Below are positions 1 to 64,000 of a DNA stretch of 64,000 nucleotides, one piece after another. A model generated the notes under the pieces. The model searched no databases. It worked only from the letters and a program-made list of their open reading frames with translations, and was not told where the DNA came from. Source of the stretch: an uncultured Thermoplasmatales archaeon (GTDB taxonomy: Archaea > Thermoplasmatota > E2 > UBA202 > DSCA01); the NCBI GenBank assembly GCA_964606745.1, contig CAZSHJ010000003.1, positions 4,806 to 68,805 on the forward strand. The letters run 5' to 3'. The stretch's first letter is position 1. The number at the start of each line of letters is the position of its first letter. A program made the translations under genes and the position numbers.

Positions 1-30
1 TATACAGATAGTAGCGTCCATAACTTTTCC

Positions 31-1077
31 ATGACAAATATCGCAGGAACAGATGCACACTATTACAATGCATCTTATTCCTTACAAGGCAATTATGAAT
101 ACTTCGTTTGGGCAAATGATACAAGTGGAAATGCAAATACATCGTCTACAAAAACATTTTCGATATTTGTTCCACAATACACCCTCACAACATATGTTGA
201 ACCATCAGGATATGGTTATATCACATTGAATCCATCCGGAGGAACATATGATGAAGGAATCATAGTTACGCTGACAGCCAATCCTGCTTCAGGATACGAA
301 TTCGACCATTGGAGCGGAGATGCAAGCGGAAGCAATCCAACAATACAAATTACAATGAATTCGAATAAAAGCATAACTGCACAATTTTTAGAGACAACTT
401 CACCAAATCATCCTCCAACTGTTGAACTAACTTCTCCAGCTAACGGTTCAATGATGAGTGGAACAGTAAGCATTGCAGGAGCTGCATCCGATACCGATGG
501 AACAGTTCAGAGCGTGCAGGTTAAAATTGATTCGGGCTTGTGGATAAACGCAACAGGAACTACATCATGGAATTATTCGTGGGATACCACTGCCGTTGCA
601 AACGGAAGCCATACCATTTATGCACGAAGCTATGATGGAACGAATTACTCAAACATTTCATCTTTAACAGTGAATGTAAACAACATTCCGCCAAATCATA
701 AACCAACAGTAGAAATCATCTTTCCAAATGATGGAATGGATGTTAAGAAAACATTTACCATTCACGGTACTGCAAGCGATGAGGATGGAGATGAAATTCA
801 GGTGGAGATAAAGATTGGTGACGGAAGTTGGAAAGTCGTTAATGGAACAACAACATGGAATTATACGTGGGATAGCACAAGTGTTGACAATGGAGAATAC
901 AGTATACAAGTAAGAAGTTATGATGGACATGAATATTCAAGCATTGACTCAATAATGGTTAAAGTGAATAATAAAAAAGAAGGCGGTGGTACTCCTGGCT
1001 TTGAATTTATTGCTTTGCTTGTAGCTCTGACTTCTGTGCTGATATGGGGGAGAAAAAGGAACGGCAATAAGTTTTAA
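31..1077 (+). CDS. Secreted surface protein with Ig/PKD-like repeats and a C-terminal PGF-CTERM archaeosortase sorting signal. The 5' end is truncated by the window edge.
   Basis: Repeated ~90-aa modules (TVELTSPANGS.../TVEIIFPNDG...; WNYSWDTT.../WNYTWDST...). The C-terminus GTPGFEFIALLVALTSVLIWGRKRNGNKF has a PGF motif, a TM helix and a basic tail. The ORF reaches the window edge with no upstream stop. Confidence 0.7.
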   Translation: MTNIAGTDAHYYNASYSLQGNYEYFVWANDTSGNANTSSTKTFSIFVPQYTLTTYVEPSGYGYITLNPSGGTYDEGIIVTLTANPASGYEFDHWSGDASGSNPTIQITMNSNKSITAQFLETTSPNHPPTVELTSPANGSMMSGTVSIAGAASDTDGTVQSVQVKIDSGLWINATGTTSWNYSWDTTAVANGSHTIYARSYDGTNYSNISSLTVNVNNIPPNHKPTVEIIFPNDGMDVKKTFTIHGTASDEDGDEIQVEIKIGDGSWKVVNGTTTWNYTWDSTSVDNGEYSIQVRSYDGHEYSSIDSIMVKVNNKKEGGGTPGFEFIALLVALTSVLIWGRKRNGNKF

Positions 1078-1083
1078 CCCTTC

Positions 1084-1575
1084 CTATCTCTTGTAACCTA
1101 TATTTCTCAAGAATTCCTTTCTATCTCTTATTTCATTATCGCCTTCAAAGCCCTTCGGCATGTAACCGTCGATGACTCCTATGATTCCTCTTCCTTTTTC
1201 ATTCCCAAACTCGCTTTCTGCAACCAGAACTTTCGTCGGGTTGGCGGTTGCACAGTAAATCCTGCAAACCTCCGGGGCATTCTTGATTGCGTTGAGTACA
1301 TTGATTGGAAAGCATTTTTCCATGAAAATGATGAATGAATGCCCTGCACCTATCCTCATAGCGTTCTCCATAGCCAGTTTTTTTAATCCTTCATCATTTC
1401 CCTCCGACCTGATTAGGCAGGGGCCCGATGCCTCACAGAATGCAATACCAAATTTTGCATTCGGGACATTCATCATTGCTTCGTACAAATCCTCCACGCT
1501 TTTTATAAAATGCGTCTGTCCAAGAATGAAATTCATATCTTCCGGCTTTTTAATATCCACTTCTTTTATTTCCAT
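1084..1575 (-). CDS. Conserved archaeal ~160-aa cytoplasmic protein. It may belong to the 'adenosine-specific kinase'-like family; function uncertain.
   Basis: Clean 163-aa ORF with conserved-looking blocks (CATANPTKVLVAE, GRGIIGVIDG). Family assignment is from memory only. Confidence 0.3.
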   Translation of the reverse strand: MEIKEVDIKKPEDMNFILGQTHFIKSVEDLYEAMMNVPNAKFGIAFCEASGPCLIRSEGNDEGLKKLAMENAMRIGAGHSFIIFMEKCFPINVLNAIKNAPEVCRIYCATANPTKVLVAESEFGNEKGRGIIGVIDGYMPKGFEGDNEIRDRKEFLRNIGYKR

Positions 1576-1783
1576 CTTGTCACCATAAATATATGTCCTT
1601 CGTGTTTTTAACTTTTTAATATTGGTATGAAATGATGACAGCTACCAATCTATTCGGAAGGAAAGAAAAAATAAAAATGGGGGCATTGGTATCTTCTCTT
1701 GGCCGGAGCATTCAATCTCTCTTTTCATTTATTATATTGATGGCGATTGTAATTGTGCAACTGTGCAAATTCGAAAAAGTATT

Positions 1784-2305
1784 TCATTCAGGCGGCAGGT
1801 AATCCTCCATAATCTCTACCACTTCTTTGCTTGTTTTCGCATTTCTGTATCTCTCCAGCGGCTCCTTGTTTAATTCAAGGAAGTGCGGCCCCCACTTGAA
1901 TTTATTCATCAACTTATTCGCCCCTTCCGTCGCTCCCAGAATATAGAGGGCAGCAGCAAAAGCCTCTGCGGTTGTGAGTCGGAGCGGTCTTCCGTAATTT
2001 ACGGGGTTTGCAGCAACGAGATAGGGCAAAGCCCTGGCATTTTCATTCCTTATTTTTGAGAACACTTCCTCGGCATTTTTCCATGAGCAATCTACCGATG
2101 TTATGCCCTCGAAATTTTTATCCTCATGTGATAAAGCCTTTTTCGAGAAAGGGCTGAGTAACAAATTGTCATGCGGAATCATTCTCAGATGTTTGACCAT
2201 GTTCACCATCCCGAATTTCGCAAGTTTTTTTGCCGTGCATTTTTTAGGGTCGTCCTGTCCGAGGTGGTATACGATTAAATCGTACTTTGTATGGTTGATT
2301 TCCAC
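1784..2305 (-). CDS. tsr3: Tsr3-like 16S rRNA aminocarboxypropyltransferase (DUF367).
   Basis: 173 aa. The N-terminal block YHLGQDDPKKCTAKKLAKFG and the block RLTTAEAFAAALYILG are typical of archaeal Tsr3. Confidence 0.65.
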   Translation of the reverse strand: MEINHTKYDLIVYHLGQDDPKKCTAKKLAKFGMVNMVKHLRMIPHDNLLLSPFSKKALSHEDKNFEGITSVDCSWKNAEEVFSKIRNENARALPYLVAANPVNYGRPLRLTTAEAFAAALYILGATEGANKLMNKFKWGPHFLELNKEPLERYRNAKTSKEVVEIMEDYLPPE

Positions 2306-2414
2306 GATGTTTTAACATCCATGCATTTATTAATTCTGCGAGGAAGTGAGTCCTTTCAAGAATCGAAAAGCCTTTTATGTCCAACAATCATAATTTCATA
2401 GGGAATAAGTAGCC

Positions 2415-3515
2415 TCATGTCTCATATCCCTTCTCTGCAAGCTTTTCTGGCAAATAGGTGTCCGTCACATAATCCAGACCGTATTTTGCCAGGGCCTGTT
2501 GTTCGGACTTCTTCTTCATCTTGAGCTGCAGTTTTATCTCGCTTTCCCAGAATTCATCGTGAAAGCGGGGGTCCGAAAGCTCTGACTTCAGGGCGGATAT
2601 ATCTTCGTTGGTCAAATCGTCTGTTGGAAGTTCATAGTTGAGGATATCGGAGGGTGTAATCCCGAGAAATTCTGCCGAGGGCGTCGCGAGATACTCGGAT
2701 ATATGTGCAGTTTTTATCGCTCCGTAGGCAACCGATGCAAATATGCGGTATGACCACGGATCGCCGTCAGTAAATACAATCACCGGCAGATTTTTTTCCT
2801 CGTTAATCCTTTTTATGAATCTCCTTGTTGAGCGGGCGGGTTGCCCCTTGAGGTGGACAAGTATGGCATTCTTTTCCTCGTCGAATCCGTTTTCCACCAG
2901 CCGGTCGAACATACCGCCGGTTTCTATGGCAATTACGAGTTTTGCGTTTGTATCCCTGATTTTCAGTTTCTCCCTCTCCACATTGTACGGTATGGAATAG
3001 CCACTGTCGCCGACATCATCCTGGCAGTGTATTCTCCTTTTTTCTCCCTTTCTTGTTATCTCTTCTACGCTCAGGTCACCCATCACTCTTGCCCCGTCCT
3101 CCTCCGGCCTCAGGCCCATATCCTCCCTCAACTTCTTCGTAAGTATTTCAAGGTCTTCTGCCAGCCGGTCGGAGTCGCCCTGTGAAGAAAATTTTCCCTC
3201 GCTCCACCCTTCTGAGATATAGTACATTTCCCTCAAAGTCGATGACTTGTGCTGCTCTATCATCTTTTTGATAAAGTCTATGGTATAGACAGTGCGGAGG
3301 AGCATGTACGCCCCGGGCAGGGATACGGCCGAGCGGGTGGACTTATTTCTTCCATATTTCCAGACCCTGTGTCTCTCATCAAATGCGATATTTGATTTTG
3401 TTCTAGAGGGTATTTCAAGCTCGGGTATCCTTGAATTGTCGAGGTCGTCGTATATTTCCCCGGCTATTTTCATCATTTCCTTTACAGCGGCCCTCCTGCG
3501 TTCTTCCATTGTCAT
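2415..3515 (-). CDS. top6A: DNA topoisomerase VI subunit A (Spo11-like).
   Basis: 366 aa. A winged-helix region is followed by a Toprim block [21 protein letters not shown]. The gene lies immediately downstream of top6B with stop and start 1 bp apart. Confidence 0.9.
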
Positions 3516-3516
3516 T

Positions 3517-5385
3517 TTAACTTCCCTCCCATTTTTCCGCTCCTATAACATTCACTGGATCGATTCCCCTTATGTACAAACTATTCTCGTCAAAATCTCC
3601 CTTCTCCATTCCGAGCATATGGAATGATAGTTCTCTCTTCTCGGCAGGCTTCAATCCATCTATTTTCCACATTATATACCCTCTTTTTATCTCGTCTGCC
3701 GCGGGGTTCACTCCTCCCAGCAATCCTTCATCTGGAAGGGCGGCATACAGTTCGAAACTCTGAATCTTGTTTTTGTAGTTCGTGATTGAAATGGTGCTCA
3801 CTATCTTTCCTTCCACGTACTGTACTCCATCATCAATCCATACGATATTCATTATTTTTGTGATGACACCCTCTATGGACGGGACGGCTTTTTCAAGTAC
3901 CTCCGATGATTTTTTTGCAATTTCGGGCAAAATTTGTGATATGAGCATGAATTTATTCTTTGCCTTCACCTTCTTTTTCTTCTTTGAGAGGTGGCTTTTC
4001 ATTTTCCGGGCGCACTGCCGCAGGGACAATTGTATCTCCCTCTCTATTTCGTCGATATTGGCAATTGCTTCTTTTGATTCCGACGTGAAGGGTATGTTCA
4101 CCGACGAAATGTGGACAAGTATTATAGCGGGACCGAAAGGAATGCCCTTTCCACTCCGTTGCTGCAGGCCGTAGTGGCGCCAGTCCATATTTTTTATTCC
4201 CTTGGTTATTACGCAGTCGCCCTCCTGGTAAAGAAGTGGAACACGGTTTGCAAATCTGAAGATTTCAACCCTCTCCTCGGATGGCAGATTTCCGCCGTAG
4301 ACTATGCCGGTCTCGACAAGAAAAGGAATACCAGAGTGTACGCTCGGGTTTCTCTTGTCGGTAGAGATGAATTCTGGGGAGAGTGTGTCCATTTCCTTTC
4401 TCAATCCTCTCTTTATCAGGATTTCTCCTATCGGGGAGAGGCAATCTGTTGGGGGGCCCATCAATTTAACTTTTTTGAAGGCATTGGCAACTTTTTTTGC
4501 ATTCTCAAGGGAAATCTTATTCGGGTTGAACGATTGGTCAAGTTCCGCAATCTCTATTATTTTTTTTGCCTTCTGAATACTGATTGATGAGAACTCGCCT
4601 GAAAGAAACGAGGTAAGTTTTCTCGCTTTTGTCTCCTTTGCCATCTTTATGAGTGTCCCGAGTTCTATCCCGTACGGATGGGGTTTTATTTCCCTCGGCT
4701 GGGATGGTAATTTGTCTGTAACTCTTTCAAAAACGGTTTCATTCCCGTTCGGTTCGATGAACGTTATCTCGGCATGGGGATTCACTATGGCGGTACTTCT
4801 GAGGTATCCGTATGCTGACTGCTTCCTGTTCCTTACGTACATTCCCCCCATCGACAGCTCTATCCGTGTTCCGCTGTTTCTCTCCCAGTGTGTCATCTCA
4901 TCATGCAGTATCTCCGGGCGATTCTTCTTTGTATCTATAACAAGGGTGCATCGATGGGCAGGGAAACCCTCCCCGATTTTTGATGTTACCACAGTCGGCT
5001 TGCCGGTTGTAAGCTGAGAGTAAAGCACGGCCGCTGATATTCCTATTCCTTGCTGCCCTCTTGATTGTTTTAGACTATGAAATCGAGAGCCGTAAAGAAG
5101 GCGGGCAAAAACGTGGGGTATCTGTTTCCTTACTATTCCGGGGCCGTTATCTTCAACTATTATGAGATATTCATTGTCACTTGTTTCCCGTATTTCAACG
5201 AATATATCGGGCAGTATTCCCGCTTCTTCACATGCATCTAGGGCGTTATCAACAGCCTCCTTTACTGAAGTTATCAAAGCCCTGGTCGAGGTGCCGAAAC
5301 CCAGTATCTGTTTGTTTCGTTCAAAAAATTCTGCTACGGATATTTTTCTTTGATTTTTGGCAAGTCCCTCTGCTATAGAATGCAT
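3517..5385 (-). CDS. top6B: DNA topoisomerase VI subunit B (GHKL ATPase).
   Basis: 622 aa. Bergerat-fold motifs [12 protein letters not shown] and [10 protein letters not shown] are present. The gene forms an operon with top6A. Confidence 0.9.
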
Positions 5386-5420
5386 CCGTCGATATAACCA
5401 TACGATTTATAAAATATTTA

Positions 5421-6284
5421 CTACTCCGTAAGCCCCTCTGGTTGCTTGAATTTGCTGAAGGCATATGCCGCCTTTTCCACGTATTCACTGTTGCTCCTGA
5501 ACCACTTTTCCCATCCCTCGAGTTTTTCGTTAGCTTCCTTCAGTTCCTTGTTCAAATCCTCGTATACCTTGTATAATTTCGCCAGCCGTTCCTGTTCTTT
5601 TTTGTACAGTCCTTCTATTTCATCGTATTTTTTCTTGTATCCTACATAATCTTTCAGCGGCTCTAGATTCTCCACTTTCTTCCTCAGAATTTCCGCTTCT
5701 TTTTTGTAGGGCAAATATTTACTCAAATCCTCAACTTCCTTCTCCAGCCTCGCCTTTGTTGTCTTTTCCCTGTCCAGTTCCGTCTGCAACCTTCCTTTTT
5801 CTGACTTGTACTCCCTCAGTTCGCTCTCAAGATTCTCCACCTTCTTCCTATCCTCCTCAAGTTCTTTCAGAGTTTTAACTTTTTTCTCTAAATCTGCAGT
5901 TACATTCTCCTGCTCCGAGAGTTTCTTCTTCCATTCCTCTGCCTCCTTCTTTTCTTTTGATATGTCATCTTCCTGTTTTTTGTAGGCGTCCCATAACTTC
6001 TCGAGGCGAATCTGTTCCATCTCCAGTTCTTTTCTGTACTTTTCCATGTCGCTAAAAGCACTTATTGACCTTTCATCCGCATCTCTTGTCTTTTTCTCCA
6101 TCGAGTCAAGCATCTGGAACAGTCGTTCCATCCTGTTTACATCAATAAGACTCTTAACCTTTTCAAAAATCTCCTTTTCCTTGTAAGAGCCCTGAGCAAT
6201 AGAATCAATTTCTGATAAAATCTCTTTAAAGTTATCCTTTATTCTCTCTATATCCTTACCGTAAATAATACCCATATCTGCCAT
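5421..6284 (-). CDS. Lys/Glu-rich coiled-coil protein of unknown function.
   Basis: 287 aa with heptad-like K/E/L repeats throughout and no catalytic motif. Confidence 0.4.
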   Translation of the reverse strand: MADMGIIYGKDIERIKDNFKEILSEIDSIAQGSYKEKEIFEKVKSLIDVNRMERLFQMLDSMEKKTRDADERSISAFSDMEKYRKELEMEQIRLEKLWDAYKKQEDDISKEKKEAEEWKKKLSEQENVTADLEKKVKTLKELEEDRKKVENLESELREYKSEKGRLQTELDREKTTKARLEKEVEDLSKYLPYKKEAEILRKKVENLEPLKDYVGYKKKYDEIEGLYKKEQERLAKLYKVYEDLNKELKEANEKLEGWEKWFRSNSEYVEKAAYAFSKFKQPEGLTE

Positions 6285-6318
6285 TTTATCAGCACTTAAA
6301 GAATGATATTCTGCATAT

Positions 6319-7011
6319 TTAAAACTTCCTTAGCCATTTTTTTCTGTAAGCATCTTTTAGTGCCTTTCTGCCCAGCATGTAGGGCTGGACTGCCTTTTTT
6401 GTATAGTTATATATGAACAGCGAATAGATTGCCATTGCAGCCACAATATACACCGATGACCTGAAAAACATGGCAGGCCATACCGCAAGTCCCATCAAGG
6501 AGGCGACAAGAAGGTATTTCATTTTTTGCCTTTTTTTAATGCCTGTGCCTATCCACATGGCGGTTGAGCAACTTAGAAGTAAAACCGATATGGAAATTAC
6601 TGTTGCATAAAGGCCCTGCAGTGAAAGTAGTGATGATGTGCCCCTCAACAGTATCACTCCGAATGGGGACGCAAACCCAAGGCCGAGAGAGGCACCGTAC
6701 AGAATAACACCCTCTTCGTCTTGGAACTTCGGCAGGTTCAAAACAACAAGTTTTGACAGACTTTCGAAAAATGAAAATATGAATGAAACGATTAAAATGA
6801 TGTCTATTGCCTGCATCAGCAGGTCATAGTTGAACATCGTGAGGAACCAGATTTCCATGAAGTATACCAGCGTGCCCATTGCTATCCCTCCTATAAATGT
6901 CAGGAATATATAGTGTTCCTTGAATTTCCCCTCATACTCTCCGAGCGTCACATAGAGGATGAAAAGTGCAGGTATTATGCCAATCGGCAGCAAGGCCGAG
7001 CCAATATCCAT
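6319..7011 (-). CDS. Polytopic integral membrane protein. It could be a PrsW/CPBP-type intramembrane protease-like protein.
   Basis: 230 aa with ~7 hydrophobic helices. A GEYEGKF / ESLSK pattern weakly resembles PrsW motifs. Confidence 0.35.
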   Translation of the reverse strand: MDIGSALLPIGIIPALFILYVTLGEYEGKFKEHYIFLTFIGGIAMGTLVYFMEIWFLTMFNYDLLMQAIDIILIVSFIFSFFESLSKLVVLNLPKFQDEEGVILYGASLGLGFASPFGVILLRGTSSLLSLQGLYATVISISVLLLSCSTAMWIGTGIKKRQKMKYLLVASLMGLAVWPAMFFRSSVYIVAAMAIYSLFIYNYTKKAVQPYMLGRKALKDAYRKKWLRKF

Positions 7012-7096
7012 GGGAATGTAACATTCAGTGTTATTTAGTAATTTTTGGCGATTTGCTATGGTAAATTAAATAATACGAAATACATTACCATATACG

Positions 7097-7939
7097 ATGC
7101 ATGATAAAGAATTGATAAAGGATTTGCAGAGAAAAGCTCTTCTTATAAGGAAGTATGTTGTCGATTCCGTTTATAGGGCGGGCTCGGGCCACCCCGGCGG
7201 AAGTCTGTCAATAGCAGATATACTGGCATGTCTTTATTTTCATGAGATGGGGCATGACCCGAAAAATCCCAGATGGCCGGACAGAGACAGATTTGTATTA
7301 TCCAAGGGTCATGCCTCACCTGCTTTATATGCTGCACTTGCCATGGCGGGATATTTCTCTGTTGATGAGCTGAAGAATCTGCGAAAAACGGGACATTTCT
7401 TGCAGGGTCATCCTTGCATGAAGAAGGTTCCGGGGGTGGATATGTCCACCGGCTCATTGGGTCAGGGGCTCAGTGCAGGTATTGGAATGGCAATTGCAAG
7501 CAAACTGGACAAGAAGGATTACAGAGTCTTCGTTTTAATGGGAGACGGGGAGATAGAGGAAGGACAGATATGGGAAGCCGCTGCTTCCGCATCTCATCAC
7601 TCACTGGACAACATTATAGCAATTCTGGACAGAAACGGATTGCAGATAGACGGCCATACGGAAGAAATACTCAATCTTGAACCGCTTAAGTGGCGGTGGA
7701 GGGCATTCGGGTGGGATGTGATAGAAATAGACGGGCACAACATCGAGGAAATACTTGATGCTCTTCACGAGGCGGATAAAAACGATAAACCAACCCTTAT
7801 AATTGCATATACCATAAAGGGCAAGGGTGTCTCGTTTATGGAGGGGAGTTTATCCTTTCATGGAAAACCGCCCTCCGACGAGCAGTATGTAAAAGCCATG
7901 AGCGAACTAAATCAGGCAGAGGAGGAATTAAATGGTTAG
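7097..7939 (+). CDS. Transketolase, N-terminal (TPP-binding) subunit.
   Basis: 280 aa with GHPGGSLS, the GDGEIEEGQ TPP motif and the SLDNIIAILDRNG block. This is the archaeal split transketolase arrangement. Confidence 0.9.
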   Translation: MHDKELIKDLQRKALLIRKYVVDSVYRAGSGHPGGSLSIADILACLYFHEMGHDPKNPRWPDRDRFVLSKGHASPALYAALAMAGYFSVDELKNLRKTGHFLQGHPCMKKVPGVDMSTGSLGQGLSAGIGMAIASKLDKKDYRVFVLMGDGEIEEGQIWEAAASASHHSLDNIIAILDRNGLQIDGHTEEILNLEPLKWRWRAFGWDVIEIDGHNIEEILDALHEADKNDKPTLIIAYTIKGKGVSFMEGSLSFHGKPPSDEQYVKAMSELNQAEEELNG

Positions 7940-8891
7940 CGCGAAAATTACGGACAAGATGAGAAATTTGAGGGACGGTTATAGTTCCGCATTGATAAAG
8001 CTCGGCTACGAAAATGAGAATGTGGTTGTGCTTGATGCAGATTTAGCCCTTTCTACAAAAACGAAGCGATTCGGCACCATCTTTTCCGAACGATTTTTTG
8101 ACTGCGGTATCTCCGAGGCAAACATGATGGGTATGGCCGCAGGCCTTGCGACATGCGGGAAAATAGCGTTTGCATCCTCCTTTGCGGTCTTTGCAACGGG
8201 GCGGTGTTATGACCAGATAAGGCAGTCGGTAGCATATCCCGAGTTGAATGTGAAAATCGTGGCGACGCATGCAGGTATATCCGTGGGCGGCGACGGGGCG
8301 AGCCACCAGATGCTTGAGGACATGGCATTGATGCGTGCCCTGCCGAACATGCGAGTTATCGCTCCGGCGGATGCAATAGAGGTTGAGGACGTTGTACCCG
8401 CCATCGCATCTTATCCTGGGCCTTTTTACGTTCGCATGGGGCGAGCCAATGCTCCTGTACTTTTCAGAAGGCATACAAAATTTAAGGTGGGAAAGGCAAA
8501 ACTGCTGAGGAACGGAGATGACATCACAATAATATCAACCGGGACGATGACCGCCGAGGCATTGAGAGCATACGGGTTACTGAAGGAGGAAGGCATCGGT
8601 GCAAGGGTAGTCCACATGCCGACGGTGAAGCCCGTGGACAGGAGGGCAGTGATGAAAGCGGCTGACGATACGGGACTCATAATTACCTGCGAGGAACATT
8701 CGGTAATCGGCGGGCTGGGAGGCGCTGTCTCGAGAGCGATGAGCGAGGACCCTGTGCCCATGACAAGAATAGGCATAAATGACACGTTCGGCGAATCCGG
8801 GGAGGCGGCCGAGCTGGTGAGAAAGTACGGTATGACGGCGGACAACATAGCGGGGACTGCAAAGAAAATGATAAAGGAAAAGAAGGGTTAG
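7932..8891 (+). CDS. Transketolase, C-terminal (pyrimidine-binding) subunit.
   Basis: 319 aa. It overlaps the N-terminal subunit by 8 bp. FGESG and a transketolase C-terminal domain are present. Confidence 0.9.
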   Translation: MVSAKITDKMRNLRDGYSSALIKLGYENENVVVLDADLALSTKTKRFGTIFSERFFDCGISEANMMGMAAGLATCGKIAFASSFAVFATGRCYDQIRQSVAYPELNVKIVATHAGISVGGDGASHQMLEDMALMRALPNMRVIAPADAIEVEDVVPAIASYPGPFYVRMGRANAPVLFRRHTKFKVGKAKLLRNGDDITIISTGTMTAEALRAYGLLKEEGIGARVVHMPTVKPVDRRAVMKAADDTGLIITCEEHSVIGGLGGAVSRAMSEDPVPMTRIGINDTFGESGEAAELVRKYGMTADNIAGTAKKMIKEKKG

Positions 8892-9027
8892 AGATTGAAT
8901 ATTTCTGATATTATTCCTTTCCCAAATATTTGAACAAGCCAGTCAAATATTTTTTCAATATATGTCCCTATCGCCTCTAAACACATCATATATTGTGGGT
9001 TTAAAAGAAAAAGGAATAGATAAAATC

Positions 9028-10920
9028 CTAGGGGTAGCCACCGATTTTCAGGCTTGGGTCTCCAAGCAAACACCATTCCTCTATTGTTTTCCCATCCTTT
9101 TTATCTGTCATCGGAAACTCTGTAAGATAATACGATATCGCTGCTCCATGAGTCTCTCCGAGAATATCCTTTTCTTCTTCTGTATATAACCTAAAAAATT
9201 CGATATCAATTCTATATCCATAATACTCTATACAATCAGGTATTCCATTTCCATTGGCGTCCCCCGTTCTAGCTGGACCATAAGATGTGCATCCTATGGT
9301 TGCTATTGCTCCACCATCAATTTTACGAGTCAGCCACCAACTGAAACACTCGGGACCGAAGGAAGCATGATTGATTATAGCTGATAAGTTTTCAAAGTCA
9401 AGTAGGTTAAGTAAACTAATATCAAACTTGCTATTACTACAACCACCAATCAAGCAAATTGGATACATATCCTTGTTCTTAAAAAGCATAAATTGAGCTT
9501 CATCGATTCCGATCCACACACTCTCATCCAGAGGAGGATGTGTTGCCCAGCTCATCGGGTTGCCGTGTCCCTCAAAATCCAAAAATCCGCATCCTTCGCT
9601 AACTGCATCAATAATATCTTTGCCCTCAGTCAAAGTGTTATCAGATGTAAAGAGTGTTGAAATTTCAAATCCAACATCTTTAAGATAATCTGCGGCTGCC
9701 AATACGGCAAGTTCTCCGTCATAATATTGGTCACCTGCAAACGAATCTCCTCCTATCCCAACGTATTTCTTAGACCAACTTTCTCCATATGCAGTTGTCT
9801 CATAGGTTATTATTTTCTCGACCATGATATCTACTTCAAATTTATTTCTACATGCCAACCTGCCTACATACACATCAGGATACCAATCAAGGACATCTTT
9901 CCCACCAAAACGCCATTCTCCAAAAATGCCGTTGCCGTTACTATCCCAATCTTCAAATACAATATTTCCATCGTCATACTTATAGATATCAGAGAAATAA
10001 AGATCGCTGAGGAAAAATTTGTCACCATCATTAACATCTAAATAAGAATATCTTACTGGACACCACCATTTGAACTCTTTGACGCCACCATGTCTTCCAC
10101 CGACAAGTAACACGTATTTTATTCCCCACTGTTCTACAGCGTCTTTAATGAAATATTTTACCTTCTCGGCATCATCTCTTCCATTCACCGTGAAATAAGT
10201 GCCTCCGTAAATCTCGCTCAAGGTAACCAACTTTGTTGCAACCCCATAGGTTTCCTTATGATTGACTAAAGGCTGCAAAGCATCACTGAACTCAGATGGG
10301 GCAACAATGAGTAAATCATAGACATCATTCTGCAATAACGGCTTTTCTGAAGGTTCATATGTTACCTTTATTTCCATTTTATTAGTATACATCAATTCAT
10401 TTGATGCAGGGATATATCTGCAAGGAAATGCCTGTATAGAAAGGAAAATGTTATGCCCGTCACTATCCCTTCCAGCCCCAATATTGTATGAGATCCAGTC
10501 TAAAGGATAAAGCTCGGTGCTCTGGTATACTGTTCCTTCTGTTATTTTTGTGTCAGCATTTTCCATATTATGGGAAATCGGCTTGGGTGCTGGTTGTATC
10601 TTTCTATCTAACTGCATTGTGTGGATTTCTGATGTCGTTACCTCCACGTTTTCAATTTTTGTTCCAAAGGGAAATGTCATAACCTCTGTTTTATAAGGCA
10701 ATATCGGAAAGTCTTCATTCATTAGGTAGGCCATATCACTTTCAATAAGTGTGTACTCTTGATTTTCTTTTATTTTTGGTGGTGAAAAATTAATTGAAAA
10801 AACATTTGTTTCGTTATGTTTTCCTTTGGCATCTTCCAAAACAGGTGCATTTATTCCTGCAAGCGTTGATGTTCCTAAGAGCATCACGACAATCACAACC
10901 ACTATTCCCAATTTTTTCAT
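9028..10920 (-). CDS. Secreted clan-CD cysteine peptidase-like protein (C25/gingipain-like), paralog 1.
   Basis: 630 aa with a signal peptide. A His-Gly block FEGHGNP and a Cys block ICLIGGCSNS fit the clan CD dyad. Blocks EKVKYFIKDAVEQWGIKYVLLVGG, DWDSNGNGIF...YPDVYVGRLACRN and the C-terminal LLGDPSLKIGGYP are shared with the 26140..28737 paralog. Confidence 0.6.
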   Translation of the reverse strand: MKKLGIVVVIVVMLLGTSTLAGINAPVLEDAKGKHNETNVFSINFSPPKIKENQEYTLIESDMAYLMNEDFPILPYKTEVMTFPFGTKIENVEVTTSEIHTMQLDRKIQPAPKPISHNMENADTKITEGTVYQSTELYPLDWISYNIGAGRDSDGHNIFLSIQAFPCRYIPASNELMYTNKMEIKVTYEPSEKPLLQNDVYDLLIVAPSEFSDALQPLVNHKETYGVATKLVTLSEIYGGTYFTVNGRDDAEKVKYFIKDAVEQWGIKYVLLVGGRHGGVKEFKWWCPVRYSYLDVNDGDKFFLSDLYFSDIYKYDDGNIVFEDWDSNGNGIFGEWRFGGKDVLDWYPDVYVGRLACRNKFEVDIMVEKIITYETTAYGESWSKKYVGIGGDSFAGDQYYDGELAVLAAADYLKDVGFEISTLFTSDNTLTEGKDIIDAVSEGCGFLDFEGHGNPMSWATHPPLDESVWIGIDEAQFMLFKNKDMYPICLIGGCSNSKFDISLLNLLDFENLSAIINHASFGPECFSWWLTRKIDGGAIATIGCTSYGPARTGDANGNGIPDCIEYYGYRIDIEFFRLYTEEEKDILGETHGAAISYYLTEFPMTDKKDGKTIEEWCLLGDPSLKIGGYP

Positions 10921-10938
10921 TTTATTTCACCTCTTTTT

Positions 10939-12315
10939 TTACTTTCCTACAGGTACAACAAACATTGGATCAAAATCATCATCTAGCCCAAGTATGGATA
11001 GGACGGATTCATCGTCTGTCACAGGAAACACATTTGCGGAAAGACCGCATGCTGTTGTTTCTAATAACACGTTATGGGCTGATGACCCTGCTTCAAAATG
11101 CCATACCCATCGTATACTTTCATCCGAAAAGTCATCATGCCATTCTGGTCTTGTGTGATCTATATCCAACACAGAAACGATGGTAAGAGGGGCAGAACTA
11201 ACAGATAAATCAGATGCTTGAGCAATTTCATCTCTCATGTCCCCGTTTGCAACTTTCATCATAAAAGTCATTATTGGAATTCCAAAAAAGTCAACAGGGG
11301 CACTCTTGAGTAACCAATTTATGCTGGTTAGAAGATTAGGGTAGTATCTATAAATGCCAGATTCTGTAATTGCATATATATCAAATGGATAATAACCATG
11401 CCCGCTCGGGACAGTTCGGTGTCTTTTCACCGTATTTGACGAACCACTCTTATCAAGGTAATACGAGAATCCATAGGACGACCAGATTAATTGACTTATC
11501 TCCTGCTCTGTTAACTCACCAGCAAACGATGTCCCCTCGTTTCTTTCTTCTAATGCAGTCGTTAAAGATATATCTGATGCCTCAACTCGTGGAAGCAATG
11601 AAATCCACTGTGGCTTATAGTCAAAATTATATGGGTGTTCTGGGTGACCAAGAGGCATAACAATCTTCCCTTTTTCAGTAGAGGGGACACCCATCTTTCT
11701 ATCTATGGGCGATGTCGGTACCTCTGCTGTAACCACCACCCCTAAATCAATGGCATTCGCCGAGAACTGAATATTCTGATACATCGCCCCGATTTGAGCG
11801 CATCCAATGTTTTCATCGCTCTTGGTTTTATTCCAGACAAGAGCCAATTGGATAGGTGCCTTATATTGCCATCCAACCCCGTCCCTGTAATCTCCTTCCA
11901 TATAAAAAACAAGTGAATGGTTCAATGCATCATATTTGTATACTGTATCCTCTTTTAGAACATAAATCTCTATTGCATAGTTGCCACCAATGTCGTAAAT
12001 AGTTCGTTTTCCATCATCTCTGTATCCACATGCAGACCATAGAATCGTAGATAATTCTTCGTCGGTTACAGGCTCATCGGTAAACTCTCTTACCGACATT
12101 CTCCTGAAAATAGCCTCTTCAAGAGGCATATCAATCGTAAGTGGTGGAGGAAGCATATAGTCCTGTAAAGCAAAGCCTTCTTTTTCTCCACTCATAAAAA
12201 TTGAAGAATTATGTAATCCCATTGTTGGCATGATGGCAAGACTAAAAAAAACTGCTATAACTCCAACAACCAACCTTTTTTTCCATATCGTCTTTCCCAT
12301 TTTTTGCCTCCGCAA
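10939..12315 (-). CDS. Membrane-anchored protein with two nitroreductase/SagB-type dehydrogenase-like domains.
   Basis: 458 aa. An N-terminal hydrophobic anchor is followed by two repeats of the nitroreductase signature: RRMSVREF...LSTILWSACGY + GCAQIGAMYQNIQFSANAIDLG, and LTEQEISQLIWSSYGFSY + GSSAHNVLLETTACGLSANV. It lies 18 bp upstream of the peptidase, in the same orientation. Confidence 0.5.
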   Translation of the reverse strand: MRRQKMGKTIWKKRLVVGVIAVFFSLAIMPTMGLHNSSIFMSGEKEGFALQDYMLPPPLTIDMPLEEAIFRRMSVREFTDEPVTDEELSTILWSACGYRDDGKRTIYDIGGNYAIEIYVLKEDTVYKYDALNHSLVFYMEGDYRDGVGWQYKAPIQLALVWNKTKSDENIGCAQIGAMYQNIQFSANAIDLGVVVTAEVPTSPIDRKMGVPSTEKGKIVMPLGHPEHPYNFDYKPQWISLLPRVEASDISLTTALEERNEGTSFAGELTEQEISQLIWSSYGFSYYLDKSGSSNTVKRHRTVPSGHGYYPFDIYAITESGIYRYYPNLLTSINWLLKSAPVDFFGIPIMTFMMKVANGDMRDEIAQASDLSVSSAPLTIVSVLDIDHTRPEWHDDFSDESIRWVWHFEAGSSAHNVLLETTACGLSANVFPVTDDESVLSILGLDDDFDPMFVVPVGK

Positions 12316-12457
12316 GTATATAATAAAAGTTTATACAAAAACTTTTCTATTGCTTGACGGCGTCATGTTAACATATGAAAGCATATGGAATATTTTGGTG
12401 GATTCGGCAAGTTAAGTCATCGATAAAAACCCCTATATATGCCAATTTTATTGCCAA

Positions 12458-13348
12458 GTGGAGAAAATGAAAATATTTATCGATACGGCAGATTTGAATG
12501 AGATAAAGGAGGCGTATTCATGGGGCGTCGTTGACGGCGTGACGACCAATCCGTCCCTGATAAAAAAGGCGGTTGACGGACTGAAGGTAAGGGGAGAGGT
12601 GGTCACAATGGAGGAATACATAAAAGGAATATGCATTGCCGTCGATGGTCCGGTGAGCCTTGAAGTCAAGGGGGTAAAAGCCGGGGAAATCATAAAAGAA
12701 GCCGAGACACTTTACAAAAAATTCAATTCGGTGAACGGTAATGTCGTAATCAAGGTTCCGGTAAATACTGCAATGTCTGAGGGAGATGGGAATTTCGAGG
12801 GCATAAAGGCAATAAAGCATCTTGAGGGCAAGGGCATTCCTACAAATGCAACGCTTGTAATGTCGGCGGAGCAGGCGCTGATGGCGGCGAAGGCGGGAGC
12901 AAGTTATGCAAGCCCATTTCTAGGCAGGATAGACGATTATATCCGAAAAAATCTGGGCATAGAATTTGGAAAGAGTGATTATCACGGCACCGGGGTAATG
13001 AAAAAAATTGAAACGGCAGAGGCGGTGGAACTGCTGGGGATTAGAGACCCTGCCGATATATATCGTAAATTGTGCGATGCCGAGCTTGGCGACAGTGGGG
13101 TGCACAGCGGTGTGGAGTTTGCAGAGATCATCATGAAAATATACAGGGCTTACAATTTCGGGACAAAGGTTATTGCAGCAAGCATAAGAAATGCCCGTCA
13201 GGTGAGGGAGGTGGCAGAACTGGGTGTAGATATTGCAACAATACCCTTCGGCGTAATAAAGGAGATGATGTCTCACTACAAGACAGTGGAGGGGATGAAG
13301 AAGTTTACAAATGATGTTGTCCCCGAATACAGGGCATTGTTTGAATAG
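12458..13348 (+). CDS. tal: Transaldolase (TalC/FSA-type) carrying a ~55-aa insertion.
   Basis: MKIFIDTADLNEIKEAYSWGVVDGVTTNPSLI and the catalytic-Lys region are present. The protein is 296 aa versus ~215 for a typical short transaldolase. Confidence 0.85.
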   Translation: MEKMKIFIDTADLNEIKEAYSWGVVDGVTTNPSLIKKAVDGLKVRGEVVTMEEYIKGICIAVDGPVSLEVKGVKAGEIIKEAETLYKKFNSVNGNVVIKVPVNTAMSEGDGNFEGIKAIKHLEGKGIPTNATLVMSAEQALMAAKAGASYASPFLGRIDDYIRKNLGIEFGKSDYHGTGVMKKIETAEAVELLGIRDPADIYRKLCDAELGDSGVHSGVEFAEIIMKIYRAYNFGTKVIAASIRNARQVREVAELGVDIATIPFGVIKEMMSHYKTVEGMKKFTNDVVPEYRALFE

Positions 13349-13375
13349 AATTTGTAAATTGGCAAAAATAAAGAC

Positions 13376-14197
13376 ATGTATTCTGAGAATAGCAATGCAT
13401 ATTTACCTCTCTCTTATTCTTCTATCATGCCCCTGCGTATTTGCATTATTGACAAAATAGTCAATAACACCTCGATTCACAAGACATTTTATTTTGAGGA
13501 TAGGGAATGCAGGAAGGCAAATCCCGGGCAATTTGTGATGGTCTGGGTGCCCGGAGTGGACGAAATGCCGATGTCCCTCTCTTGCATACGGGAAAGGCAG
13601 GCTGTCACTGTTGAGGTGAAGGGAGAGGGAACAAAAAGTATGCATGAAATGGAAGAAGGGGATAAAATAGGCATAAGTGGTCCGTATGGAAAAGGCTTTT
13701 TCATTCGTGGGAACAAACCCCTGTTTATTGCAGGTGGTACCGGCATCGCTCCTTTATTTCCTTTGGTAGAAGCGGCAAATAGTGGGGGAACAGTCATTAT
13801 GGGGGCCCGCACTGCTTCTCTCTTACTTTTTGAGAAAGAACTGAAAAACATGGATGTAGATTTATATATATCAACGGATGACGGCTCGAAAGGACGCAGG
13901 GGATTTGCCACGGATATACTTGAAGAAATGGTCGGTGAGGGATTCGACATGGTCTATACATGTGGACCGGAAATAATGATGAAGAAGGTGCTTGACTTAT
14001 GTATGAAAAACAGCGTCCCCATGCAGGCAAGCCTTGAGAGATATATGAAATGTGGAATCGGTATATGCGGTTCATGTGCAATCGACGGCTATCATGTCTG
14101 CAGGGACGGTCCCGTCTTTGAGGGCAACATTCTGTCAAAAATGGATGATTTCGGAAAATGGAAGAGAGACGAGGCAGGAAAGCAGGTGAGTATATAG
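13376..14197 (+). CDS. PyrK-like FAD/NAD-binding oxidoreductase with a C-terminal 2Fe-2S cluster (dihydroorotate dehydrogenase electron-transfer subunit family). The true start is probably near 13427.
   Basis: PGQFVMVWVPG, GGTGIAP and a C-terminal CGIGICGSCAIDGYHVC cysteine cluster are present. No adjacent pyrD was found. Confidence 0.7.
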   Translation: MYSENSNAYLPLSYSSIMPLRICIIDKIVNNTSIHKTFYFEDRECRKANPGQFVMVWVPGVDEMPMSLSCIRERQAVTVEVKGEGTKSMHEMEEGDKIGISGPYGKGFFIRGNKPLFIAGGTGIAPLFPLVEAANSGGTVIMGARTASLLLFEKELKNMDVDLYISTDDGSKGRRGFATDILEEMVGEGFDMVYTCGPEIMMKKVLDLCMKNSVPMQASLERYMKCGIGICGSCAIDGYHVCRDGPVFEGNILSKMDDFGKWKRDEAGKQVSI

Positions 14198-14201
14198 TGC
14201 T

Positions 14202-14399
14202 TCAATTCTTTCCGTAGATTTCTATGAATTTTTCTATGCTTCTGTCGTATGTCGCCTCGACATCGTCTGGAAACAGGCATGCCGGTAGCTCGCGCCTGCT
14301 CCAGTGATAGCGTATGCATTCGCAACATTTTCCCTTCCTGTTGCACGGTTCCCAGGTGCAGTTGCAGTTCCGAAGATTTCTGTCTCTATCGCATTCCAT
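14202..14399 (-). CDS. Small cysteine-rich protein, probably metal-binding.
   Basis: 65 aa with [21 protein letters not shown]. It overlaps the upstream NUDIX gene by 14 bp. Confidence 0.4.
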
Positions 14400-14841
14400 G
14401 CCTGACCATATGCACGGCGTCTTTTATAATCTTGTCATGGTCGAAAGCTAGCGGCGGCAGGTCGTCCAAATCAAAAAATTTTGCTTCCAGTGCGTCATCG
14501 TTTCCCCTAGGCGTTTCTCCTCCAGTGGAAACAAAGTAAACAACGGATACAGTATGTCCCCTTGGATCCCTTTCCGGATCCGAGTAGACCCCTACCAGCT
14601 TTTCTACGGCTGTTCTAAGCCCTGTTTCCTCCTCCGCCTCCCGCACCACCGCCTCCTCCACCGTTTCGCCATATTCAACGAAGCCCCCGGGCAATGCCCA
14701 CTGCCCTCTGAACGGCTCGTTTTTCCGCCGTATGAGCAGAATCTTTTCGTCCTTGATAATCACGCCATCGACTGTGAGCTTCGGATTTTTGTACTCCATG
14801 AAATGCAATATATTTGCCAATAAAAATGCATTGGCTGTCAA
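14386..14841 (-). CDS. NUDIX hydrolase.
   Basis: Nudix box [24 protein letters not shown]. Confidence 0.85.
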
Positions 14842-14989
14842 AAATAGGGCAATAAATGCATCGTTCGCTCAATTGGAGCGGGATAAACAAGTATGTTAAA
14901 TACGCAAGTTATATAAATATACTTTATATACTTACGATACTACTTGTGCTACTCAGAACATTTTATATACAACCGGCATATACAGTATC

Positions 14990-15691
14990 ATGGAAAAAGA
15001 AAATTTTGATGAGAAAAAAGATAAGGAAGAGGGCTCGGAAGAAAAAGATGCAGAAAATGCAGAGATGAAAAATATTAAAATTTCCATGCTAGTAAAAAAC
15101 TACCTTGACAGTCAAGGCCAAAAAGGGGAAACGTACAATTCTTTATTGAAGAGGCTTTTAAAAATATCTTCTGAGGGAAGATACAGCGATTTGGAGGAAA
15201 AAATCACAAAGTGTACAGAGAGTAACAAAATAATAGTGTGGAAAATCAGACAAAATGATTATCGTAATATTGCCAAATTTATTTACAACTTTGGCTATGA
15301 AGATGATGACGTAAAAGTAGATATAAGAGAGTTTCAGAAGGGCTGGGGAAACGGTCTTTATTACAGTGTGAACGGTATAACATTCGCTAAGATATTGCCG
15401 CAATATGAGAGTGTGATGGTAGGATGGATTATCGAAGAAAAAGGTAAATTAGTTTGGGGCGGGATGTGTACGCTAAAAGAAATGGATGATTTTGATACCC
15501 ATTTTTATAACCGCTATTCGGAGAAGATAAGAGAAGCTTATTACCTCGCAAAAAAGATAGCAAATGGATTGGGTGATAAGTATATCACTCTCAATAATAA
15601 GATGGCAACGATAGAGGAATCCATTAGAAAAATTCAGGATGAATTAAAAACAATAAAAAAGAAAACAATAAAAAAGAAAGAAGGAAGTTAA
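14990..15691 (+). CDS. Hypothetical protein; first gene of an AT-rich cluster.
   Basis: 233 aa with an acidic/lysine-rich N-terminus and no recognisable motif. Confidence 0.4.
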   Translation: MEKENFDEKKDKEEGSEEKDAENAEMKNIKISMLVKNYLDSQGQKGETYNSLLKRLLKISSEGRYSDLEEKITKCTESNKIIVWKIRQNDYRNIAKFIYNFGYEDDDVKVDIREFQKGWGNGLYYSVNGITFAKILPQYESVMVGWIIEEKGKLVWGGMCTLKEMDDFDTHFYNRYSEKIREAYYLAKKIANGLGDKYITLNNKMATIEESIRKIQDELKTIKKKTIKKKEGS

Positions 15692-15692
15692 A

Positions 15693-16451
15693 ATGAAAGA
15701 AATAACATTGGAAGTTTCTGAAGCACTTTCAGAAGATGTGGGATCAGGAAGGGCAAGATTGGATGATAGGACAAGAATAGAGCTTGACATAACCCCCGGC
15801 GATATAATAGAAATAGAAGGTAGTCAGAAAACATCGGCAGTTGTATGGAAAGTCCGCCATATAAATGAAGGAAAAGGAATAATCAGGATAGACAATCTTA
15901 CCAGAAAGAACGCTGGAATTGAAATAGGGGACAAGGTAATAGTTAGGAAAATAGTTCCCAAAACAGCAAAAAAAGTGGTAATGTTTCCGATAATTCCTGA
16001 GGGACAGAAAATCCAATTCGGACAGGATATAGAACATCTTGTTAAAAGAGGACTGCTGAATAGGACCGTGAGTATGGGAGACACAATCGTTGCACCCGGT
16101 ATAGCCCTATTCGGGAATAGTTTACTTTTCTCTGTATACTATACAAAACCAAGAGGAATTGTAGTTATTGGAGAAGAAACAGTTGTTGTTGTTAATAAGG
16201 ATCCTGTAGAATATCCATTCCAAATATCTGGGAAAGACGAAATTAAGATTTTGGAGAATTTTATCAAGGAAAACCCAAAATTAGATAAAAATGTAATAGT
16301 GGCAATACAACAATTAATTCCTATCATAAAACGCCTAAAAGAAGTGAGGGAAGGTGCAGAAAGAATAAAAAAGGATTCTATTGATTTATGTACCAGAATG
16401 GATATGCTATTAGAAGCATTAGGCTATTCGGAGGATGATAAAGATGAATAG
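15693..16451 (+). CDS. Stand-alone CDC48/VAT N-terminal-domain protein (double-psi barrel plus beta-clam). No AAA ATPase domain is present.
   Basis: The N-terminus EVSEALSEDVGSGRARLDDRTRIELDITPGDIIEIEG...GKGIIRIDNLTRKNAGIEIGDKVIVRK closely matches the VAT-N/CDC48-N consensus. There is no Walker A/B. Confidence 0.55.
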   Translation: MKEITLEVSEALSEDVGSGRARLDDRTRIELDITPGDIIEIEGSQKTSAVVWKVRHINEGKGIIRIDNLTRKNAGIEIGDKVIVRKIVPKTAKKVVMFPIIPEGQKIQFGQDIEHLVKRGLLNRTVSMGDTIVAPGIALFGNSLLFSVYYTKPRGIVVIGEETVVVVNKDPVEYPFQISGKDEIKILENFIKENPKLDKNVIVAIQQLIPIIKRLKEVREGAERIKKDSIDLCTRMDMLLEALGYSEDDKDE

Positions 16452-16830
16452 TGCAGATAAGTTTGAATTTTTTGCATCCGAGAAAAGGAAAGAAAGCAAA
16501 CCCAAAGATTTTTTATCCGAGATGGCAGATAAAACAGAAATAGTTATACTAAAAAATATTAAAAAACAGTTAAAACTTGCAGGTATGTCAAATTGGATTT
16601 TAATGTATTATGGTAAGTTGCTTTCGTTACTTATGGATGAAGTCCCTCACAATTATGAAAGAGTTTTTCTCGAACCAGAAGAATTAGCCAATAATAAAGA
16701 GAAACTAGAAATGATAAAAGAGAATCTGTCCCTTATTATGGTAAGTTGTATAGGCGTGGCGAAAACCCTTAAAATAGACTTACATAATCCTATTGTGGAA
16801 ACATTGAAAAGAATTGAGGAGGATTGTTAA
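16435..16830 (+). CDS. Hypothetical protein.
   Basis: 131-aa ORF overlapping the upstream gene by 17 bp, in the same operon. Confidence 0.35.
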   Translation: MIKMNSADKFEFFASEKRKESKPKDFLSEMADKTEIVILKNIKKQLKLAGMSNWILMYYGKLLSLLMDEVPHNYERVFLEPEELANNKEKLEMIKENLSLIMVSCIGVAKTLKIDLHNPIVETLKRIEEDC

Positions 16831-16935
16831 GTTGCTTGGGTTTGGTCATATAAGGTGGTATCATATCGAGAAAAGCAGGTTTAAGCAAAAGAGCAAGGAA
16901 GAACTCAGTAAAAGAGGTATTAGATTATTTAGAGG

Positions 16936-17262
16936 GTGAAAATAATGGATGATAATGACAGAAAATTTTTTACAGAAGAAAAGAAAAGAATAATAGGAAT
17001 TTACAAGGCATGTGAGGAAGAGCAGGAAAGATTATCCAAAGAAAAGGAAATTCGCTCTGAACTGAATATTGACAGGCTTGTAGATAATGAGCGTTACAGG
17101 GGTGAATCAAAAAACTTCTATGGGGCGCTTGGTGATAATTCGCATTTTTATAGAGGGGGATTCAAAATAGAGGACGGACAATTCATTGAGCAAATAAAAG
17201 CAGGGTTGGCAAGGGAACTCGTGGGGATAATAGAGGAAGAACTTGAGTTGGAGGAAAGATGA
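16936..17262 (+). CDS. Hypothetical protein.
   Basis: 108-aa ORF overlapping the mre11 start by 4 bp. Confidence 0.35.
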   Translation: MKIMDDNDRKFFTEEKKRIIGIYKACEEEQERLSKEKEIRSELNIDRLVDNERYRGESKNFYGALGDNSHFYRGGFKIEDGQFIEQIKAGLARELVGIIEEELELEER

Positions 17263-18362
17263 AAGTTCTTCACGTGGCTGACACACACATCGGCTATTCG
17301 ACGTACCACAAAGTTGACGAGAACGGGCTGAACCAGCGAGAGATGGATGTGTATGATGCCTTCAGGCAGTTTGTGGACTATGCGGTTGAGAAAAAGCCCG
17401 ACCTGATTGTTCATGCCGGAGATTTGTTTGATACAGTCCGTCCCACCAACAGAGCGATATCATTCACTCTCCAACAGCTCATCCGCATATCTAACGAGGG
17501 CATACCCATGGTGATAATATCCGGAAACCACGAAACGCCCAAGTTGAGAGAAACGGGCAGCGTATTCCGTATTTTCGAGCATCTTGACGGCATATATCCC
17601 GTATACAAGGGGAAATACGAGAAATATGAATTCGGAGATGTAATGGTTCATGCAATTCCCCACTGCAGCACAGGCGATGATTTGAGGAGAAACATAGAAG
17701 ATATGGATGCGAAAGAGGGTGTTTTCAACATCCTGATGCTGCATGTCGGCGTTGCCGGCATAAAGGAATTCCGCACGGGTGACTTCAACGAGCAGGTGGT
17801 GCCGAGCGGCTGCCTGTCCCCTGATTTCGATTACATCGCACTGGGGCACTATCACAAAAAGACGAGGGTGACGGACAATGCATATTATTCGGGTTCGACG
17901 GAACACCTGTCCTTCAAGGAGGCGGGCGGGGAAAAGGGTTTTTTCGAGATGGATACCTCCACCGGTAGGGCAACCTTCATTCCGTTAAAAGTAAGGGCCA
18001 TGGTGGATACGGGCATTATAGACTGTGCCTCCATGTCATCGGACAAGATAACGGGCGAAATAATGGAAAGGCTTAAAAATACGGGCACGGAGGGAAAAGT
18101 GCTGAAAGTGACATTGAAGGGAATGAACAGGAGCACGTACAAGGGGCTGAACTTTCACGAAATCAGAAATGTCGCATCGGATGCGCTCCACTTCGAGCTT
18201 TCCTATGAACTAAAGGAGATGGAGCAGGAGGTGGCAGGGGAGGGGAGCATCGGCTCACTTATAGAAGAATGGAAGGAATATCTGTCCGGCATCGCCATAG
18301 AAGGAGATAGGGATGCAATAGAAGGAATGGCCATGAAGTACCTCTCGGAGGTGAGCGGTTGA
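17259..18362 (+). CDS. mre11: Mre11 double-strand-break repair nuclease.
   Basis: Phosphoesterase motifs HVADTHIGY, GDLFD and GNHE are present. The stop overlaps the rad50 start. Confidence 0.9.
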   Translation: MKVLHVADTHIGYSTYHKVDENGLNQREMDVYDAFRQFVDYAVEKKPDLIVHAGDLFDTVRPTNRAISFTLQQLIRISNEGIPMVIISGNHETPKLRETGSVFRIFEHLDGIYPVYKGKYEKYEFGDVMVHAIPHCSTGDDLRRNIEDMDAKEGVFNILMLHVGVAGIKEFRTGDFNEQVVPSGCLSPDFDYIALGHYHKKTRVTDNAYYSGSTEHLSFKEAGGEKGFFEMDTSTGRATFIPLKVRAMVDTGIIDCASMSSDKITGEIMERLKNTGTEGKVLKVTLKGMNRSTYKGLNFHEIRNVASDALHFELSYELKEMEQEVAGEGSIGSLIEEWKEYLSGIAIEGDRDAIEGMAMKYLSEVSG

Positions 18363-20767
18363 AGCTTCTATCCATTGTGCTTCACAACTACAGGAAATTC
18401 CAGCATGTCGAGATTATCTTCCCTGACGGCATCACGGCAATCATAGGCAACAACGGCTCGGGGAAATCGACAATCATAGAAGCCGTGGGATGGGCGATAT
18501 ACGGTAGTAAGGTTGCCCGCACCAACAAAGAAGGCATAAGAAGACAGAGTGCAAGTCCCAACGAGGAATGCTGGGCCCGGCTGACGTTTGAGCTCGGGGG
18601 AGATGTGTACGAGGTTACTAGGATGATGACCCCGTCTTTCTCGGCCGATGCAAACGTCAAGGTGAATGGGTTGGTGGCAGCCTCCTCCGCCACCGGCGCC
18701 ACCCGGCTGCTGGAGAAGAGGATAGGAATGGATTACGATGCCTTTTTCACCTCGCTGGTCGCCCGGCAGAAGGAGATAAATGCACTTTCGAGCAGGACAC
18801 CGGGGGAAAGGAAGAAGAGCATGCTCAGGATGCTGAAAATCGATGCCATCGAGGATGCGGTGAGGAAGGTGAGGGATGACCGAAAGGGGAAGGAGAATGT
18901 CGTGGAGGCGATGGAAGGCACTCTTAAGGACATGGATGAACTCAAAAAGGGCATGGATGAAAGCAGGGCAAAAAAAGAGAGTCTGGCGTTAAGACTGCAT
19001 GAAACGGAGGACAAAATTTCGTTGCTTGAGGGGGAGGTCGGGGAGCTGGAAGTCAGGAGAGAGGCGGAGAAGAAGAAAGCCGAGAGGTATAACGAGCTGG
19101 AAAGAGAGAAGGTGCTGGTTGGTGAGAGGGCAGAGTCGAAAAGAAGGCAGATGGAGGAAAAGGAAAAAGAGAGGATTTCACTCACGAAAAAAAGGATACG
19201 GTACGGGGAGATAGAGCCGTTGGAAAAAGAGTATGATGCCCTAAAAAAAGAAAAAGAGCACATGGAAGGCATGAGGGAAAAATACCTTTCGGTCAAGAAG
19301 TTAAGGGAGGATATAACCGGCTTTCGGAAGGAGACGGAGGGGATGGATAAAACCATTGTAACTCTCGAGGAAAGGTTGAAGGAAAGGGAAAAGATAGGAA
19401 AAGAAGCGAGGGAGCTGGAAGTCGGACAGAGAGAAATCACGGACAAAAAGGAGAAAATAAAAAGTTCGATAAGGATAAAGGTTTTTCAGATAAAGGCATC
19501 GGAAGAGAAAATAGAGGCGACCGAAAAGGAGAGGAAAAAAATAGAGGAAATGGGACCCGACAGCAGCTGTCCCACATGCGGCAGGCCTCTAGAAGGGCAT
19601 TATGGTAAAATTATCAAGAATTTTGCGGAAAAGGCGGAGGGTGAACGAAAAAATATCGAAGCGCTCGGGGCGGAGCAGCGCTCACTTAAGGATGAGCTTG
19701 AGGGGCTGGATGCCGAGGAAGAAGCGTTGAAAAAAAGGATGGACGGGGCAATAAAACTTATGGAAGAGATAAAGGAGAATGAACAGAGATTGGGACATGT
19801 ATTGGAGACTAAAAAGGAAAGGGAGGCAAAGGTAGGGCAGATTGAAGGCAAAATTGCCGGGATGGGAAAGGTGGAATTTGACGAGAAAATATACGGGGGG
19901 TATGGGGAAAAACTCGGGGAACTGATGCCGGTAAAAGAGGATATAATCGTTCTCAGGAACGAAATCAAGAGACTGCCCGAGGTGGAGGGTACCATCTCGC
20001 AGTTGAAAATCGATATGGAATTGCTTGACAAGAGGGCGGAGGGTATAGCCCGGGAAATCAAGGAACTGGATTTCGATAAACAGAGATACGAGGCAATCGA
20101 GAAAAAATACGAGGAAAAAAGAAAGGAGATGCAGGGAATGAGGGAGGGACGGGTGCGGCTGGAGGGGGAGATAAAGCAGGCAAAATTGGATTTGGAACGA
20201 CTTGAAAAAGACATGAAGGAACAGAGGGAAGCGAGGGGAAAAATAAAGGCATTGAGAAGGGAGATACAACAGCTTGAGACACTTGCGGGCGACCGCGATT
20301 CCGGTCTTCTCAATGATTTCAGGAGATATTTGATTTCAAAGATAGGGCCGGTGCTTTCATATCATGCTTCAAACTTCTTCAACGTATTTACGGGGGGAAA
20401 ATACAGCCAGATGGAGATAGACGACAATTATGATATATTTATCTACGACAACGGGGAAAAGTTCGCCATCAACCGTTTTTCCGGGGGGGAGGAGGATCTG
20501 GCAAATTTGTCCCTGCGTCTTGCAATCTCCCAGATTATAGCCCAGCGCGCCGGCAATCTTGAATTCAATTTCATAGTGCTTGACGAAATATTCGGTTCGC
20601 AGGACAACGAGAGGAGGGCAAACGTACTGAATACCCTGGGAGAGTTGTCTCACCAGTTCCGTCAGGTCATACTCATAACCCACATAGAGGAGATAAAGGA
20701 CGGTATGCAGTACGTCATAAAAACCTTTGAGGACGAGGAGGGTATATCTCATGTGAGGGTGGAATAA
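18359..20767 (+). CDS. rad50: Rad50 SMC-like ATPase with a zinc hook.
   Basis: Walker A GNNGSGKST, a long coiled coil, the CPTCGRPL zinc hook, and the C-terminal signature FSGGEEDLANLSLRLA followed by a D-loop. Confidence 0.9.
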   Translation: MKLLSIVLHNYRKFQHVEIIFPDGITAIIGNNGSGKSTIIEAVGWAIYGSKVARTNKEGIRRQSASPNEECWARLTFELGGDVYEVTRMMTPSFSADANVKVNGLVAASSATGATRLLEKRIGMDYDAFFTSLVARQKEINALSSRTPGERKKSMLRMLKIDAIEDAVRKVRDDRKGKENVVEAMEGTLKDMDELKKGMDESRAKKESLALRLHETEDKISLLEGEVGELEVRREAEKKKAERYNELEREKVLVGERAESKRRQMEEKEKERISLTKKRIRYGEIEPLEKEYDALKKEKEHMEGMREKYLSVKKLREDITGFRKETEGMDKTIVTLEERLKEREKIGKEARELEVGQREITDKKEKIKSSIRIKVFQIKASEEKIEATEKERKKIEEMGPDSSCPTCGRPLEGHYGKIIKNFAEKAEGERKNIEALGAEQRSLKDELEGLDAEEEALKKRMDGAIKLMEEIKENEQRLGHVLETKKEREAKVGQIEGKIAGMGKVEFDEKIYGGYGEKLGELMPVKEDIIVLRNEIKRLPEVEGTISQLKIDMELLDKRAEGIAREIKELDFDKQRYEAIEKKYEEKRKEMQGMREGRVRLEGEIKQAKLDLERLEKDMKEQREARGKIKALRREIQQLETLAGDRDSGLLNDFRRYLISKIGPVLSYHASNFFNVFTGGKYSQMEIDDNYDIFIYDNGEKFAINRFSGGEEDLANLSLRLAISQIIAQRAGNLEFNFIVLDEIFGSQDNERRANVLNTLGELSHQFRQVILITHIEEIKDGMQYVIKTFEDEEGISHVRVE

Positions 20768-20817
20768 TATAACAGGCATAACAGAAAATATTAAATCCAG
20801 CACTTAATACAATCTCA

Positions 20818-20936
20818 GGGCCGGTAGATCAGCTGGAAGATCGCCACCTTCGCAAGGTGGAGGCCACGGGTTCAAAAGAGGGGGTTGCACCTCATTAAGG
20901 GGGGATGCAACCTGTTTGAAAATCCCGTCCGGTCCA
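20818..20936 (+). tRNA. tRNA-Ala(CGC) with a ~46-nt intron in the T-loop, near positions 59/60.
   Basis: Acceptor stem GGGCCGG/CCGGTCC includes a G3:U70 pair. D-arm is GATC/GATC. Anticodon stem CCACC/GGTGG has loop TTCGCAA. T-stem ACGGG/CCCGT is interrupted after TTCAAA by AGAGGGGGTTGCACCTCATTAAGGGGGGATGCAACCTGTTTGAAAA, which can form a hairpin and pair with the exon, consistent with a BHB-like fold. Confidence 0.7.
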
Positions 20937-21070
20937 TATTTTTGATTTAAAAAGACCAGAAGAAAATTAAATGAATTAGCAGGGGCGGTATTTGTTTAGA
21001 TAATAGATAGAGGTCAGTGTTCTGAAGCTGAGGATTGTCCATTAGATAAGGCCACACTATATTTTGAAGA

Positions 21071-22507
21071 GTGAAAGCCATCCTCATAAGGAGAGAACTT
21101 CAGACGCCTGGTCAGTATCAAATGATAAATAAGTTTAAAAATAATGAAATTCTATTAAATTATATGGGCTTTCAAAATAAATCAAAATCAGTCGCACTAA
21201 TTGTATTATTGATTGTTCCATCATTTTTTTCCCTCGTGTTTATAGTTGATCCAGCGGATTCATTGGCGGGAGGTCTAGAGTATAACAAAAACTCAGAGCC
21301 AGTTTGTACTATTGATAATAAAGCATTGATTAAGAGCGATATGTGCTGTCTTGAGTATGGTAATGAAACGTTATGTCGAAAAATTGGAACCTTTCAGGAT
21401 TCTAATTTTAGTGTCAAATGTGAATATTATATGGGCATTAGAAAGGAGAATGTTTTAATGTATTTTTTTACATATGAACTTAACAACTCTGGAAAATTTT
21501 ACCCTCTTGTAATCAATCTTTATACGTGGCCAGAAAAAATAGTTACAGATGATTTTGAAAACCCACTAAATGAAGAACCTTTAATGGTAGATACGTTTCC
21601 TTTTGTTTTATCAGGAAATAATAGAAGTTTGTACTTCCCCGAAAATAAGAATTATGAATATTACCTCTCTAATTCACAAGGAGAATATATATTATACATT
21701 TACTCAAAAACATCGAAAAATACAGACCATTCATCGATAGAAATGGTTGCAGTTTCAAGTGTTTTAAATAAATCAAACTTTCATGAATGCTCCCCTATTT
21801 ATCTATACGAAAATCCGCCGACTTGGAGTTCGTTTGGTCCAGAGCGGACAAAAATTGAAATAAAAAAATTTTTCACAGGAAGAATGTTGAGTTGGCATCC
21901 TGAATTGCCTTATGTAGAATTATCACTGGAAATATGTCCACCCAATGAAAGTGATAATGGAAATAAGACCTTGGTTATCAAATTTAACGGCATTTCGGGG
22001 ATGATGACTGAGAACGTATCGTATGATATAAACAATAAAAGATGGTGCTTCCCAGAAGAAGGCACAGAGCAGATATATTTTAACTATAATAGTTGGTTGT
22101 ACCCATTAAGTAAGTACATAACAACAATAAAAATTGATAGCAACATATCATTCAATGGTAGCCAATCTTTGGAGATACCTGGCAAACAACTACTGGATGC
22201 TGAGGTTATCTATAAATGGGATGAGATAAAAATCGAAGTGTATAACAATTGGTGGACGTGCATTCTATTGATTTTTATTTTGTTATCTTATTTGCCTGCT
22301 ATTAGTTGGTTTAGGAAATACCTAAAAGATGAAGAAAAAACATTCTCGTCATCGTTGGTGGTGTACGAGGTCATTCCAATTCTCTTTAGTGGTTTCTCGT
22401 TGTTAGTTAACTGGATTCCACTGAAGAGTATCTTATTTTTGGTATTGCTATCGAGCTGGGTATTCATTCCCTTAACTTTTGGTTTAATTAAAAAATATAA
22501 ACGTTGA
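21071..22507 (+). CDS. Asn-rich secreted/membrane hypothetical protein. AT-rich and likely foreign. The true start is probably near 21127.
   Basis: 478 aa with an N-terminal TM segment, C-terminal TM helices and many N-x-S/T sites. GC is about 33% versus about 48% in neighbouring rad50. Confidence 0.4.
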   Translation: MKAILIRRELQTPGQYQMINKFKNNEILLNYMGFQNKSKSVALIVLLIVPSFFSLVFIVDPADSLAGGLEYNKNSEPVCTIDNKALIKSDMCCLEYGNETLCRKIGTFQDSNFSVKCEYYMGIRKENVLMYFFTYELNNSGKFYPLVINLYTWPEKIVTDDFENPLNEEPLMVDTFPFVLSGNNRSLYFPENKNYEYYLSNSQGEYILYIYSKTSKNTDHSSIEMVAVSSVLNKSNFHECSPIYLYENPPTWSSFGPERTKIEIKKFFTGRMLSWHPELPYVELSLEICPPNESDNGNKTLVIKFNGISGMMTENVSYDINNKRWCFPEEGTEQIYFNYNSWLYPLSKYITTIKIDSNISFNGSQSLEIPGKQLLDAEVIYKWDEIKIEVYNNWWTCILLIFILLSYLPAISWFRKYLKDEEKTFSSSLVVYEVIPILFSGFSLLVNWIPLKSILFLVLLSSWVFIPLTFGLIKKYKR

Positions 22508-22606
22508 AATTTAGTTGTGACATTTTTTCACTACCACTGGCCATTAAGGTAGTCAAGTAGGATGGCAAGAAAACAGATAAGATGAATCATGTGGTTTTTG
22601 CATTAT

Positions 22607-23020
22607 TTACATAAACTTCCTTTTGATCCAGGTCCTATCAAAATCTCTGTCATTTGAATAAATCGTGCTTATATTCATCCTTTTCATAACAGCTAATGAA
22701 ATGCAGTCATTGAAATCGATTTTATACTTTTTTACAAATTCAGATGCCGCTATAAAGTCTCTCATATCTAAGGGTATTATCTCCAGGTGGAATATTGAGG
22801 ATATTAGTTTTATTTCTTCTTCTATCTCTTCTGACCTTTTATGTTTTTCAAGCCACCAACATACTTCTGCAAGATTTATTTGAGAGGTTACTGCTTTCTC
22901 TCCACTATCAATTCTCTCCAGTATTATTTTTGATACCTCTCCAAACTCAGGGTGTCCCTGGATGGCATAAATGAAGACATTGGTATCTACAAATCTTCTT
23001 CTATTCTTTTCTTCATCCAT
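22607..23020 (-). CDS. vapC: PIN-domain ribonuclease, a VapC-type toxin.
   Basis: FVDTNVFIYAI plus conserved acidic residues including SNDRDFD. Confidence 0.75.
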   Translation of the reverse strand: MDEEKNRRRFVDTNVFIYAIQGHPEFGEVSKIILERIDSGEKAVTSQINLAEVCWWLEKHKRSEEIEEEIKLISSIFHLEIIPLDMRDFIAASEFVKKYKIDFNDCISLAVMKRMNISTIYSNDRDFDRTWIKRKFM

Positions 23021-23235
23021 TCTCTGGCCTCTCTTTTTGGATTTTTCTCTGGCTTTACTTTTACGCTTCCATACAATTTTTCCACAGGTTTTTCTACCAT
23101 ATCCTTGGATCTTATTACCAGTTTTTTATCATCTATCGAGATCAATATCTTTTCTCCCTCCCCTATTTTCAGTATCTTTCTCATTTTCTTGGGGATGACA
23201 ACTCTCCCGCCCACCGATACTTTCATTTCTTCCAT
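22987..23235 (-). CDS. vapB: AbrB/SpoVT-family antitoxin (VapB). The start is trimmed to the MEEMKVS methionine.
   Basis: A swapped-hairpin motif VSVGGRVVIPKKMRKILKIGEGEKILI lies just upstream of vapC and overlaps it. Confidence 0.6.
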   Translation of the reverse strand: MEEMKVSVGGRVVIPKKMRKILKIGEGEKILISIDDKKLVIRSKDMVEKPVEKLYGSVKVKPEKNPKREAREWMKKRIEEDL

Positions 23236-23351
23236 TTTCCCACAAAATACATGTAGTTTTGGTATATAATATTTGTCATTAAATATTATCCATAGAGATT
23301 TTGTCAAATAAAAGATGGTACAATTCTCTTGTCAACTAGTTATTAATAGCA

Positions 23352-23465
23352 ATGATTTGTAAAATCTGTGACATGAACGAGACAACCAACTCTGACGGCA
23401 TCTGCGATTACTGCAAACTATCAATGTTGTTTAATAAAGATACTCGCTTATTATACGCCGTATGA
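23352..23465 (+). CDS. Mini-ORF encoding a 37-aa zinc-ribbon peptide (CxxC-x10-CxxC), copy A.
   Basis: MICKICDMNETTNSDGICDYCKLSMLFNKDTRLLYAV. A copy about 85% identical at the nucleotide level lies at 26007. Confidence 0.4.
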   Translation: MICKICDMNETTNSDGICDYCKLSMLFNKDTRLLYAV

Positions 23466-23483
23466 TGCAGCCGTGAAATCTTT

Positions 23484-24548
23484 TCATAACCACTTTTTTC
23501 TCTTGAAATATACTAACATTGAGATACCTATAATACCCATTACAAGCAAACCTGCAAAATAACCCCAATGCCAGCCAAGCTCCGGCATATACTGGAAATT
23601 CATCCCGTAGATTCCTGCTATAAAAGTAAGTGGTATGAATATAGTGGCTGTGATGGTCAGCACCTTCATAACTTCGTTCATCCTGTTGCTCACACTGGAA
23701 AGGTAAATATCCAGCATTCCTGATAACATGTCACGGGACGTCTCTATGGCGTCCATCACCTGGATTGTATGGTCGTAAACATCCCTGAAGTATATTTGTG
23801 TGGACTCTTGAACAAGTTTTGATTCCCCCCTTTCCAGACCGCCAATGACTTCCCTTAAGGGCCACACCGACTTGCGCAGGAATATCATCTCTCTTTTCAG
23901 GCTGTGGATTGCCTGCAACGTTTCTGGTGTTGGGTTTGTCACCAGATCCTCCTCCATACCCTCTAACTTCTCACCAACCTTTTCCAAGATCACAAAATAA
24001 TTGTCAATGACACTGTCTATTAACGCGTAGGCAAGGTAGTCCGCGCCCATTTTTCTAATGCGGCCTTTGCTACCACCTATCCTTTCGCGAATGGGGTTAA
24101 ATACATCCCCTTTCCTCTCCTGGAAGGAAATTACGAAATTTTTACTGATTATTAAACTTACCTGCTTTGTCTTAATCTCATCCTCTTTTTCATCGTAATA
24201 AATCATTTTTAAAACCACGAAGATGTAATCTCCAAAGTCCTCCATTTTCGGGCGTTGACCTGTATTAACAATATCTTCCAGAACAAGGGGATGCAAACCA
24301 AAATGCTTTCCTATCGCCTCTATAATACCAAGATTGTGTATCCCGTCTATGTTTATCCAGGTTACTGTGGGCTTGTCCTTAAAAGGAAGGCATTCCTCAA
24401 CCTTTTTTACTTCCCTCTCCTCAAAATGCTTTTCATCATAATCAATAATTGTAACCTTAATTGTCTCATCCTTTTCCTTGCCCACATGGACAAGAGTCCC
24501 GGGGGGGAGTCCAGCCTTTTTTGATATTTTTTTAATCAATCGCGACAT
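23484..24548 (-). CDS. corA: CorA magnesium/cobalt transporter.
   Basis: 354 aa with two C-terminal TM helices and the YGMNF signature. Confidence 0.85.
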   Translation of the reverse strand: MSRLIKKISKKAGLPPGTLVHVGKEKDETIKVTIIDYDEKHFEEREVKKVEECLPFKDKPTVTWINIDGIHNLGIIEAIGKHFGLHPLVLEDIVNTGQRPKMEDFGDYIFVVLKMIYYDEKEDEIKTKQVSLIISKNFVISFQERKGDVFNPIRERIGGSKGRIRKMGADYLAYALIDSVIDNYFVILEKVGEKLEGMEEDLVTNPTPETLQAIHSLKREMIFLRKSVWPLREVIGGLERGESKLVQESTQIYFRDVYDHTIQVMDAIETSRDMLSGMLDIYLSSVSNRMNEVMKVLTITATIFIPLTFIAGIYGMNFQYMPELGWHWGYFAGLLVMGIIGISMLVYFKRKKWL

Positions 24549-24802
24549 ATCTACTCATCTCTCACGCCGGGGGTAATATGGTGTATAACTCATATTTCAC
24601 GAACTTTTCACTCCCATAGCCATCTAACCGGAAGCTATTGCGAACTTTTATTAGCCCCAACCGCACATGTAGTAATCATATCTCTAAATTTAAACATTCC
24701 TAAAAATCTTTCTGGCTGTTTACATATTATAAAAATGATAAACTACAATCTGTAGTCTATTCTGTGGCTATTTACTTAAATCCATAGCACATATAGTATT
24801 GT

Positions 24803-25135
24803 ATGCCCAAGAGTAAAGAAAAACTGAAAAAAGAAATTGGGATGTTAATCAACCAGGGATACAAAGAAATCCCTGACCATGAAATGATGGGCAAAACACT
24901 TCGCATGAGAAGAGGAGACCAGCAGTTTTTCTATCCGGATACAAAAAAGGTTATTCAAATGGTAAGGCGTGGCTCTAAGGATAACAAACTTTACTATGTT
25001 GTTTACGGGGACAGAAAATACCATGATGATCTATTCCTCGTACCAGCAGAAAACTTTGGAGATGAATTACCCGGCAAAGACCAGAAAACCTTTTCCCAGT
25101 TGAACGCCCGAAAATGGAGTGAAAAAAGGAAATGA
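24803..25135 (+). CDS. Hypothetical basic protein.
   Basis: 110-aa ORF with no motif. Confidence 0.35.
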   Translation: MPKSKEKLKKEIGMLINQGYKEIPDHEMMGKTLRMRRGDQQFFYPDTKKVIQMVRRGSKDNKLYYVVYGDRKYHDDLFLVPAENFGDELPGKDQKTFSQLNARKWSEKRK

Positions 25136-25992
25136 TTAAAATGGAAAAGAGGATATTAGGTGTTTTGGTTTGTGTACTGATGATTGCAACGGTTTTTCCA
25201 ACTGTGGCAATAGGAAGTGAAGAATTGGTTTATTCTCTTCGGCAGATAAATTGTGACTACCTGGAGATAAATGTTACAACAGATAAGCAAAGTTATCAAA
25301 AAGGCGAACCAGTCAACATCATCATTACAAATGTTGATGAAGTGCCTATGTTAGGTTTTCCTTATCTTGACATCTATAACGTCTCCGCAAATGACCTTGT
25401 ATTTTGGGCACGACCTGTGGACATGCCTGATTTATGTCAACTTGACCCCGGGGAAAGCCAAAATTATACCTGGAATCAAAAAGATATGCATGAAAATCAA
25501 GTAGATGTTGGAGAATATATGGTTCTTTTCACCCTCATGGCTTGCTTTGGACCAGTTGCCAGAGACAACGCTAAATTTATGATATTTGACCGTTCTTTAA
25601 ACGAACCACCAAATCAACCAACAAAGCCTTCTGGTAAAACAAATGGAGAAACAGGTACCTCATACTCATACTCATCGTCAACCACTGACCCGGAAGGAAA
25701 TCAAATCTACTATATGTTTGACTGGGATGACGGAACCAACAGTGGTTGGATTGGGCCATTCGACCCAGGACAGCCAGCAAGCGAATCACACATCTGGAAT
25801 GCTCAGGGTTCATATCAAATCAAAGTAAAAGCCAAAGATGAATATAACGCAGAAAGCGATTGGTCTGATCCTTTGCCAGTTAGCATGCCAAAAATCTATG
25901 AAAATACGTTATTAGCATTGCTGGAAAAACTCAATGAATGGTTTATGCAAGCATTTGGAAGAGAGATATTGTCGTGGGCGTTCAACCTATAA
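25132..25992 (+). CDS. Secreted protein with a PKD-like domain.
   Basis: Signal peptide, plus YYMFDWDDGTNSGWIGPF...QIKVKAKDEYNAESDWSD, which is PKD-like. Confidence 0.5.
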   Translation: MIKMEKRILGVLVCVLMIATVFPTVAIGSEELVYSLRQINCDYLEINVTTDKQSYQKGEPVNIIITNVDEVPMLGFPYLDIYNVSANDLVFWARPVDMPDLCQLDPGESQNYTWNQKDMHENQVDVGEYMVLFTLMACFGPVARDNAKFMIFDRSLNEPPNQPTKPSGKTNGETGTSYSYSSSTTDPEGNQIYYMFDWDDGTNSGWIGPFDPGQPASESHIWNAQGSYQIKVKAKDEYNAESDWSDPLPVSMPKIYENTLLALLEKLNEWFMQAFGREILSWAFNL

Positions 25993-26006
25993 AATATCTT
26001 GAAAAA

Positions 26007-26100
26007 ATGATTTGTAAAATCTGCGGCGTGAACGAGACAACCAACTCTGACGTCATCTGTGATTACTACAAGCTCTCCCTACTGTTCAATTACTACCTGC
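26007..26100 (+). pseudogene. Degenerate copy B of the zinc-ribbon mini-ORF; the fourth Cys is replaced by Tyr.
   Basis: MICKICGVNETTNSDVICDYYKLSLLFNYY. It is embedded in a longer spurious ORF (25938..26258) that runs into the 3' end of the peptidase gene. Confidence 0.35.
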
Positions 26101-26139
26101 GGTTGCCGGAATTCTCTGCACGGATATGGCAATGGTTGT

Positions 26140-28737
26140 CTACGGATATCCGCCTATTCTCAAGCTCGGGTCGCCCAGCAGAATCCACTGCTGCACGGCT
26201 TTTTCATCTATGGAATCCCATCCCAAGTCGGGGAACCACCAGCATTCGGGCAGTGTAAAGGACTTGAAGTGGCTGATGTAGCTGGTCTGGGTCTGGGCGT
26301 ATGCGGTACCCAGCATGTCATATTCATGCTCGCCGTACTGGCGGAAGAACTCCGAGGTAATCCAACCGTCTCCTGCCCCAACCGTACAGAACTCTCCTTC
26401 CCAGCCCCAGCCGAAGCCCGTGTTGCCCATGGATGCAATAGCTCCCGTTTCGGGCATCTTCACAATATACCAACTCCAGCATTCAGGTGTGGGCTGACCG
26501 TAGGTGTGCATGTAGATATTTTTACCGAAGAAGAGCAGGAAGAAGATATCCAGTACTGAGGGAACCAGTGACACGTTGAACAGGCTGTTGTGACAGCCAC
26601 CCACTACCACCACCGGATATTTACCCGTATTGGCCAGCTGCTTCATGGGAAATGCCGGAAATTGTATCCAGGGGAAGAATGGGGAAACCTGGGAAACTGT
26701 AAGGCCGTCCACCGAACCGTACTGTCGGTTGCCGGGTATGCCGGGATATTGGTCGCCCCAATACCCAGGGCTGCCGTGCCCGGAGAAAAAGGCGAAACCG
26801 TGACCCTGGCTGAAGGCCTCGATGATGTCAGTCTGACCGGTAAATCGGCCGTTGGATGTCCATACAATCTCCTGTTCAAACCGCTCCGGCATGTAGTAGA
26901 GGGCTCCTCCTCGACCGTGCAGGGACTTGGCACCGGTGACCCATTCGCCTTCATAATAGACCTCGGTGTGGTTGCGGTAGTCGTTGAACATCACCTCCCC
27001 GTTGCTGTTTTCTATCCACAGGTGTACGTCCGTGACGTTGCCGTAGGGCTGCGGGTCATAAGACTTGCCTCTGATGTGCAACACGCCGTCCATGTAAGAA
27101 ACGTTTGCCCACCAGAAAAGAGTGTTGCAGTACGCCTCGCTCTCGCTGGGGGTGTACGAATAGTCATCGCTGCCCAGGACATCGCCATCAGATATAGATA
27201 CGATTTCAGTAATAGGTGGGGCCGGATACCCATCTTGCAGGGCAGGATTGAGATGGTCGTCGTGGTTGAAATGCAGTTCGGTGTCGGCACCCCGGTCAAG
27301 GTCAACGTTAACCACGTCAGCTGGGCCAGTGTCGCCATCGTCGTTGGTGCTCTGGGCGTAAATGGTGTATTGTCCGTCGGGAAGACCCGTGGTGTCCCAT
27401 TGGAAGTCCATGTCATGCTGGTCAAGAAACCCGTCGCCGGACGCCACCATGACGCTCTCAAACCAGTCGGCATTGTAGGTAGTGGTCTCGTAAGTGATAA
27501 TCTTATTCACCACGTCCTTAACCTCCTGGACGTTCCGGCAGGCCAGCCGGCCCACGGCTACATCCGGGTATAGGTCTGTAACATCCTCCGGGGCACCTGT
27601 CTCGTCGGTCCATTCGGCAAAGATGCCGTTGCCGTTGCTGTCCCAGTCCTCAAATGCACCCCCTGTCTTGTAGATGTCGGCGTAATACAAGTCGCAGGGA
27701 TAACCGGGCTCTCCGGACACCAGATTTGAATATCTTACGGGTACGTGCCATCCCTGAACTCCGCAGTTGGCATTGTCACGGGGCTTGGCATACAACAAGG
27801 ACTTGAGTCCGCCGGCTAGGATAACGTATTTAATGCCCCAAGACTCGATGGCGTCTTTGATGAAATATTTAATTTTCTCTGGCTCATCCACACCGTCATA
27901 CTGGGCGTAGATGTCCTCGGTGGTTTGGAGAAGGGTTGTAATGCCCATGCTGGTCTTGTGGTCCGCCAGCCACTGCAGTTCGGAGGAAAAGATTTGAGGG
28001 GCAATTATCACCAGGTCGTAGGCGCCGGCACGGGTAAGAGTGACGGCGGGTGAATCGTAAGTGATATGCATATCAGCACCGTCGGCCACATACAGCAGGT
28101 TATCTCCCGGTATATAGCGGACGGGGTAGAGGTTAACGGTTACGTAGGTGACATGCTCCATCTCTCCGTTCAGTCCGCAGCCCACGTTGTAACTGTACCA
28201 TGCGGCGGGGAACGGCTGATGGCTGTTATATAGTGAAATATCTTTTCCGGGCGGCGCGTACCCTTCAATGGGGGATAGGGGCATGGGTGCCGGAGCAGGG
28301 AGAACCTGATCCTGAACGGACTGCTCGTGTATACCGCGTGGTTCCACGGCCACTCTGACATTGCGTACTCCGAAGGGCAGTTGGAAGGTCTGTACCGTGC
28401 GGGGAAGCAGGGGCTTGCCAGGGTTAAGGAGGTAGTCTGTTCCATCACACTCCAGCCGGATATATCCGTCCGTACCTCTGGTGGAGGTAACTGATGAAAA
28501 ATCAATGGTTGCAGTGCGGGGGGCATACATGCCAGACGGCGATGTGCGGTAATCCGTCCCGTGGTTCACGGAAACAGCGGCTGCCCCCAGCCCACCCAAA
28601 ACAATCATGTACACAACGGCAATAGCGAGTATTTTTTTCATAATATCACATGCATATATCGGCTGCTGACTATTAAAAATTTTGTTGGTTGATAATTGAA
28701 AGGCATTATTGGGAAAACTCAATTTTAGAATTGTCAA
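26140..28737 (-). CDS. Secreted clan-CD (C25/gingipain-like) peptidase-like protein, paralog 2. GC-rich, with a ~230-aa Ig-like insertion.
   Basis: 865 aa with a signal peptide. SGHGSPGYWG and VVVGGCHNS His/Cys blocks are present. Blocks EKIKYFIKDAIESWGIKYVILAGG, DWDSNGNGIFAEW...YPDVAVGRLACRN and the C-terminal LLGDPSLRIGGYP are shared with paralog 1. GC is markedly higher than in its neighbours. Confidence 0.6.
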   Translation of the reverse strand: MTILKLSFPNNAFQLSTNKIFNSQQPIYACDIMKKILAIAVVYMIVLGGLGAAAVSVNHGTDYRTSPSGMYAPRTATIDFSSVTSTRGTDGYIRLECDGTDYLLNPGKPLLPRTVQTFQLPFGVRNVRVAVEPRGIHEQSVQDQVLPAPAPMPLSPIEGYAPPGKDISLYNSHQPFPAAWYSYNVGCGLNGEMEHVTYVTVNLYPVRYIPGDNLLYVADGADMHITYDSPAVTLTRAGAYDLVIIAPQIFSSELQWLADHKTSMGITTLLQTTEDIYAQYDGVDEPEKIKYFIKDAIESWGIKYVILAGGLKSLLYAKPRDNANCGVQGWHVPVRYSNLVSGEPGYPCDLYYADIYKTGGAFEDWDSNGNGIFAEWTDETGAPEDVTDLYPDVAVGRLACRNVQEVKDVVNKIITYETTTYNADWFESVMVASGDGFLDQHDMDFQWDTTGLPDGQYTIYAQSTNDDGDTGPADVVNVDLDRGADTELHFNHDDHLNPALQDGYPAPPITEIVSISDGDVLGSDDYSYTPSESEAYCNTLFWWANVSYMDGVLHIRGKSYDPQPYGNVTDVHLWIENSNGEVMFNDYRNHTEVYYEGEWVTGAKSLHGRGGALYYMPERFEQEIVWTSNGRFTGQTDIIEAFSQGHGFAFFSGHGSPGYWGDQYPGIPGNRQYGSVDGLTVSQVSPFFPWIQFPAFPMKQLANTGKYPVVVVGGCHNSLFNVSLVPSVLDIFFLLFFGKNIYMHTYGQPTPECWSWYIVKMPETGAIASMGNTGFGWGWEGEFCTVGAGDGWITSEFFRQYGEHEYDMLGTAYAQTQTSYISHFKSFTLPECWWFPDLGWDSIDEKAVQQWILLGDPSLRIGGYP

Positions 28738-28997
28738 TTATATGCTGTGGAACTTTTTTAACTTTCTCCCGCTAAAATCACAGCATGACAAGAAAAGTCA
28801 TCTGTTGCATCTGCACGCTTTCCATGTTGTTTAGTAAATGTATTCTGGCAAATGTTTTTTAGAAAGGAGTTGTTGGATTGGTGGGAATGGTTTCATTCAA
28901 ATTTTAATTATATGCCTAGCTAGCAATTAAACTGTGATGTGAAAATGCAAATAATGCAAATGATTTTAAGACGGTAAACCATTTATAAACGGTTAAA

Positions 28998-29681
28998 ATG
29001 AATGACAAGAAGAAAATACCTGTTTTGGGTATGGAGGAAAAGACCTACGGAATGATTTGGGGCACGGTAGCAATTGTTCTGGGATTAGTCATACTCCTAT
29101 TTGTCTTCTCCCAGGCGTATGATATCGTACAGAATCCCTCAGAGAAACTAGATAAATGGGTGCCTGAGGAGATAGAAGGACCAACTGCATCATTTAGTTG
29201 GATATCTCATGACAACTCTGTTACCTTCAATGACGATTCTAAGGAGGGAGACGGAGAGATAACGAGTTGGCACTGGGATTTTGATGACAGCTCCTCGAGC
29301 AATGAGGAGAACCCCCGTCACGATTATTCCGGCTATGGAGAGTATACCGTATCTTTAGAAGTTGAGGATGAGAACGGCAAGAGCGGCAGTGTAGATACAA
29401 TTGTGCATTTGGAGGAGGGTTCCAACGATGGTCATACTGAAGAGGGTTTTCCTTTTGACCTGGGTATTATTGGCAACGTACTCGAAAGGTTTGTCATTGT
29501 AGGTCTTTTGACAGGTCTCTTTGCTGTTTTGGTCATGATTGGTGGGAGAATCACCATGGCTGGTTGTTATCTCCTGAGACCAATGCCAAAGACCTTCAAA
29601 GTTAAAGTGAAACCCAGGGACATGGAGATTGAGATTCCGAGCAAACAGATAGAAGAAAATCAACCAGAAAAACAAACATAA
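28998..29681 (+). CDS. Membrane protein with an extracellular PKD domain.
   Basis: An N-terminal TM segment, WHWDFDDSSSSNEENPRHDYSGYGEYTVSLEVEDENG (PKD-like), and a C-terminal TM segment. Confidence 0.5.
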   Translation: MNDKKKIPVLGMEEKTYGMIWGTVAIVLGLVILLFVFSQAYDIVQNPSEKLDKWVPEEIEGPTASFSWISHDNSVTFNDDSKEGDGEITSWHWDFDDSSSSNEENPRHDYSGYGEYTVSLEVEDENGKSGSVDTIVHLEEGSNDGHTEEGFPFDLGIIGNVLERFVIVGLLTGLFAVLVMIGGRITMAGCYLLRPMPKTFKVKVKPRDMEIEIPSKQIEENQPEKQT

Positions 29682-30033
29682 GAAAAATAAAAAATTACGA
29701 TATTGAAGTTGGCCTTATATTGAGAAATGAATTGCTGGGCTTATGGGACTGAATTTATTTTGAGTCCTGCAATTCGAGTCTTACTCAAATTCTTGCCTAC
29801 CCTTTGTATCAGTGTATTAGAATATAACATCTGCAAGATTTCAAAACAAACAGAATACCATCAAGTATAAATATCAGGAGGAACTATTCGCTGTTAACAA
29901 CGTACAATTTAGGGAGTATGAAATTATTTACTCTTTTTGTTAGTTGCTGTTGATATAAGATAAGAAGGTAGAAAATGAAAAACGAAAAAGAAACAATGGT
30001 GATATCCACCAATCTATTTGAGGTTTAATTAAT

Positions 30034-31287
30034 ATGAAATTTGAAGAGCTCGATATGAATCCAATGTTCCTGAAAAAAGCAAGGGAGCATGGATTCAAAG
30101 AACTTACTTACATTCAGGAGAGATGTATACCCGAAATAAACAAGGAGAAAGATGTGGTCGGTCAGGCGGAAACGGGTTCCGGAAAAACCCTTGCTTTCGG
30201 TCTTCCGATACTTGAAAAGATCGTTCCCGGCAGGGGAATTCAGGCGCTCGTCCTCACCCCGACAAGGGAGCTTTGCGTGCAGGTAACAGAAGTTTTCCAG
30301 GATTTCGGGAAATTGCTAGGCATAAAGACGGCAAGCGTATACGGTGGTGTGAGTATAGAACCCCAGATGAGGAATATACGCAAATCCGATATAATTGTCG
30401 GCACTCCTGGTAGAATACTCGACCATATTGGCAGGAATACAATACATTTCGATAATTTACGATTTCTCGTGCTTGATGAAACTGACAGGATGCTGGATAT
30501 GGGGTTCATAGATGATGTCAATAGGATTATATCTTATACGCCGAAGAAACGACAGACTCTTATGTTCAGTGCCACCATATATGAAGATATTCACCGAGTA
30601 ATGAATAGATATCTCAGGAACCCCCTGATTGTGAAGACCCGTTCACATGTCGATGAAAGCAAACTGGAGCAGGTATACTACGATATATTTCCTCAGAACC
30701 TCAAGTTCTCCCTCCTTTTGCATCTGCTCAGGAACAGCACGCCCGGTCTGGCAATAGTGTTCTGCGGGACAAGACGCGAGTCCGATATTGTTGCAAGAAA
30801 CCTCAAAAATCAGGGCATAAATGCCGTAGCGATACATGGGGGAATGAGCCAGAACAAAAGGCTTAGTTCGCTCAATTCATTGAAGAACAAAAAAACAGAT
30901 GTACTTGTTGCAACCGATGTGGCGGCCCGGGGGCTTGATATAAAGGACGTCACCCACATATATAACTATGATACGCCAAAGACAGCCAAGGAATATCTCC
31001 ACCGCATAGGAAGAACCGCACGTGCCGGGGAGAATGGTACTGCAGTCACCCTTCTTACGAAGCGTGACCACGATAATTTCAGGCGGATACAGAAGGAATA
31101 TGAAATGGAGATAAAACGGACGGATATGCCTGACTTCAAGAGAGTTGCATTCACAAGGGATTATGATAGAAGGGGAACAAGGGATTCTGACAGGAGAGAA
31201 AGGCGATTCAAGGGGTACAACAAATATCCGACTCCGGCTGCTTACCGCCATACATCGGCGAAATCAAGGGGATACAACCGGCGATAA
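30034..31287 (+). CDS. DEAD-box ATP-dependent RNA helicase.
   Basis: Q-motif, AETGSGKT, PTRELC, DETD (a DEAD variant), SAT, HRIGRTAR and a basic RG-rich tail. Confidence 0.85.
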   Translation: MKFEELDMNPMFLKKAREHGFKELTYIQERCIPEINKEKDVVGQAETGSGKTLAFGLPILEKIVPGRGIQALVLTPTRELCVQVTEVFQDFGKLLGIKTASVYGGVSIEPQMRNIRKSDIIVGTPGRILDHIGRNTIHFDNLRFLVLDETDRMLDMGFIDDVNRIISYTPKKRQTLMFSATIYEDIHRVMNRYLRNPLIVKTRSHVDESKLEQVYYDIFPQNLKFSLLLHLLRNSTPGLAIVFCGTRRESDIVARNLKNQGINAVAIHGGMSQNKRLSSLNSLKNKKTDVLVATDVAARGLDIKDVTHIYNYDTPKTAKEYLHRIGRTARAGENGTAVTLLTKRDHDNFRRIQKEYEMEIKRTDMPDFKRVAFTRDYDRRGTRDSDRRERRFKGYNKYPTPAAYRHTSAKSRGYNRR

Positions 31288-31398
31288 ACGGGGTATCCGG
31301 TAACTCCCTTTTTCCGTGGACTATAATGGACAGGGAAAGCAAAATTTGGGGGTTGTAACGTTATATGCAAGATAGAATTATTTCCTCATCTACGGTTA

Positions 31399-32517
31399 GT
31401 GCAACATTTAAAATCCCGACCTTTTTTGAATATTCTTATAAGCGGCAATTCGTTTTGGTACGTTAAAATGGTAAAAATTGAAAAGGTAATATTCTGCGTG
31501 TTTGTGGCAATGCTTTTCGTGATGCCCATGCTGTCTCAATCTGATTCATCATCTCTGGTGGGGGGCGGGGAGGTAAAAAATGATGACCGTTGTATTGGAT
31601 TTAATGTCCTGGGCGATGGGTGGAATAAAACATTCGGGGGAAGTGATGCTGACCAGAGCCACTCCGTCATACAAACTGCCGACGGGGGATATGTTCTGGC
31701 GGGAACGACCGCCTCGTTCGGTGCAGGGGGCGATGACATGTGGCTTGTCAAAACCGATGGCGAGGGCAACGAGCAGTGGAACCGGACTTTCGGGGTGAGG
31801 GAAAATGATGTGGGATGGGACTGCCAGCAGACTTCGGACGGCGGATATGTCATGGCAGGTTTTGCCGGTTCTTCGTCTTCGATATACGGCAATGTTCTGT
31901 TGATAAAGACCGACGGTAACGGCGATGAAATGTGGACAAAAACTTTTGAGGACGACGATGGCAGCAGTGCATACTCGGTTCAGCAGACCGCCGACGGCGG
32001 CTACATCATAGGCGGGGTTACCAACCTCGGCGAGGGGCATGGTGACATATTACTCGTCAAAACGGACGGTGACGGAAACTTTCTGTGGGACAGGATTTTT
32101 GGGGGATATTATCCAGATGCCTGCTACTCGGTTCGGCAGACCGCCGATGGATGCTACATCATAGCCGGAGAAACATATTCTTTCGGTGCAGGAATTGTGG
32201 ATGCATGGCTCGTAAAGACGGCAGAGCCTGCGGTGAAGATATGGATTTCGGGCGGTTTTGGATTGCATGTGTTAATCAAAAATATTGCTGACGATGAACT
32301 GCACGACATAGGTTATTCAATCGAGTTCAGCGGGCTGATATTCATTGGCAGGGAAAGTACGGGGTTCATCAGTTCAATTCCCCCGGGCGGGGAGGTGGCG
32401 GTCAACATGCCGGTTTTCGGCATTGGTTCGGTGACGGTGAAGGTGACGGCATCGGATATATCAAAGACGGCACACTTCCGTGTATTTGGGCCATTTTTGT
32501 TGCCAGACGCAAAATAA
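31399..32517 (+). CDS. Secreted beta-propeller-repeat (SBBP-like) protein.
   Basis: Six or more repeats of the form QTADGGY...AG.T.SFGAGG.D.WLVKTDG.GN..W. A signal peptide is present; the probable start is near 31468. Confidence 0.55.
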   Translation: MQHLKSRPFLNILISGNSFWYVKMVKIEKVIFCVFVAMLFVMPMLSQSDSSSLVGGGEVKNDDRCIGFNVLGDGWNKTFGGSDADQSHSVIQTADGGYVLAGTTASFGAGGDDMWLVKTDGEGNEQWNRTFGVRENDVGWDCQQTSDGGYVMAGFAGSSSSIYGNVLLIKTDGNGDEMWTKTFEDDDGSSAYSVQQTADGGYIIGGVTNLGEGHGDILLVKTDGDGNFLWDRIFGGYYPDACYSVRQTADGCYIIAGETYSFGAGIVDAWLVKTAEPAVKIWISGGFGLHVLIKNIADDELHDIGYSIEFSGLIFIGRESTGFISSIPPGGEVAVNMPVFGIGSVTVKVTASDISKTAHFRVFGPFLLPDAK

Positions 32518-32556
32518 ATAGAAAAAGCAAAAAATGTACAGAGGCATTACCTTTCA

Positions 32557-33432
32557 ATGAAAAAGCCATACGTTGCACTTTCTATTTCAATCGCATCGGT
32601 TTCATTTGCTGCGATATTCATAGTGTCGGCGGAAGCCCCGCCCCTTACCCTGGCGTTCTACCGCATTCTTTTCACTGCACTCATGGTTCTCCCGCTTGTG
32701 GCATTCAATAAAAAACACAGGGAGGAGATGGCAATGCTTCCTTCTCGCCATTTGCTTCTCATGGTCGGCATAGGAATAATTCTTGCCGCCCACTTTGCAT
32801 TGTGGATTTCATCACTTGAAAAAACCTCGGTGGCAAGCTCGGTTATACTCGTGACCGCCCATCCCATCATTGTCACACCCCTTGCATACCTCATTTTTAA
32901 GGAGAAGTCTTCCCCCGTAAATGTAGCAGGCATAATTCTGTCTGTTGCGGGGGTCATAACCCTCGTTATGGGGAACTACGGCATCCATTCCTCTACGCTG
33001 GAAGGTAATGTGCTTGCAATGCTCGGGGGGGCGGCTGCGGGTCTGTACATACTGGGCGGAAGGAAGATGCGTAAGACCGTATCAACGTCGTGCTACGCCT
33101 TCGTGGTTTATGCCGTCGCTTCCGTGATGCTGTTATCGCTCTGCATAATATTCGATTCTCCTGTTTACGGCATAAGCATGAGAGATTACGGGATAATTTT
33201 TCTGATGGCAATTGTTTCCGGGATGTTCGGGCATACGATGTACAACTGGGCACTGAAATACGTTCGTGCGTCTGTTGCATCCGTATCCCTGCTCGGGGAA
33301 CCGCTGGGTTCTTCGCTGCTGGCCTTTGCACTGCCTTGGATAAATCAGGTGCCAACTCTTTATACAATGGGCGGCGGATGCCTGATTATTGCGGGCATAT
33401 ACATGGCATCGCGGCATCAGGAATTGGATTAA
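32557..33432 (+). CDS. EamA/DMT-family transporter.
   Basis: 291 aa with 10 predicted TM helices in two repeated halves. Confidence 0.6.
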   Translation: MKKPYVALSISIASVSFAAIFIVSAEAPPLTLAFYRILFTALMVLPLVAFNKKHREEMAMLPSRHLLLMVGIGIILAAHFALWISSLEKTSVASSVILVTAHPIIVTPLAYLIFKEKSSPVNVAGIILSVAGVITLVMGNYGIHSSTLEGNVLAMLGGAAAGLYILGGRKMRKTVSTSCYAFVVYAVASVMLLSLCIIFDSPVYGISMRDYGIIFLMAIVSGMFGHTMYNWALKYVRASVASVSLLGEPLGSSLLAFALPWINQVPTLYTMGGGCLIIAGIYMASRHQELD

Positions 33433-33485
33433 ATCTGATTGGTGCCGTTAAGAGAATTTATAAATAATTTGCATATGCAAAATGT

Positions 33486-34415
33486 ATGAAAGTTGCGATA
33501 ACGGGGGCGGCCGGATATTTTGGGCAAAGAATAACAGAAAGACTTGAAGGAAACGAGGCATGTGATAAAATCGTGGGCATTTCAAGAAGAAAATTTGAGC
33601 ATTCCTTTAAAAAACTGGATTATTACCGTATGGATGTCAGGAGCGAGGAGCTGAAGCAATTATTTGGCAAATACGAAATTGATGCGGTTGTGCACCTTGC
33701 ATTTGTGGTAAACCCGATTCATGATGCCAAGGAAATGAACAGCATAGATGTCGAAGGGGCAAGAAATGTGCTGGAGGCTGCAAAGCAGGCAGGGGTTAAA
33801 AAAGTCATCATGACGAGCAGTACGATGGTCTACGGGGCATGGCCGGACAACCCAGAATTTTTGACGGAGAGCAGTCCTCTGAGAAGTCATCCGAAATATT
33901 ATTACAGTAAGGACAAGGTAGAAGTTGAAAAAATGTGCGGGGTTTTCAAGAAGCAGAATCCCGACATGATTATTACGATATTGAGACCGTGCCTTGTCAT
34001 AGGGCCGAATGTGAACCATTTTTATTCCCGGTTGGTGAACTGGCCCGTCCTCCCGCTGGTCGGAGGAAACAATCCCGGCATACAGTTTGTCCATGAGAAC
34101 GATATCGGGAGGGCATATGAATTCTTCTTAACGAACGATATCGGCGGAACGTTCAACATCGTGGGTGACGGGACGATGAAATGGAAGGAAATTATTGGGG
34201 CGGCAGAAAAAAGGGCTGTTAAAATGCCAGGCTTTATTGTTTATCCCATACTCAGCCTTATGTGGAAACTTCATCTGACGGAGTCGCCCCCGGAAATTCT
34301 GGACTTTATAAGATACAGGTGGGTTGCATCGGGAGATAAAGCCAGGAAAGCCGGATTCACCCCGGATTACAATTCCAAGGAAGCGCTCTATACATTCCTG
34401 AAAAAGAAAAAGTAG
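33486..34415 (+). CDS. NAD-dependent epimerase/dehydratase (extended SDR family).
   Basis: Rossmann motif ITGAAGYFGQ plus a YxxxK-type core. Confidence 0.7.
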   Translation: MKVAITGAAGYFGQRITERLEGNEACDKIVGISRRKFEHSFKKLDYYRMDVRSEELKQLFGKYEIDAVVHLAFVVNPIHDAKEMNSIDVEGARNVLEAAKQAGVKKVIMTSSTMVYGAWPDNPEFLTESSPLRSHPKYYYSKDKVEVEKMCGVFKKQNPDMIITILRPCLVIGPNVNHFYSRLVNWPVLPLVGGNNPGIQFVHENDIGRAYEFFLTNDIGGTFNIVGDGTMKWKEIIGAAEKRAVKMPGFIVYPILSLMWKLHLTESPPEILDFIRYRWVASGDKARKAGFTPDYNSKEALYTFLKKKK

Positions 34416-34455
34416 AAAAACTTTATTACCTGATTCAATTTACGATTACCCCTCC

Positions 34456-34528
34456 GGGCCCGTGGGGTAGCTTGGCATCCTTCCAGCTTGGGGTGCTGGT
34501 AACCCGAGTTCAAATCTCGGCGGGCCCA
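34456..34528 (+). tRNA. tRNA-Pro(GGG).
   Basis: 73 nt. Acceptor stem GGGCCCG/CGGGCCC is followed by discriminator A. Anticodon stem CCAGC/GCTGG has loop TTGGGGT (anticodon GGG, G37). T-arm CCGAG-TTCAAAT-CTCGG. Confidence 0.8.
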
Positions 34529-34844
34529 TTTCTATTTTTATCTGGCATTTGTATTTGCCCATGCATTAGCGGCTGGCTGATTTAAAAGCGCGGAGGGAGG
34601 TGCTGAATCCCACGATAAATTTTATGGTTGGAGAAGGGATTCCGCCAGCTCTCCTCTTCGTAAGAAGCCCCGCCATTCATGGCGGGGAGTATGTCACTTG
34701 TTCATTCGTCATTTGTGTGAGGATGCGCCAGTCGCTATAAGGAGAAAGGGATTTACTGAGTGTGCCTAAAACGCACATTTTCCGCTCTTTTTTGTTACTT
34801 TCCGAAGTACTGATAAAATCGATAAATTTATAATAAGTTATTGT

Positions 34845-35774
34845 TTGATACCAAATAGGATGGGAAAGATGGATATCAGGGATTACAAATCTGGTATAGC
34901 TAATTCCTTAGATATAAAAACTATTGATAACATACTCATTAAGTTGATAGTATCAGAAAAAGAAGATGACGTTAACTGCGATTATTATATGATTGAATGT
35001 TATGAAGACGATATCCGGGAAGAAGATTTTTTACGAGCTTTAGTTAATATGATTCCCCATTATGCATTAAAAAGGGAAAAATTGGATTCTCTTTCGAAGG
35101 AAAATTTTATGAAACTCAGTAAAGAAGCTTTAAGAAGATTTGTTAGAACTGAAAACTCGGGGGAAATTGGAGAACTACTGATCTTTATTTTATTAGAGGC
35201 CGAAAGGAAGGCTTCTCAATTGATAAATAAAATGGTTTTGAAGACTTCTGGGGGTGTTCACGTTTATGGTCTTGACGGAATACATATTGGGGTTCTTGAC
35301 GATGATGTTGTTCTATACTATTGTGAATCCAAAACTTACAAAGATTTAAACAAGGGCATAAATGCTGCAATATCTGATTTGGATAAATTTCATCAGGACA
35401 ACATAAAAGAAGCCTTCGAATTAGAGCTTGTTAGCGATAATATAGATGAAAAAAAGTTTGAGGGAATCAAAGATAAACTTTTGGAATTATTAGATCCTTA
35501 TACAGAAATAGATAAGAGTCACTTTAAAAAGAAATATGCAATTTTTATTGGATTTGATTGGGCTAATATCAAATCATTTAATTTTAGGCCACCTATAAAA
35601 AATATCGAAGGGAAATTATGTAAATGCCTAAAAACTGATTCCAAAACAATTTGTAATAGATGCAAATCACTTGTTGATAAAAAAACAATCAATCGTTCTG
35701 TAGATATTTTCTTTTTGCCTTTTAAGGATTCTAAAAAAATAAATAGAGATTTCGTTAGGGAGATAAAATCATGA
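34845..35774 (+). CDS. PD-(D/E)xK nuclease-fold protein, a HamA-like (DUF1837-like) candidate.
   Basis: 309 aa. GELLIFILLE...GLDGIH...VLYYCESKTYKD fits the D...ExK pattern. Its stop overlaps the start of the helicase gene. Confidence 0.45.
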   Translation: MIPNRMGKMDIRDYKSGIANSLDIKTIDNILIKLIVSEKEDDVNCDYYMIECYEDDIREEDFLRALVNMIPHYALKREKLDSLSKENFMKLSKEALRRFVRTENSGEIGELLIFILLEAERKASQLINKMVLKTSGGVHVYGLDGIHIGVLDDDVVLYYCESKTYKDLNKGINAAISDLDKFHQDNIKEAFELELVSDNIDEKKFEGIKDKLLELLDPYTEIDKSHFKKKYAIFIGFDWANIKSFNFRPPIKNIEGKLCKCLKTDSKTICNRCKSLVDKKTINRSVDIFFLPFKDSKKINRDFVREIKS

Positions 35775-38329
35775 ACCAGGGTTGGTATCAAGAATTGAGC
35801 AACCGAATAACTTCAAATGATGAATTCATTGGGGATTATCTTGAATTATCAAGGCATTTTTTCAATAATAAGCAAAATAGTCTGTCATCAAAAACCCTTA
35901 AAAGACTTATGGAGAGTGCTTCAATTTTTGCTTGCTCCTCAGAGGAAACCCATAAAAGATTGGCTTTAAAGATTGCTGGCTCAGTTATGGAGGCTGATAT
36001 TGATAATGAAGCCTTAACTGCAGCGTCTGAGTTAATATTTTTAAGATTAGGCAATTTTCCATTAATAAGAATGGCTATAGAAAAATATGAAATGAAAGAT
36101 TTTTTTAGCATTTACAATGGAAATAGACCATTGACTACTCTCTCCCTAAACTATGAACTCACCAACAAGGTTATATCAAATCAAATAGTTATCGGGAAAA
36201 ATATTGAATTATTTACAGATTTTCAATCGAATGTAATAAAATTTTTAAGTGAAAAAGAAGATCTTTCTATTTCTGCTCCTACTTCAGCAGGAAAATCTCA
36301 TGCGTTGAAATCCTTTATTATTCAATCCCTTTTGACAAAAGAAAGATTTGTAGTGGTTTATTTGGTGCCAACCAGGGCACTCATAACTCAGGTACAGAAA
36401 GAAATCAGACAATCATTTAATGAATACTCCATAACTGATGCTGAAATTTTCACCTCTTCTTGGGAAGTGGTCGGGGAGGGAAAACATGAATTTTCTAAAG
36501 CAGTTATAATTTTAACGCAGGAGCGCCTACAAACTATAGAGGGAAGGACAGATAATTTTCAAGTGGATTTTCTTGTTGTTGATGAAGCTCAAAATATTGA
36601 AAAGGGTAGTCGAGGAATTACCTTAGAAGATAGTATTATGCAACTAATTGAATGGAACCCAGATTTTCAAATTGTATTTATATCTCCTTTTAGTAAAAAT
36701 CCAAAAAAATTTGGTGAGATATTCTCTTATGAAACTAAAGACATTATAACAAAACTTACGCCGGTAAGCCAAAATATTCTTTACGTCAATATTGATGGTA
36801 AAAAAATTACTATTAAACAAGTTTCACAGGAATTAGAAAAAATTCTAGATATGGCAGAATATGATGGTGAAAAATCCCTTCCTAAAGTTGGATATAAAAG
36901 AAAATCTTGGGTTGCGTTAAATCTTGTTGATGGCAACTCTACACTAGTTTATTGTGATGGGGCTCATGATTGTATAAGAACTGCACATTATCTTGTAGAT
37001 AATGCCAAAAATGCATCACTAAATAATAAAGAACTTGATGACGCTGGTAATTTTCTAGCTTCTTATATTCACCCACAATATTATCTTGTCGATTTCATCA
37101 AGAAAGGAGTTGGTTATCACTATGGAAACATGCCAGCTTCTGTACGGACTATTGTAGAATCACTGTTTAAAAAGAGATTAATTAATTCTGTGTGCTGCAC
37201 AAGTACATTATTAGAAGGCGTTAACTTTCCAGCAAAGAATATTATTTTGTACAGACCGAAAGTCGGTTTGAAAAACCCTATGGACAAGTTGGGATTTTTA
37301 AATTTAGCTGGACGAGCTGGGAGATTGATGGAAGATTTTGTGGGTAATATTTACTGTATTAACCCCCAAGAATGGAGGGATGGTTATACCCCAAAATCAA
37401 CACCAGAAGACCATGAAATTGGAAGCTCTATGGAAGATGTTGTAAAGAAGAAAAAAGATGAAATTATTAGTCATTTGAAAAAGTATGTAAAGAAAAGAGA
37501 TAATGAAGATGTCATGGTAGCAGTCACTAGATTTTTGGTAAATGAAATTAGAAAAGGAAACAAAGAGTTTGTGAAAAATCTGTTGCAACGTGATAAAGAA
37601 ATTCGAAAACAAGACCTAGATGACATTGTTAAAATGGTTAAACAAATTGTAAGTGAAATAGAATTAGATGGTAAAATTATTATTAAAAATAGGGCTATTG
37701 ACCCCAGATTACAGAATAGATTGTACTTGCACCTTCAAAAAATGGACGAACCTCCTTTGCCCCTTCATCCATCAAATTTTGAATTTTATGAGTCTTTGTT
37801 AAAAATATTAAGTGTAACTAACGAGATATTCCAGAGGAAAAAACCCGAAAATTCGTTAAAATTCACAGCTTGGCTTTCAAAGTCATGGTCAAACGAGGAA
37901 CCTTTAAATGAAATTATCAAACAAAGAATCTCGTATAAATCCAAAAACACTCAACTTACAAAGAAGAAAATCAATGATATAATAGAAGATGATATTATTA
38001 AACATATCAATCATAGAATAAGATACGAGGTAGTTAGGGATTTTAGTTGTTATATCTCTATACTTAAATATGTATTAGAAGAAAAAGATGGGGTGCCTGA
38101 ACATTTTGATGAGAAAGTACCATATTATTTGGAAATTGGGGCAAGTACACCCACCACGATCACTTTAATCAATAACGGCATTCCAAGATCGCTTGCATTA
38201 TTATTTTCTGAGCATCTGCCTGAAGATTTACAGGATTTTGAACTTTGCAAGAAATATATTGAGCAAAATGAAAGTTATATCAAACAAAAAATCTCACCCG
38301 CCTTATACAAAGAATTAGTATTGTTTTAA
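35771..38329 (+). CDS. Ski2/Hel308-like SF2 helicase, a HamB-like candidate.
   Basis: 852 aa with motif I ISAPTSAGKSHAL, motif II FLVVDEAQNI, GVGYHYGNMP (an HHAGL-like motif), CTSTLLEGVNFPAKNIILY and motif VI NLAGRAGRLMED. Confidence 0.55.
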   Translation: MNQGWYQELSNRITSNDEFIGDYLELSRHFFNNKQNSLSSKTLKRLMESASIFACSSEETHKRLALKIAGSVMEADIDNEALTAASELIFLRLGNFPLIRMAIEKYEMKDFFSIYNGNRPLTTLSLNYELTNKVISNQIVIGKNIELFTDFQSNVIKFLSEKEDLSISAPTSAGKSHALKSFIIQSLLTKERFVVVYLVPTRALITQVQKEIRQSFNEYSITDAEIFTSSWEVVGEGKHEFSKAVIILTQERLQTIEGRTDNFQVDFLVVDEAQNIEKGSRGITLEDSIMQLIEWNPDFQIVFISPFSKNPKKFGEIFSYETKDIITKLTPVSQNILYVNIDGKKITIKQVSQELEKILDMAEYDGEKSLPKVGYKRKSWVALNLVDGNSTLVYCDGAHDCIRTAHYLVDNAKNASLNNKELDDAGNFLASYIHPQYYLVDFIKKGVGYHYGNMPASVRTIVESLFKKRLINSVCCTSTLLEGVNFPAKNIILYRPKVGLKNPMDKLGFLNLAGRAGRLMEDFVGNIYCINPQEWRDGYTPKSTPEDHEIGSSMEDVVKKKKDEIISHLKKYVKKRDNEDVMVAVTRFLVNEIRKGNKEFVKNLLQRDKEIRKQDLDDIVKMVKQIVSEIELDGKIIIKNRAIDPRLQNRLYLHLQKMDEPPLPLHPSNFEFYESLLKILSVTNEIFQRKKPENSLKFTAWLSKSWSNEEPLNEIIKQRISYKSKNTQLTKKKINDIIEDDIIKHINHRIRYEVVRDFSCYISILKYVLEEKDGVPEHFDEKVPYYLEIGASTPTTITLINNGIPRSLALLFSEHLPEDLQDFELCKKYIEQNESYIKQKISPALYKELVLF

Positions 38330-38444
38330 ACAATCTGGATTTTCTGCAGTTATCGCATTGCGGATAACCAATTCCCACCTCTTCTGTTGGAGTATGTCCC
38401 AATATATCATCTCTCTTTATGAAGTTATAATACATCCTGTAATA

Positions 38445-38588
38445 CCGTCTCGCTCCCCCCTACTTGTGCGTTCCTGTGAAACCCCCCTACTATATGTATA
38501 TAGATATATAATAGGAATTAGTAAAACATTTCCGGCGAGTGTGTAACGATCGGGAGCGGACAGGCACCAATCAACAGATAGAAACACC
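38445..38588 (+). repeat. Intergenic repeat family R, copy 1 (3' portion).
   Basis: CTTGTGCGTTCCTGTGAAACCCCCC...TATATGTATATAGATATATAATAGGAATT...CAACAGATAGAAACACC followed by a T-run. It is about 85% identical to the copy at 44365. Confidence 0.7.
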
Positions 38589-38865
38589 AATATTTTTTTA
38601 CAATAAGGTCGCCTATTGTAGAAAAGGGGCGGAAATGTACCGGAAATTTTATTTTTGCTGAGCGGTAATGAGCAAATAGTGAGAGGATTGAATGCAGTAT
38701 TCATTATCTTTTATTCCCTCAAACTTTCGATTTTTTCCTCCACTGTAGCAGAATTTTATAATATTTTGCAACCCGTATTTACCACCCGTTTTGCTCGCCA
38801 CCCAAAACCCGAAGATTCGCCAGACCATAAACCAATACTTTTTTAAATAATGTAGTAATATAAAA

Positions 38866-39354
38866 TTGTTTAACATGTTATCCAACACGACAAAGGAGAA
38901 TGCAACGCAAACGGATATGGAAGAATTAGGGCAGTGTAAATTTTGCTCTATGATTAAAAACAAAAGAAATTATGATACTTTCATTACTGAATTAAATTAT
39001 GGCTATGTTTTTCTTAATCCAAATCAATCTTATAAAGGTCGAGTAATATACATACTTAAAGAGCACATCGAAGATTTTACCGAAGTTGATAACGATTTGT
39101 TTTTAAATTTCTGTGGAGAAATGAAGCAGATTGCAAAAATAACTAAACAAACTTTACAGAATCCCCTAATAAACGTTGCTATCCTCGGTAACAAAATTAA
39201 ACATCTGCATTGGCACATAATTCCAAGATATAAGTACGATAGTCGGTGGAATGGACCCCCTTGGCCAATTGATACAAAATTATTGAATCCTGACGAGTAT
39301 AAGGAATTGGCACTTTTGATAGGGGGGAAATTGAAGGTACTTAAAAATGACTGA
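38866..39354 (+). CDS. HIT-family nucleotide hydrolase/transferase.
   Basis: A histidine triad HLHWHIIPRY plus an N-terminal Cys pair (CKFCS). Confidence 0.7.
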   Translation: MFNMLSNTTKENATQTDMEELGQCKFCSMIKNKRNYDTFITELNYGYVFLNPNQSYKGRVIYILKEHIEDFTEVDNDLFLNFCGEMKQIAKITKQTLQNPLINVAILGNKIKHLHWHIIPRYKYDSRWNGPPWPIDTKLLNPDEYKELALLIGGKLKVLKND

Positions 39355-40354
39355 AATAATAAGATATAGAAAAACACCCGTTGGTTTGAATGATATCGGA
39401 AAATTTCCAGCATTGGAGGGAAACTGGAATTACTCTTACAAGAGTCTAAAAAATTTAAATCTTGCTTTCAACGAAAAATTAGATATAGACTCGGAAAAAA
39501 CATCAATTGTGCTAATGGGGTCTTTTGGTAGATATGAAGCATGCCCGTTTTCAGATATAGATTTAGTTGTTGTTTCAAATGAAAAAGAAACTGAGATAAA
39601 AAAAATAAGAAGTAACGCTTTAAAAATTGGTCGAGAATTGAGATTTTTAGCACCTAATCCTAAAGGCGTTTTTAGCCAAGTTAAACCAATCGATTCTTCA
39701 ATACGGGATATTGGAAGCCATAAAGTTGACGATAGTTTTCAGCTATCGCAAAGACTCTTATTGCTAATGGAATCAACACCTGTCTGGAATAAGACATTCT
39801 ATGATGAAATCATCGATAGATTGCTCGAGAGATACTCTTATTATGTAATCGAGGAACCGAAAAAAGAGCAGATATTCCTATTGAATGACACCATCAGATA
39901 TTTTCGCACAATTTGTGTCAATTACCAACACTCTTTTTGGAAAGAAAACGAAAAATGGGCTATTAGAAATATTAAATTAAATCATAGCAGAATTATTATG
40001 TTTGCAGGACTATTATTTCTCATTCTTAACTCCAGCAAAAATAGAACAGACAAAGTGAACTATATGAAATCCCACATGAAATTAACCCCACTAGAACGAA
40101 TCATCCATGTCTATAATGATAACAATGATACAAATGTTGAAAGAGTTGTTGGTTCATACAATGTTTTTCTTGGAAAAATGAGTGATAAGAATATTCGAAA
40201 TAGTCTAAATATTGATTACGTAAATCGGTATTTAAATCCAATATATGCTGAATTAAAAGTCAACGCATGTTTATTGACGGCTGAGCTAACACGCTTTATA
40301 TTTTCTATGATGGGTCACTGGACGAATAGCATATTTGAATATCTTATTTTTTAA
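39347..40354 (+). CDS. Pol-beta-superfamily nucleotidyltransferase (GlnE/DUF294-like or CD-NTase-like) with a C-terminal helical domain.
   Basis: LMGSFGRYEACPFSDIDLVVV matches the GS...DxD NTase motif. The gene overlaps the HIT gene by 8 bp. Confidence 0.5.
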   Translation: MTEIIRYRKTPVGLNDIGKFPALEGNWNYSYKSLKNLNLAFNEKLDIDSEKTSIVLMGSFGRYEACPFSDIDLVVVSNEKETEIKKIRSNALKIGRELRFLAPNPKGVFSQVKPIDSSIRDIGSHKVDDSFQLSQRLLLLMESTPVWNKTFYDEIIDRLLERYSYYVIEEPKKEQIFLLNDTIRYFRTICVNYQHSFWKENEKWAIRNIKLNHSRIIMFAGLLFLILNSSKNRTDKVNYMKSHMKLTPLERIIHVYNDNNDTNVERVVGSYNVFLGKMSDKNIRNSLNIDYVNRYLNPIYAELKVNACLLTAELTRFIFSMMGHWTNSIFEYLIF

Positions 40355-40419
40355 TAACAATATTAAGTCTAAAATCTTAATCTCTAAATGCCCATTTTAT
40401 TTTCACAAATATAGCCAAG

Positions 40420-40640
40420 TCTAAGTATGTAACCGCTAGCTTGAATAAGTTTAAGACATTTTGTGGAGGACAGATGAGATTCACTGAATGCTATCCCATA
40501 TTGGACAGTTAGTAAGTTTCCAAATATTTAGTACATGAAAACATAGAAACAACAGCTCGATACCTACATTTGATAGATGGAGACTTGCGAAAATTAATCA
40601 ATAATCCAAATGTAAAAGACCCTCTCACGCAAAGAAACGG
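40420..40640 (+). pseudogene. Frameshifted 3' remnant of a tyrosine recombinase/integrase.
   Basis: In one frame, ...GGQMRFTECYPILDS* (RHT-box-like). In a second frame, YLVHENIETTARYLHLIDGDLRKLINN, which matches the LGH...TT..Y.H catalytic Tyr region. Confidence 0.45.
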
Positions 40641-40850
40641 CAAAAATCGATATGCCATTGTAAAACCCTATCCGTTGAATGAAATGGGCCCACAGGGGCT
40701 GGGAGGGTACAGCGAAACATTTTTCCTGTTCTTGTATTTCCGATAATGATTGCGGTCATTTTACCCTTCACTTTTAGGGTAAAACAGAAGGATGTCATTT
40801 CGACCTAATTTAAGCCGTGCTGGCCTTATCGTATCTACATCTGGTTCTGT

Positions 40851-41037
40851 CAATAAATTCGGTTCTGGTGCAATTCCGGGTCTTTTCTCTCCACAAACGT
40901 TACGCCGTCCCACTTGTGCGTTCCTGTGAAACCCCCCCCACCATATACACATATATATGTTATAGGAATCTTAATTTCATTGCCGTTTGCCGGCACGCCA
41001 ATGCAGGGGACGTGAGGGTGTTCAACAGATGTAAAAC
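40851..41037 (+). repeat. Intergenic repeat family R, copy 2 (full length).
   Basis: ATAAATTCGGTTCTGGTGCA...CACAAACGTTACGCCGTCCCACTTGTGCGTTCCTGTGAAACCCCCC...TATA-rich...TTCAACAGATGTAAAACCC followed by TTGATTTTTT. Confidence 0.7.
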
Positions 41038-41285
41038 CCTTGATTTTTTAAGAATAGCCTTCTCATCTTCTCCAACAAAGAAAATCTTTTGTACTCGTCC
41101 TTTGACCTGTGCAAATGTCCAGGAAATACTCCGAGTTTGTTATATTCACTGAAAGCACCTTCGCTTTCTGGGTGCTCTTTCTCCATCTCATTTTTTATTT
41201 TAGCAAACAGGGTATGGAGCTGAATTAATTCTTCTTTTTGCATCCTGTCACGGTGGGATAAATAAATTTGGTTTAGAATGTGCAA
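41022..41285 (-). CDS. Hypothetical small protein.
   Basis: 87-aa ORF that overlaps the 3' end of repeat R2. Confidence 0.3.
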   Translation of the reverse strand: MHILNQIYLSHRDRMQKEELIQLHTLFAKIKNEMEKEHPESEGAFSEYNKLGVFPGHLHRSKDEYKRFSLLEKMRRLFLKNQGFYIC

Positions 41286-41884
41286 TGTCCAAACTCTGGA
41301 GGATTTCCAATCTTTCCGTACAACACAGTAATCCTTCCTAACACTTCATCTATTAAAGATTGATCATTATTCATCCACTTCAAATCATTTTTTAATTCGT
41401 CGTGAATACTTTCACAATCTACCGCAACAGCATCTTCTTTAGCAATGACACAAAAATAAAACTGCACATCACCATTTATCTTGTACTCATTTCCACCCAT
41501 ATCGCCAGTTACGGGATTGAACAGGAGTTTCTCTGAAAAATTATTTCTTGCTTTAAAATAGTCCACGAATTTATAAAAGTCACCCTGATAATAAGGGTAA
41601 TTAGAATGTTTTAGCTCTACAAATGCTGTTATCTCCCCGCCCTTACATATTAGGTAGTCTGGAGAATAGTGCCCCAAGTTTAACAAGGTAGGCTTTGCAA
41701 ATAATTCATACCCATCTTTCTCGATGTTTTTTATTAGGTAATGGCCCAAACGAAAGTCCAGGTCGCCTTCATAGGCTATTTTTCCATCCTCATAGTATCG
41801 TTTAATATCTTCATTCCATATCTTCAAAATCACTGTTTTAATCATAGAATTTTCATCATGCATATAGTTTAATCCTGTTTCCAA
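41273..41884 (-). CDS. Hypothetical protein with a possible PD-(D/E)xK nuclease motif.
   Basis: 203 aa. HYSPDYLICKGGEITAFVELKHS fits a PD...ExK pattern. Confidence 0.35.
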   Translation of the reverse strand: METGLNYMHDENSMIKTVILKIWNEDIKRYYEDGKIAYEGDLDFRLGHYLIKNIEKDGYELFAKPTLLNLGHYSPDYLICKGGEITAFVELKHSNYPYYQGDFYKFVDYFKARNNFSEKLLFNPVTGDMGGNEYKINGDVQFYFCVIAKEDAVAVDCESIHDELKNDLKWMNNDQSLIDEVLGRITVLYGKIGNPPEFGHCTF

Positions 41885-41908
41885 TATTTAAGCATTACTG
41901 GTTCACTC

Positions 41909-42025
41909 GGGTTCTGTTTCAAATACAGGTCTTTTCCCTGCACAAACGTTACGCCATCATACTTGCGGGTACTGTGAAACCCCCCCGCTATATGTATATA
42001 GATATATTATGGGAATTAGATTACT
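41909..42025 (+). repeat. Intergenic repeat family R, copy 3 (5' and TATA portion, diverged).
   Basis: GGGTTCTGTTTCAAATACAGGTCTTTTCCCTGCACAAACGTTACGCC...CTGTGAAACCCCCCCGCTATATGTATATAGATATATTATGGGAATT. Confidence 0.65.
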
Positions 42026-42170
42026 CATCAGAAATGTTTTTGTTTTTCATTTAGAAGCTTAGCTATTTCATCTGATTTGGTCTGACCTGTTTCTTTTAGT
42101 TTCTTATATACTTGTGAATCCAACTGATTAAGTAAAAGTTTAAGTAGAATCTTTACATCTATCTCCATAG

Positions 42171-42428
42171 GTGATGAAAATGATAGAGGCTTTTATCTTA
42201 TTGACGCTAGAGGCGGATAAAGTCAAGGAAGTACTTAAAAATATAAAGAAAAAAGTACCTGAGGTCAAAGAAGCAAAAGGGATAACAGGACCGTATGATG
42301 CGATACTTCGGGTAGATGCAAAGGATCTACAGGATCTTACAAGAGAGATTGTCTCCACAATCTACAGAATAAATGGGGTCATTGACACAACGACAGCAAT
42401 AGTCATAGAATCAAGTGAAGACGAATAA
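42171..42428 (+). CDS. Stand-alone Lrp/AsnC-type ligand-binding (RAM) domain protein.
   Basis: 85 aa. MIEAFILLTLEADKVKEVLKNIKK.PEVKEA.GITGPYDAILRVDAKDLQDLTREIV....GV.DT.T.IVIE matches the AsnC C-terminal domain. Confidence 0.6.
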   Translation: MMKMIEAFILLTLEADKVKEVLKNIKKKVPEVKEAKGITGPYDAILRVDAKDLQDLTREIVSTIYRINGVIDTTTAIVIESSEDE

Positions 42429-43641
42429 TCATATTATTGGAATTTTATCAATGTCAAACAATCCTCCTAAGAACATAAATTCATCATCCTGCAGGGAAGA
42501 TTATGCTAGAAAAAGAAAGATATTAAGAAGAAGAAGATTAAGAAGAGAAAGAATACTACTCCATCAAATTAGAAGAAATACAAAGATCGCTGCTTTTAGA
42601 ATATCAACAATTAAAGTTGAAAAACTTAGAATAACTCCGGTAGAAGGTCTGGCGATACTCGTGGGTACACTGGTAGGGGCGGGAGTTCTTGGTTTACCTT
42701 ATGCTGCATCAAAGGTAGGTCTTATACCAGCAATGGGGATTTTATTTGGAATTATGCTGCTCATGCTTTTCACATCATTCATTGTCCTAAAATTATCAGC
42801 TGAAATGGGTGGAGCCCAAATGAGTACAATTGCACAAAGCTCTCTAGGTAAAACCGGTGGCTGGATAATGTACCTCAGCATCATGATAACGGGTTTCGGA
42901 GCTTTTCTCGCCTATATAGCAGGAATTGGAAGTATTTTCACAAATTTATTTGGAGTTAACGAGACCATTGGGGCCATCTTTTTCTGGATTCTTGCTTCAT
43001 CTGTAATATACTTGGGTTTGGAGGCCAGTGGAAAAACAGAGTTGATAATGAGCTTGTTGCTGCTAGCTATTTTCATAGGTATAACCGGTATGCTTCTCCC
43101 ACATGCAAGATTAGAGAATGCGCTCTATGCAGATTATACCGGTATATTTTCTATGATGGGTGTTGTCATATTTGCTTTTGGATTCCATACGGTTATACCA
43201 GATGTTTATAGAGGAATTGGAAGCTACAAGAAAACGAAGAAAATTATTGTATTGGCATTCCTTATCCCCACTGTTGTCTACGCGGTTTTTATGGTTGTAT
43301 TCCTAATGACATTTGGCAAAAATACTCCTCAGGTAGCAACCCAGGGGCTTGAAACCATTTATAATGGAATGGGAAACGTTGTTGGTAATGCGTTACCCTT
43401 AATTGCTATAACAACAAGTTATATCGGATTGGGTCTTGCACAGCAAAGTAACAGTAAAGAGTTCCTCAGATTGAAAAAACCAGCTGCATGGGCACTGACC
43501 GTTGTTCCACCAATAATTATTTATCTTGCAGGTGTAAAAAACTTTGCCGATATTCTATCATTTTCAGGTAACACTGGTGACCTGATGGCTTTCATAATTC
43601 TTCCTATACTGATATGGATTATAAGACGTGTTTCCCGATGA
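42415..43641 (+). CDS. Amino-acid permease (APC/aromatic amino acid transporter-like) with a basic N-terminal extension.
   Basis: 408 aa with about 11 TM helices. It overlaps the RAM-domain gene by 14 bp. Confidence 0.55.
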   Translation: MKTNNHIIGILSMSNNPPKNINSSSCREDYARKRKILRRRRLRRERILLHQIRRNTKIAAFRISTIKVEKLRITPVEGLAILVGTLVGAGVLGLPYAASKVGLIPAMGILFGIMLLMLFTSFIVLKLSAEMGGAQMSTIAQSSLGKTGGWIMYLSIMITGFGAFLAYIAGIGSIFTNLFGVNETIGAIFFWILASSVIYLGLEASGKTELIMSLLLLAIFIGITGMLLPHARLENALYADYTGIFSMMGVVIFAFGFHTVIPDVYRGIGSYKKTKKIIVLAFLIPTVVYAVFMVVFLMTFGKNTPQVATQGLETIYNGMGNVVGNALPLIAITTSYIGLGLAQQSNSKEFLRLKKPAAWALTVVPPIIIYLAGVKNFADILSFSGNTGDLMAFIILPILIWIIRRVSR

Positions 43642-43887
43642 TTAGCATACATCTTCAAAAATGATAGATAACTCTGCTTTGTGGAGGGGGGTGACAGATT
43701 CCACGATAAATTTTGCGGTTGGTGCACCGGTTCTGGTGCATATACGACTGTTACTATTTAGTTGGTGCATTCGACTGTCACACTCCTTCCCATTAAATCC
43801 AACATTTTATTCCTTCCAAGATTTAAGTCAATCCCTGCTTCCTCTGCCGGAGCGAACCGTAACGGGTTCTGGTGCAAAAGTGGCATT

Positions 43888-44310
43888 TTATAGCTTTCCT
43901 GCGAACTCGTCGAGTTCCCTTTCCCAGTTTCCTGTCAGACCGTTGCCGGTATTGGCATCTTTTCCGACCTTAAAATCCACGCCGGCCACCTTAACCATAT
44001 TCTTCTTCGAGAGAAGTTTCTCCATCTTTTGAAGCCAGTTCCTTTCCATTGCATGTGTGTTGATTATAGCGTATCTTTTTCCTTCCATGTCCTCCAGCTT
44101 CTTCATAAAACTCCTCATGTTCTTCTGGATGTTGAATGCCTCAGTCGGGGCAGAGAATACATACAGGTTTGCTTCGGGCATTGCGACAGGGTTTGCCTCA
44201 TCGGTTTTGAAAATCTGGACTTCCCCTTTCTCCCTCAGCTTTTCTGCGAGGTAATCAACAATCTTCTTTCCGTTGCCATATCTTGACCAATAAACGGTGA
44301 CATATTTCAT
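43888..44310 (-). CDS. Flavodoxin-like fold protein.
   Basis: 140 aa. MKYVTVYWSRYGNGKKIVDYLAEKL resembles a flavodoxin N-terminal phosphate-binding loop. Confidence 0.4.
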   Translation of the reverse strand: MKYVTVYWSRYGNGKKIVDYLAEKLREKGEVQIFKTDEANPVAMPEANLYVFSAPTEAFNIQKNMRSFMKKLEDMEGKRYAIINTHAMERNWLQKMEKLLSKKNMVKVAGVDFKVGKDANTGNGLTGNWERELDEFAGKL

Positions 44311-44364
44311 AAACTCACCAGTATAAGATACGAATCATATATAAGAATGTAACAGTAAACATAT

Positions 44365-44543
44365 GGTTCTGGTGCAAATACAGGTCTTTTCCCTTCACAA
44401 ACGTTACGCCGTCCTACTTGTGCGTTCCTGTGAAACCCCCCTGTTATATGTATATAGATATATAATAGGAATTGATAAAACGTTTCCGGCGTGTGTGTGG
44501 CGATTGGGAGCTGACGGACACCATTCAACAGATGTAAAACCCC
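44365..44543 (+). repeat. Intergenic repeat family R, copy 4 (full length).
   Basis: GGTTCTGGTGCAAATACAGG...CTTGTGCGTTCCTGTGAAACCCCCCTGTTATATGTATATAGATATATAATAGGAATT...TTCAACAGATGTAAAACCCC followed by ATTATTTTT. Confidence 0.7.
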
Positions 44544-44544
44544 A

Positions 44545-44718
44545 TTATTTTTCGGCAATCATATATGGAATCCCATCCTTTATTTTGTATGTGGCTCTGC
44601 ATTTCGTGCATGTGAACATTCCCTCCAGGATATCATCGCCTTCCATTTCTTTCACCTCCAGCTCAAGTTCGCCACGGCATGCGGGACAGCACATCATCTG
44701 GATAAATTCTTTCTTCAT
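44545..44718 (-). CDS. Trm112-like zinc-ribbon small protein (57 aa). It is missing from the ORF track, which uses a 60-aa minimum.
   Basis: Translation of the reverse strand gives MKKEFIQMMCCPACRGELELEVKEMEGDDILEGMFTCTKCRATYKIKDGIPYMIAEK, carrying the CPxC...CxxC Trm112/UPF0434 signature. Confidence 0.6.
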   Translation of the reverse strand: MKKEFIQMMCCPACRGELELEVKEMEGDDILEGMFTCTKCRATYKIKDGIPYMIAEK

Positions 44719-44761
44719 CATTATGACATAAACAAATTAAATAAAAATGTGATTACCATAC

Positions 44762-45544
44762 ATGCGTCTTGCACTGAAAATTGCATATGACGGAACATAC
44801 TACCATGGTTACGCCCGCCAGCCCGGCATTGTCACAATCGAGGGAGAAATTGCGAGAAAATTGGAGGAGATGGGTGCAATTAAAAGTGGAAAAGATTCAT
44901 ACCTTCAGGTTGCATCAAGGACGGACGGGGGTGTCAGTGCCGCGGGAAACGTAATTGCTTTTGACACCGATATGGATAGCAACTCAATTGTGAATGCTCT
45001 TGTCCATGCCCTGAAGGAGATATGGGTTGTGGGTTTTGCAGAGGTGCCGTGTGATTTCAATCCGCGTTACGCCATGGGTAAAAAATACAGATACTACCTT
45101 TACAATGACGGGCTTGATGTTGATGCCATCAAAAATGCGGTGGGATTGTTTGTGGGAGAACACGACTTCACAAACTTTGCCCGGCTGGACGGGAGAAATC
45201 CCGTAAGGAGAATCCGGAAGGCAAGGGTTTTGCCCGGCAGGATAATGAAGATGGATTTCGAGGGCAATAGCTTTTTATGGAATCAGGTAAGACGTATGGC
45301 GGCTGCGGCGGAAAAAGCCGGAAGGGGAGAGATTTCTGCGGAAGATATCGGGAATGCTCTGAGGGTAAAATGTAGAAAAAGTTTTGGTACTGCACCGCCG
45401 GAAAATCTGCTGCTAGTAAGTGTAGCATACCAGGAAAGTCTGGATTTTCATCCGGTCAGAAAATCGGAAAAGTTTGTGTCCGGCACATTAAAAAAGTTGG
45501 AATTGAGGACGACAATGGCGAGCGACATTATGACATTCTTGTAA
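44762..45544 (+). CDS. truA: tRNA pseudouridine(38-40) synthase TruA.
   Basis: LKIAYDGTYYHGYARQPG, with the catalytic Asp in the RTDGGVSAAGN block. Confidence 0.8.
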   Translation: MRLALKIAYDGTYYHGYARQPGIVTIEGEIARKLEEMGAIKSGKDSYLQVASRTDGGVSAAGNVIAFDTDMDSNSIVNALVHALKEIWVVGFAEVPCDFNPRYAMGKKYRYYLYNDGLDVDAIKNAVGLFVGEHDFTNFARLDGRNPVRRIRKARVLPGRIMKMDFEGNSFLWNQVRRMAAAAEKAGRGEISAEDIGNALRVKCRKSFGTAPPENLLLVSVAYQESLDFHPVRKSEKFVSGTLKKLELRTTMASDIMTFL

Positions 45545-45606
45545 ACGCAATTGAACGAAATAAATATATACACATTTCCCATTCTTGTAAGTAAGGTGAT
45601 TGTATA

Positions 45607-46308
45607 ATGAAAGCGAATGCAGTTAAATTTGGTTTGGTTTTGGGGGTGGCAGCACTTTTGGTTGCGCCGATGTTATTTGCACCGGCATCTTCGAGTGATT
45701 CGCCGAAGGTCATACCTGTAAACTGCTCTGTTGTAAAGCAAAAAGGGGCTTCTCTTGACATGCAGCAAACAATAACAGTCAGGGAGGCGAAGGAATTAAC
45801 CCGGAAATGCAATGATGCGGCGCAGTCGTTCGAGGTACTCTGTTCGAATTCATCCTCTGATGGGGAGAAGGACAGGGCAAGGGAGATTATAGAAAATGCA
45901 GTGGATATGATGATAGACCTTAATATACTGACTGCAGAATATGCTACGTATGTGGCGAATATGCTGTTCTGGCCATGCGGACCGTCACACGGCTTTGACA
46001 TATTCGCACCCGTAATCAGTGTGGGGCAGGGTTGCTCGTGGATTCCCCTTTATCCTGGAGAAGCGTTCCTGGGCATTATGCTGAGGCCTATATTTGTGTT
46101 GTATCCCCTCGTGGGTTATACGGCTTCTCTCGGTGTTAACCTGTTGCCGCCGCGAATAGAGTACTGGGATCTTGTCGGACCGCAGGTCTTTATGGCATGG
46201 GGATTTGCCGGGATATACCTCAACTTCGGTAAGATCGGGCTTGGAGTGCCTAATACAAATTTCATGCTAGGTTATTCTATTGCCACGGCGGGAATAAGCC
46301 TTCTTTAG
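45607..46308 (+). CDS. Secreted/membrane hypothetical protein.
   Basis: Signal peptide and C-terminal hydrophobic segments. Confidence 0.4.
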   Translation: MKANAVKFGLVLGVAALLVAPMLFAPASSSDSPKVIPVNCSVVKQKGASLDMQQTITVREAKELTRKCNDAAQSFEVLCSNSSSDGEKDRAREIIENAVDMMIDLNILTAEYATYVANMLFWPCGPSHGFDIFAPVISVGQGCSWIPLYPGEAFLGIMLRPIFVLYPLVGYTASLGVNLLPPRIEYWDLVGPQVFMAWGFAGIYLNFGKIGLGVPNTNFMLGYSIATAGISLL

Positions 46309-46371
46309 AGCTTTTTCCTTTTTTATATTTTTTTAACTTTTTTAAAATTTTTTTGATGCCAAATTTTATTA

Positions 46372-47310
46372 ATGGTATTTGTATTTAGGTGGTTAATGGG
46401 TGGACAATTCAAGGCATGGATACAACTGGTTAGACCGTTTACTCTCGTAGCTCCGTTTATAGCGATATTTTTCGGAGTCATTATCCAGCTTGCAGTATAC
46501 GGGAACCTGGCAGCATTCTGGCCAAATCTGCCGACGATACTTTTTGCATCTCTTGCACTATCTGCAGCTCAGGCGGTGGGGCAGATTCTAAATCAGGTGG
46601 AGGATGTTGAAATAGATATATTGAACCATAAGGATTACCGCCCCATACCGAGCGGAAAAGTAAATGTGGGGCAGGCCGAGATGGCCAGCTGGTCGCTCGC
46701 CATATTTTCCGTACTTGTCGGCTTTGCGGTGAATATTTATTATGGGATGTTCATGACGACTTTTCTTTTGTTCGGCATACTGTATAATCTCGAGCCTTTC
46801 AGGGTGAAAAAACGCCTGTGGATGAATACGGCATCACTTGCACTGTCCCGTGGTTTGCTTCCTTTACCGGCGGCGTGGAGCATATTCGGTAACCCCGCCG
46901 ATGCGGCCCCGTGGCTTCTCGGTAGCATAATGGCTGTCTGGGTGCTTGCATGGCAGAATACTAAGGACATTGACGATGTTGAGGGCGACAGGGATTGCAG
47001 GATAATGACGCCCGTAGTTTATCATAAAGGGAAGACATTGACTCGCATAATGGGCATTTTATCGTTAATTACATTTACCCTGCTCACTTTTTATATTGTT
47101 TCCGGATGGCTTCCGTCCAGTATGGCAATTTTATTCATCCTGGCGTTGCCTACATTCTGGATGTTTTACAAGATGGCCAGAAATGACATATCTATTACTT
47201 CACTGGAAAATAATGAATTATGGGCATCCTTTTACCTTACACTGGCAGGTTTTTATATAGTTGCCGCTGCAGCATACCTCGTGGGTCCTTACCTGACTCT
47301 TTTTTCGTAG
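46372..47310 (+). CDS. UbiA-family prenyltransferase, possibly digeranylgeranylglyceryl phosphate synthase.
   Basis: Nine TM helices, an Asp-rich motif NQVEDVEID and a second motif KDIDDVEGD. Confidence 0.65.
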   Translation: MVFVFRWLMGGQFKAWIQLVRPFTLVAPFIAIFFGVIIQLAVYGNLAAFWPNLPTILFASLALSAAQAVGQILNQVEDVEIDILNHKDYRPIPSGKVNVGQAEMASWSLAIFSVLVGFAVNIYYGMFMTTFLLFGILYNLEPFRVKKRLWMNTASLALSRGLLPLPAAWSIFGNPADAAPWLLGSIMAVWVLAWQNTKDIDDVEGDRDCRIMTPVVYHKGKTLTRIMGILSLITFTLLTFYIVSGWLPSSMAILFILALPTFWMFYKMARNDISITSLENNELWASFYLTLAGFYIVAAAAYLVGPYLTLFS

Positions 47311-48917
47311 TCAAGATTTTTGCTCATGTAGACCCCGTCTTTTTTGTACCCCAAGCGTCTGTAATATTCTCTGGTACCTACACCACTTAAAACCAGGATT
47401 TTTTCTTTTCCTGCATCTCTTGCGGCATTCTCCGCCTCGCCCAGCAATTGCCTCCCGTATCCCCTATGTTGCCATTCTTGATATGCTTTTTTTCCTATTG
47501 GAACGAGGGGTCCGCTTACTCTCAACTCCCTTACCAATGCATCATTCGCACCGATTTCATGGCGGTGGGGCATGAAAGGGAATCGTAGTCTGCAGTAGCC
47601 CACTATCACATCATTTTTCCCATCTTCAATTGATATAAATATTTCTTTTCCGGCGCTCGCTTTGTAATCTCTCTTCACAATCTCCACTTTCCCTATACAC
47701 ACATTGTCTTTATACTGCCGGTGGCCCACTTCTCTGCACCGTATGCACCTGCATTTTCTCCCTTCGTTTTCCATGCGTTTGAGAACAAGCTGCCGCAAAT
47801 TGCTTTTTTTGATGCCCGCATCAATCAAATTTGCCGGAATATCTCTTTCCACACGCTGTATACGAACCCACTCGGGTACATATCTCTTCATTTCGGCGAT
47901 AAGATCAATGGCATCATTCGTATCAAGCGGTTTGTATTTCCCTCTTTTCCATTTCTCGTATAGTAATGATGGATTTACCACTAGTGTGGGATAGATTTTC
48001 AGCATGTCGGGTTTGAATTTCTCGTCTTCGAACATCCTTTTAAAGGACTCGACGTCATCATCCCGTCCGCTTCCCGGCAACCCCGGCATTATGTGGTAAC
48101 ATACTTTCAATCCGGCATCCTTGGATATCCTCGTAGCATCCGTGGTATCCGAAACAGTATGTCCCCTCCTTATTTCGTATAATACCCGGTCGTTCAGAAT
48201 CTGGGCACCCAGTTCGATTCTCGTTGCACCCATACCCAAAATCCTGTCCACGTGATGCAATCTGCACCAGTCAGGCCTTGTTTCTACAGTCATGCCTGTG
48301 CACCTATACTTTGCCTTCTCGTTCAAAACCTCTGCATCTTCCAGTGTTGTAGTCCTTTTTTCATTCATGGCATCGTAGCATCTCTTCACAAACCATTCCT
48401 GGTAGTCAAAATCCCTGGCTGTAAAAGTTCCTCCCATTATTATAAGTTCGATTTTATCTGTCGGATGCCCTACAATTTCAAGCTGCTTTATCCTGCCGGC
48501 TGTTTGTTCAAACGGGTCGTAGTTGTACATAATTGCCCGCTGGGCGGCAGGCTCCTTGCCCGTATAGCTCTGGGCGGAGAATGGCGGCCCTCCGGGGCAT
48601 GGGATACATCTCCCGTGGGGGCATTCGTATGGCGAGGTCATTACGGCGACAATTGCCACGCCCGAGAGTGTCCTTACGGGCTTTTTTTGTAATATTGCAT
48701 CTATCTCTTGTTTTTGCCCACCGGGGATGTGTGAATGTATATCTGCATTTGTGGGCATTCTGGCAAGACCGTATTTCTTGCAAAATTCTTTTTTAAATTT
48801 CTCCAGAGACTTCCTTCCGGTTATCTTTCCCTCATTTATGGCTTCCAGTATTTTCCCCGCCAGTTTTTTTATCTTTTCCTCCTCACAGTCATTCATTTGA
48901 AAATTGTATTTTTTCAT
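47289..48917 (-). CDS. elp3: Elp3 homolog: a radical-SAM plus GNAT tRNA uridine-34 acetyltransferase.
   Basis: YECPHGRCIPCPGG radical-SAM cluster region and a C-terminal GNAT block QHRGYGRQLLGEAE. Confidence 0.85.
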   Translation of the reverse strand: MKKYNFQMNDCEEEKIKKLAGKILEAINEGKITGRKSLEKFKKEFCKKYGLARMPTNADIHSHIPGGQKQEIDAILQKKPVRTLSGVAIVAVMTSPYECPHGRCIPCPGGPPFSAQSYTGKEPAAQRAIMYNYDPFEQTAGRIKQLEIVGHPTDKIELIIMGGTFTARDFDYQEWFVKRCYDAMNEKRTTTLEDAEVLNEKAKYRCTGMTVETRPDWCRLHHVDRILGMGATRIELGAQILNDRVLYEIRRGHTVSDTTDATRISKDAGLKVCYHIMPGLPGSGRDDDVESFKRMFEDEKFKPDMLKIYPTLVVNPSLLYEKWKRGKYKPLDTNDAIDLIAEMKRYVPEWVRIQRVERDIPANLIDAGIKKSNLRQLVLKRMENEGRKCRCIRCREVGHRQYKDNVCIGKVEIVKRDYKASAGKEIFISIEDGKNDVIVGYCRLRFPFMPHRHEIGANDALVRELRVSGPLVPIGKKAYQEWQHRGYGRQLLGEAENAARDAGKEKILVLSGVGTREYYRRLGYKKDGVYMSKNLDYEKRVR

Positions 48918-49214
48918 TTACGTATATGTCATGCCGCTTTCGCTGTCTATCCTTTCGTCATCAGAATAATATTTTTCGATGATATCATTTTTATCGACGA
49001 ATGTTTCCTTCAGCCGTGTTATACGTTTTTTGAATTCACTATCATGTATATCCATCTCCTTGTAAATCCTGCTTATGAGTTTTACCAAGTCTGAAAATAT
49101 CGGAACCAGGGCTTCCTGTGTTTCATAAATTTCCTCGAGCATGGCCTCATTATATCTGATTTCATCTTCCAGTTCCTTGATTTTACGGGAAATATCCTTC
49201 TTATCGGTCTTCAT
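48918..49214 (-). CDS. Hypothetical coiled-coil protein.
   Basis: 98-aa ORF immediately upstream of elp3. Confidence 0.35.
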   Translation of the reverse strand: MKTDKKDISRKIKELEDEIRYNEAMLEEIYETQEALVPIFSDLVKLISRIYKEMDIHDSEFKKRITRLKETFVDKNDIIEKYYSDDERIDSESGMTYT

Positions 49215-49252
49215 TATTTCATCTCCGGGGATTATGAAAATGGGAAAGATTA

Positions 49253-52200
49253 TTAAACTTTCCCATGCCTCTTTCCGATTAATATCATTGAAAGCAGTAC
49301 GCCCAATAGCATTACTATGACTTCAAATCCCGGAGTATTTTCGGAAGTAATTTCTACAGTCTTCGTTATACTGTCCTCACCTCCATCGTCATCTTTTACG
49401 GTGAGCGTTATTGTGTATTTTCCACTTTCTTTATAGATGTGCTCGGGATTTTGCTTGTCCGATGCTGTTCCGTCCCCGAAGTCCCAGTGCCATGCAATTA
49501 TTTCTTCGTCATCGCTTGAAACATCCGTAAAGTTGATTTTTTCTCCGACGGATGCTTTCTCGGGGATGTAGAAGAATTCTGCGGATGGCAGTGCATTCGC
49601 CACAGTCACCTTTTTCGTTATTTTCATCTCGGCCCCTTCGTTGTCGGTGACCGTAAGCGTAACAACGTATATGCCATTTTCATGGTACTTGTGCTCGGGA
49701 TTTTGCTTGTCCGATGCTGTTCCGTCCCCGAAGTCCCATGTATAATTCGCTATGGTGCCATCGCTGTCGGTTGATGCGTCCGTGAAATTAATCGTATCCG
49801 CCGTTGTCGGAGCTGGAGGATCATAGCTGAAATTCGCCACAGGAGGCACATTTAGAACTTTCATGGTTATATTGTACTCGCTTTCTTCCCCGTACCCATC
49901 ATTAACCTTGAGTGAAATATTGTATGTGCCGCTATGTAGGTATTCGTGAGTCGGATTCTGTTCGCTTGATGTGTTACCGTCCCCGAAGTTCCAGTGCCAG
50001 GATTCTATATCAATCTCACCGTTCGGGTCTGTGGAATGGTCGATGAAATTAATTGTGTCACCGGAGAACGGATTTGTTGGGTAATATGAGAATAAGGCGG
50101 TCGGGGGGCTGTTCGGAATGCCGGCTGCGTACTCGCAGGTATTCATAAGTGGATATTTGTCCCTGTCATTCCCTCCGGATAGTTTGTATGGTATGTCGCC
50201 TATCCCATCGCTGCCTGAAATATTCTGTGTCATTCCTTTGTAATTGTCGGTTCCTGCGTAATCACTCCAATAATTGCCACCGGAAGGGTAGCCGTTATCC
50301 CATGTATTGTTGTTTCCTTTATCAAATGCATTTTCCACGTTGTATGCAAAGTTATTGTGGTATATCGCATTGCCGGTACCTTTCTCGATATTCAGTCCGT
50401 AGACATTTTTCCAGAAAGAGCAGTTGAATATATAGTTGTTATCTGATTTTATATCCAGCCCGTACAGGTTGTGGTGGATAAGTAATCTCGTGATTGTATT
50501 TGATATGGATCCGTTTGCAATGGCAATACCGTCCGTGTTATTGTATATGGTGCATCCGTCCGTGTTTCCGTTTGATGAGTTCTCGATGAGCAAACCATGT
50601 ATATTGTCAAAGATCGAACAGTTCTTCATTCCCGTGTATGAAGATGAGTTTATAAGTACTCCATATACGTTGTTGTGTATCCCACTTCCAGTGCAATTTA
50701 CAATGCTTGTATCGTTAGATTGGTACAGAAAAACGCCGTATTCGTTGATTGAAAATTCGCATCTGTTGATCTTTGATGTGTATGAAGATGAGTATATGCC
50801 GTAAGTATTGTTTGTGAATATACAGTTTGTCATATCGAAAGAAGAATCATAGCTCGCCGTACCATTTACATTCTCGTAAAACATGCAATCCTCTATATCG
50901 GCATCGGAATCCGTGATGAGCAATCCTGTGTTGCTGTTGTTGAACCTATTTTCGCCCGTTATTGATGCATATGAGTCTGAAAGACGAACGCCTTTCTCAT
51001 TTTTCCAGAGATCGTTCCCTGAAATGTCGGTTGATGCGGAGCTTATCACGTCTATACCGCATTCGTTATCATTGAGTGTATTGTTGTGTATACTGTTGCC
51101 ATCAGATTTGAATAATCGCATTCCGCTTCTCTCATTATTGTAGAACATCGTATTCTCAATCGTATTGGTATGAACATTTTCTATGTTGATGCCCAGCCAG
51201 TTGAGATATATTCTGCAGTCTTTTATTATGAATCCTCCGTTCGATGGTCCAATGCTGTATGCATTCATTCCCCTCTGTCCATTTGAGAAAATATCACAGT
51301 TGGTTATTGATGTATCCGAGGATAACCTGAATATTATGCCATCGTTGGCATTACCGGAAGCCGTCACATTCTTTATATCACATCCGGAAGACAATATGAA
51401 TATCATGCCGTCAATATTATCGGAAAAGTTACTTTCGGATATGTAGATGTTACTGGAATTTACCACAAGCATACCCTCTCCGTTATTTTCCGTTGAAACC
51501 TCGATAGAGATATTAACACAGTTTATCAGGGCCATATAGCCGGCCACACTAGTTAGGGCGCCGCCGGTCTGATTTACCAGATAATAAACATTCCTTTCAT
51601 TTACCTTATTAGACACATCCATATATTCGTAAAAGTGCTCGGTTTCGCTTCCTTCCATGTCTATGCCATAGTTATTTCCACTGAAAATGTTGTCGGTAAA
51701 TGTATTAAGAGGGGCATAGGAAAGCAGCAGACCGATACTGTTCCTGCCTATCATATTACTAGAAAAGATGTTGTGCTTGCTGTTTGTTATTTCAAGGCCT
51801 GTTGTACCATCGTTTATTATGTTGTTGCCGATTGTGTTATACAATGAATCCGTGAGGACTACGCCCTTTTCATTATGGGAAAAGGTACAGTTAGTAACAT
51901 TGATGTAGCCGGAACCATCCACATATGCCCCATAAGTGTTATTTGAGAACGAAGCATTTCCAAGAATGCAGGCTGATGAGTTGTATAAGTAAACTGCATA
52001 TTCATTTTTAAATGCAGACACCTGTATATTCAGGTAAGTTGAATCGAATGCGTACATTCCATAATTATTATCGCGTATGGTGCATTCTTCCACCGTATTG
52101 TTTTTCCCGTAAATCTTAAATCCAAAATCGTTTTCATATATGTCCAGGGATTTGAATGTTGAATTATCCCCGTATACAATCAGGCCAACATCACTTTCAT

Positions 52201-54661
52201 GGATAATGCAATCTTCAATATTTGCTTTTGAATCCGTTATATTTATGCCACAGTTTTTCCCGGTGAAGTTACATAATTTTATCTCCACGCCCGAAGAATT
52301 TTTTATATTCACTCCTTCCGTATTTTCGGAAAATGAGGAGTTGAATATTCCTACTCTTGAGGAAATCCGGGAATATATTCCACTGGTGTAATGTGAGTTA
52401 AATTTACTGTTGGTTATATTTATAAAATCACTATCCTCAATATACACTCCGTATGCATTGCTGGAAATTGAGCAGTTGTCTATTAGGGTGTTGCATGACG
52501 AGCCGATTTCTATCCCGTTTATGTTATGTGTTATGTCACAGTTTGTTATCGTATTCCCGTCTCCATTAACAAGAATGGCCACTGTATTGAATTTTAAAGT
52601 GTTGTTGTCTACAGATGAGGTATTGCTGGAGAACAATCTTATCCCGTTTCCATTTCCTTCCAGCCGGTTGTCTTTTATGCTACACGTTCCATATGTATGA
52701 ACATCTATTGCATGTGAATTTTCATGAAAATCATTTCCGTTTATTTCATTATTGTTTCCATTTTTAATTTCAATACCGAATATATTATCTGCAAAGTTGT
52801 TTCCTGAGATTTCATTTTCATCTCCATTCACATCTGTGCCATTGGAATTCTGTAAAATTTCGTTGTTTTTTACATGATTGTCTGAACTCTCTATTACAAC
52901 GCCTTTTATGTTATCTCTTACCTCATTGTCTGATACTTTGGTATAATCTCCCTGCAAACGTATGCCAATTTTGTTGTCAGTGGAGATACAATTTTCTATG
53001 GTTATATTATTTCCGTTCACATCTATTCCTACATTATTTGAGGCATTTGTTATCACAAAATTTTGGATTTTGGATTCACCTGCTGTTATGGTTACAGCAC
53101 TTCCTGTACCCATCCCGTCCACAACTGCATTTTCCCCTTTGATAATAACAGATTTGTCAATAACTATACTCTCCCTGTAATTTCCCTCAAGCACGTATAC
53201 GTGGTATCCTTCGCTTGCATTGTTTATGCCCTCCTGTATGGTGTGGACATGTCTTCCATCATACCAGTCTGGTGGTGCATCATCATCGACATAGACGTTT
53301 GCTATGGTTAGATTGCACGTTTTATTAGATGAAGCCTCATCATCATCGGTGACTGTTAGGCTAATGTTGTAGGTTCCACTTTGAGAGAAGTTATGGGTTG
53401 CATTCCTTTCATAACTTATGTTTCCATCGCCAAAATTCCATGTGTAGTTGGTTATGACCCCGTCGGCATCGCTGGATTTATCTGTGAAGTTTATCATTTC
53501 ACCATCGGCAGGATACCGGGGCATCCATGAAAAATTTGCCACCGGTGGTGCATTCACTATCTCAATATCCTTGGAGAGGGTGTTGAGTGCATATCTCTCA
53601 TCAAGTACCGTCAGTGTTACGGTGTATTCCTTCTTTTCCGAATACTGGTGTGTAGGGTTCTGCTCGTAACTTATGTTACCGTCACCGAAATTCCATGTCC
53701 AGTTCACCAACTCGTCATCCACACCCGAGGATTCATCATCGAACTGTACGGTATCCAGAACCGTGGGCTGTAAAGGGGTCCAGAAGAAATTGACATAGGG
53801 GATATGGTTGAGAGTATTGATTTTCTTGGTTATCGAATTAACCGCCGAGTCATCATCTTTTATGGTGAGCGTGACGTCATATATTCCATAGTCACTATAG
53901 TTGTGAACGGGATTCTGATCATAGCTTATATTTCCGTCCTCGAAGTCCCATGTCCAGTTTGCAATACTGCCGTCCGTGTCATAGGAATAATCAATAAACT
54001 TTATTAAATTATTTTCTTTTGTCCAGTAAAAGTTTGCGGTCGGTGGAACGTTGAAAACAATAATCTGTTTAGTCGCACTGTTTCCGCCGCTTGAATAATC
54101 CTTTACAAACAGTGTCACATCATATTTTCCATCGTCGGTATATATGTGCGTCGGGTTCTGCTCATAGCTTATATTTCCGTCCCCGAAGTCCCACGTCCAG
54201 TTGTATATGTCCCCGTTCCCGTCAGGGTCGGTTGAGTTATCGATAAAGTATACGGTATCATAAGTAGTGGGTGTCTCCGGTTCCCAGTAAAAATCTACTG
54301 TCGGTGTACCTCCATCCAGCAGGTTAAGATATTGTGAGATGATGATATCATCGCCGCCTTTTCTTATTACCAACGTGACGGTATAATTTTCATCCTTGTC
54401 ATATGTATGTTTAATACTCTTTCCGTAGCCTGTATTCCCGTCCCCGAAGTCCCATGTGTAATTTGATATGTCCGAACCTATTGCAGAAAAATTCACCTCC
54501 CTGCTGCCACTGTCATAGCCCCATATAAAATCAGTCTGTTTTAATTTGTAGTAAGAGGAGGATACACCTTCGCTTTCCTGCATTACATTTAGAGCTACCA
54601 ATATCAATGAAGCTGCAAGTACCATTACAAAAACTGCTTTAGTGTTTGTTTTAGTTAACAT
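49253..54661 (-). CDS. Giant surface protein (1802 aa) with a signal peptide, multiple PKD domains, right-handed beta-helix (PbH1-like) repeats and a C-terminal PGF-CTERM.
   Basis: At least eight PKD repeats (WDFGDGN.SYEQNPTH.Y). A central region holds dozens of N-x-[IV]-x-x-N beta-helix turns. The C-terminus is TPGFEVIVMLLGVLLSMILIGKRHGKV. Confidence 0.75.
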   Translation of the reverse strand: MLTKTNTKAVFVMVLAASLILVALNVMQESEGVSSSYYKLKQTDFIWGYDSGSREVNFSAIGSDISNYTWDFGDGNTGYGKSIKHTYDKDENYTVTLVIRKGGDDIIISQYLNLLDGGTPTVDFYWEPETPTTYDTVYFIDNSTDPDGNGDIYNWTWDFGDGNISYEQNPTHIYTDDGKYDVTLFVKDYSSGGNSATKQIIVFNVPPTANFYWTKENNLIKFIDYSYDTDGSIANWTWDFEDGNISYDQNPVHNYSDYGIYDVTLTIKDDDSAVNSITKKINTLNHIPYVNFFWTPLQPTVLDTVQFDDESSGVDDELVNWTWNFGDGNISYEQNPTHQYSEKKEYTVTLTVLDERYALNTLSKDIEIVNAPPVANFSWMPRYPADGEMINFTDKSSDADGVITNYTWNFGDGNISYERNATHNFSQSGTYNISLTVTDDDEASSNKTCNLTIANVYVDDDAPPDWYDGRHVHTIQEGINNASEGYHVYVLEGNYRESIVIDKSVIIKGENAVVDGMGTGSAVTITAGESKIQNFVITNASNNVGIDVNGNNITIENCISTDNKIGIRLQGDYTKVSDNEVRDNIKGVVIESSDNHVKNNEILQNSNGTDVNGDENEISGNNFADNIFGIEIKNGNNNEINGNDFHENSHAIDVHTYGTCSIKDNRLEGNGNGIRLFSSNTSSVDNNTLKFNTVAILVNGDGNTITNCDITHNINGIEIGSSCNTLIDNCSISSNAYGVYIEDSDFINITNSKFNSHYTSGIYSRISSRVGIFNSSFSENTEGVNIKNSSGVEIKLCNFTGKNCGINITDSKANIEDCIIHESDVGLIVYGDNSTFKSLDIYENDFGFKIYGKNNTVEECTIRDNNYGMYAFDSTYLNIQVSAFKNEYAVYLYNSSACILGNASFSNNTYGAYVDGSGYINVTNCTFSHNEKGVVLTDSLYNTIGNNIINDGTTGLEITNSKHNIFSSNMIGRNSIGLLLSYAPLNTFTDNIFSGNNYGIDMEGSETEHFYEYMDVSNKVNERNVYYLVNQTGGALTSVAGYMALINCVNISIEVSTENNGEGMLVVNSSNIYISESNFSDNIDGMIFILSSGCDIKNVTASGNANDGIIFRLSSDTSITNCDIFSNGQRGMNAYSIGPSNGGFIIKDCRIYLNWLGINIENVHTNTIENTMFYNNERSGMRLFKSDGNSIHNNTLNDNECGIDVISSASTDISGNDLWKNEKGVRLSDSYASITGENRFNNSNTGLLITDSDADIEDCMFYENVNGTASYDSSFDMTNCIFTNNTYGIYSSSYTSKINRCEFSINEYGVFLYQSNDTSIVNCTGSGIHNNVYGVLINSSSYTGMKNCSIFDNIHGLLIENSSNGNTDGCTIYNNTDGIAIANGSISNTITRLLIHHNLYGLDIKSDNNYIFNCSFWKNVYGLNIEKGTGNAIYHNNFAYNVENAFDKGNNNTWDNGYPSGGNYWSDYAGTDNYKGMTQNISGSDGIGDIPYKLSGGNDRDKYPLMNTCEYAAGIPNSPPTALFSYYPTNPFSGDTINFIDHSTDPNGEIDIESWHWNFGDGNTSSEQNPTHEYLHSGTYNISLKVNDGYGEESEYNITMKVLNVPPVANFSYDPPAPTTADTINFTDASTDSDGTIANYTWDFGDGTASDKQNPEHKYHENGIYVVTLTVTDNEGAEMKITKKVTVANALPSAEFFYIPEKASVGEKINFTDVSSDDEEIIAWHWDFGDGTASDKQNPEHIYKESGKYTITLTVKDDDGGEDSITKTVEITSENTPGFEVIVMLLGVLLSMILIGKRHGKV

Positions 54662-54755
54662 TTTTTCCCTCAGTTCTATGCTTTAGAAATGAATATTGTA
54701 TGGTTATTTATAAATTTGTATAATGCTTAGGGTTATTCTTTCATATTTCCCCTTA

Positions 54756-55526
54756 TCATCTTTTCGATTCTATGCTGCTGATTTCCCCGGCATGCATCTC
54801 TCCGTTCTTCACATATGCTCTATCTATTCTTATAGTGTCCCCTTCTTTAAATTTTTGAAGTGCCCTTGCCATTTCATCCCACAAGATTATCCTGCGTTCG
54901 CCGCTTTCGTCTTCGGCAAGTATTGATGCTGCAAATCTCTCACCATTTTCCGTGAAGAATATTCTGGTGGGATGAATTTTCTTTATTCTTGCTTCTATGT
55001 TAGCAATCCCTTTTTTTATCTCCCTCAATTTTGCAGGTTTTATCTCCTTTTTTATATCTGGTGCATTTCCCGGCTCTGTTTCCACAAGTCCCCACTTCCC
55101 GATGTTTATCTCCATTCCGTAATACCCATTCTTGACGTATCCGTTTATTATCTTTATCACCTTCCCTTCTCTGATTTTCCTGCTTTCGACGAGCCCCACG
55201 TCTTTATCCCATAAAACAAGCATGCAGCTGCCCGTCCCGTCCGAAATGACCACGTTTACCACCTGTCCCTTGTCGAATTTCCTCGTTTTCCCCAACAATT
55301 CCACCCTTGCATACAATGTCACCTCTGTTGAATCCTCAAGTTCGGATATCTTGGTAGCATTGAAAAAATCACTTTTGAGCTTATCCACGACAATCATGGC
55401 TGCCGTATCCTCATCGATAAGCTCCCCGTACTCCTCGATTTCCCTGCTCATCTTTTCCTCGAACTCTTCCCTGCCAAGCATGTCCTTTACGGCGTTATAA
55501 AGTTCTTCCTTTCCGTACCTCTGCAT
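54756..55526 (-). CDS. RPA-like single-stranded-DNA-binding protein with two OB folds.
   Basis: VVISDGTGSCMLVLWDKD and ASILAEDESGERRIILWDEMA match the RPA OB-fold D.TG.I..T.W signature. Confidence 0.6.
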   Translation of the reverse strand: MQRYGKEELYNAVKDMLGREEFEEKMSREIEEYGELIDEDTAAMIVVDKLKSDFFNATKISELEDSTEVTLYARVELLGKTRKFDKGQVVNVVISDGTGSCMLVLWDKDVGLVESRKIREGKVIKIINGYVKNGYYGMEINIGKWGLVETEPGNAPDIKKEIKPAKLREIKKGIANIEARIKKIHPTRIFFTENGERFAASILAEDESGERRIILWDEMARALQKFKEGDTIRIDRAYVKNGEMHAGEISSIESKR

Positions 55527-55541
55527 TATTTATGGATTGTA

Positions 55542-56879
55542 TTGGCGTTCATATCATTTTCCGTGATACATTTTTATATGCCCCCTGAATTAAAAGCCAT
55601 GGCTATACTCCAAGTAGCATTGGATTTGGTGAACGCCAGCCGTGCTCTCCAGATAGCAAGCGAGGCTGTAGACGGCGGGGCCGACTGGCTGGAGGCGGGC
55701 ACCCCTTTGATAAAATCCGAAGGTATGGAGATCATACGCCGGTTGAAAAAATTTGGCAAAAAAATCGTGGCTGACATGAAGACGATGGATGTCGGGGCGG
55801 TCGAGGTTGAGATGGCGGCAAAGGCGGGGGCGGACGTTGTATGCATACTCGGTCTCGCAAGCGACGAAACGTTGAGGGAGGGTATACTGGCTGCTCACGG
55901 ATACGGGGCAGAGATACTTGTTGACATGATTGGTGTGGGGGATGTTGCGGGAAGGGTGGCGGAGGTGGAAAAGATGGAGGCAGATTACGTTTGTATTCAC
56001 GTTGCAATAGATGACCAGATGCGGGGGATGGAGCCGTTCGATGCCGTGAAGGAGGTTGCCGAAAAATGCAGTTTGCCGGTAGCTGCTGCCGGCGGGATAA
56101 ATAGCGAGACAGCCCACATTGCCGTAGAGAACGGTGCAAGCATTGTAATTGTCGGAGGGGCAATTATAAAGGCTACGGATGTTACGGCGGTAACAGAAAC
56201 GATAAAGGAAGCCATGGAGAGCGGCACGGCCATAAAAACCTCCCTTTTCAAGAAGTACAGCGGGGAGAATTTGCATGAGGCATTTGGTAAAGTTTCCACC
56301 TGTAACATATGCGATGCCATGCACAATAAGGGTGCGATGCGGGGCATAATGCCCATAAAAAAGGGTTATCATATGGCCGGGAAAGCCCTGACGGTGAAAA
56401 CGATAGACGGCGATTGGGCAAAAGTGGTCGAAGCCATCGACGTCGCAGAGGAGAAGGCTATCATTGTCGTGCAGGCGGGCGGGGGCCGCAGGGCGGTATG
56501 GGGGGAACTTGCAACATGGAGTAGCATAAAAAACAATATTGGGGGGGTTGTGATAGATGGGGCAGTGAGGGACATTCATGAAATAATAAAGAGGGATATT
56601 CCAGTATATACGAAGAAGGTCGTGCCCGAAGCCGGAGAGCCCGAGGGTTATGGGGAAATCGGTAGCGAGATAGTTTGCGGGGGACAGTTTGTAAAGAAGG
56701 GAGATTGGATAGTCGGGGATGATAATGGTGTTGTTGTCGTTCCAAGGGAAAGGGCGCAGGAATTGGCAAACCGTGCCCTGAATGTTCATGAGCGAGAAAA
56801 CCGCATGAGAGAGGAGATAAAGAGGGGAAGTTCGCTGGGAAAAATTCTGGAATTAAAGAAGTGGGATAAAGCCGGGTAA
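55542..56879 (+). CDS. Bifunctional 3-hexulose-6-phosphate synthase (OMPDC-fold) fused to an RraA/MenG-like domain. The probable start is near 55599.
   Basis: N-terminal half AILQVALDL...GADWLEAGTPLIK...ADMKTMD is HPS/KGPDC-like. C-terminal half CNICDAM...VVQAGGG.RAVWGELAT...GVVIDGAVRD is RraA-like. Confidence 0.7.
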   Translation: MAFISFSVIHFYMPPELKAMAILQVALDLVNASRALQIASEAVDGGADWLEAGTPLIKSEGMEIIRRLKKFGKKIVADMKTMDVGAVEVEMAAKAGADVVCILGLASDETLREGILAAHGYGAEILVDMIGVGDVAGRVAEVEKMEADYVCIHVAIDDQMRGMEPFDAVKEVAEKCSLPVAAAGGINSETAHIAVENGASIVIVGGAIIKATDVTAVTETIKEAMESGTAIKTSLFKKYSGENLHEAFGKVSTCNICDAMHNKGAMRGIMPIKKGYHMAGKALTVKTIDGDWAKVVEAIDVAEEKAIIVVQAGGGRRAVWGELATWSSIKNNIGGVVIDGAVRDIHEIIKRDIPVYTKKVVPEAGEPEGYGEIGSEIVCGGQFVKKGDWIVGDDNGVVVVPRERAQELANRALNVHERENRMREEIKRGSSLGKILELKKWDKAG

Positions 56880-56966
56880 ATGTAGATTTGGACAAGGTTA
56901 AAAAATGGTGCTTTGATAATACTTCGGAAGAGATAAAATAAATATATGTAAAGATATATTGCTAGT

Positions 56967-58352
56967 ATGGCCAACAAAAAATTTGCAATTCTCGGCGTTT
57001 TTTTATTAATTGTTTCAAGCCAGTCTATTGGAAGCAGTCTTATAAAAAATATTGGAGATAAAGAGATTGATGTTAAAGATGATCTGTGCAATTTTTTAAT
57101 GAAAGATGAAATAAACTGCCTTTTAAATGAGGAAATTTTTGAAAGAATCATTCTAAATTTAATGAAAATTGCCCATATGTCCGCCCTTTCTGCGGCGATA
57201 ATTAAAGACAATAAAGTAATGTGGACAGAGGGATTTGGTTTGTATGATAGGGAGAATAACAAGCCAGCAGATGAAAAAACAATTTATTTGGTTGCATCTA
57301 TATCAAAAAGCTTTACCGCTACCGCTATTATGCAATTGTACGAAAAAGGATATTTTGATTTGGATGATGATGTAAATGATTATCTGCCCTTTCCTTTAAG
57401 AAATCCAAAATATCCTGATGAACCCATAACTTTCAGAATGTTGCTTGCCCATCAATCAAGCTTGGCAAGTGAGCGGGAAGATATGCCTACATTCTTTGTT
57501 AGGATTATTCCAGGTAATTTAGAGGTAACAGGATATCCATATCCATTTCTAAGAGATTATCTGGTTCCAGGCGGAATACATTATAAGCCAGAGGTTTGGA
57601 GTGGCTCGCCTCCAGGCGGGGAAATGTATTATGCAAATATCGGATACGCCCTGCTGGGTTATCTTGTTGAAATAATCTCTAGTCAATCTTTTGAGGATTA
57701 TTGCATGAAAAACATTTTTGAGCCATTGGAAATGAAAAATACAAGTTTTAGGTTTGCTAATTTAAATGCAAGCAAGGTAGCTGTACCATACGAGGCACAA
57801 CTTGGAAAATATTATCCCATTCTGCATTACGACACTCTCGACTCACCTGCAGGCGGGCTGAGAACAACTATCATGGATATCTCTCGATTCCTTATTGCTT
57901 ACATGAACGGTGGTGTGTACAACGGCAAGCGCATACTGAACGAGGAAAGTGTAAATGAAATGCATACTGCGCAGTATCCGAGCAAAAATTACAATTTCCG
58001 GTACGGGCTCGGATGGCAGATATGGGACAAGGGAAAAGATACCTATATCGGACACACTGGAGGATTGTTTGGTGTATCTACAAAAATGGTTTTCAGGGAG
58101 TCTGATGGGACAGGCATAATTTTCTTTACAAATAAACAGATTAAGAATATAAGAGAGATGATTGTATTTTTCCTAGTGGAACATCTTTTGTTTTGGAAAG
58201 CGAGTAAGAATGCAGATGAATTGAAAAGAGAAAATATTGAAGAGTCTATCTTTATGGACAGACATCTCCTAAATGGCATCAATGTTAATGATAATGAAAT
58301 AGATGAGATTAAGATTCATCTCACAGAAATATTGAATGAGGTGTTTACATAA
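56967..58352 (+). CDS. Secreted serine hydrolase of the beta-lactamase/transpeptidase superfamily.
   Basis: Signal peptide, S-x-x-K motif ASISKSF and the YANIGYALLG block. Confidence 0.6.
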   Translation: MANKKFAILGVFLLIVSSQSIGSSLIKNIGDKEIDVKDDLCNFLMKDEINCLLNEEIFERIILNLMKIAHMSALSAAIIKDNKVMWTEGFGLYDRENNKPADEKTIYLVASISKSFTATAIMQLYEKGYFDLDDDVNDYLPFPLRNPKYPDEPITFRMLLAHQSSLASEREDMPTFFVRIIPGNLEVTGYPYPFLRDYLVPGGIHYKPEVWSGSPPGGEMYYANIGYALLGYLVEIISSQSFEDYCMKNIFEPLEMKNTSFRFANLNASKVAVPYEAQLGKYYPILHYDTLDSPAGGLRTTIMDISRFLIAYMNGGVYNGKRILNEESVNEMHTAQYPSKNYNFRYGLGWQIWDKGKDTYIGHTGGLFGVSTKMVFRESDGTGIIFFTNKQIKNIREMIVFFLVEHLLFWKASKNADELKRENIEESIFMDRHLLNGINVNDNEIDEIKIHLTEILNEVFT

Positions 58353-58520
58353 AATGGTGTTAAGAAAAATTATTATCCAAACAAATAAAGGAAAAAGATT
58401 GGTTATGAAAAATGGAGAGCTAAATATCGAGAGTTTTGAATAACCTCATAGAAACATGTATCTGGCGGTTTTCCATTCCTTATCAATGGAATAGAGGTGA
58501 TGGTACGGGCTTTAACAAGT

Positions 58521-59153
58521 TTATTCTAAATTTAACTCATCAATCAACCTTTTTGCCCATATGAGTTTTCTTCTTTTTATTTCGGTATCCTTGCCTTCTT
58601 TCGGTCTTGGATTTTCGAAATCAAAGCCGAGCAGTTTTATCTCTCTGGAGCCAAAGTGTTTTGCCATGAAGAATGCTCTGTCGCCGTCAGTAAATCCTCC
58701 GAAATTGTGAACATTGTCGAAGGGCTTTGACTGCGTGGTGAGCACTACCCTGCTCTTAAAGAGAGGTGCATATTTTTTTATTGCATCAACATTATCTCCG
58801 TGAGCATGAATAACTGCAATACTTCCTCTCTCATTTGCCTCAATCTGGTTCTCCACCTTTCCATCGAGGTCGGTAACGATTATGTCCGGGAGAATGTGTT
58901 TAATTAAAGTCGAAGTGGATTCATCGGCAGCAATCACTGTGCCGTCAATTTTTTTGATTTCTGTGGCAAGTCCTTTTGCCGCCCCGCATATTGTAACCTT
59001 TTTTCCCTGCAGTTTATCTTTCAAAATTTTTATGTCGGTACTTTTCTTCGCCAATGAATGGAGCAGTCTGGCTGCATTTTCATCCTCCTGTCGGCTATAG
59101 CCGAATTCCTTTAGAATGGATTTGTAGAACGGTTCCCATTCGCGGAAGTTCAT
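58521..59153 (-). CDS. DUF115/MptE-like protein, possibly an archaeal 6-hydroxymethylpterin diphosphokinase.
   Basis: 210 aa. The architecture, and its position next to nucleotide-biosynthesis genes, support the call. Assignment is tentative. Confidence 0.35.
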   Translation of the reverse strand: MNFREWEPFYKSILKEFGYSRQEDENAARLLHSLAKKSTDIKILKDKLQGKKVTICGAAKGLATEIKKIDGTVIAADESTSTLIKHILPDIIVTDLDGKVENQIEANERGSIAVIHAHGDNVDAIKKYAPLFKSRVVLTTQSKPFDNVHNFGGFTDGDRAFFMAKHFGSREIKLLGFDFENPRPKEGKDTEIKRRKLIWAKRLIDELNLE

Positions 59154-59154
59154 C

Positions 59155-60099
59155 CTATTCCCATTCCACGGTACCGGGCGGCTTGTTGGTAATGTCGTAT
59201 ATTATCCTGTTTACCTCCTTCATCTCGTTTGTCATCCTCGTGGATATCTGGTCAAGTACCTCATATGGAATTTTACTGAAGTCTGCGGTCATTGCATCAA
59301 CCGATTCAACGGAGCGGATGGCAATGGTGTAGCCGTATGCCCTTTTGTCCCCGTGCACCCCCACCGTCTTTACCGGCAAGAGAACTGCAAAGTACTGCCA
59401 TGGCTCGCTCATCTTTTCTTCCTTCACCGCCTTCTCTATCTCTTCCTCGACAATGTAGCATGCTTCTCTTATCACCTTTGCCTTTTCGGCTGTTGCCTCA
59501 CCCATTATGCGGATCGCCAGTCCGGGTCCCGGGAATGGCTGTCTTTCCGCCACTTCGAGCTTCAGCGCGCGGGCAACCCTCCTGACCTCGTCCTTATACA
59601 AGTCCCTGAGTGGCTCTACTATCTTCAAGTTCATATCAATAGGTAAGCCGCCGACATTGTGATGGGATTTTATCGTGTCTCTTAATCCTCCCCCGCTCTC
59701 AATCCAGTCCGGGGCGATTGTGCCCTGAATCAGATATTCTGCATTTTCTTTTGATGCCTCCCTCTCGAACACCCTGATGAATTTCTCTCCGATGATTTTC
59801 CTCTTTCTCTCGGGGTCCTTAATTCCGGCAAGTGCACGGTAAAACTCATCGCTGGCATCCACATAATGAAGCTTTATATCCATTCTCTCAATAATTTTCT
59901 TCACTTTTTCGTCTTCACCCTTTCTCATATAGCCCGTGTCAACATATATGGCGACCAGATTTTTGCCGAGAGCCATACTCCCTATTTTGGCGGCAACAGT
60001 AGAATCCACACCCCCGGAAGTTGCAATCACGGCCTTTCCGTTAACCTCACTTTTAATGGCATCAACAGCCTTTTTTATAAATTTCTCGGCATCAAACAT
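59155..60099 (-). CDS. guaAB: GMP synthase subunit B (ATP pyrophosphatase).
   Basis: PP-loop [10 protein letters not shown], the archaeal guaA-B length (314 aa), and the C-terminal dimerisation block. Confidence 0.85.
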
Positions 60100-60529
60100 A
60101 TTTTTCCCTCATCTCTTTTCTGTAATCTTCAAGTTTCTCTCTCACCGAGTCATCAGTCAGGGCCAGAATCTCAGCGGCGAGCAGGGCGGCATTATCCCCT
60201 CTATCCAGCCCCACCGCAGCGACGGGAATTCCGGGCGGCATCTGGACAATCGAAAGAATGGCGTCCATATTCACTTTTCCCGATACGGGAACGCCTATGA
60301 CTGGCTTTGTGGTGTGAGATGCTATACTTCCCGGCAATGCTGCAGCCAGCCCTGCAATGGCAATAAAAACATCGGTATCATCACTTGCAATTTCCTTAAC
60401 TTTTTCAGGTGTTCTGTGAGCAGATGCGACAACTTTTTCGTATGGGATGCCAAGTTTATCGAGCATTTCCTCTGTTTTCCCTGCAATCCTTTCATCGCTT
60501 TTACTGCCCATCACTATCTTAACTTTCAT
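60092..60529 (-). CDS. purE: N5-CAIR mutase PurE. The start is trimmed from the over-extended ORF 60092..60697.
   Basis: [12 protein letters not shown]...AGLAAALPG...PVIGVP. The 56 upstream in-frame codons lack any family signal. Confidence 0.75.
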
Positions 60530-60670
60530 GATACTGAAATCCTCCGGGGTTAATAAAATTTTTATTGGCATTAAACGTTTCATTTTATTGTTCCGAGAGG
60601 ACAAAATTGTGCTTATAGAACAATTTAAATATGCTTTTGTTATCTTATAATAGGAATAGAAGAGGGGATA

Positions 60671-62113
60671 ATGAAAGGAACAATTGAGGTCATGCATGAC
60701 TTTTTAGGCAAAATGATTCTTGCCAGCTCAATTGACGAGATACATGAAAGCATATTTTCCGTTGTAAAAAAAATCCTGGATTTTGCCGAATGCACTCTTT
60801 ATGTTATGTATGGGCAATCACTGAAGGTCGCCTATCCAAAGGGGTATAGGGACAGTAAATCCCTGTCATTGAATGGTGCAGACGACGATGATATGCTTTC
60901 AAAGTCCGTTAGAACTAAAATAATTGTTTGCGACCCTTATGAAATAGCTGCTCCAATTGTAGTCGATGATGCAGTCATAGGTGTTATTGATGTTAAAAAC
61001 AAGACAGGGAAATTCGATGACGACGATGGGCACCTGCTTGAAGTGCTCCTTGGTATGACAGCTGCATCGGTAAAGAATTTCGAGAGCAAGATGAAAATGG
61101 TACAATCGGAAAATAAGTGCAGGACGATGATAAAGAATGCAGTGGAAGGTATTTACCGTAGCACCATTGATGGACAGATACTGGAGGCAAATCTTTCTCT
61201 TGTAAAATTTTTTGGCTATGAAAATGAGGGAGAGTTAAGAAAGGCAGGCATTTTTAAAACTTATAAAAATCCTGAAGAAAGGCGGAAGTTTGTAGAGGCG
61301 CTTCTAAAGGAGAAAAAAGTAAAAAATTACGGGATTGAATACAGGAAAAAAAACGGGGAAACCGTCATGGGAAACGAGTTTGCAATTCTGGTAGATGGGG
61401 ACACAATAATTGAGGGGATAATCCATGATGTGACCGAGTTGAAAAAAGCAGAGAAAAAAGCGAAATTTTACAATTCCCTAATAAGGCATGATATCTGGAA
61501 TAAAAACCAGATTGTTATGGGCTATCTCGAATTGTTGTCGGATACAGAGCTTTCTGGGGAGCAGCGAAGTTTTCTTGAAAGGGCAAAGCTGGCGGTGAAA
61601 AGCAACACAGGGCTTATGGAAGAGGTAAATAAACTCCGCCATATGGAAGAGCACCAGAATGTAAAAGAGATAGATATCGATGAAATGATGAGGGCGGTAT
61701 TAAATCAACTTCTGCATGAGGCGGAGAGGAGAAAAATCAGTATTCGCTATACTCCCTCGGGTATAAAAATCAATACCGTTACCATCATAAATGAAGTATT
61801 TTACAATATTTTGCTGAATGCCATACTCCATGCACATTGCAAGAATATAAGAATTTATGTCATATCTAATAAAAAATTCTGTAAAATAACCATTGAAGAT
61901 GACGGGGTTGGCATAGGGCCAGAGATAAAAAAAGATATTTTTAAGAGAACCGTGAGGGGTGGCAGGGAAAACGGTATGGGGCTTTACCTGACTGGGAAAA
62001 TAGTGGAAATGAATGGGGGCCATATTAAAGTCAAGAATAGGATTAAAGAAGATTACAGGAAGGGTACTGTATTTGAGATATACCTTCCGATGGAAAACAA
62101 TTTTAAGAGATAG
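60671..62113 (+). CDS. GAF/PAS sensor histidine kinase.
   Basis: H-box IRHDIWNK and HATPase_c blocks ([30 protein letters not shown]). Confidence 0.7.
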
Positions 62114-62128
62114 CACTTTATCGGTACT

Positions 62129-62956
62129 ATGGAAGAATTTATTTTCAATTGTCATACTCACATCGGGGATGCATTTATCTCACTGGGTAAGAGAAAATGG
62201 ACGGTTGAGGAACTGGTCGCCCCTCCTGACGGGTTCAAATACAGATTGATGAGGGAATCGCGGAAGGAAATAATTGTCAAGGGCATGAAAAAAGCTGTTT
62301 CCGTAATGAAGAAATCTGGAATTACCCACTTCTGTGACTTCAGGGAGGGGGGAGTGGAGGGGATAAATCTGTTGAGGGAAGTTGTTAGAGACAGGGAAGG
62401 CATAAGTGCAGTAATACTTGGGAGACCATCGGAATTGGATTATAGCAGGACTGAGATGGATGAAATACTTGAAATTGCAGACGGCATAGGATTGAGCAGC
62501 ATTTCTGACTGGGAATATGATGAACTGAAAAAGGTGGCAGTTCATACTCATAAAAGAAAAAAATTGTTTGCAATCCATGCAAGCGAGGCATTCAGGGAGG
62601 ATATTGATGCCGTGCTCGGGTTGAAACCTTCTTTTCTCGTACATATGAGCAGTGCAAGCAACAGCGATATTGAACTGGTGGCAGATGAAGGTGTACCGGT
62701 CGTGGTGTGCCCTCGTTCAAATGCATTTTTTAGCATACGCCCCAACATTGAAGGCATGATCGGGTACGGCATCCCGCTCCTTCTTGGAACGGATAATGCG
62801 ATGATTACATCTCCTGATATCACGGAGGAAGTGGAATACCTGCTAAAATATTTTGACGTTTCCAGAGAACAGGCAATGGAGATGATAACCATAAACCCGA
62901 GGAAATGTTTAAATGTAAGTGCTGATATTCACCAGTCAGATGGAAAGGACTGTTAA
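62129..62956 (+). CDS. Metal-dependent amidohydrolase-family protein.
   Basis: N-terminal NCHTHIGDAF (HxH metal ligands) and later His/Asp ligands consistent with a TIM-barrel hydrolase. Confidence 0.5.
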   Translation: MEEFIFNCHTHIGDAFISLGKRKWTVEELVAPPDGFKYRLMRESRKEIIVKGMKKAVSVMKKSGITHFCDFREGGVEGINLLREVVRDREGISAVILGRPSELDYSRTEMDEILEIADGIGLSSISDWEYDELKKVAVHTHKRKKLFAIHASEAFREDIDAVLGLKPSFLVHMSSASNSDIELVADEGVPVVVCPRSNAFFSIRPNIEGMIGYGIPLLLGTDNAMITSPDITEEVEYLLKYFDVSREQAMEMITINPRKCLNVSADIHQSDGKDC

Positions 62957-63068
62957 CAGTTTGCCTATGTTGCCTAGAAGAGAATCACAGGATATGGTGG
63001 GGGGGGGTAATACGCAATATTCATGTTCCTCGCTTCGTTGAATTCGAATTTGTAGAAAGAGGGAAAAG

Positions 63069-63917
63069 ATGAAAGGAAAGATAAGGGTAAAGGATGTAAT
63101 GACTACAGATCTCCTGCTGGCAGAGGTGCCCGGCAACAGGGAGAGCGTACTCCGCATGTTTGGCAGGTATGAAATATCGGGCATGCCCGTCGTTAAGGCC
63201 GGAACGAAAAAATTTGTGGGGGTAATTACCAGAAATGATATGTTTCGGAAATATGATGAGGACCAGCTAGCAATGATAATGAATGATAACTCGTTAACAG
63301 TTTCTCCAGGTGATGATGTAAAGAAGGCGGCAAAGATATTTTATGAGGAAAGAATACACGGGCTGCCTGTTGTTGATAAAGGTGAGATTAAGGGTATTAT
63401 CTCTCCCTCTAACATTCTTCGCCTTATAGAAAAATTTGATGGTGATGAGGTCGAAAGATATATGTCTCCCATTTTTGTTCCGGTGTATCAGGAAACGCCT
63501 TTGCCTGCAGTGATGAAAATTTTCAGAATTACGGATGCCGGGGCATTGCCCGTGATAGATGAGAACGGTGTACTCATTGGAATAGTGGCAGACGGCGATT
63601 TATTCACTTTCTCCCATATTAATGAGAGTGTTGTGAAATCAGAAATGGGAATTGGCGAAGATGAGGATGTATGGAGCTGGGAGGGAATAAGGGATGTTAT
63701 GCGTCTCTACTATGAAACATCCAAGATACAACTTCCGCCCATACCTGTAAAGGAAGTGATGGTAGAGGATTTGGTTACCGTATTCAGAAAAACCAAACTC
63801 TCGGTTGTTGCCCAGAAAATGCTTGACAATAACGTGAATCAGATGCCCGTGATGGATGGGGAAAACGAAATGATGGGAATGGTTTGCGATGTTGATTTAA
63901 TGAAAACATTGATATAG
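63069..63917 (+). CDS. CBS-domain protein with four CBS motifs.
   Basis: Repeated VKDVMTTD.../GLPVVD.../ALPVID.../QMPVMD blocks. Confidence 0.7.
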   Translation: MKGKIRVKDVMTTDLLLAEVPGNRESVLRMFGRYEISGMPVVKAGTKKFVGVITRNDMFRKYDEDQLAMIMNDNSLTVSPGDDVKKAAKIFYEERIHGLPVVDKGEIKGIISPSNILRLIEKFDGDEVERYMSPIFVPVYQETPLPAVMKIFRITDAGALPVIDENGVLIGIVADGDLFTFSHINESVVKSEMGIGEDEDVWSWEGIRDVMRLYYETSKIQLPPIPVKEVMVEDLVTVFRKTKLSVVAQKMLDNNVNQMPVMDGENEMMGMVCDVDLMKTLI

Positions 63918-64000
63918 TGATGGAATGGATAAATATGGCGATATAATTTCGTTATCTAAGAGAAGGGGTATTTTCTATCCGTCATACGATATATATGGGG

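Follow-up and report, generated by a model that had tools for sequence, protein, structure and literature searches.

A lineage-specific insertion between archaeal transketolase and transaldolase genes encodes a C25 peptidase and a tandem nitroreductase-fold protein, both with predicted export signals

The analysis of a 64,000-nucleotide stretch of archaeal DNA (hereafter, the window) revealed that the conserved tktN-tktC-tal-pyrK cluster is interrupted by a lineage-specific insertion (about 3.5 kb), consisting of two minus-strand genes that encode a C25 cysteine peptidase and a tandem nitroreductase-fold protein, here called NTR2. In the reading that we favor, with a confidence somewhat better than even, both products are exported and would be accessory members of an extracellular protein-degradation gene set, and not components of a RiPP/azoline system. 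The host is a Thermoplasmata archaeon of sediment type, resembling MBG-D/Thermoprofundales, and the locus is otherwise ordinary, being an accessory two-gene insert within a housekeeping cluster.

The left flank of the insertion is a split transketolase (7097-8891, plus strand), composed of tktN (7097-7939, with a Pfam Transketolase_N match) and tktC (7932-8891, with Transket_pyr and Transketolase_C), and the right flank is the transaldolase gene tal (12458-13348, plus strand; TAL_FSA, E = 1.4e-54), next to a pyrK-like gene (13376-14197). Since the database call of tal (P0121) has 293 aa, its start is placed at ATG 12467, 9 nt downstream of 12458. The original prediction, that a minus-strand two-gene unit had been inserted between tktC and tal, was borne out by comparison with two relatives (loci L055 and L057), whose tkt-tal loci lack the insert. 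Both keep the gene order that flanks it in the window (topoVI A/B, a 287/291-aa gene, a 230-aa gene, tktN, tktC, tal, pyrK, and NUDIX), with tktC and tal overlapping or separated by 46 nt, and for this reason the insertion is considered lineage-specific. The tktN-tktC flank is syntenic with both loci, at 76-78% nucleotide identity. In blastn alignments, positions 534-6994 of L055 correspond to 2421-8878 of the window and positions 6995-7879 to 12461-13348, while the alignment of L057 ends at 6944 (window 8887) and resumes at 7003 (window 12422). Breakpoints are thus located at 8878/8887 on the left and 12461/12422 on the right, and the inserted segment spans 8892-12421.

A mobile element or genomic island was considered and found no support, since no direct or inverted repeats were found flanking the insert, no tRNA is located at it (the sole tRNA of the window is at 34456-34528), integrase and transposase domains are absent among the genes of the window, and the base composition is not deviant, the insert being within one SD of the gene mean (43.1 ± 5.7% GC). 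In this regard, the description of the unit as lower in GC holds only against the GC-rich tkt and tal genes, the insert having 38.8% GC and the window 41.9%. As a separate observation, the tal-pyrK junction of relatives likewise collects unrelated secreted-protein genes.

All predicted ORFs were recovered at their original coordinates, and the spacer between the NTR2 and peptidase genes is, as anticipated, exactly 18 nt (10921-10938, minus strand). Within this spacer, GAGGTG precedes the start codon (ATG) of the peptidase gene by 8-9 nt, which suggests co-transcription and coupled translation of both genes. Furthermore, no terminator-like site was seen between them on the minus strand, and a TATA-like element and GGAGG precede the ATG at 12300. 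The NTR2 and C25 peptidase genes form a probable operon, set off from the flanking genes by 136 and 157 nt.

The second gene of the unit (9028-10920, minus strand) encodes a 630-aa protein which, as judged by Pfam matches and its hydrophobic N-terminus, is a secreted C25 (gingipain-like) cysteine peptidase with a predicted His452/Cys494 dyad, in agreement with the secreted clan-CD peptidase initially proposed. Peptidase_C25 (PF01364) is matched over profile positions 2-373 of 374 (E = 7e-51; 174 bits vs a cut-off of 23), and Propeptide_C25 at E = 1e-6 (28.4 bits vs a cut-off of 22). The predicted layout comprises a signal peptide, a propeptide (residues about 66-198), and a catalytic domain (204-625), with residues 1-28 as the only hydrophobic segment. 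The protein also matches the gingipain R structures 4ief and 1cvr, whose "YTGHGSE" aligns with the FEGHGNP motif containing the predicted catalytic His452 (codon 9565-9567, minus strand), presumably the counterpart of the catalytic His211 of RgpB. The predicted catalytic Cys494 (codon 9439-9441, minus strand; motif IGGCSNS, inside the Pfam C25 match) was assigned by its spacing, 42 residues after His452, rather than by structural alignment. C25 peptidases are known from Thermoprofundales, where they are reported as abundant, expressed, and partly plasmid-borne (PMC6461988; PMC9585477).

NTR2 is encoded at 10939-12300 (to 12315 with a TTG start) on the minus strand, and would have 453 aa from ATG 12300 or 458 aa from TTG 12315; the ATG is the likelier start, because it is the one used in the database gene call (P0001) and has GGAGG 8 nt upstream. 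The prediction of a hydrophobic N-terminus followed by two nitroreductase/SagB-like domains was corroborated by PF00881, a structural model, and hhalign. The PF00881 Nitroreductase profile matched two stretches (E = 1.2e-24; 87.8 bits, above the curated cut-off of 23.5), and the AlphaFold2 model (pLDDT 89, pTM 0.85) predicts an alpha+beta nitroreductase fold arranged as a dimer-like unit of two domains, both of which place NTR2 in the PF00881 superfamily. In Foldseek searches, the top match was the tandem nitroreductase 3eo7 (E = 1.7e-18), followed by 3hoi and 8cqs (target TM-score 0.82), and the best 50 of the 151 PDB matches at E ≤ 0.001 were all nitroreductase-fold proteins. On sequence comparison, the two halves of NTR2 are homologous and represent an internal duplication, with domain 1 aligning to domain 2 in hhalign with a probability of 98.9% (E = 3e-17, 24% identity). 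The family comprises 481 homologs, every named one from Thermoplasmata, and more than 120 loci with identities of 37-69%. The homologs listed maintain 50-69% identity across the archaeal class, their 55 invariant columns cluster in the composite site described below, and one homolog bears the NCBI name "SagB/ThcOx family dehydrogenase".

The two domains of NTR2 differ in their putative cofactor-binding elements. Domain 1 (11608-12168, minus strand; residues about 50-236 in the 458-aa numbering) presents the motif R72-x-S74-x-R76, a predicted FMN-phosphate site in which R72 and R76 are conserved in 40/40 members and S74 in 39/40. This motif aligns with "ERQSTREY" of BT_0217 (8cqs) and with BF3017 (3hoi; E = 2e-24), and is kept by most of 25 distant tandem relatives. 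In domain 2 (10942-11607, minus strand; residues 237-458), the counterpart is degenerate (R258-x-E260-x-T262), whereas the loop R298-H-x-T-x-P303-S304-A/G-H306-G-Y-Y-P310 (HRTxPSAHGYYP) is invariant at R298, H299, P303, S304, H306, G307, Y308, Y309, and P310, the equivalent loop of domain 1 being variable. The same asymmetry is repeated in the 25 distant tandem cluster representatives. From these patterns, only one of the two possible interface sites looks intact, a composite FMN site formed by the RxSxR of domain 1 and the HRTxPSAHGYYP loop of domain 2, and we infer that NTR2 binds FMN.

Regarding its location, NTR2 begins with a predicted signal peptide or signal anchor (12220-12300, minus strand), recognized from a helix in the model and from hydrophobicity and charge. 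It consists of a basic n-region, about 17 hydrophobic residues, and then P-x-x-G; in the model, residues 6-32 are predicted as a helix and residues 33-48 as a disordered linker. One N-terminal hydrophobic 17-mer is present in 40/40 aligned members (mean Kyte-Doolittle value of 2.43), with a net charge of +2.85 in the n-region and -1.0 after the hydrophobic segment, and no second hydrophobic segment was found in these 40 sequences. Moreover, fusions to PKD, Big_13, beta-helix/NosD, dockerin, P_proprotein, or LRR plus Ig plus Por_Secre_tail (T9SS tail) domains occur among the distant tandem members. Single-domain bacterial relatives of the BF3017/BT_0217 type (e.g., P0359) have classical Sec signal peptides, and the crystallized BF3017 chain starts just after the position matching the predicted cleavage site. 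The conserved signal or anchor, the fusions to extracellular domains, and the Sec signals of single-domain relatives strongly support an extracytoplasmic globular part. In this context, the proposal of an extracytoplasmic flavoenzyme-like protein was sustained as to location. Such a protein had been regarded as unusual, and this part of the proposal has to be qualified, since NTR2 belongs to a large, uncharacterized family of exported nitroreductase-fold proteins that includes two solved Bacteroides structures.

Gene neighborhoods were compared for 87 dereplicated NTR2 loci, counting catalytic-domain matches to C25, M14, C11, C10, or S12. Peptidases represented 9.6% of NTR2 neighbors at ±1, 7.4% at ±2, and 2.2% at ±3 or beyond, with an enrichment of adjacent peptidases (Fisher odds ratio 4.7, p = 2.4e-4) that was also evident for ±1-2 vs ±3 or beyond (odds ratio 4.1, p = 1.3e-4). 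A peptidase gene occupied ±1 in 14/87 loci, in 12 of the 14 on the same strand as NTR2, with gaps ≤278 nt; five M14 cases at ±1 share synteny and are therefore dependent on one another. In a cruder first analysis (45 loci, domain-linked supercluster), enrichment was not significant (odds ratio 1.5, p = 0.17), and the peptidase association of NTR2 is best described as modest. The specific NTR2-C25 pairing is unconserved. Indeed, among the eight nearest relatives (about 53-60% identity) only one locus (L064) has a C25 gene downstream of NTR2, and the nearest C25 gene, with 88.6% nucleotide identity, occurs in another genome without NTR2. Neighborhoods were highly variable among loci, and in those checked no cytochrome, quinone-linked, or electron-transfer genes recurred beside NTR2, nor was a partner able to supply its reducing power found.

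The initial suggestion that the pair resembles azol(in)e-peptide maturation systems did not hold up. According to this suggestion, the pair would be a remnant or variant of a TOMM-type system, with a SagB-type dehydrogenase and a leader peptidase, as could be argued from the TIGR03605 (SagB-type) match of 60.4 bits, the recovery of ThcOx, BmdC, and McbC by Foldseek (E = 1e-7 to 1e-9), and the NCBI name of one homolog. However, the TIGR03605 score is below the cut-off of 78.4 and no YcaO is encoded in 64 kb, which leaves the azoline-maturation reading unsupported; of the 57 called genes of the window, none encodes a YcaO, TfuA, or cyclodehydratase, and such genes are also absent next to NTR2 homologs in neighborhoods with Pfam families checked. 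The absence of a nearby precursor, already noticed in the original prediction, was confirmed as well. No Cys/Ser/Thr-rich precursor gene was found near the unit, where the sole small ORFs, of 62 and 61 aa, overlap the NTR2 and peptidase genes and are not Cys/Ser/Thr-rich, and there is no room for one, because the flanking spacers have only 136 and 157 nt. In addition, both proteins are predicted to be exported, whereas RiPP maturation is cytoplasmic, and the family of the neighboring peptidase changes among C25, M14, S12, and C11. A maturation role is, on this evidence, scarcely credible. It is also very unlikely that NTR2 adopts the opposite topology (N-terminus out, C-terminus in) and works as a membrane-tethered cytoplasmic NAD(P)H-dependent nitroreductase, since the positive-inside rule, applied to the charges given above, favors export of the globular part, homologs occur as fusions with modules that are obligately extracellular, such as a T9SS sorting tail and a dockerin, and the Sec signal peptides of single-domain bacterial relatives are cleavable.

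It is possible, albeit unlikely, that adjacency to the peptidase is incidental and arises merely from the clustering of secreted-protein genes in flexible genome regions. NTR2 would then be an exported redox protein unrelated to proteolysis, for example one that reduces or detoxifies quinones, humics, or nitro compounds outside the cell, or one that takes part in a route of extracellular electron transfer. The highly variable neighborhoods, the 73/87 loci without a peptidase at ±1, the lack of enrichment over local background in the first analysis, and the gathering of unrelated secreted-protein genes at the tal-pyrK junction of relatives are in line with this explanation, as is the treatment of BT_0217, the closest solved relative, as a putative nitroreductase in Bacteroides thetaiotaomicron (PMC13171619). 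Nevertheless, peptidase genes decay significantly with distance from NTR2, same-strand and short-gap arrangements occur with four different peptidase families, and genes for cytochromes, quinone-linked functions, or electron transfer do not recur. Sequence conservation, for its part, makes it improbable that NTR2 retains only the fold and is non-enzymatic, either as a cofactor-less protein or as an exported flavin-binding one (flavin scavenger/receptor, or structural): identity remains at 50-69% among the homologs listed, the invariant columns are concentrated in the composite site, and RxSxR is kept as in BF3017 and BT_0217, which are FMN-dependent according to their depositors. A non-enzymatic role would be compatible with the clear degeneration of one of the two sites, with the failure to find a partner for reducing power, and with the fact that non-covalent flavoproteins do not usually take a Sec-type export route.

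In the preferred reading, that of accessory members of the extracellular protein-degradation gene set that such archaea typically have, a Sec-type signal peptide or anchor would leave the globular part of NTR2 outside the membrane, where two SagB/BF3017-like nitroreductase-fold domains in one chain would form a pseudo-dimer. NTR2 would act as a one-site extracytoplasmic flavoenzyme and would dehydrogenate or reduce an organic substrate outside the cell, for which a peptide or amino-acid derivative is the most plausible candidate. The C25 peptidase would be secreted as a zymogen with its propeptide, and NTR2 may cooperate with peptidases. Sec-type export of a non-covalent flavoprotein implies that cofactor loading outside the cell would be needed, and neither a donor nor an acceptor of electrons outside the cell is evident for NTR2. 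More speculatively, and with considerable doubt, the NTR2 family and BF3017-like proteins could constitute an unrecognized class of Sec-exported extracellular flavoenzymes that, in sediment Thermoplasmata, aid secreted peptidases of several clans acting on detrital peptides; residues would be modified outside the cell (for instance dehydrogenated or dehalogenated, or reduced where damaged), leading to degradation by peptidases or uptake of the products. Few protein degraders of anoxic sediments are as abundant as MBG-D/Thermoprofundales-type archaea, whose extracellular enzymes govern part of organic-carbon burial. If our reading is true, a conserved, exported, one-site NTR2 that tends to lie near secreted peptidases would bring redox chemistry into a process so far described as purely hydrolytic, and would raise the puzzle of how a Sec-exported protein gains and recycles a non-covalent flavin extracellularly, a puzzle that applies equally to BF3017 and BT_0217.

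Compared with known systems, the peptidase resembles gingipain R (RgpB; 1cvr, 4ief) and the C25 peptidases of Thermoprofundales in having a C25 domain with propeptide, a GHG motif, and a signal peptide. It resembles RgpB only very remotely (E = 1e-6 across about 120 residues), and Ig, adhesin, and T9SS domains are absent from its C-terminus. As for NTR2, its branch of the nitroreductase fold also includes the azoline dehydrogenases SagB, McbC, ThcOx, and BmdC and the AlbA-type cyclodipeptide oxidases (Foldseek E = 1e-7 to 1e-9), and we take the "R-T-x-P-S-A-...-Y-P" loop and "G-x-Y-x-Y-...-H-x-L" to be motifs common to them and NTR2. These FMN enzymes act by dehydrogenating peptides instead of using NAD(P)H, a chemistry that suits an extracellular site best. 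In contrast to NTR2, they function in the cytoplasm together with YcaO cyclodehydratases, NRPS modules, or AlbB, partners that the NTR2 locus lacks. The putative tandem nitroreductase Ava_2154 of Anabaena variabilis (3eo7) provides the best structural match over the whole chain (500 aligned columns) and likewise has two nitroreductase-like domains per chain, but identity is only 15%, with a TM-score of 0.55-0.59 and an rmsd of 11.7 Å. The best PDB sequence matches to NTR2 domain 1 are BF3017 of Bacteroides fragilis (3hoi, E = 2e-24) and BT_0217 of B. thetaiotaomicron (8cqs, E = 2e-23), two single-domain structures described as "FMN-dependent nitroreductase", with 27-28% identity, a target TM-score of 0.82, and an rmsd of about 2.4 Å. 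Both share the N-terminal motif "LPxP...R-x-S-x-R-E-F/Y" with domain 1 only. NTR2 fits the informal grouping of BF3017/BT_0217-like exported proteins by its N-terminal export signal and domain-1 similarity, although BF3017 and BT_0217 are bacterial, whereas all named NTR2 homologs are from Thermoplasmata. Finally, BF3017 and BT_0217 have about 200 aa and are presumably homodimers with two equal sites, whereas NTR2 would be a fused pseudo-dimer in which one site is degenerate.

An ORF map combined with Pfam scans recovered every gene named in the original prediction. The transketolase genes tktN (7097-7939, + strand) and tktC (7932-8891, +) are followed by a Peptidase_C25 gene of 630 aa (9028-10920, - strand; Peptidase_C25 E = 7e-51, plus Propeptide_C25), a nitroreductase-like ORF of 458 aa, here called NTR2 (10939-12315, -; PF00881 Nitroreductase in two stretches, E = 1.2e-24), the transaldolase gene tal (12458-13348, +) and a PyrK-like gene (13376-14197). 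The gap between NTR2 and the peptidase gene is exactly 18 nt, as had been described. For NTR2, ATG 12300 is a more plausible start codon than that of the 458-aa version, whose residue numbers are kept here; ATG 12300 is the gene call in the database protein P0001 (453 aa), with GGAGG 8 nt upstream of it and an A/T-rich TATA-like element farther upstream. Since the spacer also carries GAGGTG 8-9 nt ahead of the peptidase ATG, no terminator-like site was found between the two genes, and a T-rich stretch lies after the stop codon of the peptidase gene, NTR2 and the peptidase gene look like a single operon transcribed from a promoter of its own, divergently from tal.

Contigs of relatives were chosen via transaldolase homologs and compared by gene order and blastn. 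In L055 (GCA_034660695.1) and L057, whose tal products are 75% and 77% identical, the order of the window is kept (topoVI-A, topoVI-B, a 287/291-aa gene, a 230-aa gene, tktN, tktC, tal, pyrK, NUDIX), but tktC runs 4 nt into tal in L055 and ends 46 nt short of it in L057. Nucleotide similarity to L055/L057 is collinear up to window position 8878/8887 and picks up again at 12461/12422. Therefore, about 3.5 kb (8892-12421) is extra DNA in the window lineage, and the minus-strand two-gene unit does split tkt from tal; moreover, neither tkt nor tal was found nearby in about 120 other NTR2 loci. A mobile-element origin of the insert was considered and set aside, since flanking repeats, a tRNA and an integrase were looked for and none was found, and its GC content does not deviate. 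Indeed, the unit had been called lower in GC, which holds only beside the GC-rich tkt and tal genes, whereas its 38.8% lies within 1 SD of the window genes (43.1 +/- 5.7%). The tal-pyrK junction is variable in relatives too, with two additional genes in L055 (7885-10052; one of 336 aa, the other DUF3108-like) and a Big_7 protein in a further contig, L056 (8045-8854); thus the tkt-tal-pyrK cluster as a whole seems to receive small genes repeatedly, most of them encoding secreted proteins.

The peptidase had been proposed to be secreted and of clan CD, and its features agree with this: one N-terminal hydrophobic segment ('MKKLGIVVVIVVMLLGTSTLAG'), a C25 propeptide and a complete C25 catalytic domain (Pfam), with His452 ('EGHGNP') aligned to the 'TGHGSE' motif of gingipain R and Cys494 ('GGCSNS') 42 residues after it. 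Extracellular gingipain-like peptidases have been described in MBG-D/Thermoprofundales, where they are expressed and partly plasmid-borne (PMC6461988; PMC9585477), and the window enzyme is an ordinary member of this known kind. An obligate pairing of NTR2 and C25 is contradicted by the contig L058 (GCA_975956935.1), which carries a copy of the window C25 gene (88.6% nucleotide identity) and has no NTR2 gene beside it; similarity is limited to window 9003-10933, stopping in the 18-nt spacer, 13 nt upstream of the peptidase ATG. The C25 gene appears to move as a lone gene, and among the close relatives examined the NTR2-C25 arrangement is repeated in L064 only. In L058 the copy, with its gene-sized homology, and a tandem paralog, matched at 74.7% in its N-terminal part, occupy 3009-4904 and 5644-7431 with an ICMT-like gene between them, an arrangement suggesting that single C25 genes duplicate and relocate. 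The window itself holds a second, larger C25 peptidase with a propeptide (26140-28737, -, 865 aa), followed by a PKD-domain protein (28998-29681); the GC content of this second C25 gene (54.0%) is at the top of the window genes (mean 43.1%), and it may have been recently acquired.

NTR2 is, on the sequence evidence, an exported protein. One N-terminal hydrophobic 17-mer (mean Kyte-Doolittle 2.43) is present in 40/40 aligned members, and further hydrophobic segments, sought in the same members, were absent. Net charge averages +2.85 in the n-region and -1.0 in the stretch after the 17-mer, which by the positive-inside rule would place the globular part outside the membrane. P-x-x-G typically terminates the h-region, consistent with the -3/-1 signal-peptidase pattern, and the N terminus would be either a cleaved signal or an anchor. 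Twin-arginine (Tat) export was rejected, as RR occurs in just a few members and most n-regions are of the Sec-like KK/KR type. Additional support for export comes from relatives recovered when 1.84 billion cluster representatives were searched with a profile (5233 hits): among the tandem members, more distant ones have fusions to PKD, Big_13, beta-helix/NosD, dockerin or P_proprotein domains, or to LRR and Ig domains with a T9SS Por_Secre_tail, and bacterial relatives with a single domain (200-240 aa) have typical Sec signal peptides. In one of the latter (P0359), residue 23 aligns to chain residue 5 of BF3017 from Bacteroides fragilis (PDB 3hoi), so the crystallised protein begins where the mature protein would. 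An extracytoplasmic flavoenzyme-like protein had been expected to be unusual; the location is supported, but NTR2 is not a one-off, and extracytoplasmic nitroreductase-fold proteins form a large, essentially unstudied family. The literature searched yielded no informative account of these Bacteroides structures or of a nitroreductase in Thermoprofundales; BT_0217 of B. thetaiotaomicron (PDB 8cqs) features there only within a set of nine putative nitroreductases that were deleted jointly (PMC13171619).

The two nitroreductase-like domains were confirmed by PF00881 matching twice, by the predicted fold and by homology between the halves (hhalign probability 98.9%, 24% identity). The AlphaFold2 model (pLDDT 89, pTM 0.85) comprises a helix (6-32), a disordered linker (33-48) and a compact two-domain body. 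Foldseek against the PDB gave the tandem putative nitroreductase 3eo7 as top whole-chain match (E = 1.7e-18), BF3017 and BT_0217 as matches to domain 1 (27-28% identity, target TM-score 0.82), and ThcOx, BmdC, McbC and cyclodipeptide oxidases at E = 1e-7 to 1e-9; a profile-based sequence search of the PDB returned the same top matches. In homodimeric nitroreductases of the NfsB type, each FMN is gripped between an N-terminal R-x-S-x-R/K motif from one subunit and the 'PS...' loop from its partner. NTR2 domain 1 retains R72 (40/40), S74 (39/40) and R76 (40/40), which correspond in domain 2 to R258, E260 and T262. Conversely, the domain-2 loop R298-H299-x-T-x-P303-S304-A-H306-G307-Y308-Y309-P310 is invariant in the 40 aligned members, and its domain-1 counterpart is variable and lacks 'PS'. 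This asymmetry recurs in 25 distant tandem representatives. We infer a single FMN site built from the domain-1 motif and the domain-2 loop; the second site would be dead.

NTR2 is conserved across Thermoplasmata. Among the best 120 of 481 word-indexed homologs, all of the same length, every organism-named one belongs to a Thermoplasmata/Thermoplasmatota MAG and the closest is 69% identical; genome and metagenome scans gave 49 and 72 loci, respectively, at 36-61% identity. A 1.7-kb contig (L007, JAUVXD010000035.1) assigned to a MAG with the label Acholeplasmataceae bacterium has a typical Thermoplasmata NTR2 gene (61% identity), which probably reflects misbinning rather than a bacterial occurrence. 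In some genomes (L011, 19086-20741; L032, 19597-21165) the main copy has a second, more divergent paralog (about 520-550 aa, 283-292 bits) no farther than 10 kb away.

The genes around NTR2 differ greatly from locus to locus. A first neighbourhood test on 45 loci, using a blastp single-linkage 'supercluster', detected no enrichment near NTR2 (odds ratio 1.5, p = 0.17); since this cluster mixed families via shared PKD/Ig domains, it was replaced by catalytic-domain-only phmmer queries of limited sensitivity (C25, M14, C11, C10, S12) on 87 dereplicated loci. Full-length peptidase queries, whose accessory domains inflated counts, were left unused. Peptidases made up 9.6% of neighbours at +/-1, 7.4% at +/-2 and 2.2% at +/-3 or beyond, an enrichment with odds ratio 4.7 (p = 2.4e-4) over farther genes of the same loci, although the five M14 cases share synteny, which limits the independence of the counts. 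For C25 alone, +/-1-2 versus +/-3 or beyond gave an odds ratio of 3.4 (p = 0.006), and 12/14 of the +/-1 peptidases are on the same strand as NTR2, with gaps <= 278 nt. These data indicate a modest association that is not specific to C25 but extends to secreted peptidases generally, across four catalytic types. Of the partners seen, the one that recurs most consistently is an M14 carboxypeptidase with CarboxypepD_reg and PKD domains (609-613 aa), 78-111 nt upstream of NTR2 on the same strand in one subclade (L001, L019, L020, L080, L085). A PF00144 beta-lactamase/S12-type gene lies at window 56967-58352, and the family is also found directly downstream of NTR2 in L012 and L049.

Other genes of the window include an 1802-aa, very large secreted or surface protein (49253-54661, -) with 8 PKD and 7 beta-helix/NosD matches, and a PIN-domain toxin with a MazE/AbrB-type antitoxin (22607-23307, -). 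Just downstream of the sole tRNA gene in the window (tRNA-Pro, 34456-34528), a HamA-domain protein (PF08878, E = 1e-47) directly followed by an 852-aa DEAD/ResIII helicase (34845-38329, +) looks like a Hachiman-type defence pair.

In brief, the two genes form an accessory operon, both of whose products are exported, in a Thermoplasmata genome rich in secreted-protein genes; the observation and the insertion of the original prediction stand, but its interpretation was only partly right. Because of the fold branch, the location and the modest neighbourhood signal, our best guess is that NTR2 would act next to peptidases outside the cell, catalysing an FMN-dependent redox reaction on substrates derived from peptides. 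The resemblance to azol(in)e-peptide maturation, in which a SagB-type dehydrogenase and a peptidase would mature peptides, does not hold. The lack of a nearby YcaO had been correctly noted: a Pfam scan of all 57 called genes revealed none in the 64-kb window, and no TfuA, cyclodehydratase, lanthipeptide enzyme or radical-SAM maturase beside the unit, the window's only radical-SAM protein being ELP3-like (47289-48917). Furthermore, NTR2 scores 60.4 bits against TIGR03605 (SagB), under the 78.4-bit cut-off, the bordering spacers are of 136 and 157 nt, where the sole small ORFs overlap the two genes, and both proteins are predicted to be exported. NTR2 is therefore related to these maturation systems by a shared fold, not a shared system, and shows the nitroreductase/SagB-like fold in a new architecture: fused, with one predicted site, and bearing a putative signal or anchor.

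Follow-up and report, generated by a model that had tools for sequence, protein, structure and literature searches.

The locus at positions 20818-20936 (plus strand) raises the question of whether a tRNA-Ala gene whose T-loop is broken by 46 nt is still a working gene, and by what means the extra sequence would be removed from its transcript. It lies in a stretch of 64,000 nt, called the window below, whose Mre11 protein also turned up in Logan assemblies of SRR9705735, which marks the window as metagenomic. The gene content of the window was archaeal (topoisomerase VI A/B, Mre11/Rad50, an ELP3 homolog, TruA, a CDC48-N protein and two C25 peptidases), and the lineage is apparently affiliated with the Thermoplasmata, as judged from synteny and best similarity. 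We infer, with a probability of about 0.88, that the locus is a functional archaeal tRNA-Ala(CGC) gene carrying a 46-nt intron between tRNA positions 59 and 60 that would be removed by protein enzymes. At the level of sequence, the analysis demonstrated the gene anatomy, the foldability of a bulge-helix-bulge (BHB), the orthology and the conservation of the junctions.

The whole gene spanned 119 nt and did not encode CCA; it comprised a 59-nt 5′ exon, the 46-nt insertion and a 14-nt 3′ exon. Read in gene order, it consisted of the acceptor strand GGGCCGG, UA, the D arm GAUC-AGCUGGAA-GAUC, G, the anticodon arm CCACC-UUCGCAA-GGUGG, the variable loop AGGCC, the T-stem strand ACGGG, the T-loop nucleotides UUCAAA, the 46 nt, the remaining T-loop U, the T-stem strand CCCGU, the acceptor strand CCGGUCC and a final A. 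The 5′ exon (20818-20876, plus strand, tRNA positions 1-59), recognized by a pattern match and a partial Rfam tRNA match of 26.7 bits, thus held everything from the acceptor 5′ strand through the D arm, the CGC anticodon arm, the variable loop and the T-stem 5′ strand to T-loop nucleotides U54-A59, and the 3′ exon (20923-20936, plus strand, positions 60-73) held U60, CCCGU, CCGGUCC with U70, and the discriminator A73. The invariant features U8, G18G19, U33, G53-C61, U54U55C56, A58, G3:U70 and A73 could all be read in the spliced tRNA, and linear numbering equals standard tRNA numbering in this gene (8-nt D loop, 5-nt variable loop). The intron, AGAGGGGGTTGCACCTCATTAAGGGGGGATGCAACCTGTTTGAAAA (20877-20922, plus strand), contained the 7-bp hairpin arms GGTTGCA (20883-20889) and TGCAACC (20906-20912), followed by TTTGAA (20915-20920), which complements the exon TTCAAA (20871-20876).

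The gene was found directly downstream of mre11 (17259-18362, Pfam Metallophos) and rad50 (18359-20767, SMC_N/AAA_23), which served as synteny anchors (17259-20767, plus strand). A TATA-box-like sequence, TATTAAAT (20789-20796, plus strand), was centred ~25 nt 5′ of the gene and preceded by a BRE-like AAAA; it is read here as a putative archaeal promoter, and a sigma-70 promoter scan is not applicable to such a gene. On the other side, a TTTTT run 3 nt 3′ of the gene (20939-20943, plus strand) is likely an archaeal oligo-T terminator. In three orthologs from metagenome-assembled genomes (MAGs; L099, L065, and L117), only 0-2 nt separate the stop codon of rad50 from the start of tRNA-Ala, an arrangement suggestive of co-transcription or of a promoter within rad50. 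The window, unlike these three, has a 50-nt spacer (20768-20817) with the TATA-like box between the two genes.

When the unspliced window was searched, ARAGORN reported only tRNA-Pro(GGG) at 34456-34528, and the same gene was the sole tRNA in the window according to Rfam at the gathering threshold. At relaxed thresholds, the Rfam tRNA model matched 20818-20874 at 26.7 bits (threshold 29) and skipped the T arm. After 20877-20922 had been deleted in silico, ARAGORN called a 73-nt tRNA-Ala(cgc) with a normal cloverleaf and G3:U70. The first-pass annotation had stated that such a cloverleaf, with its CGC anticodon, emerges only once 46 nt following TTCAAA are removed, and had described the GGTTGCA/TGCAACC hairpin and the TTTGAA complement; all of this was borne out, and ARAGORN, which it had suggested as a check, fails on the unspliced gene. 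The right tool would be tRNAscan-SE in archaeal mode or SPLITS; in tRNAscan-SE 2.0, the archaeal mode has the search for non-canonical introns on by default (PMC8450103). Since neither ARAGORN nor the Rfam tRNA model at threshold detects the gene, tRNA-Ala(CGC), and probably the GGC and UGC genes as well, will seem to be absent from genomes of this lineage that are annotated without an archaeal search allowing for introns.

The 59-nt 5′ pattern of tRNA-Ala matched once in the window and never in 100 shuffles, so that no second tRNA-Ala(CGC) was found in the window by this pattern. The unspliced RNA folded with a z-score of -3.7 relative to shuffles. The window also yielded no second tRNA with a T-loop intron when stem-matched candidates were spliced and passed to ARAGORN; the finder that proposed these candidates was used for this purpose only, since it did not require the acceptor stem to pair and most of its calls were false positives from genes that have no intron. 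Sub-threshold Rfam matches at the locus (glmS, snoR30, and a frameshift element) were regarded as noise.

The two junctions fold as a 3-4-3 hBHBh′ motif: each sits in a bulge of 3 nt, a 4-bp helix lies between the two bulges, and a further helix borders the motif on either side. In the outer helix h, the T-stem strand ACGGG (20866-20870, plus strand) pairs with CCCGU (20924-20928) at an ensemble probability of at least 0.86, and one compensatory change from A-U to U-A was seen there in an alignment of the seven-member intron family described below. In the central helix H, U54 U55 C56 A57 (20871-20874, plus strand) pair with UGAA at the 3′ end of the intron (20917-20920, plus strand), and this exon strand is invariant in all seven family members. 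The first bulge (20875-20877, plus strand) consists of A58, A59 and intron A1, with the predicted 5′ splice site at 20876/20877; the second (20921-20923, plus strand) consists of intron A45, A46 and U60, with the predicted 3′ splice site at 20922/20923. The cut position within each bulge would follow the published rule for 3-nt bulges. Cuts at 57/58, 58/59, and 59/60 all yield an identical product, because the AAAA at the intron terminus adjoins the AAA of the loop, and it is the 3-4-3 geometry that assigns the cut to 59/60. Beyond the central helix, the inner helix h′ and the intron hairpin (20878-20916, plus strand; 90% of cells paired in the family alignment) are built from a G.U and an A-U pair (20878-20879 with 20915-20916), an internal loop, GGGUUGCA/UGCAACCU, CCUC/GGGG and a 7-nt loop; the part of the inner helix beside the bulge is only G.U plus A-U.

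The first-pass annotation had called this a relaxed BHB. The BHB is indeed foldable, but it takes the complete 3-4-3 hBHBh′ form and is stricter than relaxed; of the TTCAAA/TTTGAA complementarity, H uses only UUCA and UGAA, and A58 and A59 sit in the bulge. The inability to fold any h-BHB-h′ had been named as grounds for giving up the gene; the motif did fold, at -52.1 kcal/mol when enforced on the precursor vs. -53.8 kcal/mol for the minimum free energy (MFE) structure, a gap of 1.7 kcal/mol, and the structure predicted to have the lowest energy is a different one. Because the central helix reached an ensemble probability of only 0.17-0.20 at 37°C in the window (0.4-0.9 is reached in relatives), the BHB is modelled as an accessible but non-dominant conformer. 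Among 200,000 shuffles of the intron, 3.1% gave four of four central pairs, and 0.44% gave at least two inner-helix pairs as well. Judging from the geometry, position 59/60 would be the T-arm counterpart of the canonical 37/38, each having a 5-bp stem and a 7-nt loop whose sixth nucleotide precedes the intron, and an ordinary BHB could form at 59/60 because the stem and loop design is the same.

Species-representative genomes were then scanned with the 5′-exon pattern of tRNA-Ala(CGC), leaving the intron unconstrained, and at least 120 loci were obtained. Most of the matches listed were intron-less (...GGGTTCAAATCCC...). Among the matches listed, five loci with four distinct introns had an insertion at the identical site: Heimdallarchaeota (L006/L033, 31 nt), Thermoplasmata (L018, 146 nt), Aenigmarchaeota (L078, 87 nt) and Thermoplasmatales (L117, 30 nt). 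The locus had been proposed as a taxonomic marker, a role for which it is poorly suited, since tRNA-Ala introns at the same site occur in MAGs labelled Thermoplasmata, Heimdallarchaeota and Aenigmarchaeota and vary in presence and absence among close syntenic relatives. The introns of L018 (after position 3349, minus strand) and L078 have the exact 12-mer UCCAAAAGCGCU in common, as well as the 8-mer AGCCCUUU at an equal offset from the 5′ splice site. These shared words may reflect homology of the introns or transfer across phyla, or they may be due to chance.

When the open reading frames (ORFs) of the window were compared with the loci by tblastn, the order mre11-rad50-tRNA-Ala was recovered in L065, L061, L099, and L117. 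These four are MAGs deposited as Thermoplasmata/Thermoplasmatales, with identities to the window of 58-62% for Mre11 and 43-57% for Rad50. Three of them (L065, L061, and L099) were intron-less, with the T-loop TTCAAAT and Rfam tRNA scores of 67-69 bits, and their genes matched the predicted spliced product in exon order and layout and in the T-loop. The intron-less syntenic orthologs are the strongest in silico check on the predicted splice junctions, and the proposed 59/60 position of the intron is one on which the in silico splice, the BHB geometry and these orthologs agree. The intron-bearing L117 was missed by the Rfam tRNA model, as were L160 and L155 from the metagenomes.

The metagenome scan required an insertion and forced GAAWA before UCCC. 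It returned 40 loci representing 23 distinct intron-bearing tRNA-Ala genes, and the same mre11-rad50 neighbours were present in 11 of these loci, the closest being L160 (Mre11 75%, Rad50 62.5%) and L155. In all, mre11-rad50-tRNA-Ala with an intron was found in L117/L158, L160, L155, L139, L137, L161, L157/L146, L131, L147, and L128. Introns alignable with that of the window (AGARGGGGYTGCA...GCAACCYRTTTGAAAA) were found in tRNA-Ala genes with the anticodons CGC (L160, L155, L132), GGC (L152, L129/L148), and UGC (L134), and the bodies of the CGC, GGC and UGC genes were near-identical. In the resulting seven-member family, 97% of 244 cells pair, compared with 31-53% when the partners are slid. 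Because the BHB core is invariant in all seven members, this alignment is evidence of conservation, not proof by covariation or compensatory change.

The argument from junction conservation is best placed on introns that cannot be aligned, not on the close family. Among 27 distinct introns at the same site (20-146 nt, mostly unalignable), the central helix had four of four pairs in 21 and three of four in six, counts that overstate the conservation in the metagenome set, where the scan pattern fixed three of the four bases of the intron strand H′. In the set free of this bias, the H′ equivalents were UGAA, UGAA, UGGA, UGAA, and AGAA. The BHB fold lay 0-4.8 kcal/mol above the MFE across the 27 introns. 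Some metagenomic loci (L122, L136, L159; L133, L151; L143, L150, L126) had a T-loop intron, and the sequence upstream of it was not a continuous tRNA 5′ half. This suggests a second intron, at the canonical 37/38 or in the variable/T-stem region, and these loci would then be multi-intron genes, probably from other archaeal lineages.

A gene that standard finders reject when unspliced, and whose BHB differs from the minimum-energy fold, could also be a dead tRNA-Ala(CGC) from which the 46-nt insertion is never removed. We consider this quite unlikely. The exons of the window are intact and 100% identical to those of L132 and L155, yet the flanking rad50 DNA is only ~70% identical, which argues for selection on the tRNA. 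Insertions at the exact site persist in a clade with Rad50 identities as low as about 43-50%, and the junction pairing is kept though the interiors of the introns have diverged past alignment. The locus also has signals resembling a promoter and a terminator, and the window contains no further match to the tRNA-Ala(CGC) pattern.

The history of the intron was followed in a neighbour-joining tree of the 285 C-terminal residues of Rad50. Loci with alignable introns clustered together in this tree: the window with L160 and L155; L161 with L137 and L139; and L147 with L131. The intron-less L065 and L061 were nested inside intron-bearing groups, and the intron-less L099 was outermost. The simplest reading of this pattern would be one old intron whose sequence has drifted and which was precisely lost at least two times; repeated gain may be the other reading of the same distribution.

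The same tree bears on another proposal, that a small mobile element or repeat, MITE-like or the remnant of an integration site, landed in the T-loop, which we hold to be slighter still in probability than a dead gene. The similarity of the introns follows the Rad50 tree, pointing to vertical descent. Integration into tRNA genes is common, the 46 nt include an inverted repeat, and related introns occur in three tRNA-Ala isoacceptor genes, but with bodies as near-identical as those of the isoacceptors, duplication or conversion explains the sharing. Moreover, the 46-nt sequence occurs just once in the window, with neither a target-site duplication nor a duplicated tRNA 3′ half, and no archaeal attP-like match was found in viral contigs. 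Only five of the fetched loci had short local matches of 13-15 nt; three of them (L129, L148, and L152) are related T-loop introns, and the matches in the other two (L013 and L087) were marginal, at E 0.43. A chimeric tRNA produced by an error of assembly or sequencing, conceivable for a window from a metagenome assembly, has a negligible probability, given that independent assemblies from other projects contain homologous introns at the same site beside the same flanking genes.

Other identities for the insertion were rejected. At 46 nt, it is far shorter than the core of a self-splicing group I or group II intron (at least ~200 nt, P1-P9 or domains I-VI), and no Rfam intron family matched at E ≤ 10. 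A box C/D guide RNA within the intron was rejected as well, as 20877-20922 contained no C box (RUGAUGA), no D box (CUGA) and no C/D match in Rfam. Protection of an integration target gained no support from a search of viral contigs with the unsplit T arm and 3′ end, which retrieved three phage tRNA-Lys genes and one tRNA-like element and no archaeal attP. The tRNA-like element, at ~3140-3220 (minus strand) of the viral contig L163, is a mini element with an Ala-type acceptor stem (G3:U70), a T arm and a CCA end (GGGCCGG...GGGTTCAAATCCCGTCCGGTCCACCA), and it was not called by a tRNA-only search with ARAGORN.

For the preferred reading, a functional gene with a spliced intron, we propose the following route. 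Transcription would start from a TATA-like promoter belonging to the gene. The precursor would keep its T stem paired, U54-A57 would bind the intron UGAA and the intron hairpin would stack beyond, giving a helix, a 3-nt bulge, a 4-bp helix, a 3-nt bulge and a helix in succession. The archaeal splicing endonuclease EndA would cleave in both bulges, and an RtcB-type ligase would connect the two exons, giving a 73-nt tRNA whose T-loop is the normal UUCAAAU, and would probably circularise the intron. The intron itself would be old and vertically inherited in the Thermoplasmata-affiliated clade, drifting in sequence with its junction pairing kept and precisely lost in some members. No Pfam match to the tRNA-splicing endonuclease or RtcB families was found in 53 of the 58 rough ORF calls of the window (40 compared by scan and the rest via existing annotations; the other five were short or lay at the 3′ end of the window).

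Several other features of the window were observed. At 34593-34710 (plus strand), 65 nt downstream of tRNA-Pro(GGG), there was an Rfam HgcC match of 38.5 bits (threshold 50, E 2.6e-5), and the GC-rich 3′ hairpin region of this HgcC-like RNA (34640-34702) was ~87% identical to two places in L139. Directly after the tRNA-Pro and the HgcC-like RNA, a Hachiman-type defence pair was located at 34860-38329 (plus strand), with HamA (PF08878, E 1e-47) followed by a DEAD/ResIII helicase; it overlapped the lowest GC content of the window (32-34%, 36-40 kb) and looks like an island inserted beside a tRNA. A box C/D-like sequence, ACATATGATGAAGGAATCATAGTTACGCTGA (244-274, plus strand; C box ATGATGA, D box CTGA), matched Rfam GlsR7 at 25 bits, far under threshold, and may be an archaeal C/D sRNA. 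The intergenic stretch 58424-58530 (107 nt) was ~88% identical to positions 26-127 of L152, which also has tRNA-Ala(GGC) with a homologous intron; its predicted fold was no more stable than those of shuffled sequences, whichever strand was taken (z -0.4 and -1.3). A PIN-domain toxin and an overlapping MazE/AbrB-type antitoxin (VapBC-like) were found at 22607-23307 (minus strand), 1.7 kb downstream of tRNA-Ala. The Peptidase_C25 (gingipain-like) genes were at 9028-10920 and 26140-28737 (both minus strand), the latter in a patch of 54% GC compared with ~40% in its surroundings.

Position 59/60 is already known, if uncommon, and is listed among the non-canonical intron sites of archaea (PMC4090602); to that extent the finding is an annotation catch. 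The nearest parallel is ARMAN-2 (Ca. Micrarchaeum acidiphilum), which has 59/60 introns in pre-tRNA-Cys(GCA) and pre-tRNA-Pro(GGG) (Fujishima et al., 2011; PMC3239211), and its tRNA-Cys intron was cut in vitro by its own epsilon2 EndA (PMC3239211). The T-loop position and the BHB-type signal are the same, and the ARMAN-2 tRNA-Pro intron has a strict hBHBh′ (PMC3239211). However, ARMAN-2 is a DPANN host with a broad-specificity epsilon2 EndA, and its tRNA-Cys intron is 13 nt long with a relaxed hBH, whereas the window has a 46-nt intron with a 3-4-3 motif in the tRNA-Ala of a Thermoplasmata-affiliated lineage.

Non-canonical introns in Crenarchaeota/Thermoproteales and Aeropyrum pernix form a second group for comparison (Marck and Grosjean, 2003; Sugahara, 2008; reviewed in PMC4090602; PMC3241643). 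They resemble the present case in being BHB introns away from 37/38, 59/60 included, with similar introns across different tRNA genes. They differ in being processed by an (alpha-beta)2 EndA and in being many, often several per gene, whereas the window has a single intron in one gene, and its only other tRNA, tRNA-Pro(GGG), is intron-less. The canonical 37/38 introns of Euryarchaeota (alpha4 or alpha′2 EndA) share the 5-bp stem, the intron after the sixth of seven loop nucleotides, four loop nucleotides that pair with the 3′ end of the intron, and the 3-nt bulges; the motif in the window differs in lying on the T arm and not on the anticodon arm, so that the T-loop and the D/T elbow cannot form before splicing. 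A further parallel is the tRNA-Trp intron with a box C/D guide RNA in Haloferax and others (cited in PMC4090602), which is likewise an unusually long and internally structured archaeal tRNA intron; the intron in the window differs in having no C/D boxes and no Rfam family match.

The introns of Euryarchaeota have been said to occur at the canonical position only, and the Thermoplasma-type alpha′2 EndA to have a narrow specificity (PMC4090602, PMC6379350, PMC5829648). An intron in the T-loop that is found across a Thermoplasmata-affiliated clade would be a mild exception to this view, softened by the fact that the motif in the window is a strict BHB, acceptable in principle to a narrow enzyme. 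A bolder proposal, which we hold only tentatively and think rather improbable, is that the clade kept the 59/60 intron in tRNA-Ala over deep divergence, with Rad50 identity falling to about 45%, including members with only three central pairs, and that either alpha′2 enzymes are broader than stated or its EndA has broadened. If that were true, an alpha′2-type EndA would routinely handle substrates at non-canonical positions in vivo, even slightly relaxed ones, or the clade would have an unrecognised, broadened EndA; this would also suggest that the intron is kept for a reason, for example to order T-loop modification and elbow formation or to disrupt an integration target. What is new here is a well-supported case of a T-loop intron found across a clade of an apparently euryarchaeal lineage, with no new mechanism. 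The intron-bearing and precisely intron-less alleles in one gene neighbourhood form a natural series for the gain, loss and drift of a tRNA intron, and the same series would be useful for testing the cutting range of the alpha′2 endonuclease.

Follow-up and report, generated by a model that had tools for sequence, protein, structure and literature searches.

Within the 64-kb stretch of Thermoplasmatales DNA analyzed here (the window), which we read as chromosomal DNA of an uncultured Thermoplasmatota archaeon, two genes for related peptidases are encoded on the minus strand, and one of them is much richer in GC than the genes that flank it. This raises the question of which copy, if either, is foreign to the genome. 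The first-pass annotation had placed open reading frames at 9028..10920 and 26140..28737, which we recovered at those coordinates and on that strand, and had read the GC-rich copy as a lateral acquisition from a higher-GC donor. The two genes are as follows:

26140..28641, minus strand, large C25 (gingipain-family) peptidase gene (open reading frame list, Pfam, and recorded product)
9028..10920, minus strand, small C25 paralog, 630 aa, low GC (Pfam Peptidase_C25, E = 7e-51)

The large coding sequence comprises 833 aa and a stop codon. Because homologs are ∼830 aa long, covering 96% of the longer, 865-aa open reading frame, and the exact 833-aa product (P0242) is recorded in three independent public assemblies, we take the ATG at 28641 as the true start and reject the TTG at 28737 as a spurious upstream one. 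It follows that 32 aa of the ∼230-aa insertion originally attributed to this copy belong to a spurious N-terminal extension. The large paralog is longer by a net 203 aa, with approximately residues 405 to 600 forming the main inserted block. The parts of the large protein, in order from its N terminus, are listed below.

28570..28641, minus strand, predicted N-terminal signal peptide or membrane anchor (MKKILAIAVVYMIVLGGLGAAAVS), read from the sequence
28033..28518, minus strand, gingipain-type prodomain, approximately residues 42 to 203 (Pfam Propeptide_C25, E = 5e-6)
27430..28020, minus strand, catalytic subdomain A, approximately residues 208 to 404 (Pfam stretch 243 to 467 of the 865-aa open reading frame)
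26842..27429, minus strand, all-beta insertion of ∼195 aa, residues 405 to 600, absent from the small paralog
26143..26841, minus strand, catalytic subdomain B, residues 601 to 833 (alignment with RgpB and invariant motifs)
26776..26778, minus strand, codon of catalytic His622 (codon coordinates checked)
26593..26595, minus strand, codon of candidate catalytic Cys683 (codon coordinates checked)

Both proteins belong to clan CD, family C25, as first proposed. Peptidase_C25 matched the large protein with 181 bits (E = 5e-53) and the small one with 174 bits (cutoff, 23), Propeptide_C25 scored 26.1 and 28.4 bits, respectively (cutoff, 22), and His/Cys motifs are present in both. The Pfam search returned no further domain in either protein, such as an Ig-like or type-IX C-terminal sorting domain. 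In the structure model of the large protein, residues 2 to 21 form a helix followed by a disordered linker, and cleavage as a signal peptide may occur there. Foldseek matched its prodomain to the RgpB/Kgp prodomain chains 4ief_G and 5mun_A (E = 4e-10 to 8e-10), with RgpB and Kgp prodomain matches overall ranging from E = 4e-10 to 8e-9 at a target-normalized TM-score (TMt) of 0.63 to 0.66. The catalytic domain matched 4ief_B/D, 6i9a_A, and 4rbm (E = 7.5e-10 to 1.8e-8; Foldseek probability, 1.00; TMt, 0.56 to 0.57). This structure prediction agrees with the caspase-hemoglobinase fold anticipated at first pass, with moderate confidence, since the mean pLDDT of the model is 70. With the same moderate confidence, we describe the large protein as a gingipain prodomain joined to a caspase-like catalytic domain.

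Alignment by phmmer to RgpB chain 4ief_B pairs the GHG histidine of the large protein with RgpB His211 (SGHGSPGYWG against TGHGSETAWG) and Asp403 with RgpB Glu152. The end of subdomain A, S401-G402-D403-G404, is invariant among 41 large-type orthologs, as are G621-H622-G623 and G681-G682-C683. In the small protein, the candidate catalytic residues Asp392, His452, and Cys494 are invariant in 40 small-type sequences. Both G681-G682-C683 and the small-type G492/C494, of which G492 is likewise invariant, lie within the part covered by the C25 profile; each cysteine is a candidate counterpart of RgpB Cys244. Catalysis would involve His622 and Cys683 with Asp403 in the large enzyme and His452 and Cys494 with Asp392 in the small one. 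The two proteins also share the C-terminal motif LLGDPSL[KR]IGGYP, which reappeared in our alignment of the pair (the large protein ends in GDPSLRIGGYP). We considered LLGDPSL..GGYP as a paralog-specific sorting signal and rejected it: these residues form the strand that closes the C25 catalytic domain and line up with FGDPSLLV of RgpB, and both proteins stop 8 to 9 residues past the GDPSL strand. By analogy with the family, each paralog would start out as a zymogen in which an inhibitory prodomain separates an N-terminal Sec-type signal or anchor from the caspase-like catalytic domain. The prodomain would probably be removed outside the cell, and the enzyme, whose substrate specificity is predicted in the same way, would cut extracellular proteins into peptides for uptake.

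The insertion lies between the Asp403 segment and catalytic His622. Its mean column identity is 77% across 15 orthologs, and the motifs FNHDDHLNP, RGKSYDP, and YYEGEW are invariant. It consists entirely of beta strands in both structure models, and we read it as a conserved beta-sandwich. A Foldseek search of the PDB with an insert-only model gave no fold match below E = 0.09, and Pfam gave nothing beyond subthreshold Ig-like matches over ∼25 residues. Insertion-type sequence was found only at this position and only in C25 proteins, within one subfamily. The equivalent of the RgpB S1 residue, Asp163, falls at the insertion start, where the phmmer alignment is unreliable. The large protein belongs to a widely conserved subfamily of 820 to 840 aa that carries this insertion of ∼195 aa beside the active-site half.

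The two copies are anciently diverged paralogs. Their alignment (E = 2e-72) falls into two blocks of 37% and 32% identity, and a recent tandem or segmental duplication is ruled out both by these values and by the fact that each copy has its own orthologs. Large-type and small-type sequences form reciprocally monophyletic clades; identity is 0.64 among large-type sequences, 0.50 among small-type sequences, and 0.39 from one type to the other. Each type has hundreds of orthologs in Thermoplasmatota, and both types occur on one contig in a distant relative. Ortholog identities are 84% (large) and 88% (small) against ∼39% between the paralogs, so the copies are not each other's closest relatives, in line with the separate histories suggested for them at first pass.

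The composition of the large gene is where the case for a foreign origin began. Its GC content is 0.54 to 0.55, depending on the start used, and GC3 on the true coding sequence is 0.656. The immediate flanking genes have a GC content of ∼0.40 to 0.44, and the step coincides with the ends of the coding sequence. The original description of the gene as far more GC-rich than anything around it therefore applies to its flanks but not to the window as a whole, in which Mre11, Rad50, and the transketolase C-terminal subunit (TktC) have GC3 values of 0.59 to 0.61; housekeeping genes range from 0.42 to 0.61, with the large C25 gene just above. Much of the contrast comes from what the large gene is compared with, since its flanks and the small paralog are accessory genes rich in AT. 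GC3 averages 0.519 ± 0.051 in backbone housekeeping genes and 0.310 ± 0.031 in island genes, placing the large gene 2.7 SD above the backbone mean. In a backbone-versus-island log-likelihood ratio per codon, it stands at the top of the backbone continuum (+0.254) next to Mre11 (+0.246). The codon usage of the copies does differ, as first supposed: the small paralog has a GC3 of 0.338 and an island-like score of −0.092. Orthologs of the large gene in 56 species, with GC3 between 0.18 and 0.88, follow the GC3 of their hosts (median offset, +0.022).

Part of the signal is nevertheless particular to this gene. CGN codons specify 18 of its 23 arginines, with no AGG, against 163 of 570 (29%) in the backbone (P = 1e-6), and NNC/NNY is 0.67 compared with 0.46 ± 0.08 in the backbone (z = 2.5). 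At 58 loci at which the gene was compared with its flanks, AGG avoidance (P = 1e-3), NNC preference (P = 3e-4), and higher GC3 (P = 3.5e-5) all recur; this family-wide trend runs in the same direction and is about five times weaker than in the window's gene. A W-rich amino acid composition was rejected as the cause, since GC3 calculated without Met and Trp is still 0.638 compared with 0.57 to 0.60 for the top backbone genes. The higher GC is gene-specific. Its most likely cause is a codon preference linked to expression, made up of C-ending codons, CGN arginine codons, and AGG avoidance, in a lineage with mostly GC-richer relatives. The 64-kb window has no ribosomal-protein or other highly expressed reference genes, and one tRNA was the only Rfam family found in it. 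In published metatranscriptomes, C25 genes rank among those Thermoprofundales peptidase genes with the highest expression (PMC6461988).

The surroundings of the large gene are as follows:

25132..25992, plus strand, low-GC PKD-domain surface protein gene downstream of the large C25 gene (Pfam PKD; GC3, 0.352)
28998..29681, plus strand, PKD-domain membrane protein gene divergent from the large C25 gene (Pfam PKD_4, E = 9e-16)
30034..34415, plus strand, DEAD-box helicase, 372-aa hypothetical protein, EamA transporter, and NAD-dependent epimerase (Pfam)

PKD-domain genes do lie on both sides, as first noted, and these flanks are variable. The window and the strain contig L002 share 99.9% identity as far down as 25851, beyond which identity falls to 63% at the amino acid level. 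In the slot of 28998..29681, the related contigs L009 and L010 carry a low-GC beta-helix gene, and L005 and L008 carry none. L005 belongs to assembly GCA_021159125.1 and L010 to GCA_011374425.1. Both pairs, L005/L008 and L009/L010, repeat the gene order of the window (epimerase, EamA, DEAD helicase, variable slot, C25), and in L005 collinearity continues through TruA, UbiA, ELP3, and a giant PKD protein. The backbone locus of the large gene is thus kept in at least three related lineages, and the gene was absent from the syntenic position in neither of these pairs of close relatives.

Its divergence is also that of its neighbors. Amino acid identity to L005 and L009 is 81.5% and 84.3%, compared with 66 to 81% for neighboring genes, and the same-codon excess is 0.13 to 0.14, compared with 0.02 to 0.14. 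With L005 as A and L009 as B, the topology ((A,B),window) is shared by the large C25, EamA, and epimerase genes, and we found no discordance in phylogeny or divergence with DEAD, EamA, or the epimerase. In view of the common locus, the neighbor-like divergence, and orthologs that track host GC3, the proposal that the GC-rich copy came laterally from a higher-GC donor is not supported. The best explanation as a whole is that the large gene is probably a vertically inherited resident of a conserved backbone locus.

The strongest competing explanation retains the locus and replaces the allele: homologous recombination would have swapped the gene in situ for a version from a GC-richer, close Thermoplasmatota lineage, leaving synteny intact. 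Consistent with this, the arginine and C-ending codon usage departs from the backbone, the fine-scale codon signature resembles that of orthologs in the GC-richer L007 and L009, and the GC step falls exactly at the ends of the coding sequence. The flanks are also recombinationally active, given the strain breakpoint at 25851 and the variable slots on both sides. There are precedents as well: the large-type C25 gene of L083 has a GC3 of 0.635 in a background of 0.319, with its nearest relatives in genomes with GC3 values of 0.86 to 0.88, and an MBE paper reports 27 Thermoprofundales genomes in which C25 genes lie on putative plasmids (PMC9585477). However, the window's gene shows no unusual closeness to any GC-rich lineage sampled: its protein is 84.3% identical to that of L009 and 79.4% identical to that of L007, and the L005-L009 pair is closer, at 86.7%. 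Distance ratios and the excess of same codons at synonymous positions are within the range of syntenic neighbors, and the gene is sister to the A+B group, as the neighbors are. Synonymous sites are near saturation, so that the traces of an old transfer should have been lost by amelioration; the transfer would have to be recent and its donor one that has not been sampled. Because of the arginine and C-ending codon deviation, we regard allelic replacement as unlikely while granting it a real chance.

Positive evidence of insertion is seen for the small copy, which lies in a distinct segment:

8892..12457, strand not assigned, low-GC segment of ∼3.6 kb between TktC and the transaldolase gene (Tal), containing the small C25 gene and a nitroreductase-domain gene
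10939..12315, minus strand, nitroreductase-domain gene beside the small C25 gene

In L093, whose transketolase subunits TktN and TktC are 91% and 89% identical to those of the window, the transaldolase ATG overlaps the transketolase stop and the segment is missing. A 12-nt direct repeat (8863 to 8874 and 12462 to 12473) borders the segment, as does a remnant of the ancestral Tkt-Tal junction, and L094 has a different surface-protein gene in the same slot. This context was found by a metagenome scan with transketolase; the transketolase/transaldolase/nitroreductase arrangement was not found among C25-centered loci. The nearest homolog of the small gene, on the low-GC contig L091, has 88.9% nucleotide identity in a different context and could itself sit on an island in a related genome; the next best homologs are 66 to 67% identical. 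The small copy combines insertion relative to relatives, island-type composition, and variable context. We conclude that this AT-rich gene is accessory and the likelier recent arrival, and that it would have come with the low-GC segment inserted between transketolase and transaldolase. The window is a cautionary case for GC-based calls of lateral transfer, as in this mosaic genome the AT-rich genes would be the acquired ones and the GC-rich gene is probably native.

PorU, a C25-family sortase of type-IX secretion (PDB 6za2), processes surface proteins and is not digestive; we know of no type-IX system in archaea. One doubtful reading is that the 830-aa insertion-bearing proteins are a distinct, near-core Thermoplasmatota subfamily in which the insertion has a specialized role and codon bias accompanies high expression. 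If so, the enzymes could process or anchor the abundant PKD and beta-helix surface proteins in the manner of PorU or could recognize a specific detrital substrate, and the gene-specific codon bias of the subfamily would reflect constitutive high expression. The insertion and the codon bias provide handles for biochemical and expression studies.

Still less probable is that the large enzyme is specifically a housekeeping processor of surface proteins like PorU, with the insertion as a substrate-docking module. Its conservation is suggestive: identities of 55 to 84% across hundreds of metagenome-assembled genomes are high for a secreted protease, and between close lineages the gene is more conserved than the adjacent DEAD helicase. 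Further points in favor are the backbone location and backbone-type codon usage, the recurrence beside PKD or beta-helix surface-protein genes, and the insertion, which adjoins the active-site segment, occurs only in this subfamily, is strongly conserved, and matches no known fold in the search. The C25 catalytic fold of PorU is also among the structural matches (E = 5e-6), but the matches to the true gingipains RgpB and Kgp are much stronger. Moreover, we identified neither a cognate sorting signal nor a partner, as the surface-protein genes on the flanks vary and are not conserved partners, and sediment enzyme assays and metatranscriptomes fit a digestive role (PMC6752024 and PMC6461988).

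An assembly or binning chimera of two organisms, which might be suspected from the sharp GC step at both ends of the large gene and from the GC mosaics of several related contigs, has a negligible probability and is ruled out by the identical gene and junctions in three independent assemblies (Logan, JGI, and NCBI), in which L001 (100% over 8,815 nt) and L002 (99.9% over 5,206 nt) span both junctions, and by the same gene order in two other lineages.

Among known systems, the closest are the gingipains RgpB and Kgp of Porphyromonas gingivalis (MEROPS family C25, clan CD; PDB 4ief, 1cvr, 6i9a, 4rbm, and 5mun). The window proteins share with them the Propeptide_C25 and Peptidase_C25 domains, the prodomain and catalytic folds, the histidine equivalent to RgpB His211, an acidic residue (Asp403) at the Glu152 position, and the terminal GDPSL strand. 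Identity is only 12 to 17%, however, and the window proteins end at the catalytic domain, without the C-terminal Ig-like, hemagglutinin/adhesin, and type-IX CTD regions of gingipains; neither has the bacterial architecture of catalytic, IgSF, and T9SS domains. The large protein also has its beta-sandwich of ∼195 aa where RgpB has ∼58 residues that include S1 Asp163.

The nearest counterparts by host are in sediment archaea. To our knowledge, no archaeal C25 peptidase of the MBG-D/Thermoprofundales type has been biochemically characterized. Extracellular gingipain-like C25 peptidases have been predicted in this group (Lloyd et al. 2013, as related in parts of PMC6461988, PMC9585477, and PMC6752024), which has the same phylum-level host affiliation and family annotation as the window genes, and the matches include Thermoplasmatales archaeon SCGC AB-540-F20. 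In estuarine sediment, exported C25 genes are reported to outnumber all other peptidase genes with signal peptides and to be highly transcribed (PMC6461988 and PMC6752024). For anoxic sediment metagenomes, portions of this literature likewise name C25 enzymes as the exported peptidases of greatest abundance and attribute them to MBG-D/Thermoprofundales; this abundance gives them a bearing on the remineralization of buried protein carbon. Those portions treat sediment archaeal C25 as one class and do not draw a division into 830-aa and 630-aa forms with their genomic behavior. The window genes are ordinary members of their protease family, which is well known from sediment archaea, and add no new kind of system. 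What they indicate is that "archaeal C25" comprises at least two old subfamilies that behave differently in genomes: an 830-aa form that is conserved and syntenic and carries an uncharacterized inserted domain and a 630-aa form that is mobile and variable.

Both open reading frames (ORFs) proposed by the first-pass annotation were confirmed and lie on the minus strand. Their common C terminus, LLGDPSL[KR]IGGYP, was confirmed as well, and so were the PKD genes said to lie on either side of the GC-rich copy (both assigned by Pfam). The two proteins align in two BLASTP blocks (37% and 32% identity; E = 2e-72), between which ∼150 amino acids (aa) of the large protein are unaligned, and differ by a net 203 aa. 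Homologs of the large ORF are ∼830 aa long and cover 96% of it, the protein on record is, residue for residue, the 833 aa translated from the ATG at 28641 (no 865-aa version is on record), and a TTTTTAATA element, a putative promoter, lies ∼30 nt upstream of that ATG. The true coding sequence is therefore 26140 to 28641, and the TTG start is spurious.

Features of the window
9028-10920 (−): low-GC Peptidase_C25 paralog (small copy)
23352-23465 (+): 37-aa ORF MICKICDMNETTNSDGICDYCKLSMLFNKDTRLLYAV with a zinc-ribbon-like CxxC...CxxC pattern, downstream of CorA
25132-25992: PKD protein gene adjoining the large copy
26007-26090 (+): second MICKICDMNETTNSDGICDYCKLSMLFNKDTRLLYAV copy, ∼85% identical, just downstream of the large copy; its fourth Cys is lost, and it reads antisense into the large copy's 3′ end
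26140-28641 (−): GC-rich Peptidase_C25 gene (large copy)
34456-34528: tRNA-Pro(GGG); the ∼9-kb island starts 300 nt beyond
34.8-43.7 kb: largest low-GC island, ∼9 kb, GC3 of 0.26 to 0.35
49253-54661 (−): 1802-aa surface protein, eight PKD domains and many beta-helix/NosD repeats, adjoining ELP3

Each copy had >2,000 matches, the named ones being Thermoplasmatota MAGs. Large-copy orthologs span 820 to 845 aa (55 to 84% identity) and small-copy orthologs 620 to 650 aa (45 to 67%, plus one at 88%). In a neighbor-joining tree (605 shared columns), the two types were reciprocally monophyletic. Identity was 0.64 inside the large clade and 0.50 inside the small one; between the clades it was 0.39 and reached 0.46 at most. 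One contig from a distant relative holds both types. Because the duplication is old, neither copy has the other as its closest relative. In many Thermoplasmatota genomes, two large-type genes with the insertion occur (loci L016/L079, L043/L086, L017/L083, L025/L085, and L013/L071), one 59 to 84% identical to the window gene and the other ∼50 to 53%; the large type itself thus comprises two or more old sub-paralogs, of which the window holds only one.

GC3 was bimodal across the window genes. Genes with housekeeping annotations in Pfam (the backbone, including Topo VI A/B, transketolase, transaldolase, Mre11, Rad50, GMP synthase, PurE, ELP3, TruA, and UbiA) had a GC3 of 0.519 ± 0.051 (range, 0.42 to 0.61), and accessory genes of the low-GC islands (including a HamA-plus-helicase pair, a PIN protein, a nucleotidyltransferase, Ig/PKD surface proteins, and a beta-lactamase-fold protein) had a GC3 of 0.310 ± 0.031. 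By a backbone-versus-island codon log-likelihood ratio, the large copy tops the backbone continuum (+0.254 per codon; Mre11, +0.246; Rad50, +0.239), and the small copy (−0.092) and the adjacent nitroreductase gene (−0.124) belong to the island class. The ∼9-kb island breaks an epimerase-to-TruA order that is contiguous in the relatives' loci L005 and L008. It encodes a HamA protein (PF08878; E = 1e-47) adjoining a DEAD/ResIII helicase, a Hachiman-like defense pair, and also bears HIT, nucleotidyltransferase, and amino acid permease genes. The 1802-aa protein is possibly an S-layer or adhesin component; its gene keeps its position in L005 and L008 and has no expression-type codon bias (GC3 of 0.45; Arg CGN, 7/27).

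The GC-rich copy had been attributed to lateral transfer from a higher-GC donor, an origin that synteny, divergence, topology, and host GC3 do not support. Epimerase, EamA, DEAD helicase, one variable slot, and the large copy occur in the same order in lineages A (L005/L008) and B (L009/L010), the relatives' loci that hold its ortholog. Its divergence matches that of its neighbors: amino acid identity to A and B is 81.5% and 84.3% (three neighboring genes, 66 to 81%), and same-codon excess at identical residues is 0.127 and 0.144 (three neighbors, 0.02 to 0.14). The ((A,B),window) topology is common to EamA and the epimerase and was recovered in a subclade tree, and the GC3 of its orthologs tracks that of their hosts over a range of 0.18 to 0.88 (median excess, +0.022; 56 species-representative loci).

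Lateral transfer was assigned to the wrong copy; of the two, the small one fits acquisition better. A search with transketolase gave L093 as the closest relative (TktN, 91%; TktC, 89%), and there the ATG of transaldolase (Tal) overlaps the stop codon of transketolase. The window has a low-GC stretch of 3.6 kb between these two genes, which carries the small copy, together with a nitroreductase-domain gene, on the opposite strand. Immediately before Tal, the window retains a vestige of the ancestral junction (GTGGAGAAAATGAAAATATT), and a 12-nt direct repeat, short enough that it could be a chance match, lies on both sides of the segment. In L094, another relative, this slot instead holds an Ig-domain surface gene. 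The nearest homolog of the small copy (88.9% nucleotide identity over 1.9 kb) has unrelated surroundings, on a contig that is low in GC throughout, and the next-best are only 66 to 67% identical. Small-type orthologs elsewhere match host GC3 (0.62 in L092 and 0.78 in L003). On the L003/L025 contig of a relative, GC3 shifts from ∼0.19 to ∼0.8 across the C11/C25 region. In its stretch 3684-12526, a gene for a 1971-aa Peptidase_C11 (clostripain-like) protein with many beta-helix/NosD repeats lies directly upstream of the large ortholog, and a small-type gene (18883-20760) lies 6 kb downstream.

The large copy retains a codon anomaly. Its GC3 is 2.7 SD above the backbone mean, its Arg codons are CGN in 18/23 cases and AGG in 0 (backbone CGN, 163/570; P = 1e-6), NNC/NNY is 0.67 (backbone, 0.46 ± 0.08), and fourfold-degenerate sites favor C over G. 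GC3 of the gene and its neighbors is 0.656 and 0.50 to 0.55 in the window, 0.523 and 0.52 to 0.53 in lineage A (L005), and 0.655 and 0.69 to 0.74 in lineage B (L009), so its composition is partly decoupled from its neighborhood. Its subclade is nested among GC-rich C25 genes (GC3, 0.74 to 0.88). Weak but significant family trends run in the same direction (58 loci: AGG avoidance, P = 1e-3; NNC preference, P = 3e-4; higher GC3, P = 3.5e-5), and in published metatranscriptomes of Thermoprofundales, C25 genes rank with the most highly expressed genes for peptidases (PMC6461988). On both grounds, we favor an expression-linked codon preference. The main rival, allele replacement from an unsampled GC-richer close relative, has precedent in GC-discordant C25 genes elsewhere (L083; GC3 of 0.635 in a 0.319 background) and is in our judgment unlikely. 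An assembly artifact is ruled out by a Logan contig (100% identity over 8.8 kb at the locus) and a JGI contig (99.9% across 5.2 kb, including both junctions).

The L083 gene (10001-12490; Euryarchaeota archaeon UBA202, contig_1443) is a large-type C25 gene with a GC content of 0.50 to 0.55 amid a uniform 0.33 to 0.40 (flank GC3, 0.319 ± 0.03). The GC boundaries are the gene ends, and its nearest relatives (75 to 77% amino acid identity) come from genomes with GC3 of 0.86 to 0.88; the case for lateral transfer is much stronger here than for the window's large copy. Going down from 31056, the JGI strain contig (L002) matches the window at 99.9% identity as far as 25851, where it diverges abruptly, the remainder of the PKD protein (gene 25132-25992) being only 63% identical. 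Position 25851 is a strain-level recombination breakpoint within this surface-protein gene.

The insertion in the large protein (residues ∼405 to 600) separates the Asp403 segment from the catalytic His and is all-beta in both predicted models. Mean column identity is 77%, and the motifs FNHDDHLNP, RGKSYDP, and YYEGEW are invariant. Pfam gave only subthreshold Ig-like matches spanning ∼25 residues, and an insert-only model had no PDB match below E = 0.09. When 1.84 billion representative proteins were scanned in full with HMMER, other proteins matched the whole block at this position alone (43 of them with E ≤ 1e-10), and it thus defines a C25 subfamily. The six matches checked all belonged to Peptidase_C25, and some had PKD or BNR tails; resemblance to repeats of large surface proteins was limited to the first ∼40 residues of the block. 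Two details merit modest follow-up: this insertion, which is conserved and has no structural match, and the codon bias specific to the gene.

Both copies are ordinary representatives of a protease family already well known from archaea, and the underlying first-pass observation is real. Its clan-CD, gingipain-like assignment is right, in agreement with Pfam (Peptidase_C25, E = 5e-53 for the large and 7e-51 for the small copy; Propeptide_C25 in both), with alignment to RgpB, an arginine gingipain of Porphyromonas gingivalis, and with Foldseek. Against PDB sequences (phmmer), SGHGSP, SGDGF, and LLGDPSLRI of the large copy aligned to the His211 motif, the Glu152-bearing segment, and the catalytic-domain end of RgpB. 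S401-G402-D403-G404, G621-H622-G623, and G681-G682-C683 are invariant in 41 large-type orthologs, and D392, G451-H452-G453, G492, and C494 are invariant among 40 small-type sequences. Judging from the family, each protein would be exported or anchored via its N-terminal hydrophobic segment and kept latent by the prodomain; once this is removed, it would cut extracellular proteins with a His/Cys dyad aided by an acidic residue, and the resulting peptides may be taken up and fermented. Such peptide uptake and fermentation has been proposed for MBG-D archaea (PMC6461988, PMC9585477, and PMC6752024).

The AlphaFold model of the large protein (41-sequence alignment; mean pLDDT, 70; pTM, 0.71) matched the prodomain chains (E = 4e-10 to 8e-9) and catalytic domains (E = 7.5e-10 to 1.8e-8; probability, 1.00) of RgpB and another gingipain, Kgp, and more weakly the C25-family type IX secretion sortase PorU (E = 5e-6). 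Unlike bacterial gingipains, which carry Ig-like and type IX C-terminal domains, both archaeal proteins lack these, since the chain stops directly past the catalytic domain. At the site of the large copy's insertion, RgpB has only ∼58 residues.

Follow-up and report, generated by a model that had tools for sequence, protein, structure and literature searches.

Hachiman is a nuclease-helicase defence system in which HamB detects DNA ends that are damaged or free, upon which the HamA nuclease is released and both viral and host DNA are destroyed; the D-E(x)K motif of HamA was defined in the same work (PMC12278908). Tyrosine-integrase islands, defence islands included, are known from bacteria and archaea, where they lie immediately 3' of a tRNA gene, are foreign in composition, carry an integrase alongside mixed defence and accessory cargo and are absent from relatives. 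We found these features, with the integrase as a pseudogene, in an island within the window, the 64,000-nucleotide stretch of archaeal DNA which we analysed. Unlike those islands, it has no duplicated tRNA 3' segment (attL/attR), the insertion point follows the final base of the tRNA instead of falling within the gene, and the direct repeats inside the island are ~190-nt units which bear no relation to the tRNA. We consider it likely that this locus, in an uncultivated and probably Thermoplasmatota-related archaeon, is a mosaic island acquired horizontally, no longer mobile, and lodged between tRNA-Pro(GGG) and trm112; overall the island is genuine and of a fairly common kind, with some private repeats that lack an explanation.

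The island (34529..44544, 10,016 bp) starts at the base after the left anchor, tRNA-Pro (anticodon GGG; 34456..34528, + strand; ARAGORN, Rfam tRNA 53 bits), the sequence of which is identical to that of the tRNA in one relative (L060). It is followed by the right anchor, a trm112-like gene (44545..44721, - strand; Pfam Trm112p E = 1.5e-10), and by the core gene truA (44762-45544), and the coordinates confirm the statement of the initial annotation that core genes resume with these two at 44.5 kb. Four relatives (L059, L060, L061 and L063) carry the order epimerase, tRNA-Pro, trm112 and truA. In three of them the 3' end of tRNA-Pro is 1-5 nt from the trm112 stop codon, versus 10,016 bp in the window, and in the fourth (L063) the gene order is kept with a 5'-truncated tRNA-Pro, of which the last ~23 nt remain and the 5' two-thirds are lost. 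As trm112/truA abut tRNA-Pro in the relatives, the interval 34529-44544 is an insertion, which begins at the base after tRNA-Pro(GGG) and reaches precisely to the stop codon of trm112, the gene that runs convergently to the tRNA. The relatives differ among themselves as much as they differ from the window (truA 57-67%, ELP3 74-79% identity), and therefore the empty order is the ancestral one. The proposal that the interval was inserted and is not ancestral is thus upheld by synteny, while the term hotspot is not, since every sampled relative has an empty site. It should be noted that the relatives compared are related only at family or genus level (truA ~65% identity), which is too distant to date or count the insertion events.

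The composition of the island is foreign. GC content was 0.44-0.49 at 31-35 kb, 0.32-0.37 at 35-43 kb and 0.41-0.43 at 43-45 kb, bearing out the fall noted earlier beyond tRNA-Pro, and was 35.4% over the whole island vs 43.1% for the rest of the window. GC3 was 0.49-0.55 in the flanking genes and 0.26-0.43 in the island genes (0.26-0.36 for most) with the exception of a flavodoxin gene (0.57), and it climbs from 0.26 on the tRNA side to 0.57 at the far end. AT-rich composition alone does not make the island unique, as the window contains further AT-rich patches at 15-17 kb and 21-25 kb; in the suggested tetranucleotide analysis, deviation was equally high at 16-30 kb and 48-54 kb of the window.

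The initial annotation had listed a Hachiman-like nuclease/helicase pair, a HIT/nucleotidyltransferase pair, a nuclease-fold gene and a tyrosine-integrase 3' remnant in the island, and all four were recovered in our searches. A complete Hachiman nuclease-helicase system (HamA/HamB) is predicted from the translated genes. The gene for the DUF1837 nuclease, hamA (34869..35774, + strand; Pfam HamA E = 1.4e-47, PADLOC HamA1 E = 7.6e-50), was called from the ATG at 34869, the mechanical open reading frame beginning at a TTG at 34845, and overlaps by 4 nt the gene for the SF2 helicase, hamB (35771..38329, + strand; PADLOC HamB1 E = 2.7e-186 over residues 26-848; Pfam DEAD and Helicase_C). As in Hachiman type I (Tuck et al. 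2024, PMC12278908), two overlapping genes form an operon, both proteins match PADLOC HamA1/HamB1 nearly end to end, and the D-E(x)K motif is present in HamA (...DGIHIG...CESK...) as are Walker A, DExx and motif VI in HamB (its translation contains APTSAGKS, VVDEAQ and LAGRAGR). Unlike the studied E. coli Hachiman, in which helicase motif II is DEGH, the island HamB has DEAQ, and the island system belongs to an archaeal host.

A HIT-family hydrolase gene (38875..39354, + strand; Pfam HIT E = 4.6e-12; PDB HIT proteins E = 2e-8), with the His triad HLHWHII, is the first of a two-gene operon and overlaps by 8 nt a Pol-beta-type nucleotidyltransferase (NTase) gene (39347..40354, + strand; Pfam NTP_transf_2 E = 3e-7). 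The NTase has a conserved C-terminal helical domain and an invariant G-S-x-G-R...S-D-x-D motif, and its 197 homologues come from both Bacteria and Archaea (best 50% identity). The same two genes are also paired in two outside contigs (L067 and L068) at 40-50% identity, one context being a Mucilaginibacter conjugative-element-like region and the other a recombinase/SLFN/HigB neighbourhood; both are mobile or defence contexts, and one is bacterial. HIT and NTase form a conserved operon which is a defence candidate. PDC-M70 is a PADLOC phage-defence candidate proposed by guilt-by-embedding (bioRxiv 10.1101/2024.01.29.577857), and the island NTase has a full-length match to PDC-M70A (E = 3.6e-41). 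Unlike in PDC-M70, the NTase partner here is the HIT hydrolase, which among PADLOC profiles matched no PDC-M70 component and only a Thoeris-associated HIT profile (E = 2e-7).

The gene at 41273..41884 (- strand) encodes a protein of 196-203 aa from a small unnamed family with the PD-(D/E)xK (restriction-endonuclease-like) fold, for which 66 homologues were found among 1.84 billion representatives. P75-D76...E90-x-K92 is invariant in this family, the AlphaFold2 model of the 203-aa protein has a pLDDT of 94.5, and the top Foldseek matches were NucC, PspGI, SfsA and EcoRV (best E = 1.4e-3); the product is predicted to be a stand-alone PD-(D/E)xK-fold nuclease. Next to it is a UPF0058-family gene (41022..41285, - strand; Pfam UPF0058 E = 7e-15) which covers only profile positions 1-52 of 87 and was apparently cut short at its 3' end, at the junction with a repeat copy, R2. 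Further along are a stand-alone AsnC/Lrp ligand-binding domain gene (42171-42428, + strand; Pfam AsnC_trans_reg E = 7e-15; GC3 0.36), with a 46-codon open reading frame upstream of it (42028-42168, - strand), a Trp/Tyr-permease-family transporter gene (42415-43641, + strand; Pfam Trp_Tyr_perm E = 6e-30; GC3 0.32) and the short flavodoxin-like gene (43888..44310, - strand; Pfam Flavodoxin_5 E = 1.3e-8), which may not be of foreign origin given its host-like GC3. Defence or defence-candidate modules make up two to three of about five. The UPF0058, AsnC-domain, permease and flavodoxin genes, all non-defence, had not been listed previously.

We identified a tyrosine-integrase pseudogene at 40447..40746 (+ strand), of which the last ~60 codons are left, with two in-frame stops and the catalytic-Tyr region VSKYLVHENIETTARYLHL. 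The Pfam Phage_integrase match was weak (E = 0.04, profile positions 148-168 of 172); among 5.8 billion sequences searched, the remnant matched a 156-aa PF00589 protein (P0121) with 59% identity (E = 3e-7). At the DNA level 40514-40634 is 78.5% identical to contig L066, in which the integrase relative adjoins an ApeA gene and small element genes; the nearest relative is one in a small mobile element beside an ApeA (HEPN) gene. The remnant is the dead C-terminus of a tyrosine integrase, a hallmark of mobility, and it lies ~260 nt upstream of R2. We scanned the island for any part of tRNA-Pro and found no copy beyond chance. At best, the tRNA-proximal and distal junctions resemble each other in CCCAT..TATTTTT, a similarity reached by 274 of 2000 shuffles, and because it is not above chance no att core can be mapped; the att mapping which had been proposed thus gave neither a tRNA-derived duplicate nor a core.

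Where at least five copies of one intergenic repeat had been claimed, we found two families, both far above chance (0 of 100 shuffles match). The main family is a ~190-nt unit in four direct, co-oriented copies which are 79-88% identical, each forming the right end of a gene module. R2 (40858..41056) and R5 (44365..44552) are full length, the right end of R2 being the last codons and stop of the UPF0058 reading frame and R5 ending on the trm112 stop codon and a T-run. R1 (38459..38605) consists of the 3' two-thirds of the unit (87% identical to 44413-44552 over 140 nt), and R3 (41910..42019) of the 5' part and an AT-rich palindrome, its 3' third missing (88% identical to R5 over 109 nt); all four are on the + strand. 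The conserved centre is a TATA-like palindrome, and copies of the first 12-17 nt of the repeat occur at 43729-43745 and 43865-43876. Flanks to the right of the copies showed no conservation when aligned, although conserved flanks would be expected there if related elements whose att sites have two arms had been arrayed in tandem. The repeat as two degenerate patterns gave no matches in JGI metagenome contigs, one of these patterns gave none in viral contigs, and the 3.8-kb stretch 38330-42170, covering R1-R3, had no blastn match in plasmids or phages; as the repeat was found nowhere else searched, no donor element family can be demonstrated.

Four diverged repeat copies at module ends, the GC3 gradient and the integrase remnant near R2 together suggest that assembly of the island took more than one step. 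Small elements of tyrosine-recombinase type would have inserted at or beside the tRNA end, the newest nearest the tRNA, each leaving a ~190-nt recombination-arm repeat at its own right end; later deletions would have taken out integrases and parts of repeats, and a small IS200/IS605-derived HgcC-like element would have landed on the left edge. We offer this specific serial-insertion mechanism tentatively, as close to an even call. For the earlier reading of repeated site-specific integration and decay at the tRNA, the insertion and the integrase remnant speak in favour and the att evidence does not, leaving serial site-specific integration plausible but unproven. In-situ duplication of the repeat is equally compatible with the data. 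Somewhat unlikely is a single acquisition of a pre-assembled 10-kb composite, or a local rearrangement in which the ~190-nt units are internal duplicates of an AT-rich, promoter-like intergenic segment. Such an origin would suit a repeat which no search turned up outside the island and which has no att core or conserved right-hand arm. Three of the four copies also immediately precede the start of a gene on either strand (R1 before HIT-NTase, R3 before the nuclease and AsnC-permease genes, R5 before the flavodoxin gene), and the TATA-like centre is what a promoter-like segment would have; R2, however, has no gene start beside it. The divergence between copies also counts against such an origin, R2 and R3 truncate neighbouring sequences, with the 3' end of UPF0058 replaced by R2, and the climb in GC3 across modules suggests different ages or donors.

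Integron cassette arrays likewise have one co-oriented repeat at the 3' end of each module beside a fixed site, and we think it improbable that the repeat is a cassette-type recombination site by which a trans-acting recombinase stacked modules, as in an integron, at a fixed entry point beside the tRNA. Every module has one repeat at its right end, all in the same orientation, left ends are without conservation, and the genes nearest the putative entry point have the most foreign composition. Three long copies share a closing stem (CUGUGAA/UUCAACAG) with five compensatory pairs in the variable part, but covariation in three or four copies is negligible evidence and the folds are no more stable than shuffles (z-scores +0.2 to -1.4). 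Unlike integron arrays, the island has no intI or attI, the tRNA side holding syntenic core genes with no integrase gene or attI-like site; its repeats are long, conserved in sequence and not in structure alone and without a significant hairpin, and its modules are multi-gene and in both orientations. That the common ancestor already had the 10 kb and the relatives lost it is very improbable. The comparison is limited to distant relatives (truA 57-67% identity) and deletions do happen at this site, as in the L063 tRNA-Pro, but loss would need a base-precise deletion in each of four mutually divergent lineages, bringing the tRNA to within 1-5 nt of the trm112 stop. The foreign composition, the integrase pseudogene and sporadic defence genes with nearest homologues that include bacteria, and star-like distances which suggest that the island lineage is nested among empty-site lineages, also argue for acquisition. 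An assembly artefact wrongly joining island and chromosome is more improbable still. The source is a metagenome-assembled contig and one Logan assembly breaks within the left end of the island; at that break, however, two Logan contigs overlap by 23 nt with a perfect hairpin at the centre of the overlap, a typical graph artefact, and jointly they reproduce 25878-49467 at 100% identity. One (L001, 25878-34692) includes the tRNA and runs on 164 nt into the island and the other (L069, 34670-49467) joins HamAB through trm112, truA and ELP3; L070 (38751-40744) and L071 (38751-40704) are also identical at 100%, so that the island recurs in independent assemblies.

The second repeat family is the pair 34592-34642 (R0) and 43683-43733. 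The repeat first quoted beside the tRNA does recur, with corrected coordinates (its 23-mer sits at 34609-34631 instead of 34606-34632, and again at 43700-43722 with three mismatches); rather than being a first, partial copy of the main repeat, it belongs to an HgcC-like RNA element. HgcC is linked to the 3' ends of IS1341-type tnpB (PMC4615843, PMC4247193). The element at 34593..34710 (+ strand), a structured RNA of the IS200/IS605 right-end or tnpB-associated type, holds R0 and a UUCA-tetraloop hairpin (34668-34687) and has a fold z-score of -2.2. Like HgcC, IS200/IS605 right-end RNAs and PATE-like derivatives, it matches the whole Rfam HgcC model (RF00062; 38.5 bits against a gathering score of 50; E = 4e-6 over the island, 2.6e-5 over the window), and its GC-rich UUCA-tetraloop hairpin resembles IS1341-type right ends. 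Unlike HgcC RNAs, it scores under the gathering threshold, no transposase gene (tnpA or tnpB) adjoins it, and the related copy at 43683 has just the first 40 nt in common. That copy, R4 (43683..43795, + strand), which had no match in Rfam, contains in its apical hairpin TGCACC-GGTTCT-GGTGCA the opening 17 nt of the main repeat (43729-43745) and is strongly structured, with a fold of -46.9 kcal/mol (z-score -5.1) which none of 200 shuffles reached.

The island, a 10,016-bp interval at 34529-44544, begins immediately after tRNA-Pro(GGG) (34456-34528, + strand), which was the sole tRNA found in the window by ARAGORN and Rfam, and ends at trm112 (44545-44721, − strand), which is followed by truA. 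For a comparison of gene order we used contigs encoding truA homologues (61-68% identity) from a protein collection. The following order was common to four relatives, L059 (NCBI GCA_964595325.1), L060 (JGI 3300033156), L061 (Logan SRR26901928) and L063 (JGI 3300033141): DEAD helicase, EamA, epimerase, tRNA-Pro, trm112 (− strand), truA, a gene of 234 aa, UbiA, ELP3 (− strand) and a large PKD protein. In L059, L060 and L061 tRNA-Pro ends only 1-5 nt from the stop codon of trm112, so trm112 and truA directly follow the tRNA, which is the arrangement that the initial annotation had proposed to look for. These four relatives are as distant from each other as they are from the window (truA 57-67% and ELP3 74-79% identity), and therefore the empty arrangement is ancestral and the window carries an insertion of 10,016 bp, with the same boundaries as first suggested; ancestral presence of the region followed by its loss in the relatives is unlikely. 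Foreign DNA has been inserted base-precisely between tRNA-Pro and trm112. Left of trm112, a more distant relative (L064/L065, truA 54% identity) has different genes, and it lacks all genes of the island. The locus had also been described as a defence-enriched hotspot, a term which is unsupported because the site is empty in every relative sampled.

It should be noted that tRNA-Pro of L063 (4540-4590) is reduced to its last ~23 nt (GAGTTCAAATCTCGGCGGGCCCA) beside the trm112 stop; ARAGORN calls no tRNA in this contig because the 5' two-thirds are gone. This truncated tRNA may be the scar of an earlier recombination or deletion at the same site, and it hints at no more than recombinational activity there.

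GC content in 1-kb windows fell from 0.44-0.49 at 31-35 kb to 0.32-0.37 at 35-43 kb and was 0.41-0.47 from 43 kb, with a value of 0.354 for 34529-44544 vs 0.431 for the remaining window. The drop in GC described initially was therefore present, and the island is the longest low-GC stretch in the window, but the interval is not unique by composition: shorter AT-rich patches are also found at 15-17 kb and 21-25 kb, and the tetranucleotide deviation at 16-30 kb and 48-54 kb equals that of the island. The zone of high deviation at 48-54 kb is a PKD-repeat gene of 1802 aa which is kept in the relatives. Composition by itself is thus insufficient to set the island apart from the rest of the window. 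GC at third codon positions (GC3) was 0.49-0.55 in the flanking core genes, 0.26-0.27 in hamA and hamB, 0.29 in the nucleotidyltransferase (NTase) gene, 0.34 in the HIT gene, 0.35 in a gene encoding a 203-aa protein, 0.32-0.36 in the permease and AsnC-domain genes, 0.43 in the UPF0058 gene and 0.57 in the flavodoxin gene. The genes closest to the tRNA are the most foreign and those at the far end the most host-like, and these values support insertion of the island.

Independent assemblies of the region make an assembly error unlikely. At 100% identity, contig L001 corresponds to 25878-34692 and runs past the tRNA 164 nt into the island, and L069 corresponds to 34670-49467, spanning from upstream of hamA to trm112, truA and ELP3; contigs from two further samples, L070 (38751-40744) and L071 (38751-40704), are also 100% identical to the window. 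L001 and L069 overlap by 23 nt (34670-34692), and their break coincides with a perfect hairpin, CCCCGCCATTCATGGCGGGG. As the overlap sits on a palindrome, the break between these Logan contigs is technical (a graph artefact) and not a sign of population or strain heterogeneity. Both the empty-site and the filled-site sequences are clean and usable for study.

With up to 3 mismatches allowed, the 3'-terminal 25 or 16 nt of the tRNA had no second copy, and local alignment of the whole tRNA with the island gave a top score of 8-9, shuffled tRNAs averaging 9.3. At the tRNA the junction reads GGGCCCA/TTTCTATTTTTATCTGG, and at the far end it reads AAAACCCCA/TTATTTTTCGGCAAT. Aligned with each other, the two junctions gave CCCAT..TATTTTT at best, which was equalled by 274 of 2000 shuffles and, not being above chance, was rejected as an att core. 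Mapping of an att core by aligning the repeat copies and the distal junction with the 3' flank of the tRNA, as the initial annotation had suggested, was negative, and no recombination core could be demonstrated. Since there is neither a copy of the tRNA nor similarity between the junctions, the island was inserted after the tRNA and not in it. Defence-enriched islands adjacent to tRNA genes are of a well-known kind. Like elements which integrate at tRNAs by means of a tyrosine recombinase, this island lies at the 3' end of a tRNA and is absent from relatives; unlike them, it contains no functional integrase and no attL/attR repeat of the 3' segment of the tRNA. Compared to a textbook tRNA-adjacent island it has no tRNA-derived att duplicate, and it contains long private repeats at the boundaries of modules and an orphan HgcC-like element.

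Hachiman is a characterised system, and its two genes were found on the + strand of the island with a 4-nt overlap. hamA (ORF 34845-35774, called start 34869) matched Pfam PF08878 HamA (E = 1.4e-47), with the DUF1837 domain (PF08878) aligned at profile positions 2-230 of 230, and PADLOC HamA1 (E = 7.6e-50), while hamB (35771-38329) matched PADLOC HamB1 (E = 2.7e-186) over residues 26-848. By inspection of the translation, not of a structure, HamA carries the D-E(x)K motif (...GLDGIHIG...LYYCESKTY...), the motif given as the nuclease site by Tuck et al. (PMC12278908). The ATPase/helicase motifs of HamB are intact: Walker A APTSAGKS, motif II VVDEAQ (DEAQ) and motif VI LAGRAGR. Judged by these profiles and motifs, hamA-hamB is a complete type I Hachiman operon with a predicted antiviral role, and the island represents a base-precise horizontal insertion containing this complete system in a poorly sampled archaeal lineage.

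The HIT protein contains the histidine triad HLHWHII (H-x-H-x-H-x-x), matches Pfam HIT (E = 4.6e-12) and, among HIT proteins in the PDB, resembles generic Hint-type hydrolases. The NTase is of the pol-beta type (GSFGRY...SDIDLVVV) and its gene overlaps the preceding HIT gene by 8 nt. It matched the PADLOC candidate PDC-M70A (E = 3.6e-41, residues 20-335 vs profile positions 19-355 of 355), and the HIT gene beside it had no PDC-M70 profile match in PADLOC at E ≤ 0.01; PDC entries are untested candidates which originate from “guilt by embedding” (bioRxiv 10.1101/2024.01.29.577857). Homologues of the NTase (197 detectable, top identity 50%) are scattered across Bacteroidota, Desulfobacterota, Acidobacteriota, Firmicutes, Cyanobacteria, Bathyarchaeota and Nitrososphaerota. 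A HIT gene lies directly before the NTase gene in both of the two further contexts inspected: in a Mucilaginibacter chromosome (L067, 5523-6999) the pair is found among TraG/TrwB, ArdC and serine-recombinase genes, resembling a conjugative element, and in a JGI metagenome contig (L068, 5568-7038) it is found among serine recombinases, a SLFN/AlbA_2 gene and HigB. Across the island and these two contexts identity was 40-41% for HIT and 48-50% for the NTase. When the NTase was compared to solved structures, the N-terminal pol-beta core alone gave matches (minimal NTases, kanamycin NTase and the DrrA AMPylase), and the conserved C-terminal 200 residues had no relative among these structures.

The HIT and NTase genes are a cross-domain two-gene module tied to mobile elements. 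The NTase would nucleotidylate a target and HIT would remove or limit the modification, following a toxin/antitoxin-like or immune-effector logic, and the two genes may together form an uncharacterised immune or toxin-antitoxin module common to Bacteria and Archaea. As the pair is kept together in three mobile or defence contexts and the NTase matches a PADLOC candidate, it is reasonable to assay it for defence or toxin-antitoxin activity. It is the most actionable by-product of this analysis and, together with the PD-(D/E)xK family, may be more useful than the island.

This PD-(D/E)xK family is represented by the 203-aa protein (− strand), for which we found 66 homologues among 1.84 billion representatives; the family is small and is without a name or Pfam model. 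In 31 aligned members P75, D76 and E90 are invariant and K92 nearly so (at least 90%). An AlphaFold2 model built with alignment input had a pLDDT of 94.5, and in a Foldseek search of the PDB all ten of its top ten matches were of restriction-endonuclease fold, the best being NucC, PspGI, SfsA and EcoRV, with E values of only 1e-3 to 2e-2. The (P)D...(D/E)xK motif and the restriction-endonuclease-like model bear out the nuclease fold which had been assigned at the outset. The remaining cargo includes a UPF0058 gene (− strand) in which 52 of 87 profile positions were matched, N-terminal ones only, a 46-codon ORF, a gene for a stand-alone AsnC/Lrp ligand-binding domain, a transporter of the Trp/Tyr-permease family and a short flavodoxin on the − strand between the permease and trm112. 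The items named in the first list of genes were correct, but four non-defence genes, those for UPF0058, the AsnC domain, the permease and the flavodoxin, were missing from it.

The tail of a tyrosine integrase was found in the 500-nt gap after the NTase gene, where the translation of 40447-40746 reads ...MRFTECYPILDS, two in-frame stops, then VSKYLVHENIETTARYLHLIDGDLRKLINNPNVKD... Approximately 60 C-terminal codons are left and the gene is not functional. Its similarity to Pfam Phage_integrase was limited to E = 0.04 at the extreme C-terminus of the profile. The sole match in a collection of 5.8 billion proteins was P0121 (156 aa, PF00589, ...FRHYFATSVYNATKDLLKVSKYLGHENIETTARYLHLRKLINHSNVKD...), at 59% identity and E = 3e-7, and the DNA encoding P0121 is 78.5% identical to 40514-40634. 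P0121 is located on L066 (JGI 3300033150, 3.6 kb), where, in the stretch 751-2509, an ApeA_NTD1/HEPN_Apea gene directly precedes it and several small ORFs of element type follow. On the basis of this match and its context, the remnant, as originally called, is genuine and derives from a mobile-element integrase family which travels with defence genes. P0121 is itself no more than a C-terminal half of 156 aa, possibly a split integrase of the SSV type that marks the edge of an integrated element with a HEPN defence gene. Querying viral contigs with P0121, the NTase or the 203-aa nuclease gave nothing useful.

Two families of repeats were identified in the island, both far above chance. The main unit of ~190 nt is present in four copies, all on the + strand and with pairwise identities of 79-88%: R1 (38459-38605, without the first third), R2 (40858-41056, full), R3 (41910-42019, without the last third) and R5 (44365-44552, full). 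Each copy closes the right end of a module, namely HamAB (R1), HIT-NTase with the integrase remnant (R2), UPF0058 with the nuclease (R3) and flavodoxin (R5). The right end of R5 falls on the trm112 stop codon, and the truncated UPF0058 ORF takes its last codons and stop from R2. Within the unit a conserved centre, ACTTGTGCGTTCCTGTGAAACCCCCC, is followed by an AT-rich palindrome, TATATGTATATAGATATATAATAGG, and a T-run at the end. The main unit did not fold better than shuffles on either strand (z-scores +0.2 to −1.4) and had no Rfam match, and was therefore rejected as a structured RNA; an alifold of the three long copies gave a common closing stem with a few compensatory pairs, which from three sequences is a hint only.

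No further copy of the main unit was found elsewhere in the window or in the other loci retrieved, including L066, and degenerate patterns of it gave no matches in viral contigs or in JGI metagenome contigs, a set which evidently does not contain the window's own contig. The 3.8-kb stretch 38330-42170 had no blastn match in plasmids or phages. These searches led us to reject a widespread MITE or sRNA. By eye the unit has no terminal inverted repeats, and the flanks to the right of R1, R2, R3 and the tRNA have no mutual similarity. The start of R3 (41907-41935) reads TCTGT-TTCAAAT-ACAGG-TCTTTTC, a perfect T-arm-like element with a canonical T-loop and seven more bases, while the other copies have GGTGCAAAT at this position, with weaker stems. 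Since the feature is not kept in the other copies and Rfam detects no partial tRNA, it was not accepted as a tRNA T-arm and the likeness is taken as chance, although a tRNA-derived site, least decayed in this copy, could also lie behind it.

The second family consists of R0 (34592-34642) and R4 (43683-43733), with 75% identity across 51 nt. A match to Rfam HgcC (RF00062) at 34593-34710, 64 nt from the tRNA, has R0 as its 5' part; it aligned to the full model with 38.5 bits (gathering score 50; E = 4e-6 for the island and 2.6e-5 for the whole window) and includes a GC-rich hairpin capped by a UUCA tetraloop. In published work, HgcC RNAs, like this tetraloop, are associated with IS1341-type (tnpB) transposase genes, at their 3' ends, and with palindrome-associated derivatives (PMC4615843; PMC4247193). 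There is no tnpA or tnpB near the HgcC-like element and no transposase domain in the window ORFs scanned, and it is therefore an orphan of the right-end type; orphan copies are known from Thermococcus (PMC4247193). R4 has only the first 40 nt in common with R0. The 120 nt surrounding it (43680-43800) fold at −46.9 kcal/mol (z-score −5.1 vs shuffles) and match no Rfam family. Because the apical hairpin of R4, TGCACC-GGTTCT-GGTGCA, carries the first 17 nt of the main unit, the two repeat families are physically linked. Three to four copies of the motif GTT(C/G)(T)GGTGCA and a long closing stem, GGAGGGGGGTGACAG / CTGTCACACTCCTTCC, were also seen in 43680-43800.

The island is thus an insertion of foreign DNA with defence and accessory cargo, a dead integrase and co-oriented private repeats at the ends of modules. 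As to how it was built, we tentatively favour stepwise additions of integrase-borne DNA beside the tRNA, with a little less than half of our confidence. Small integrase-borne elements would have joined successively next to the tRNA, the newest additions lying nearest to it and so accounting for the GC3 gradient, and each would have left one arm-type repeat at its right end; the integrases, parts of R1 and R3 and the end of UPF0058 would later have been lost by deletion, and an IS200/IS605-derived element would have inserted at the left edge. In the main rival, which we consider rather unlikely, the island would have arrived in one event or would be mainly of local origin, and the repeats would be duplicated promoter-like segments. 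A scan for sigma-70 promoters and terminators, which does not apply to archaea, was uninformative.

The gradient in GC3, suggesting as it does that the newest modules are nearest to the tRNA, also fits a third possibility, an integron-like gene-capture array. The ~190-nt units would then be cassette-type recombination sites, one at the right end of each module, stacked at a fixed entry beside tRNA-Pro by a recombinase encoded elsewhere. However, there is no intI or attI upstream, where the genes before the tRNA are the syntenic DEAD helicase, EamA transporter and epimerase, and attC sites conserve structure and not sequence, yet the copies are well conserved in sequence and give the unremarkable fold z-scores described for the main unit. 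We regard this possibility as highly doubtful; if true, a Thermoplasmatota-related archaeon would possess a gene-capture system like that of integrons. The private boundary repeats and the orphan HgcC-like element could shed light on the growth of archaeal islands, but current views are not overturned.

Elsewhere in the window, a second AT-rich patch at 21071-25135 (GC 0.33-0.39) contains a 478-aa ORF without a Pfam match, a PIN-domain gene (22607-23020, − strand), a CorA transporter and a 110-aa orphan, and may be a further accessory region. The AT-rich stretch 14990-16830 (GC 0.33-0.35) encodes a 252-aa protein which consists of the CDC48 N-terminal and domain-2 modules only, without the ATPase domain, and which is flanked by two ORFs without a convincing family match. 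At 17259-20767, where GC skew is unusually strong (0.16-0.47), a Metallophos gene is followed with a 4-nt overlap by a gene for an 802-aa SMC/Rad50-like ATPase; this is most simply an archaeal Mre11-Rad50 operon and not a defence system.
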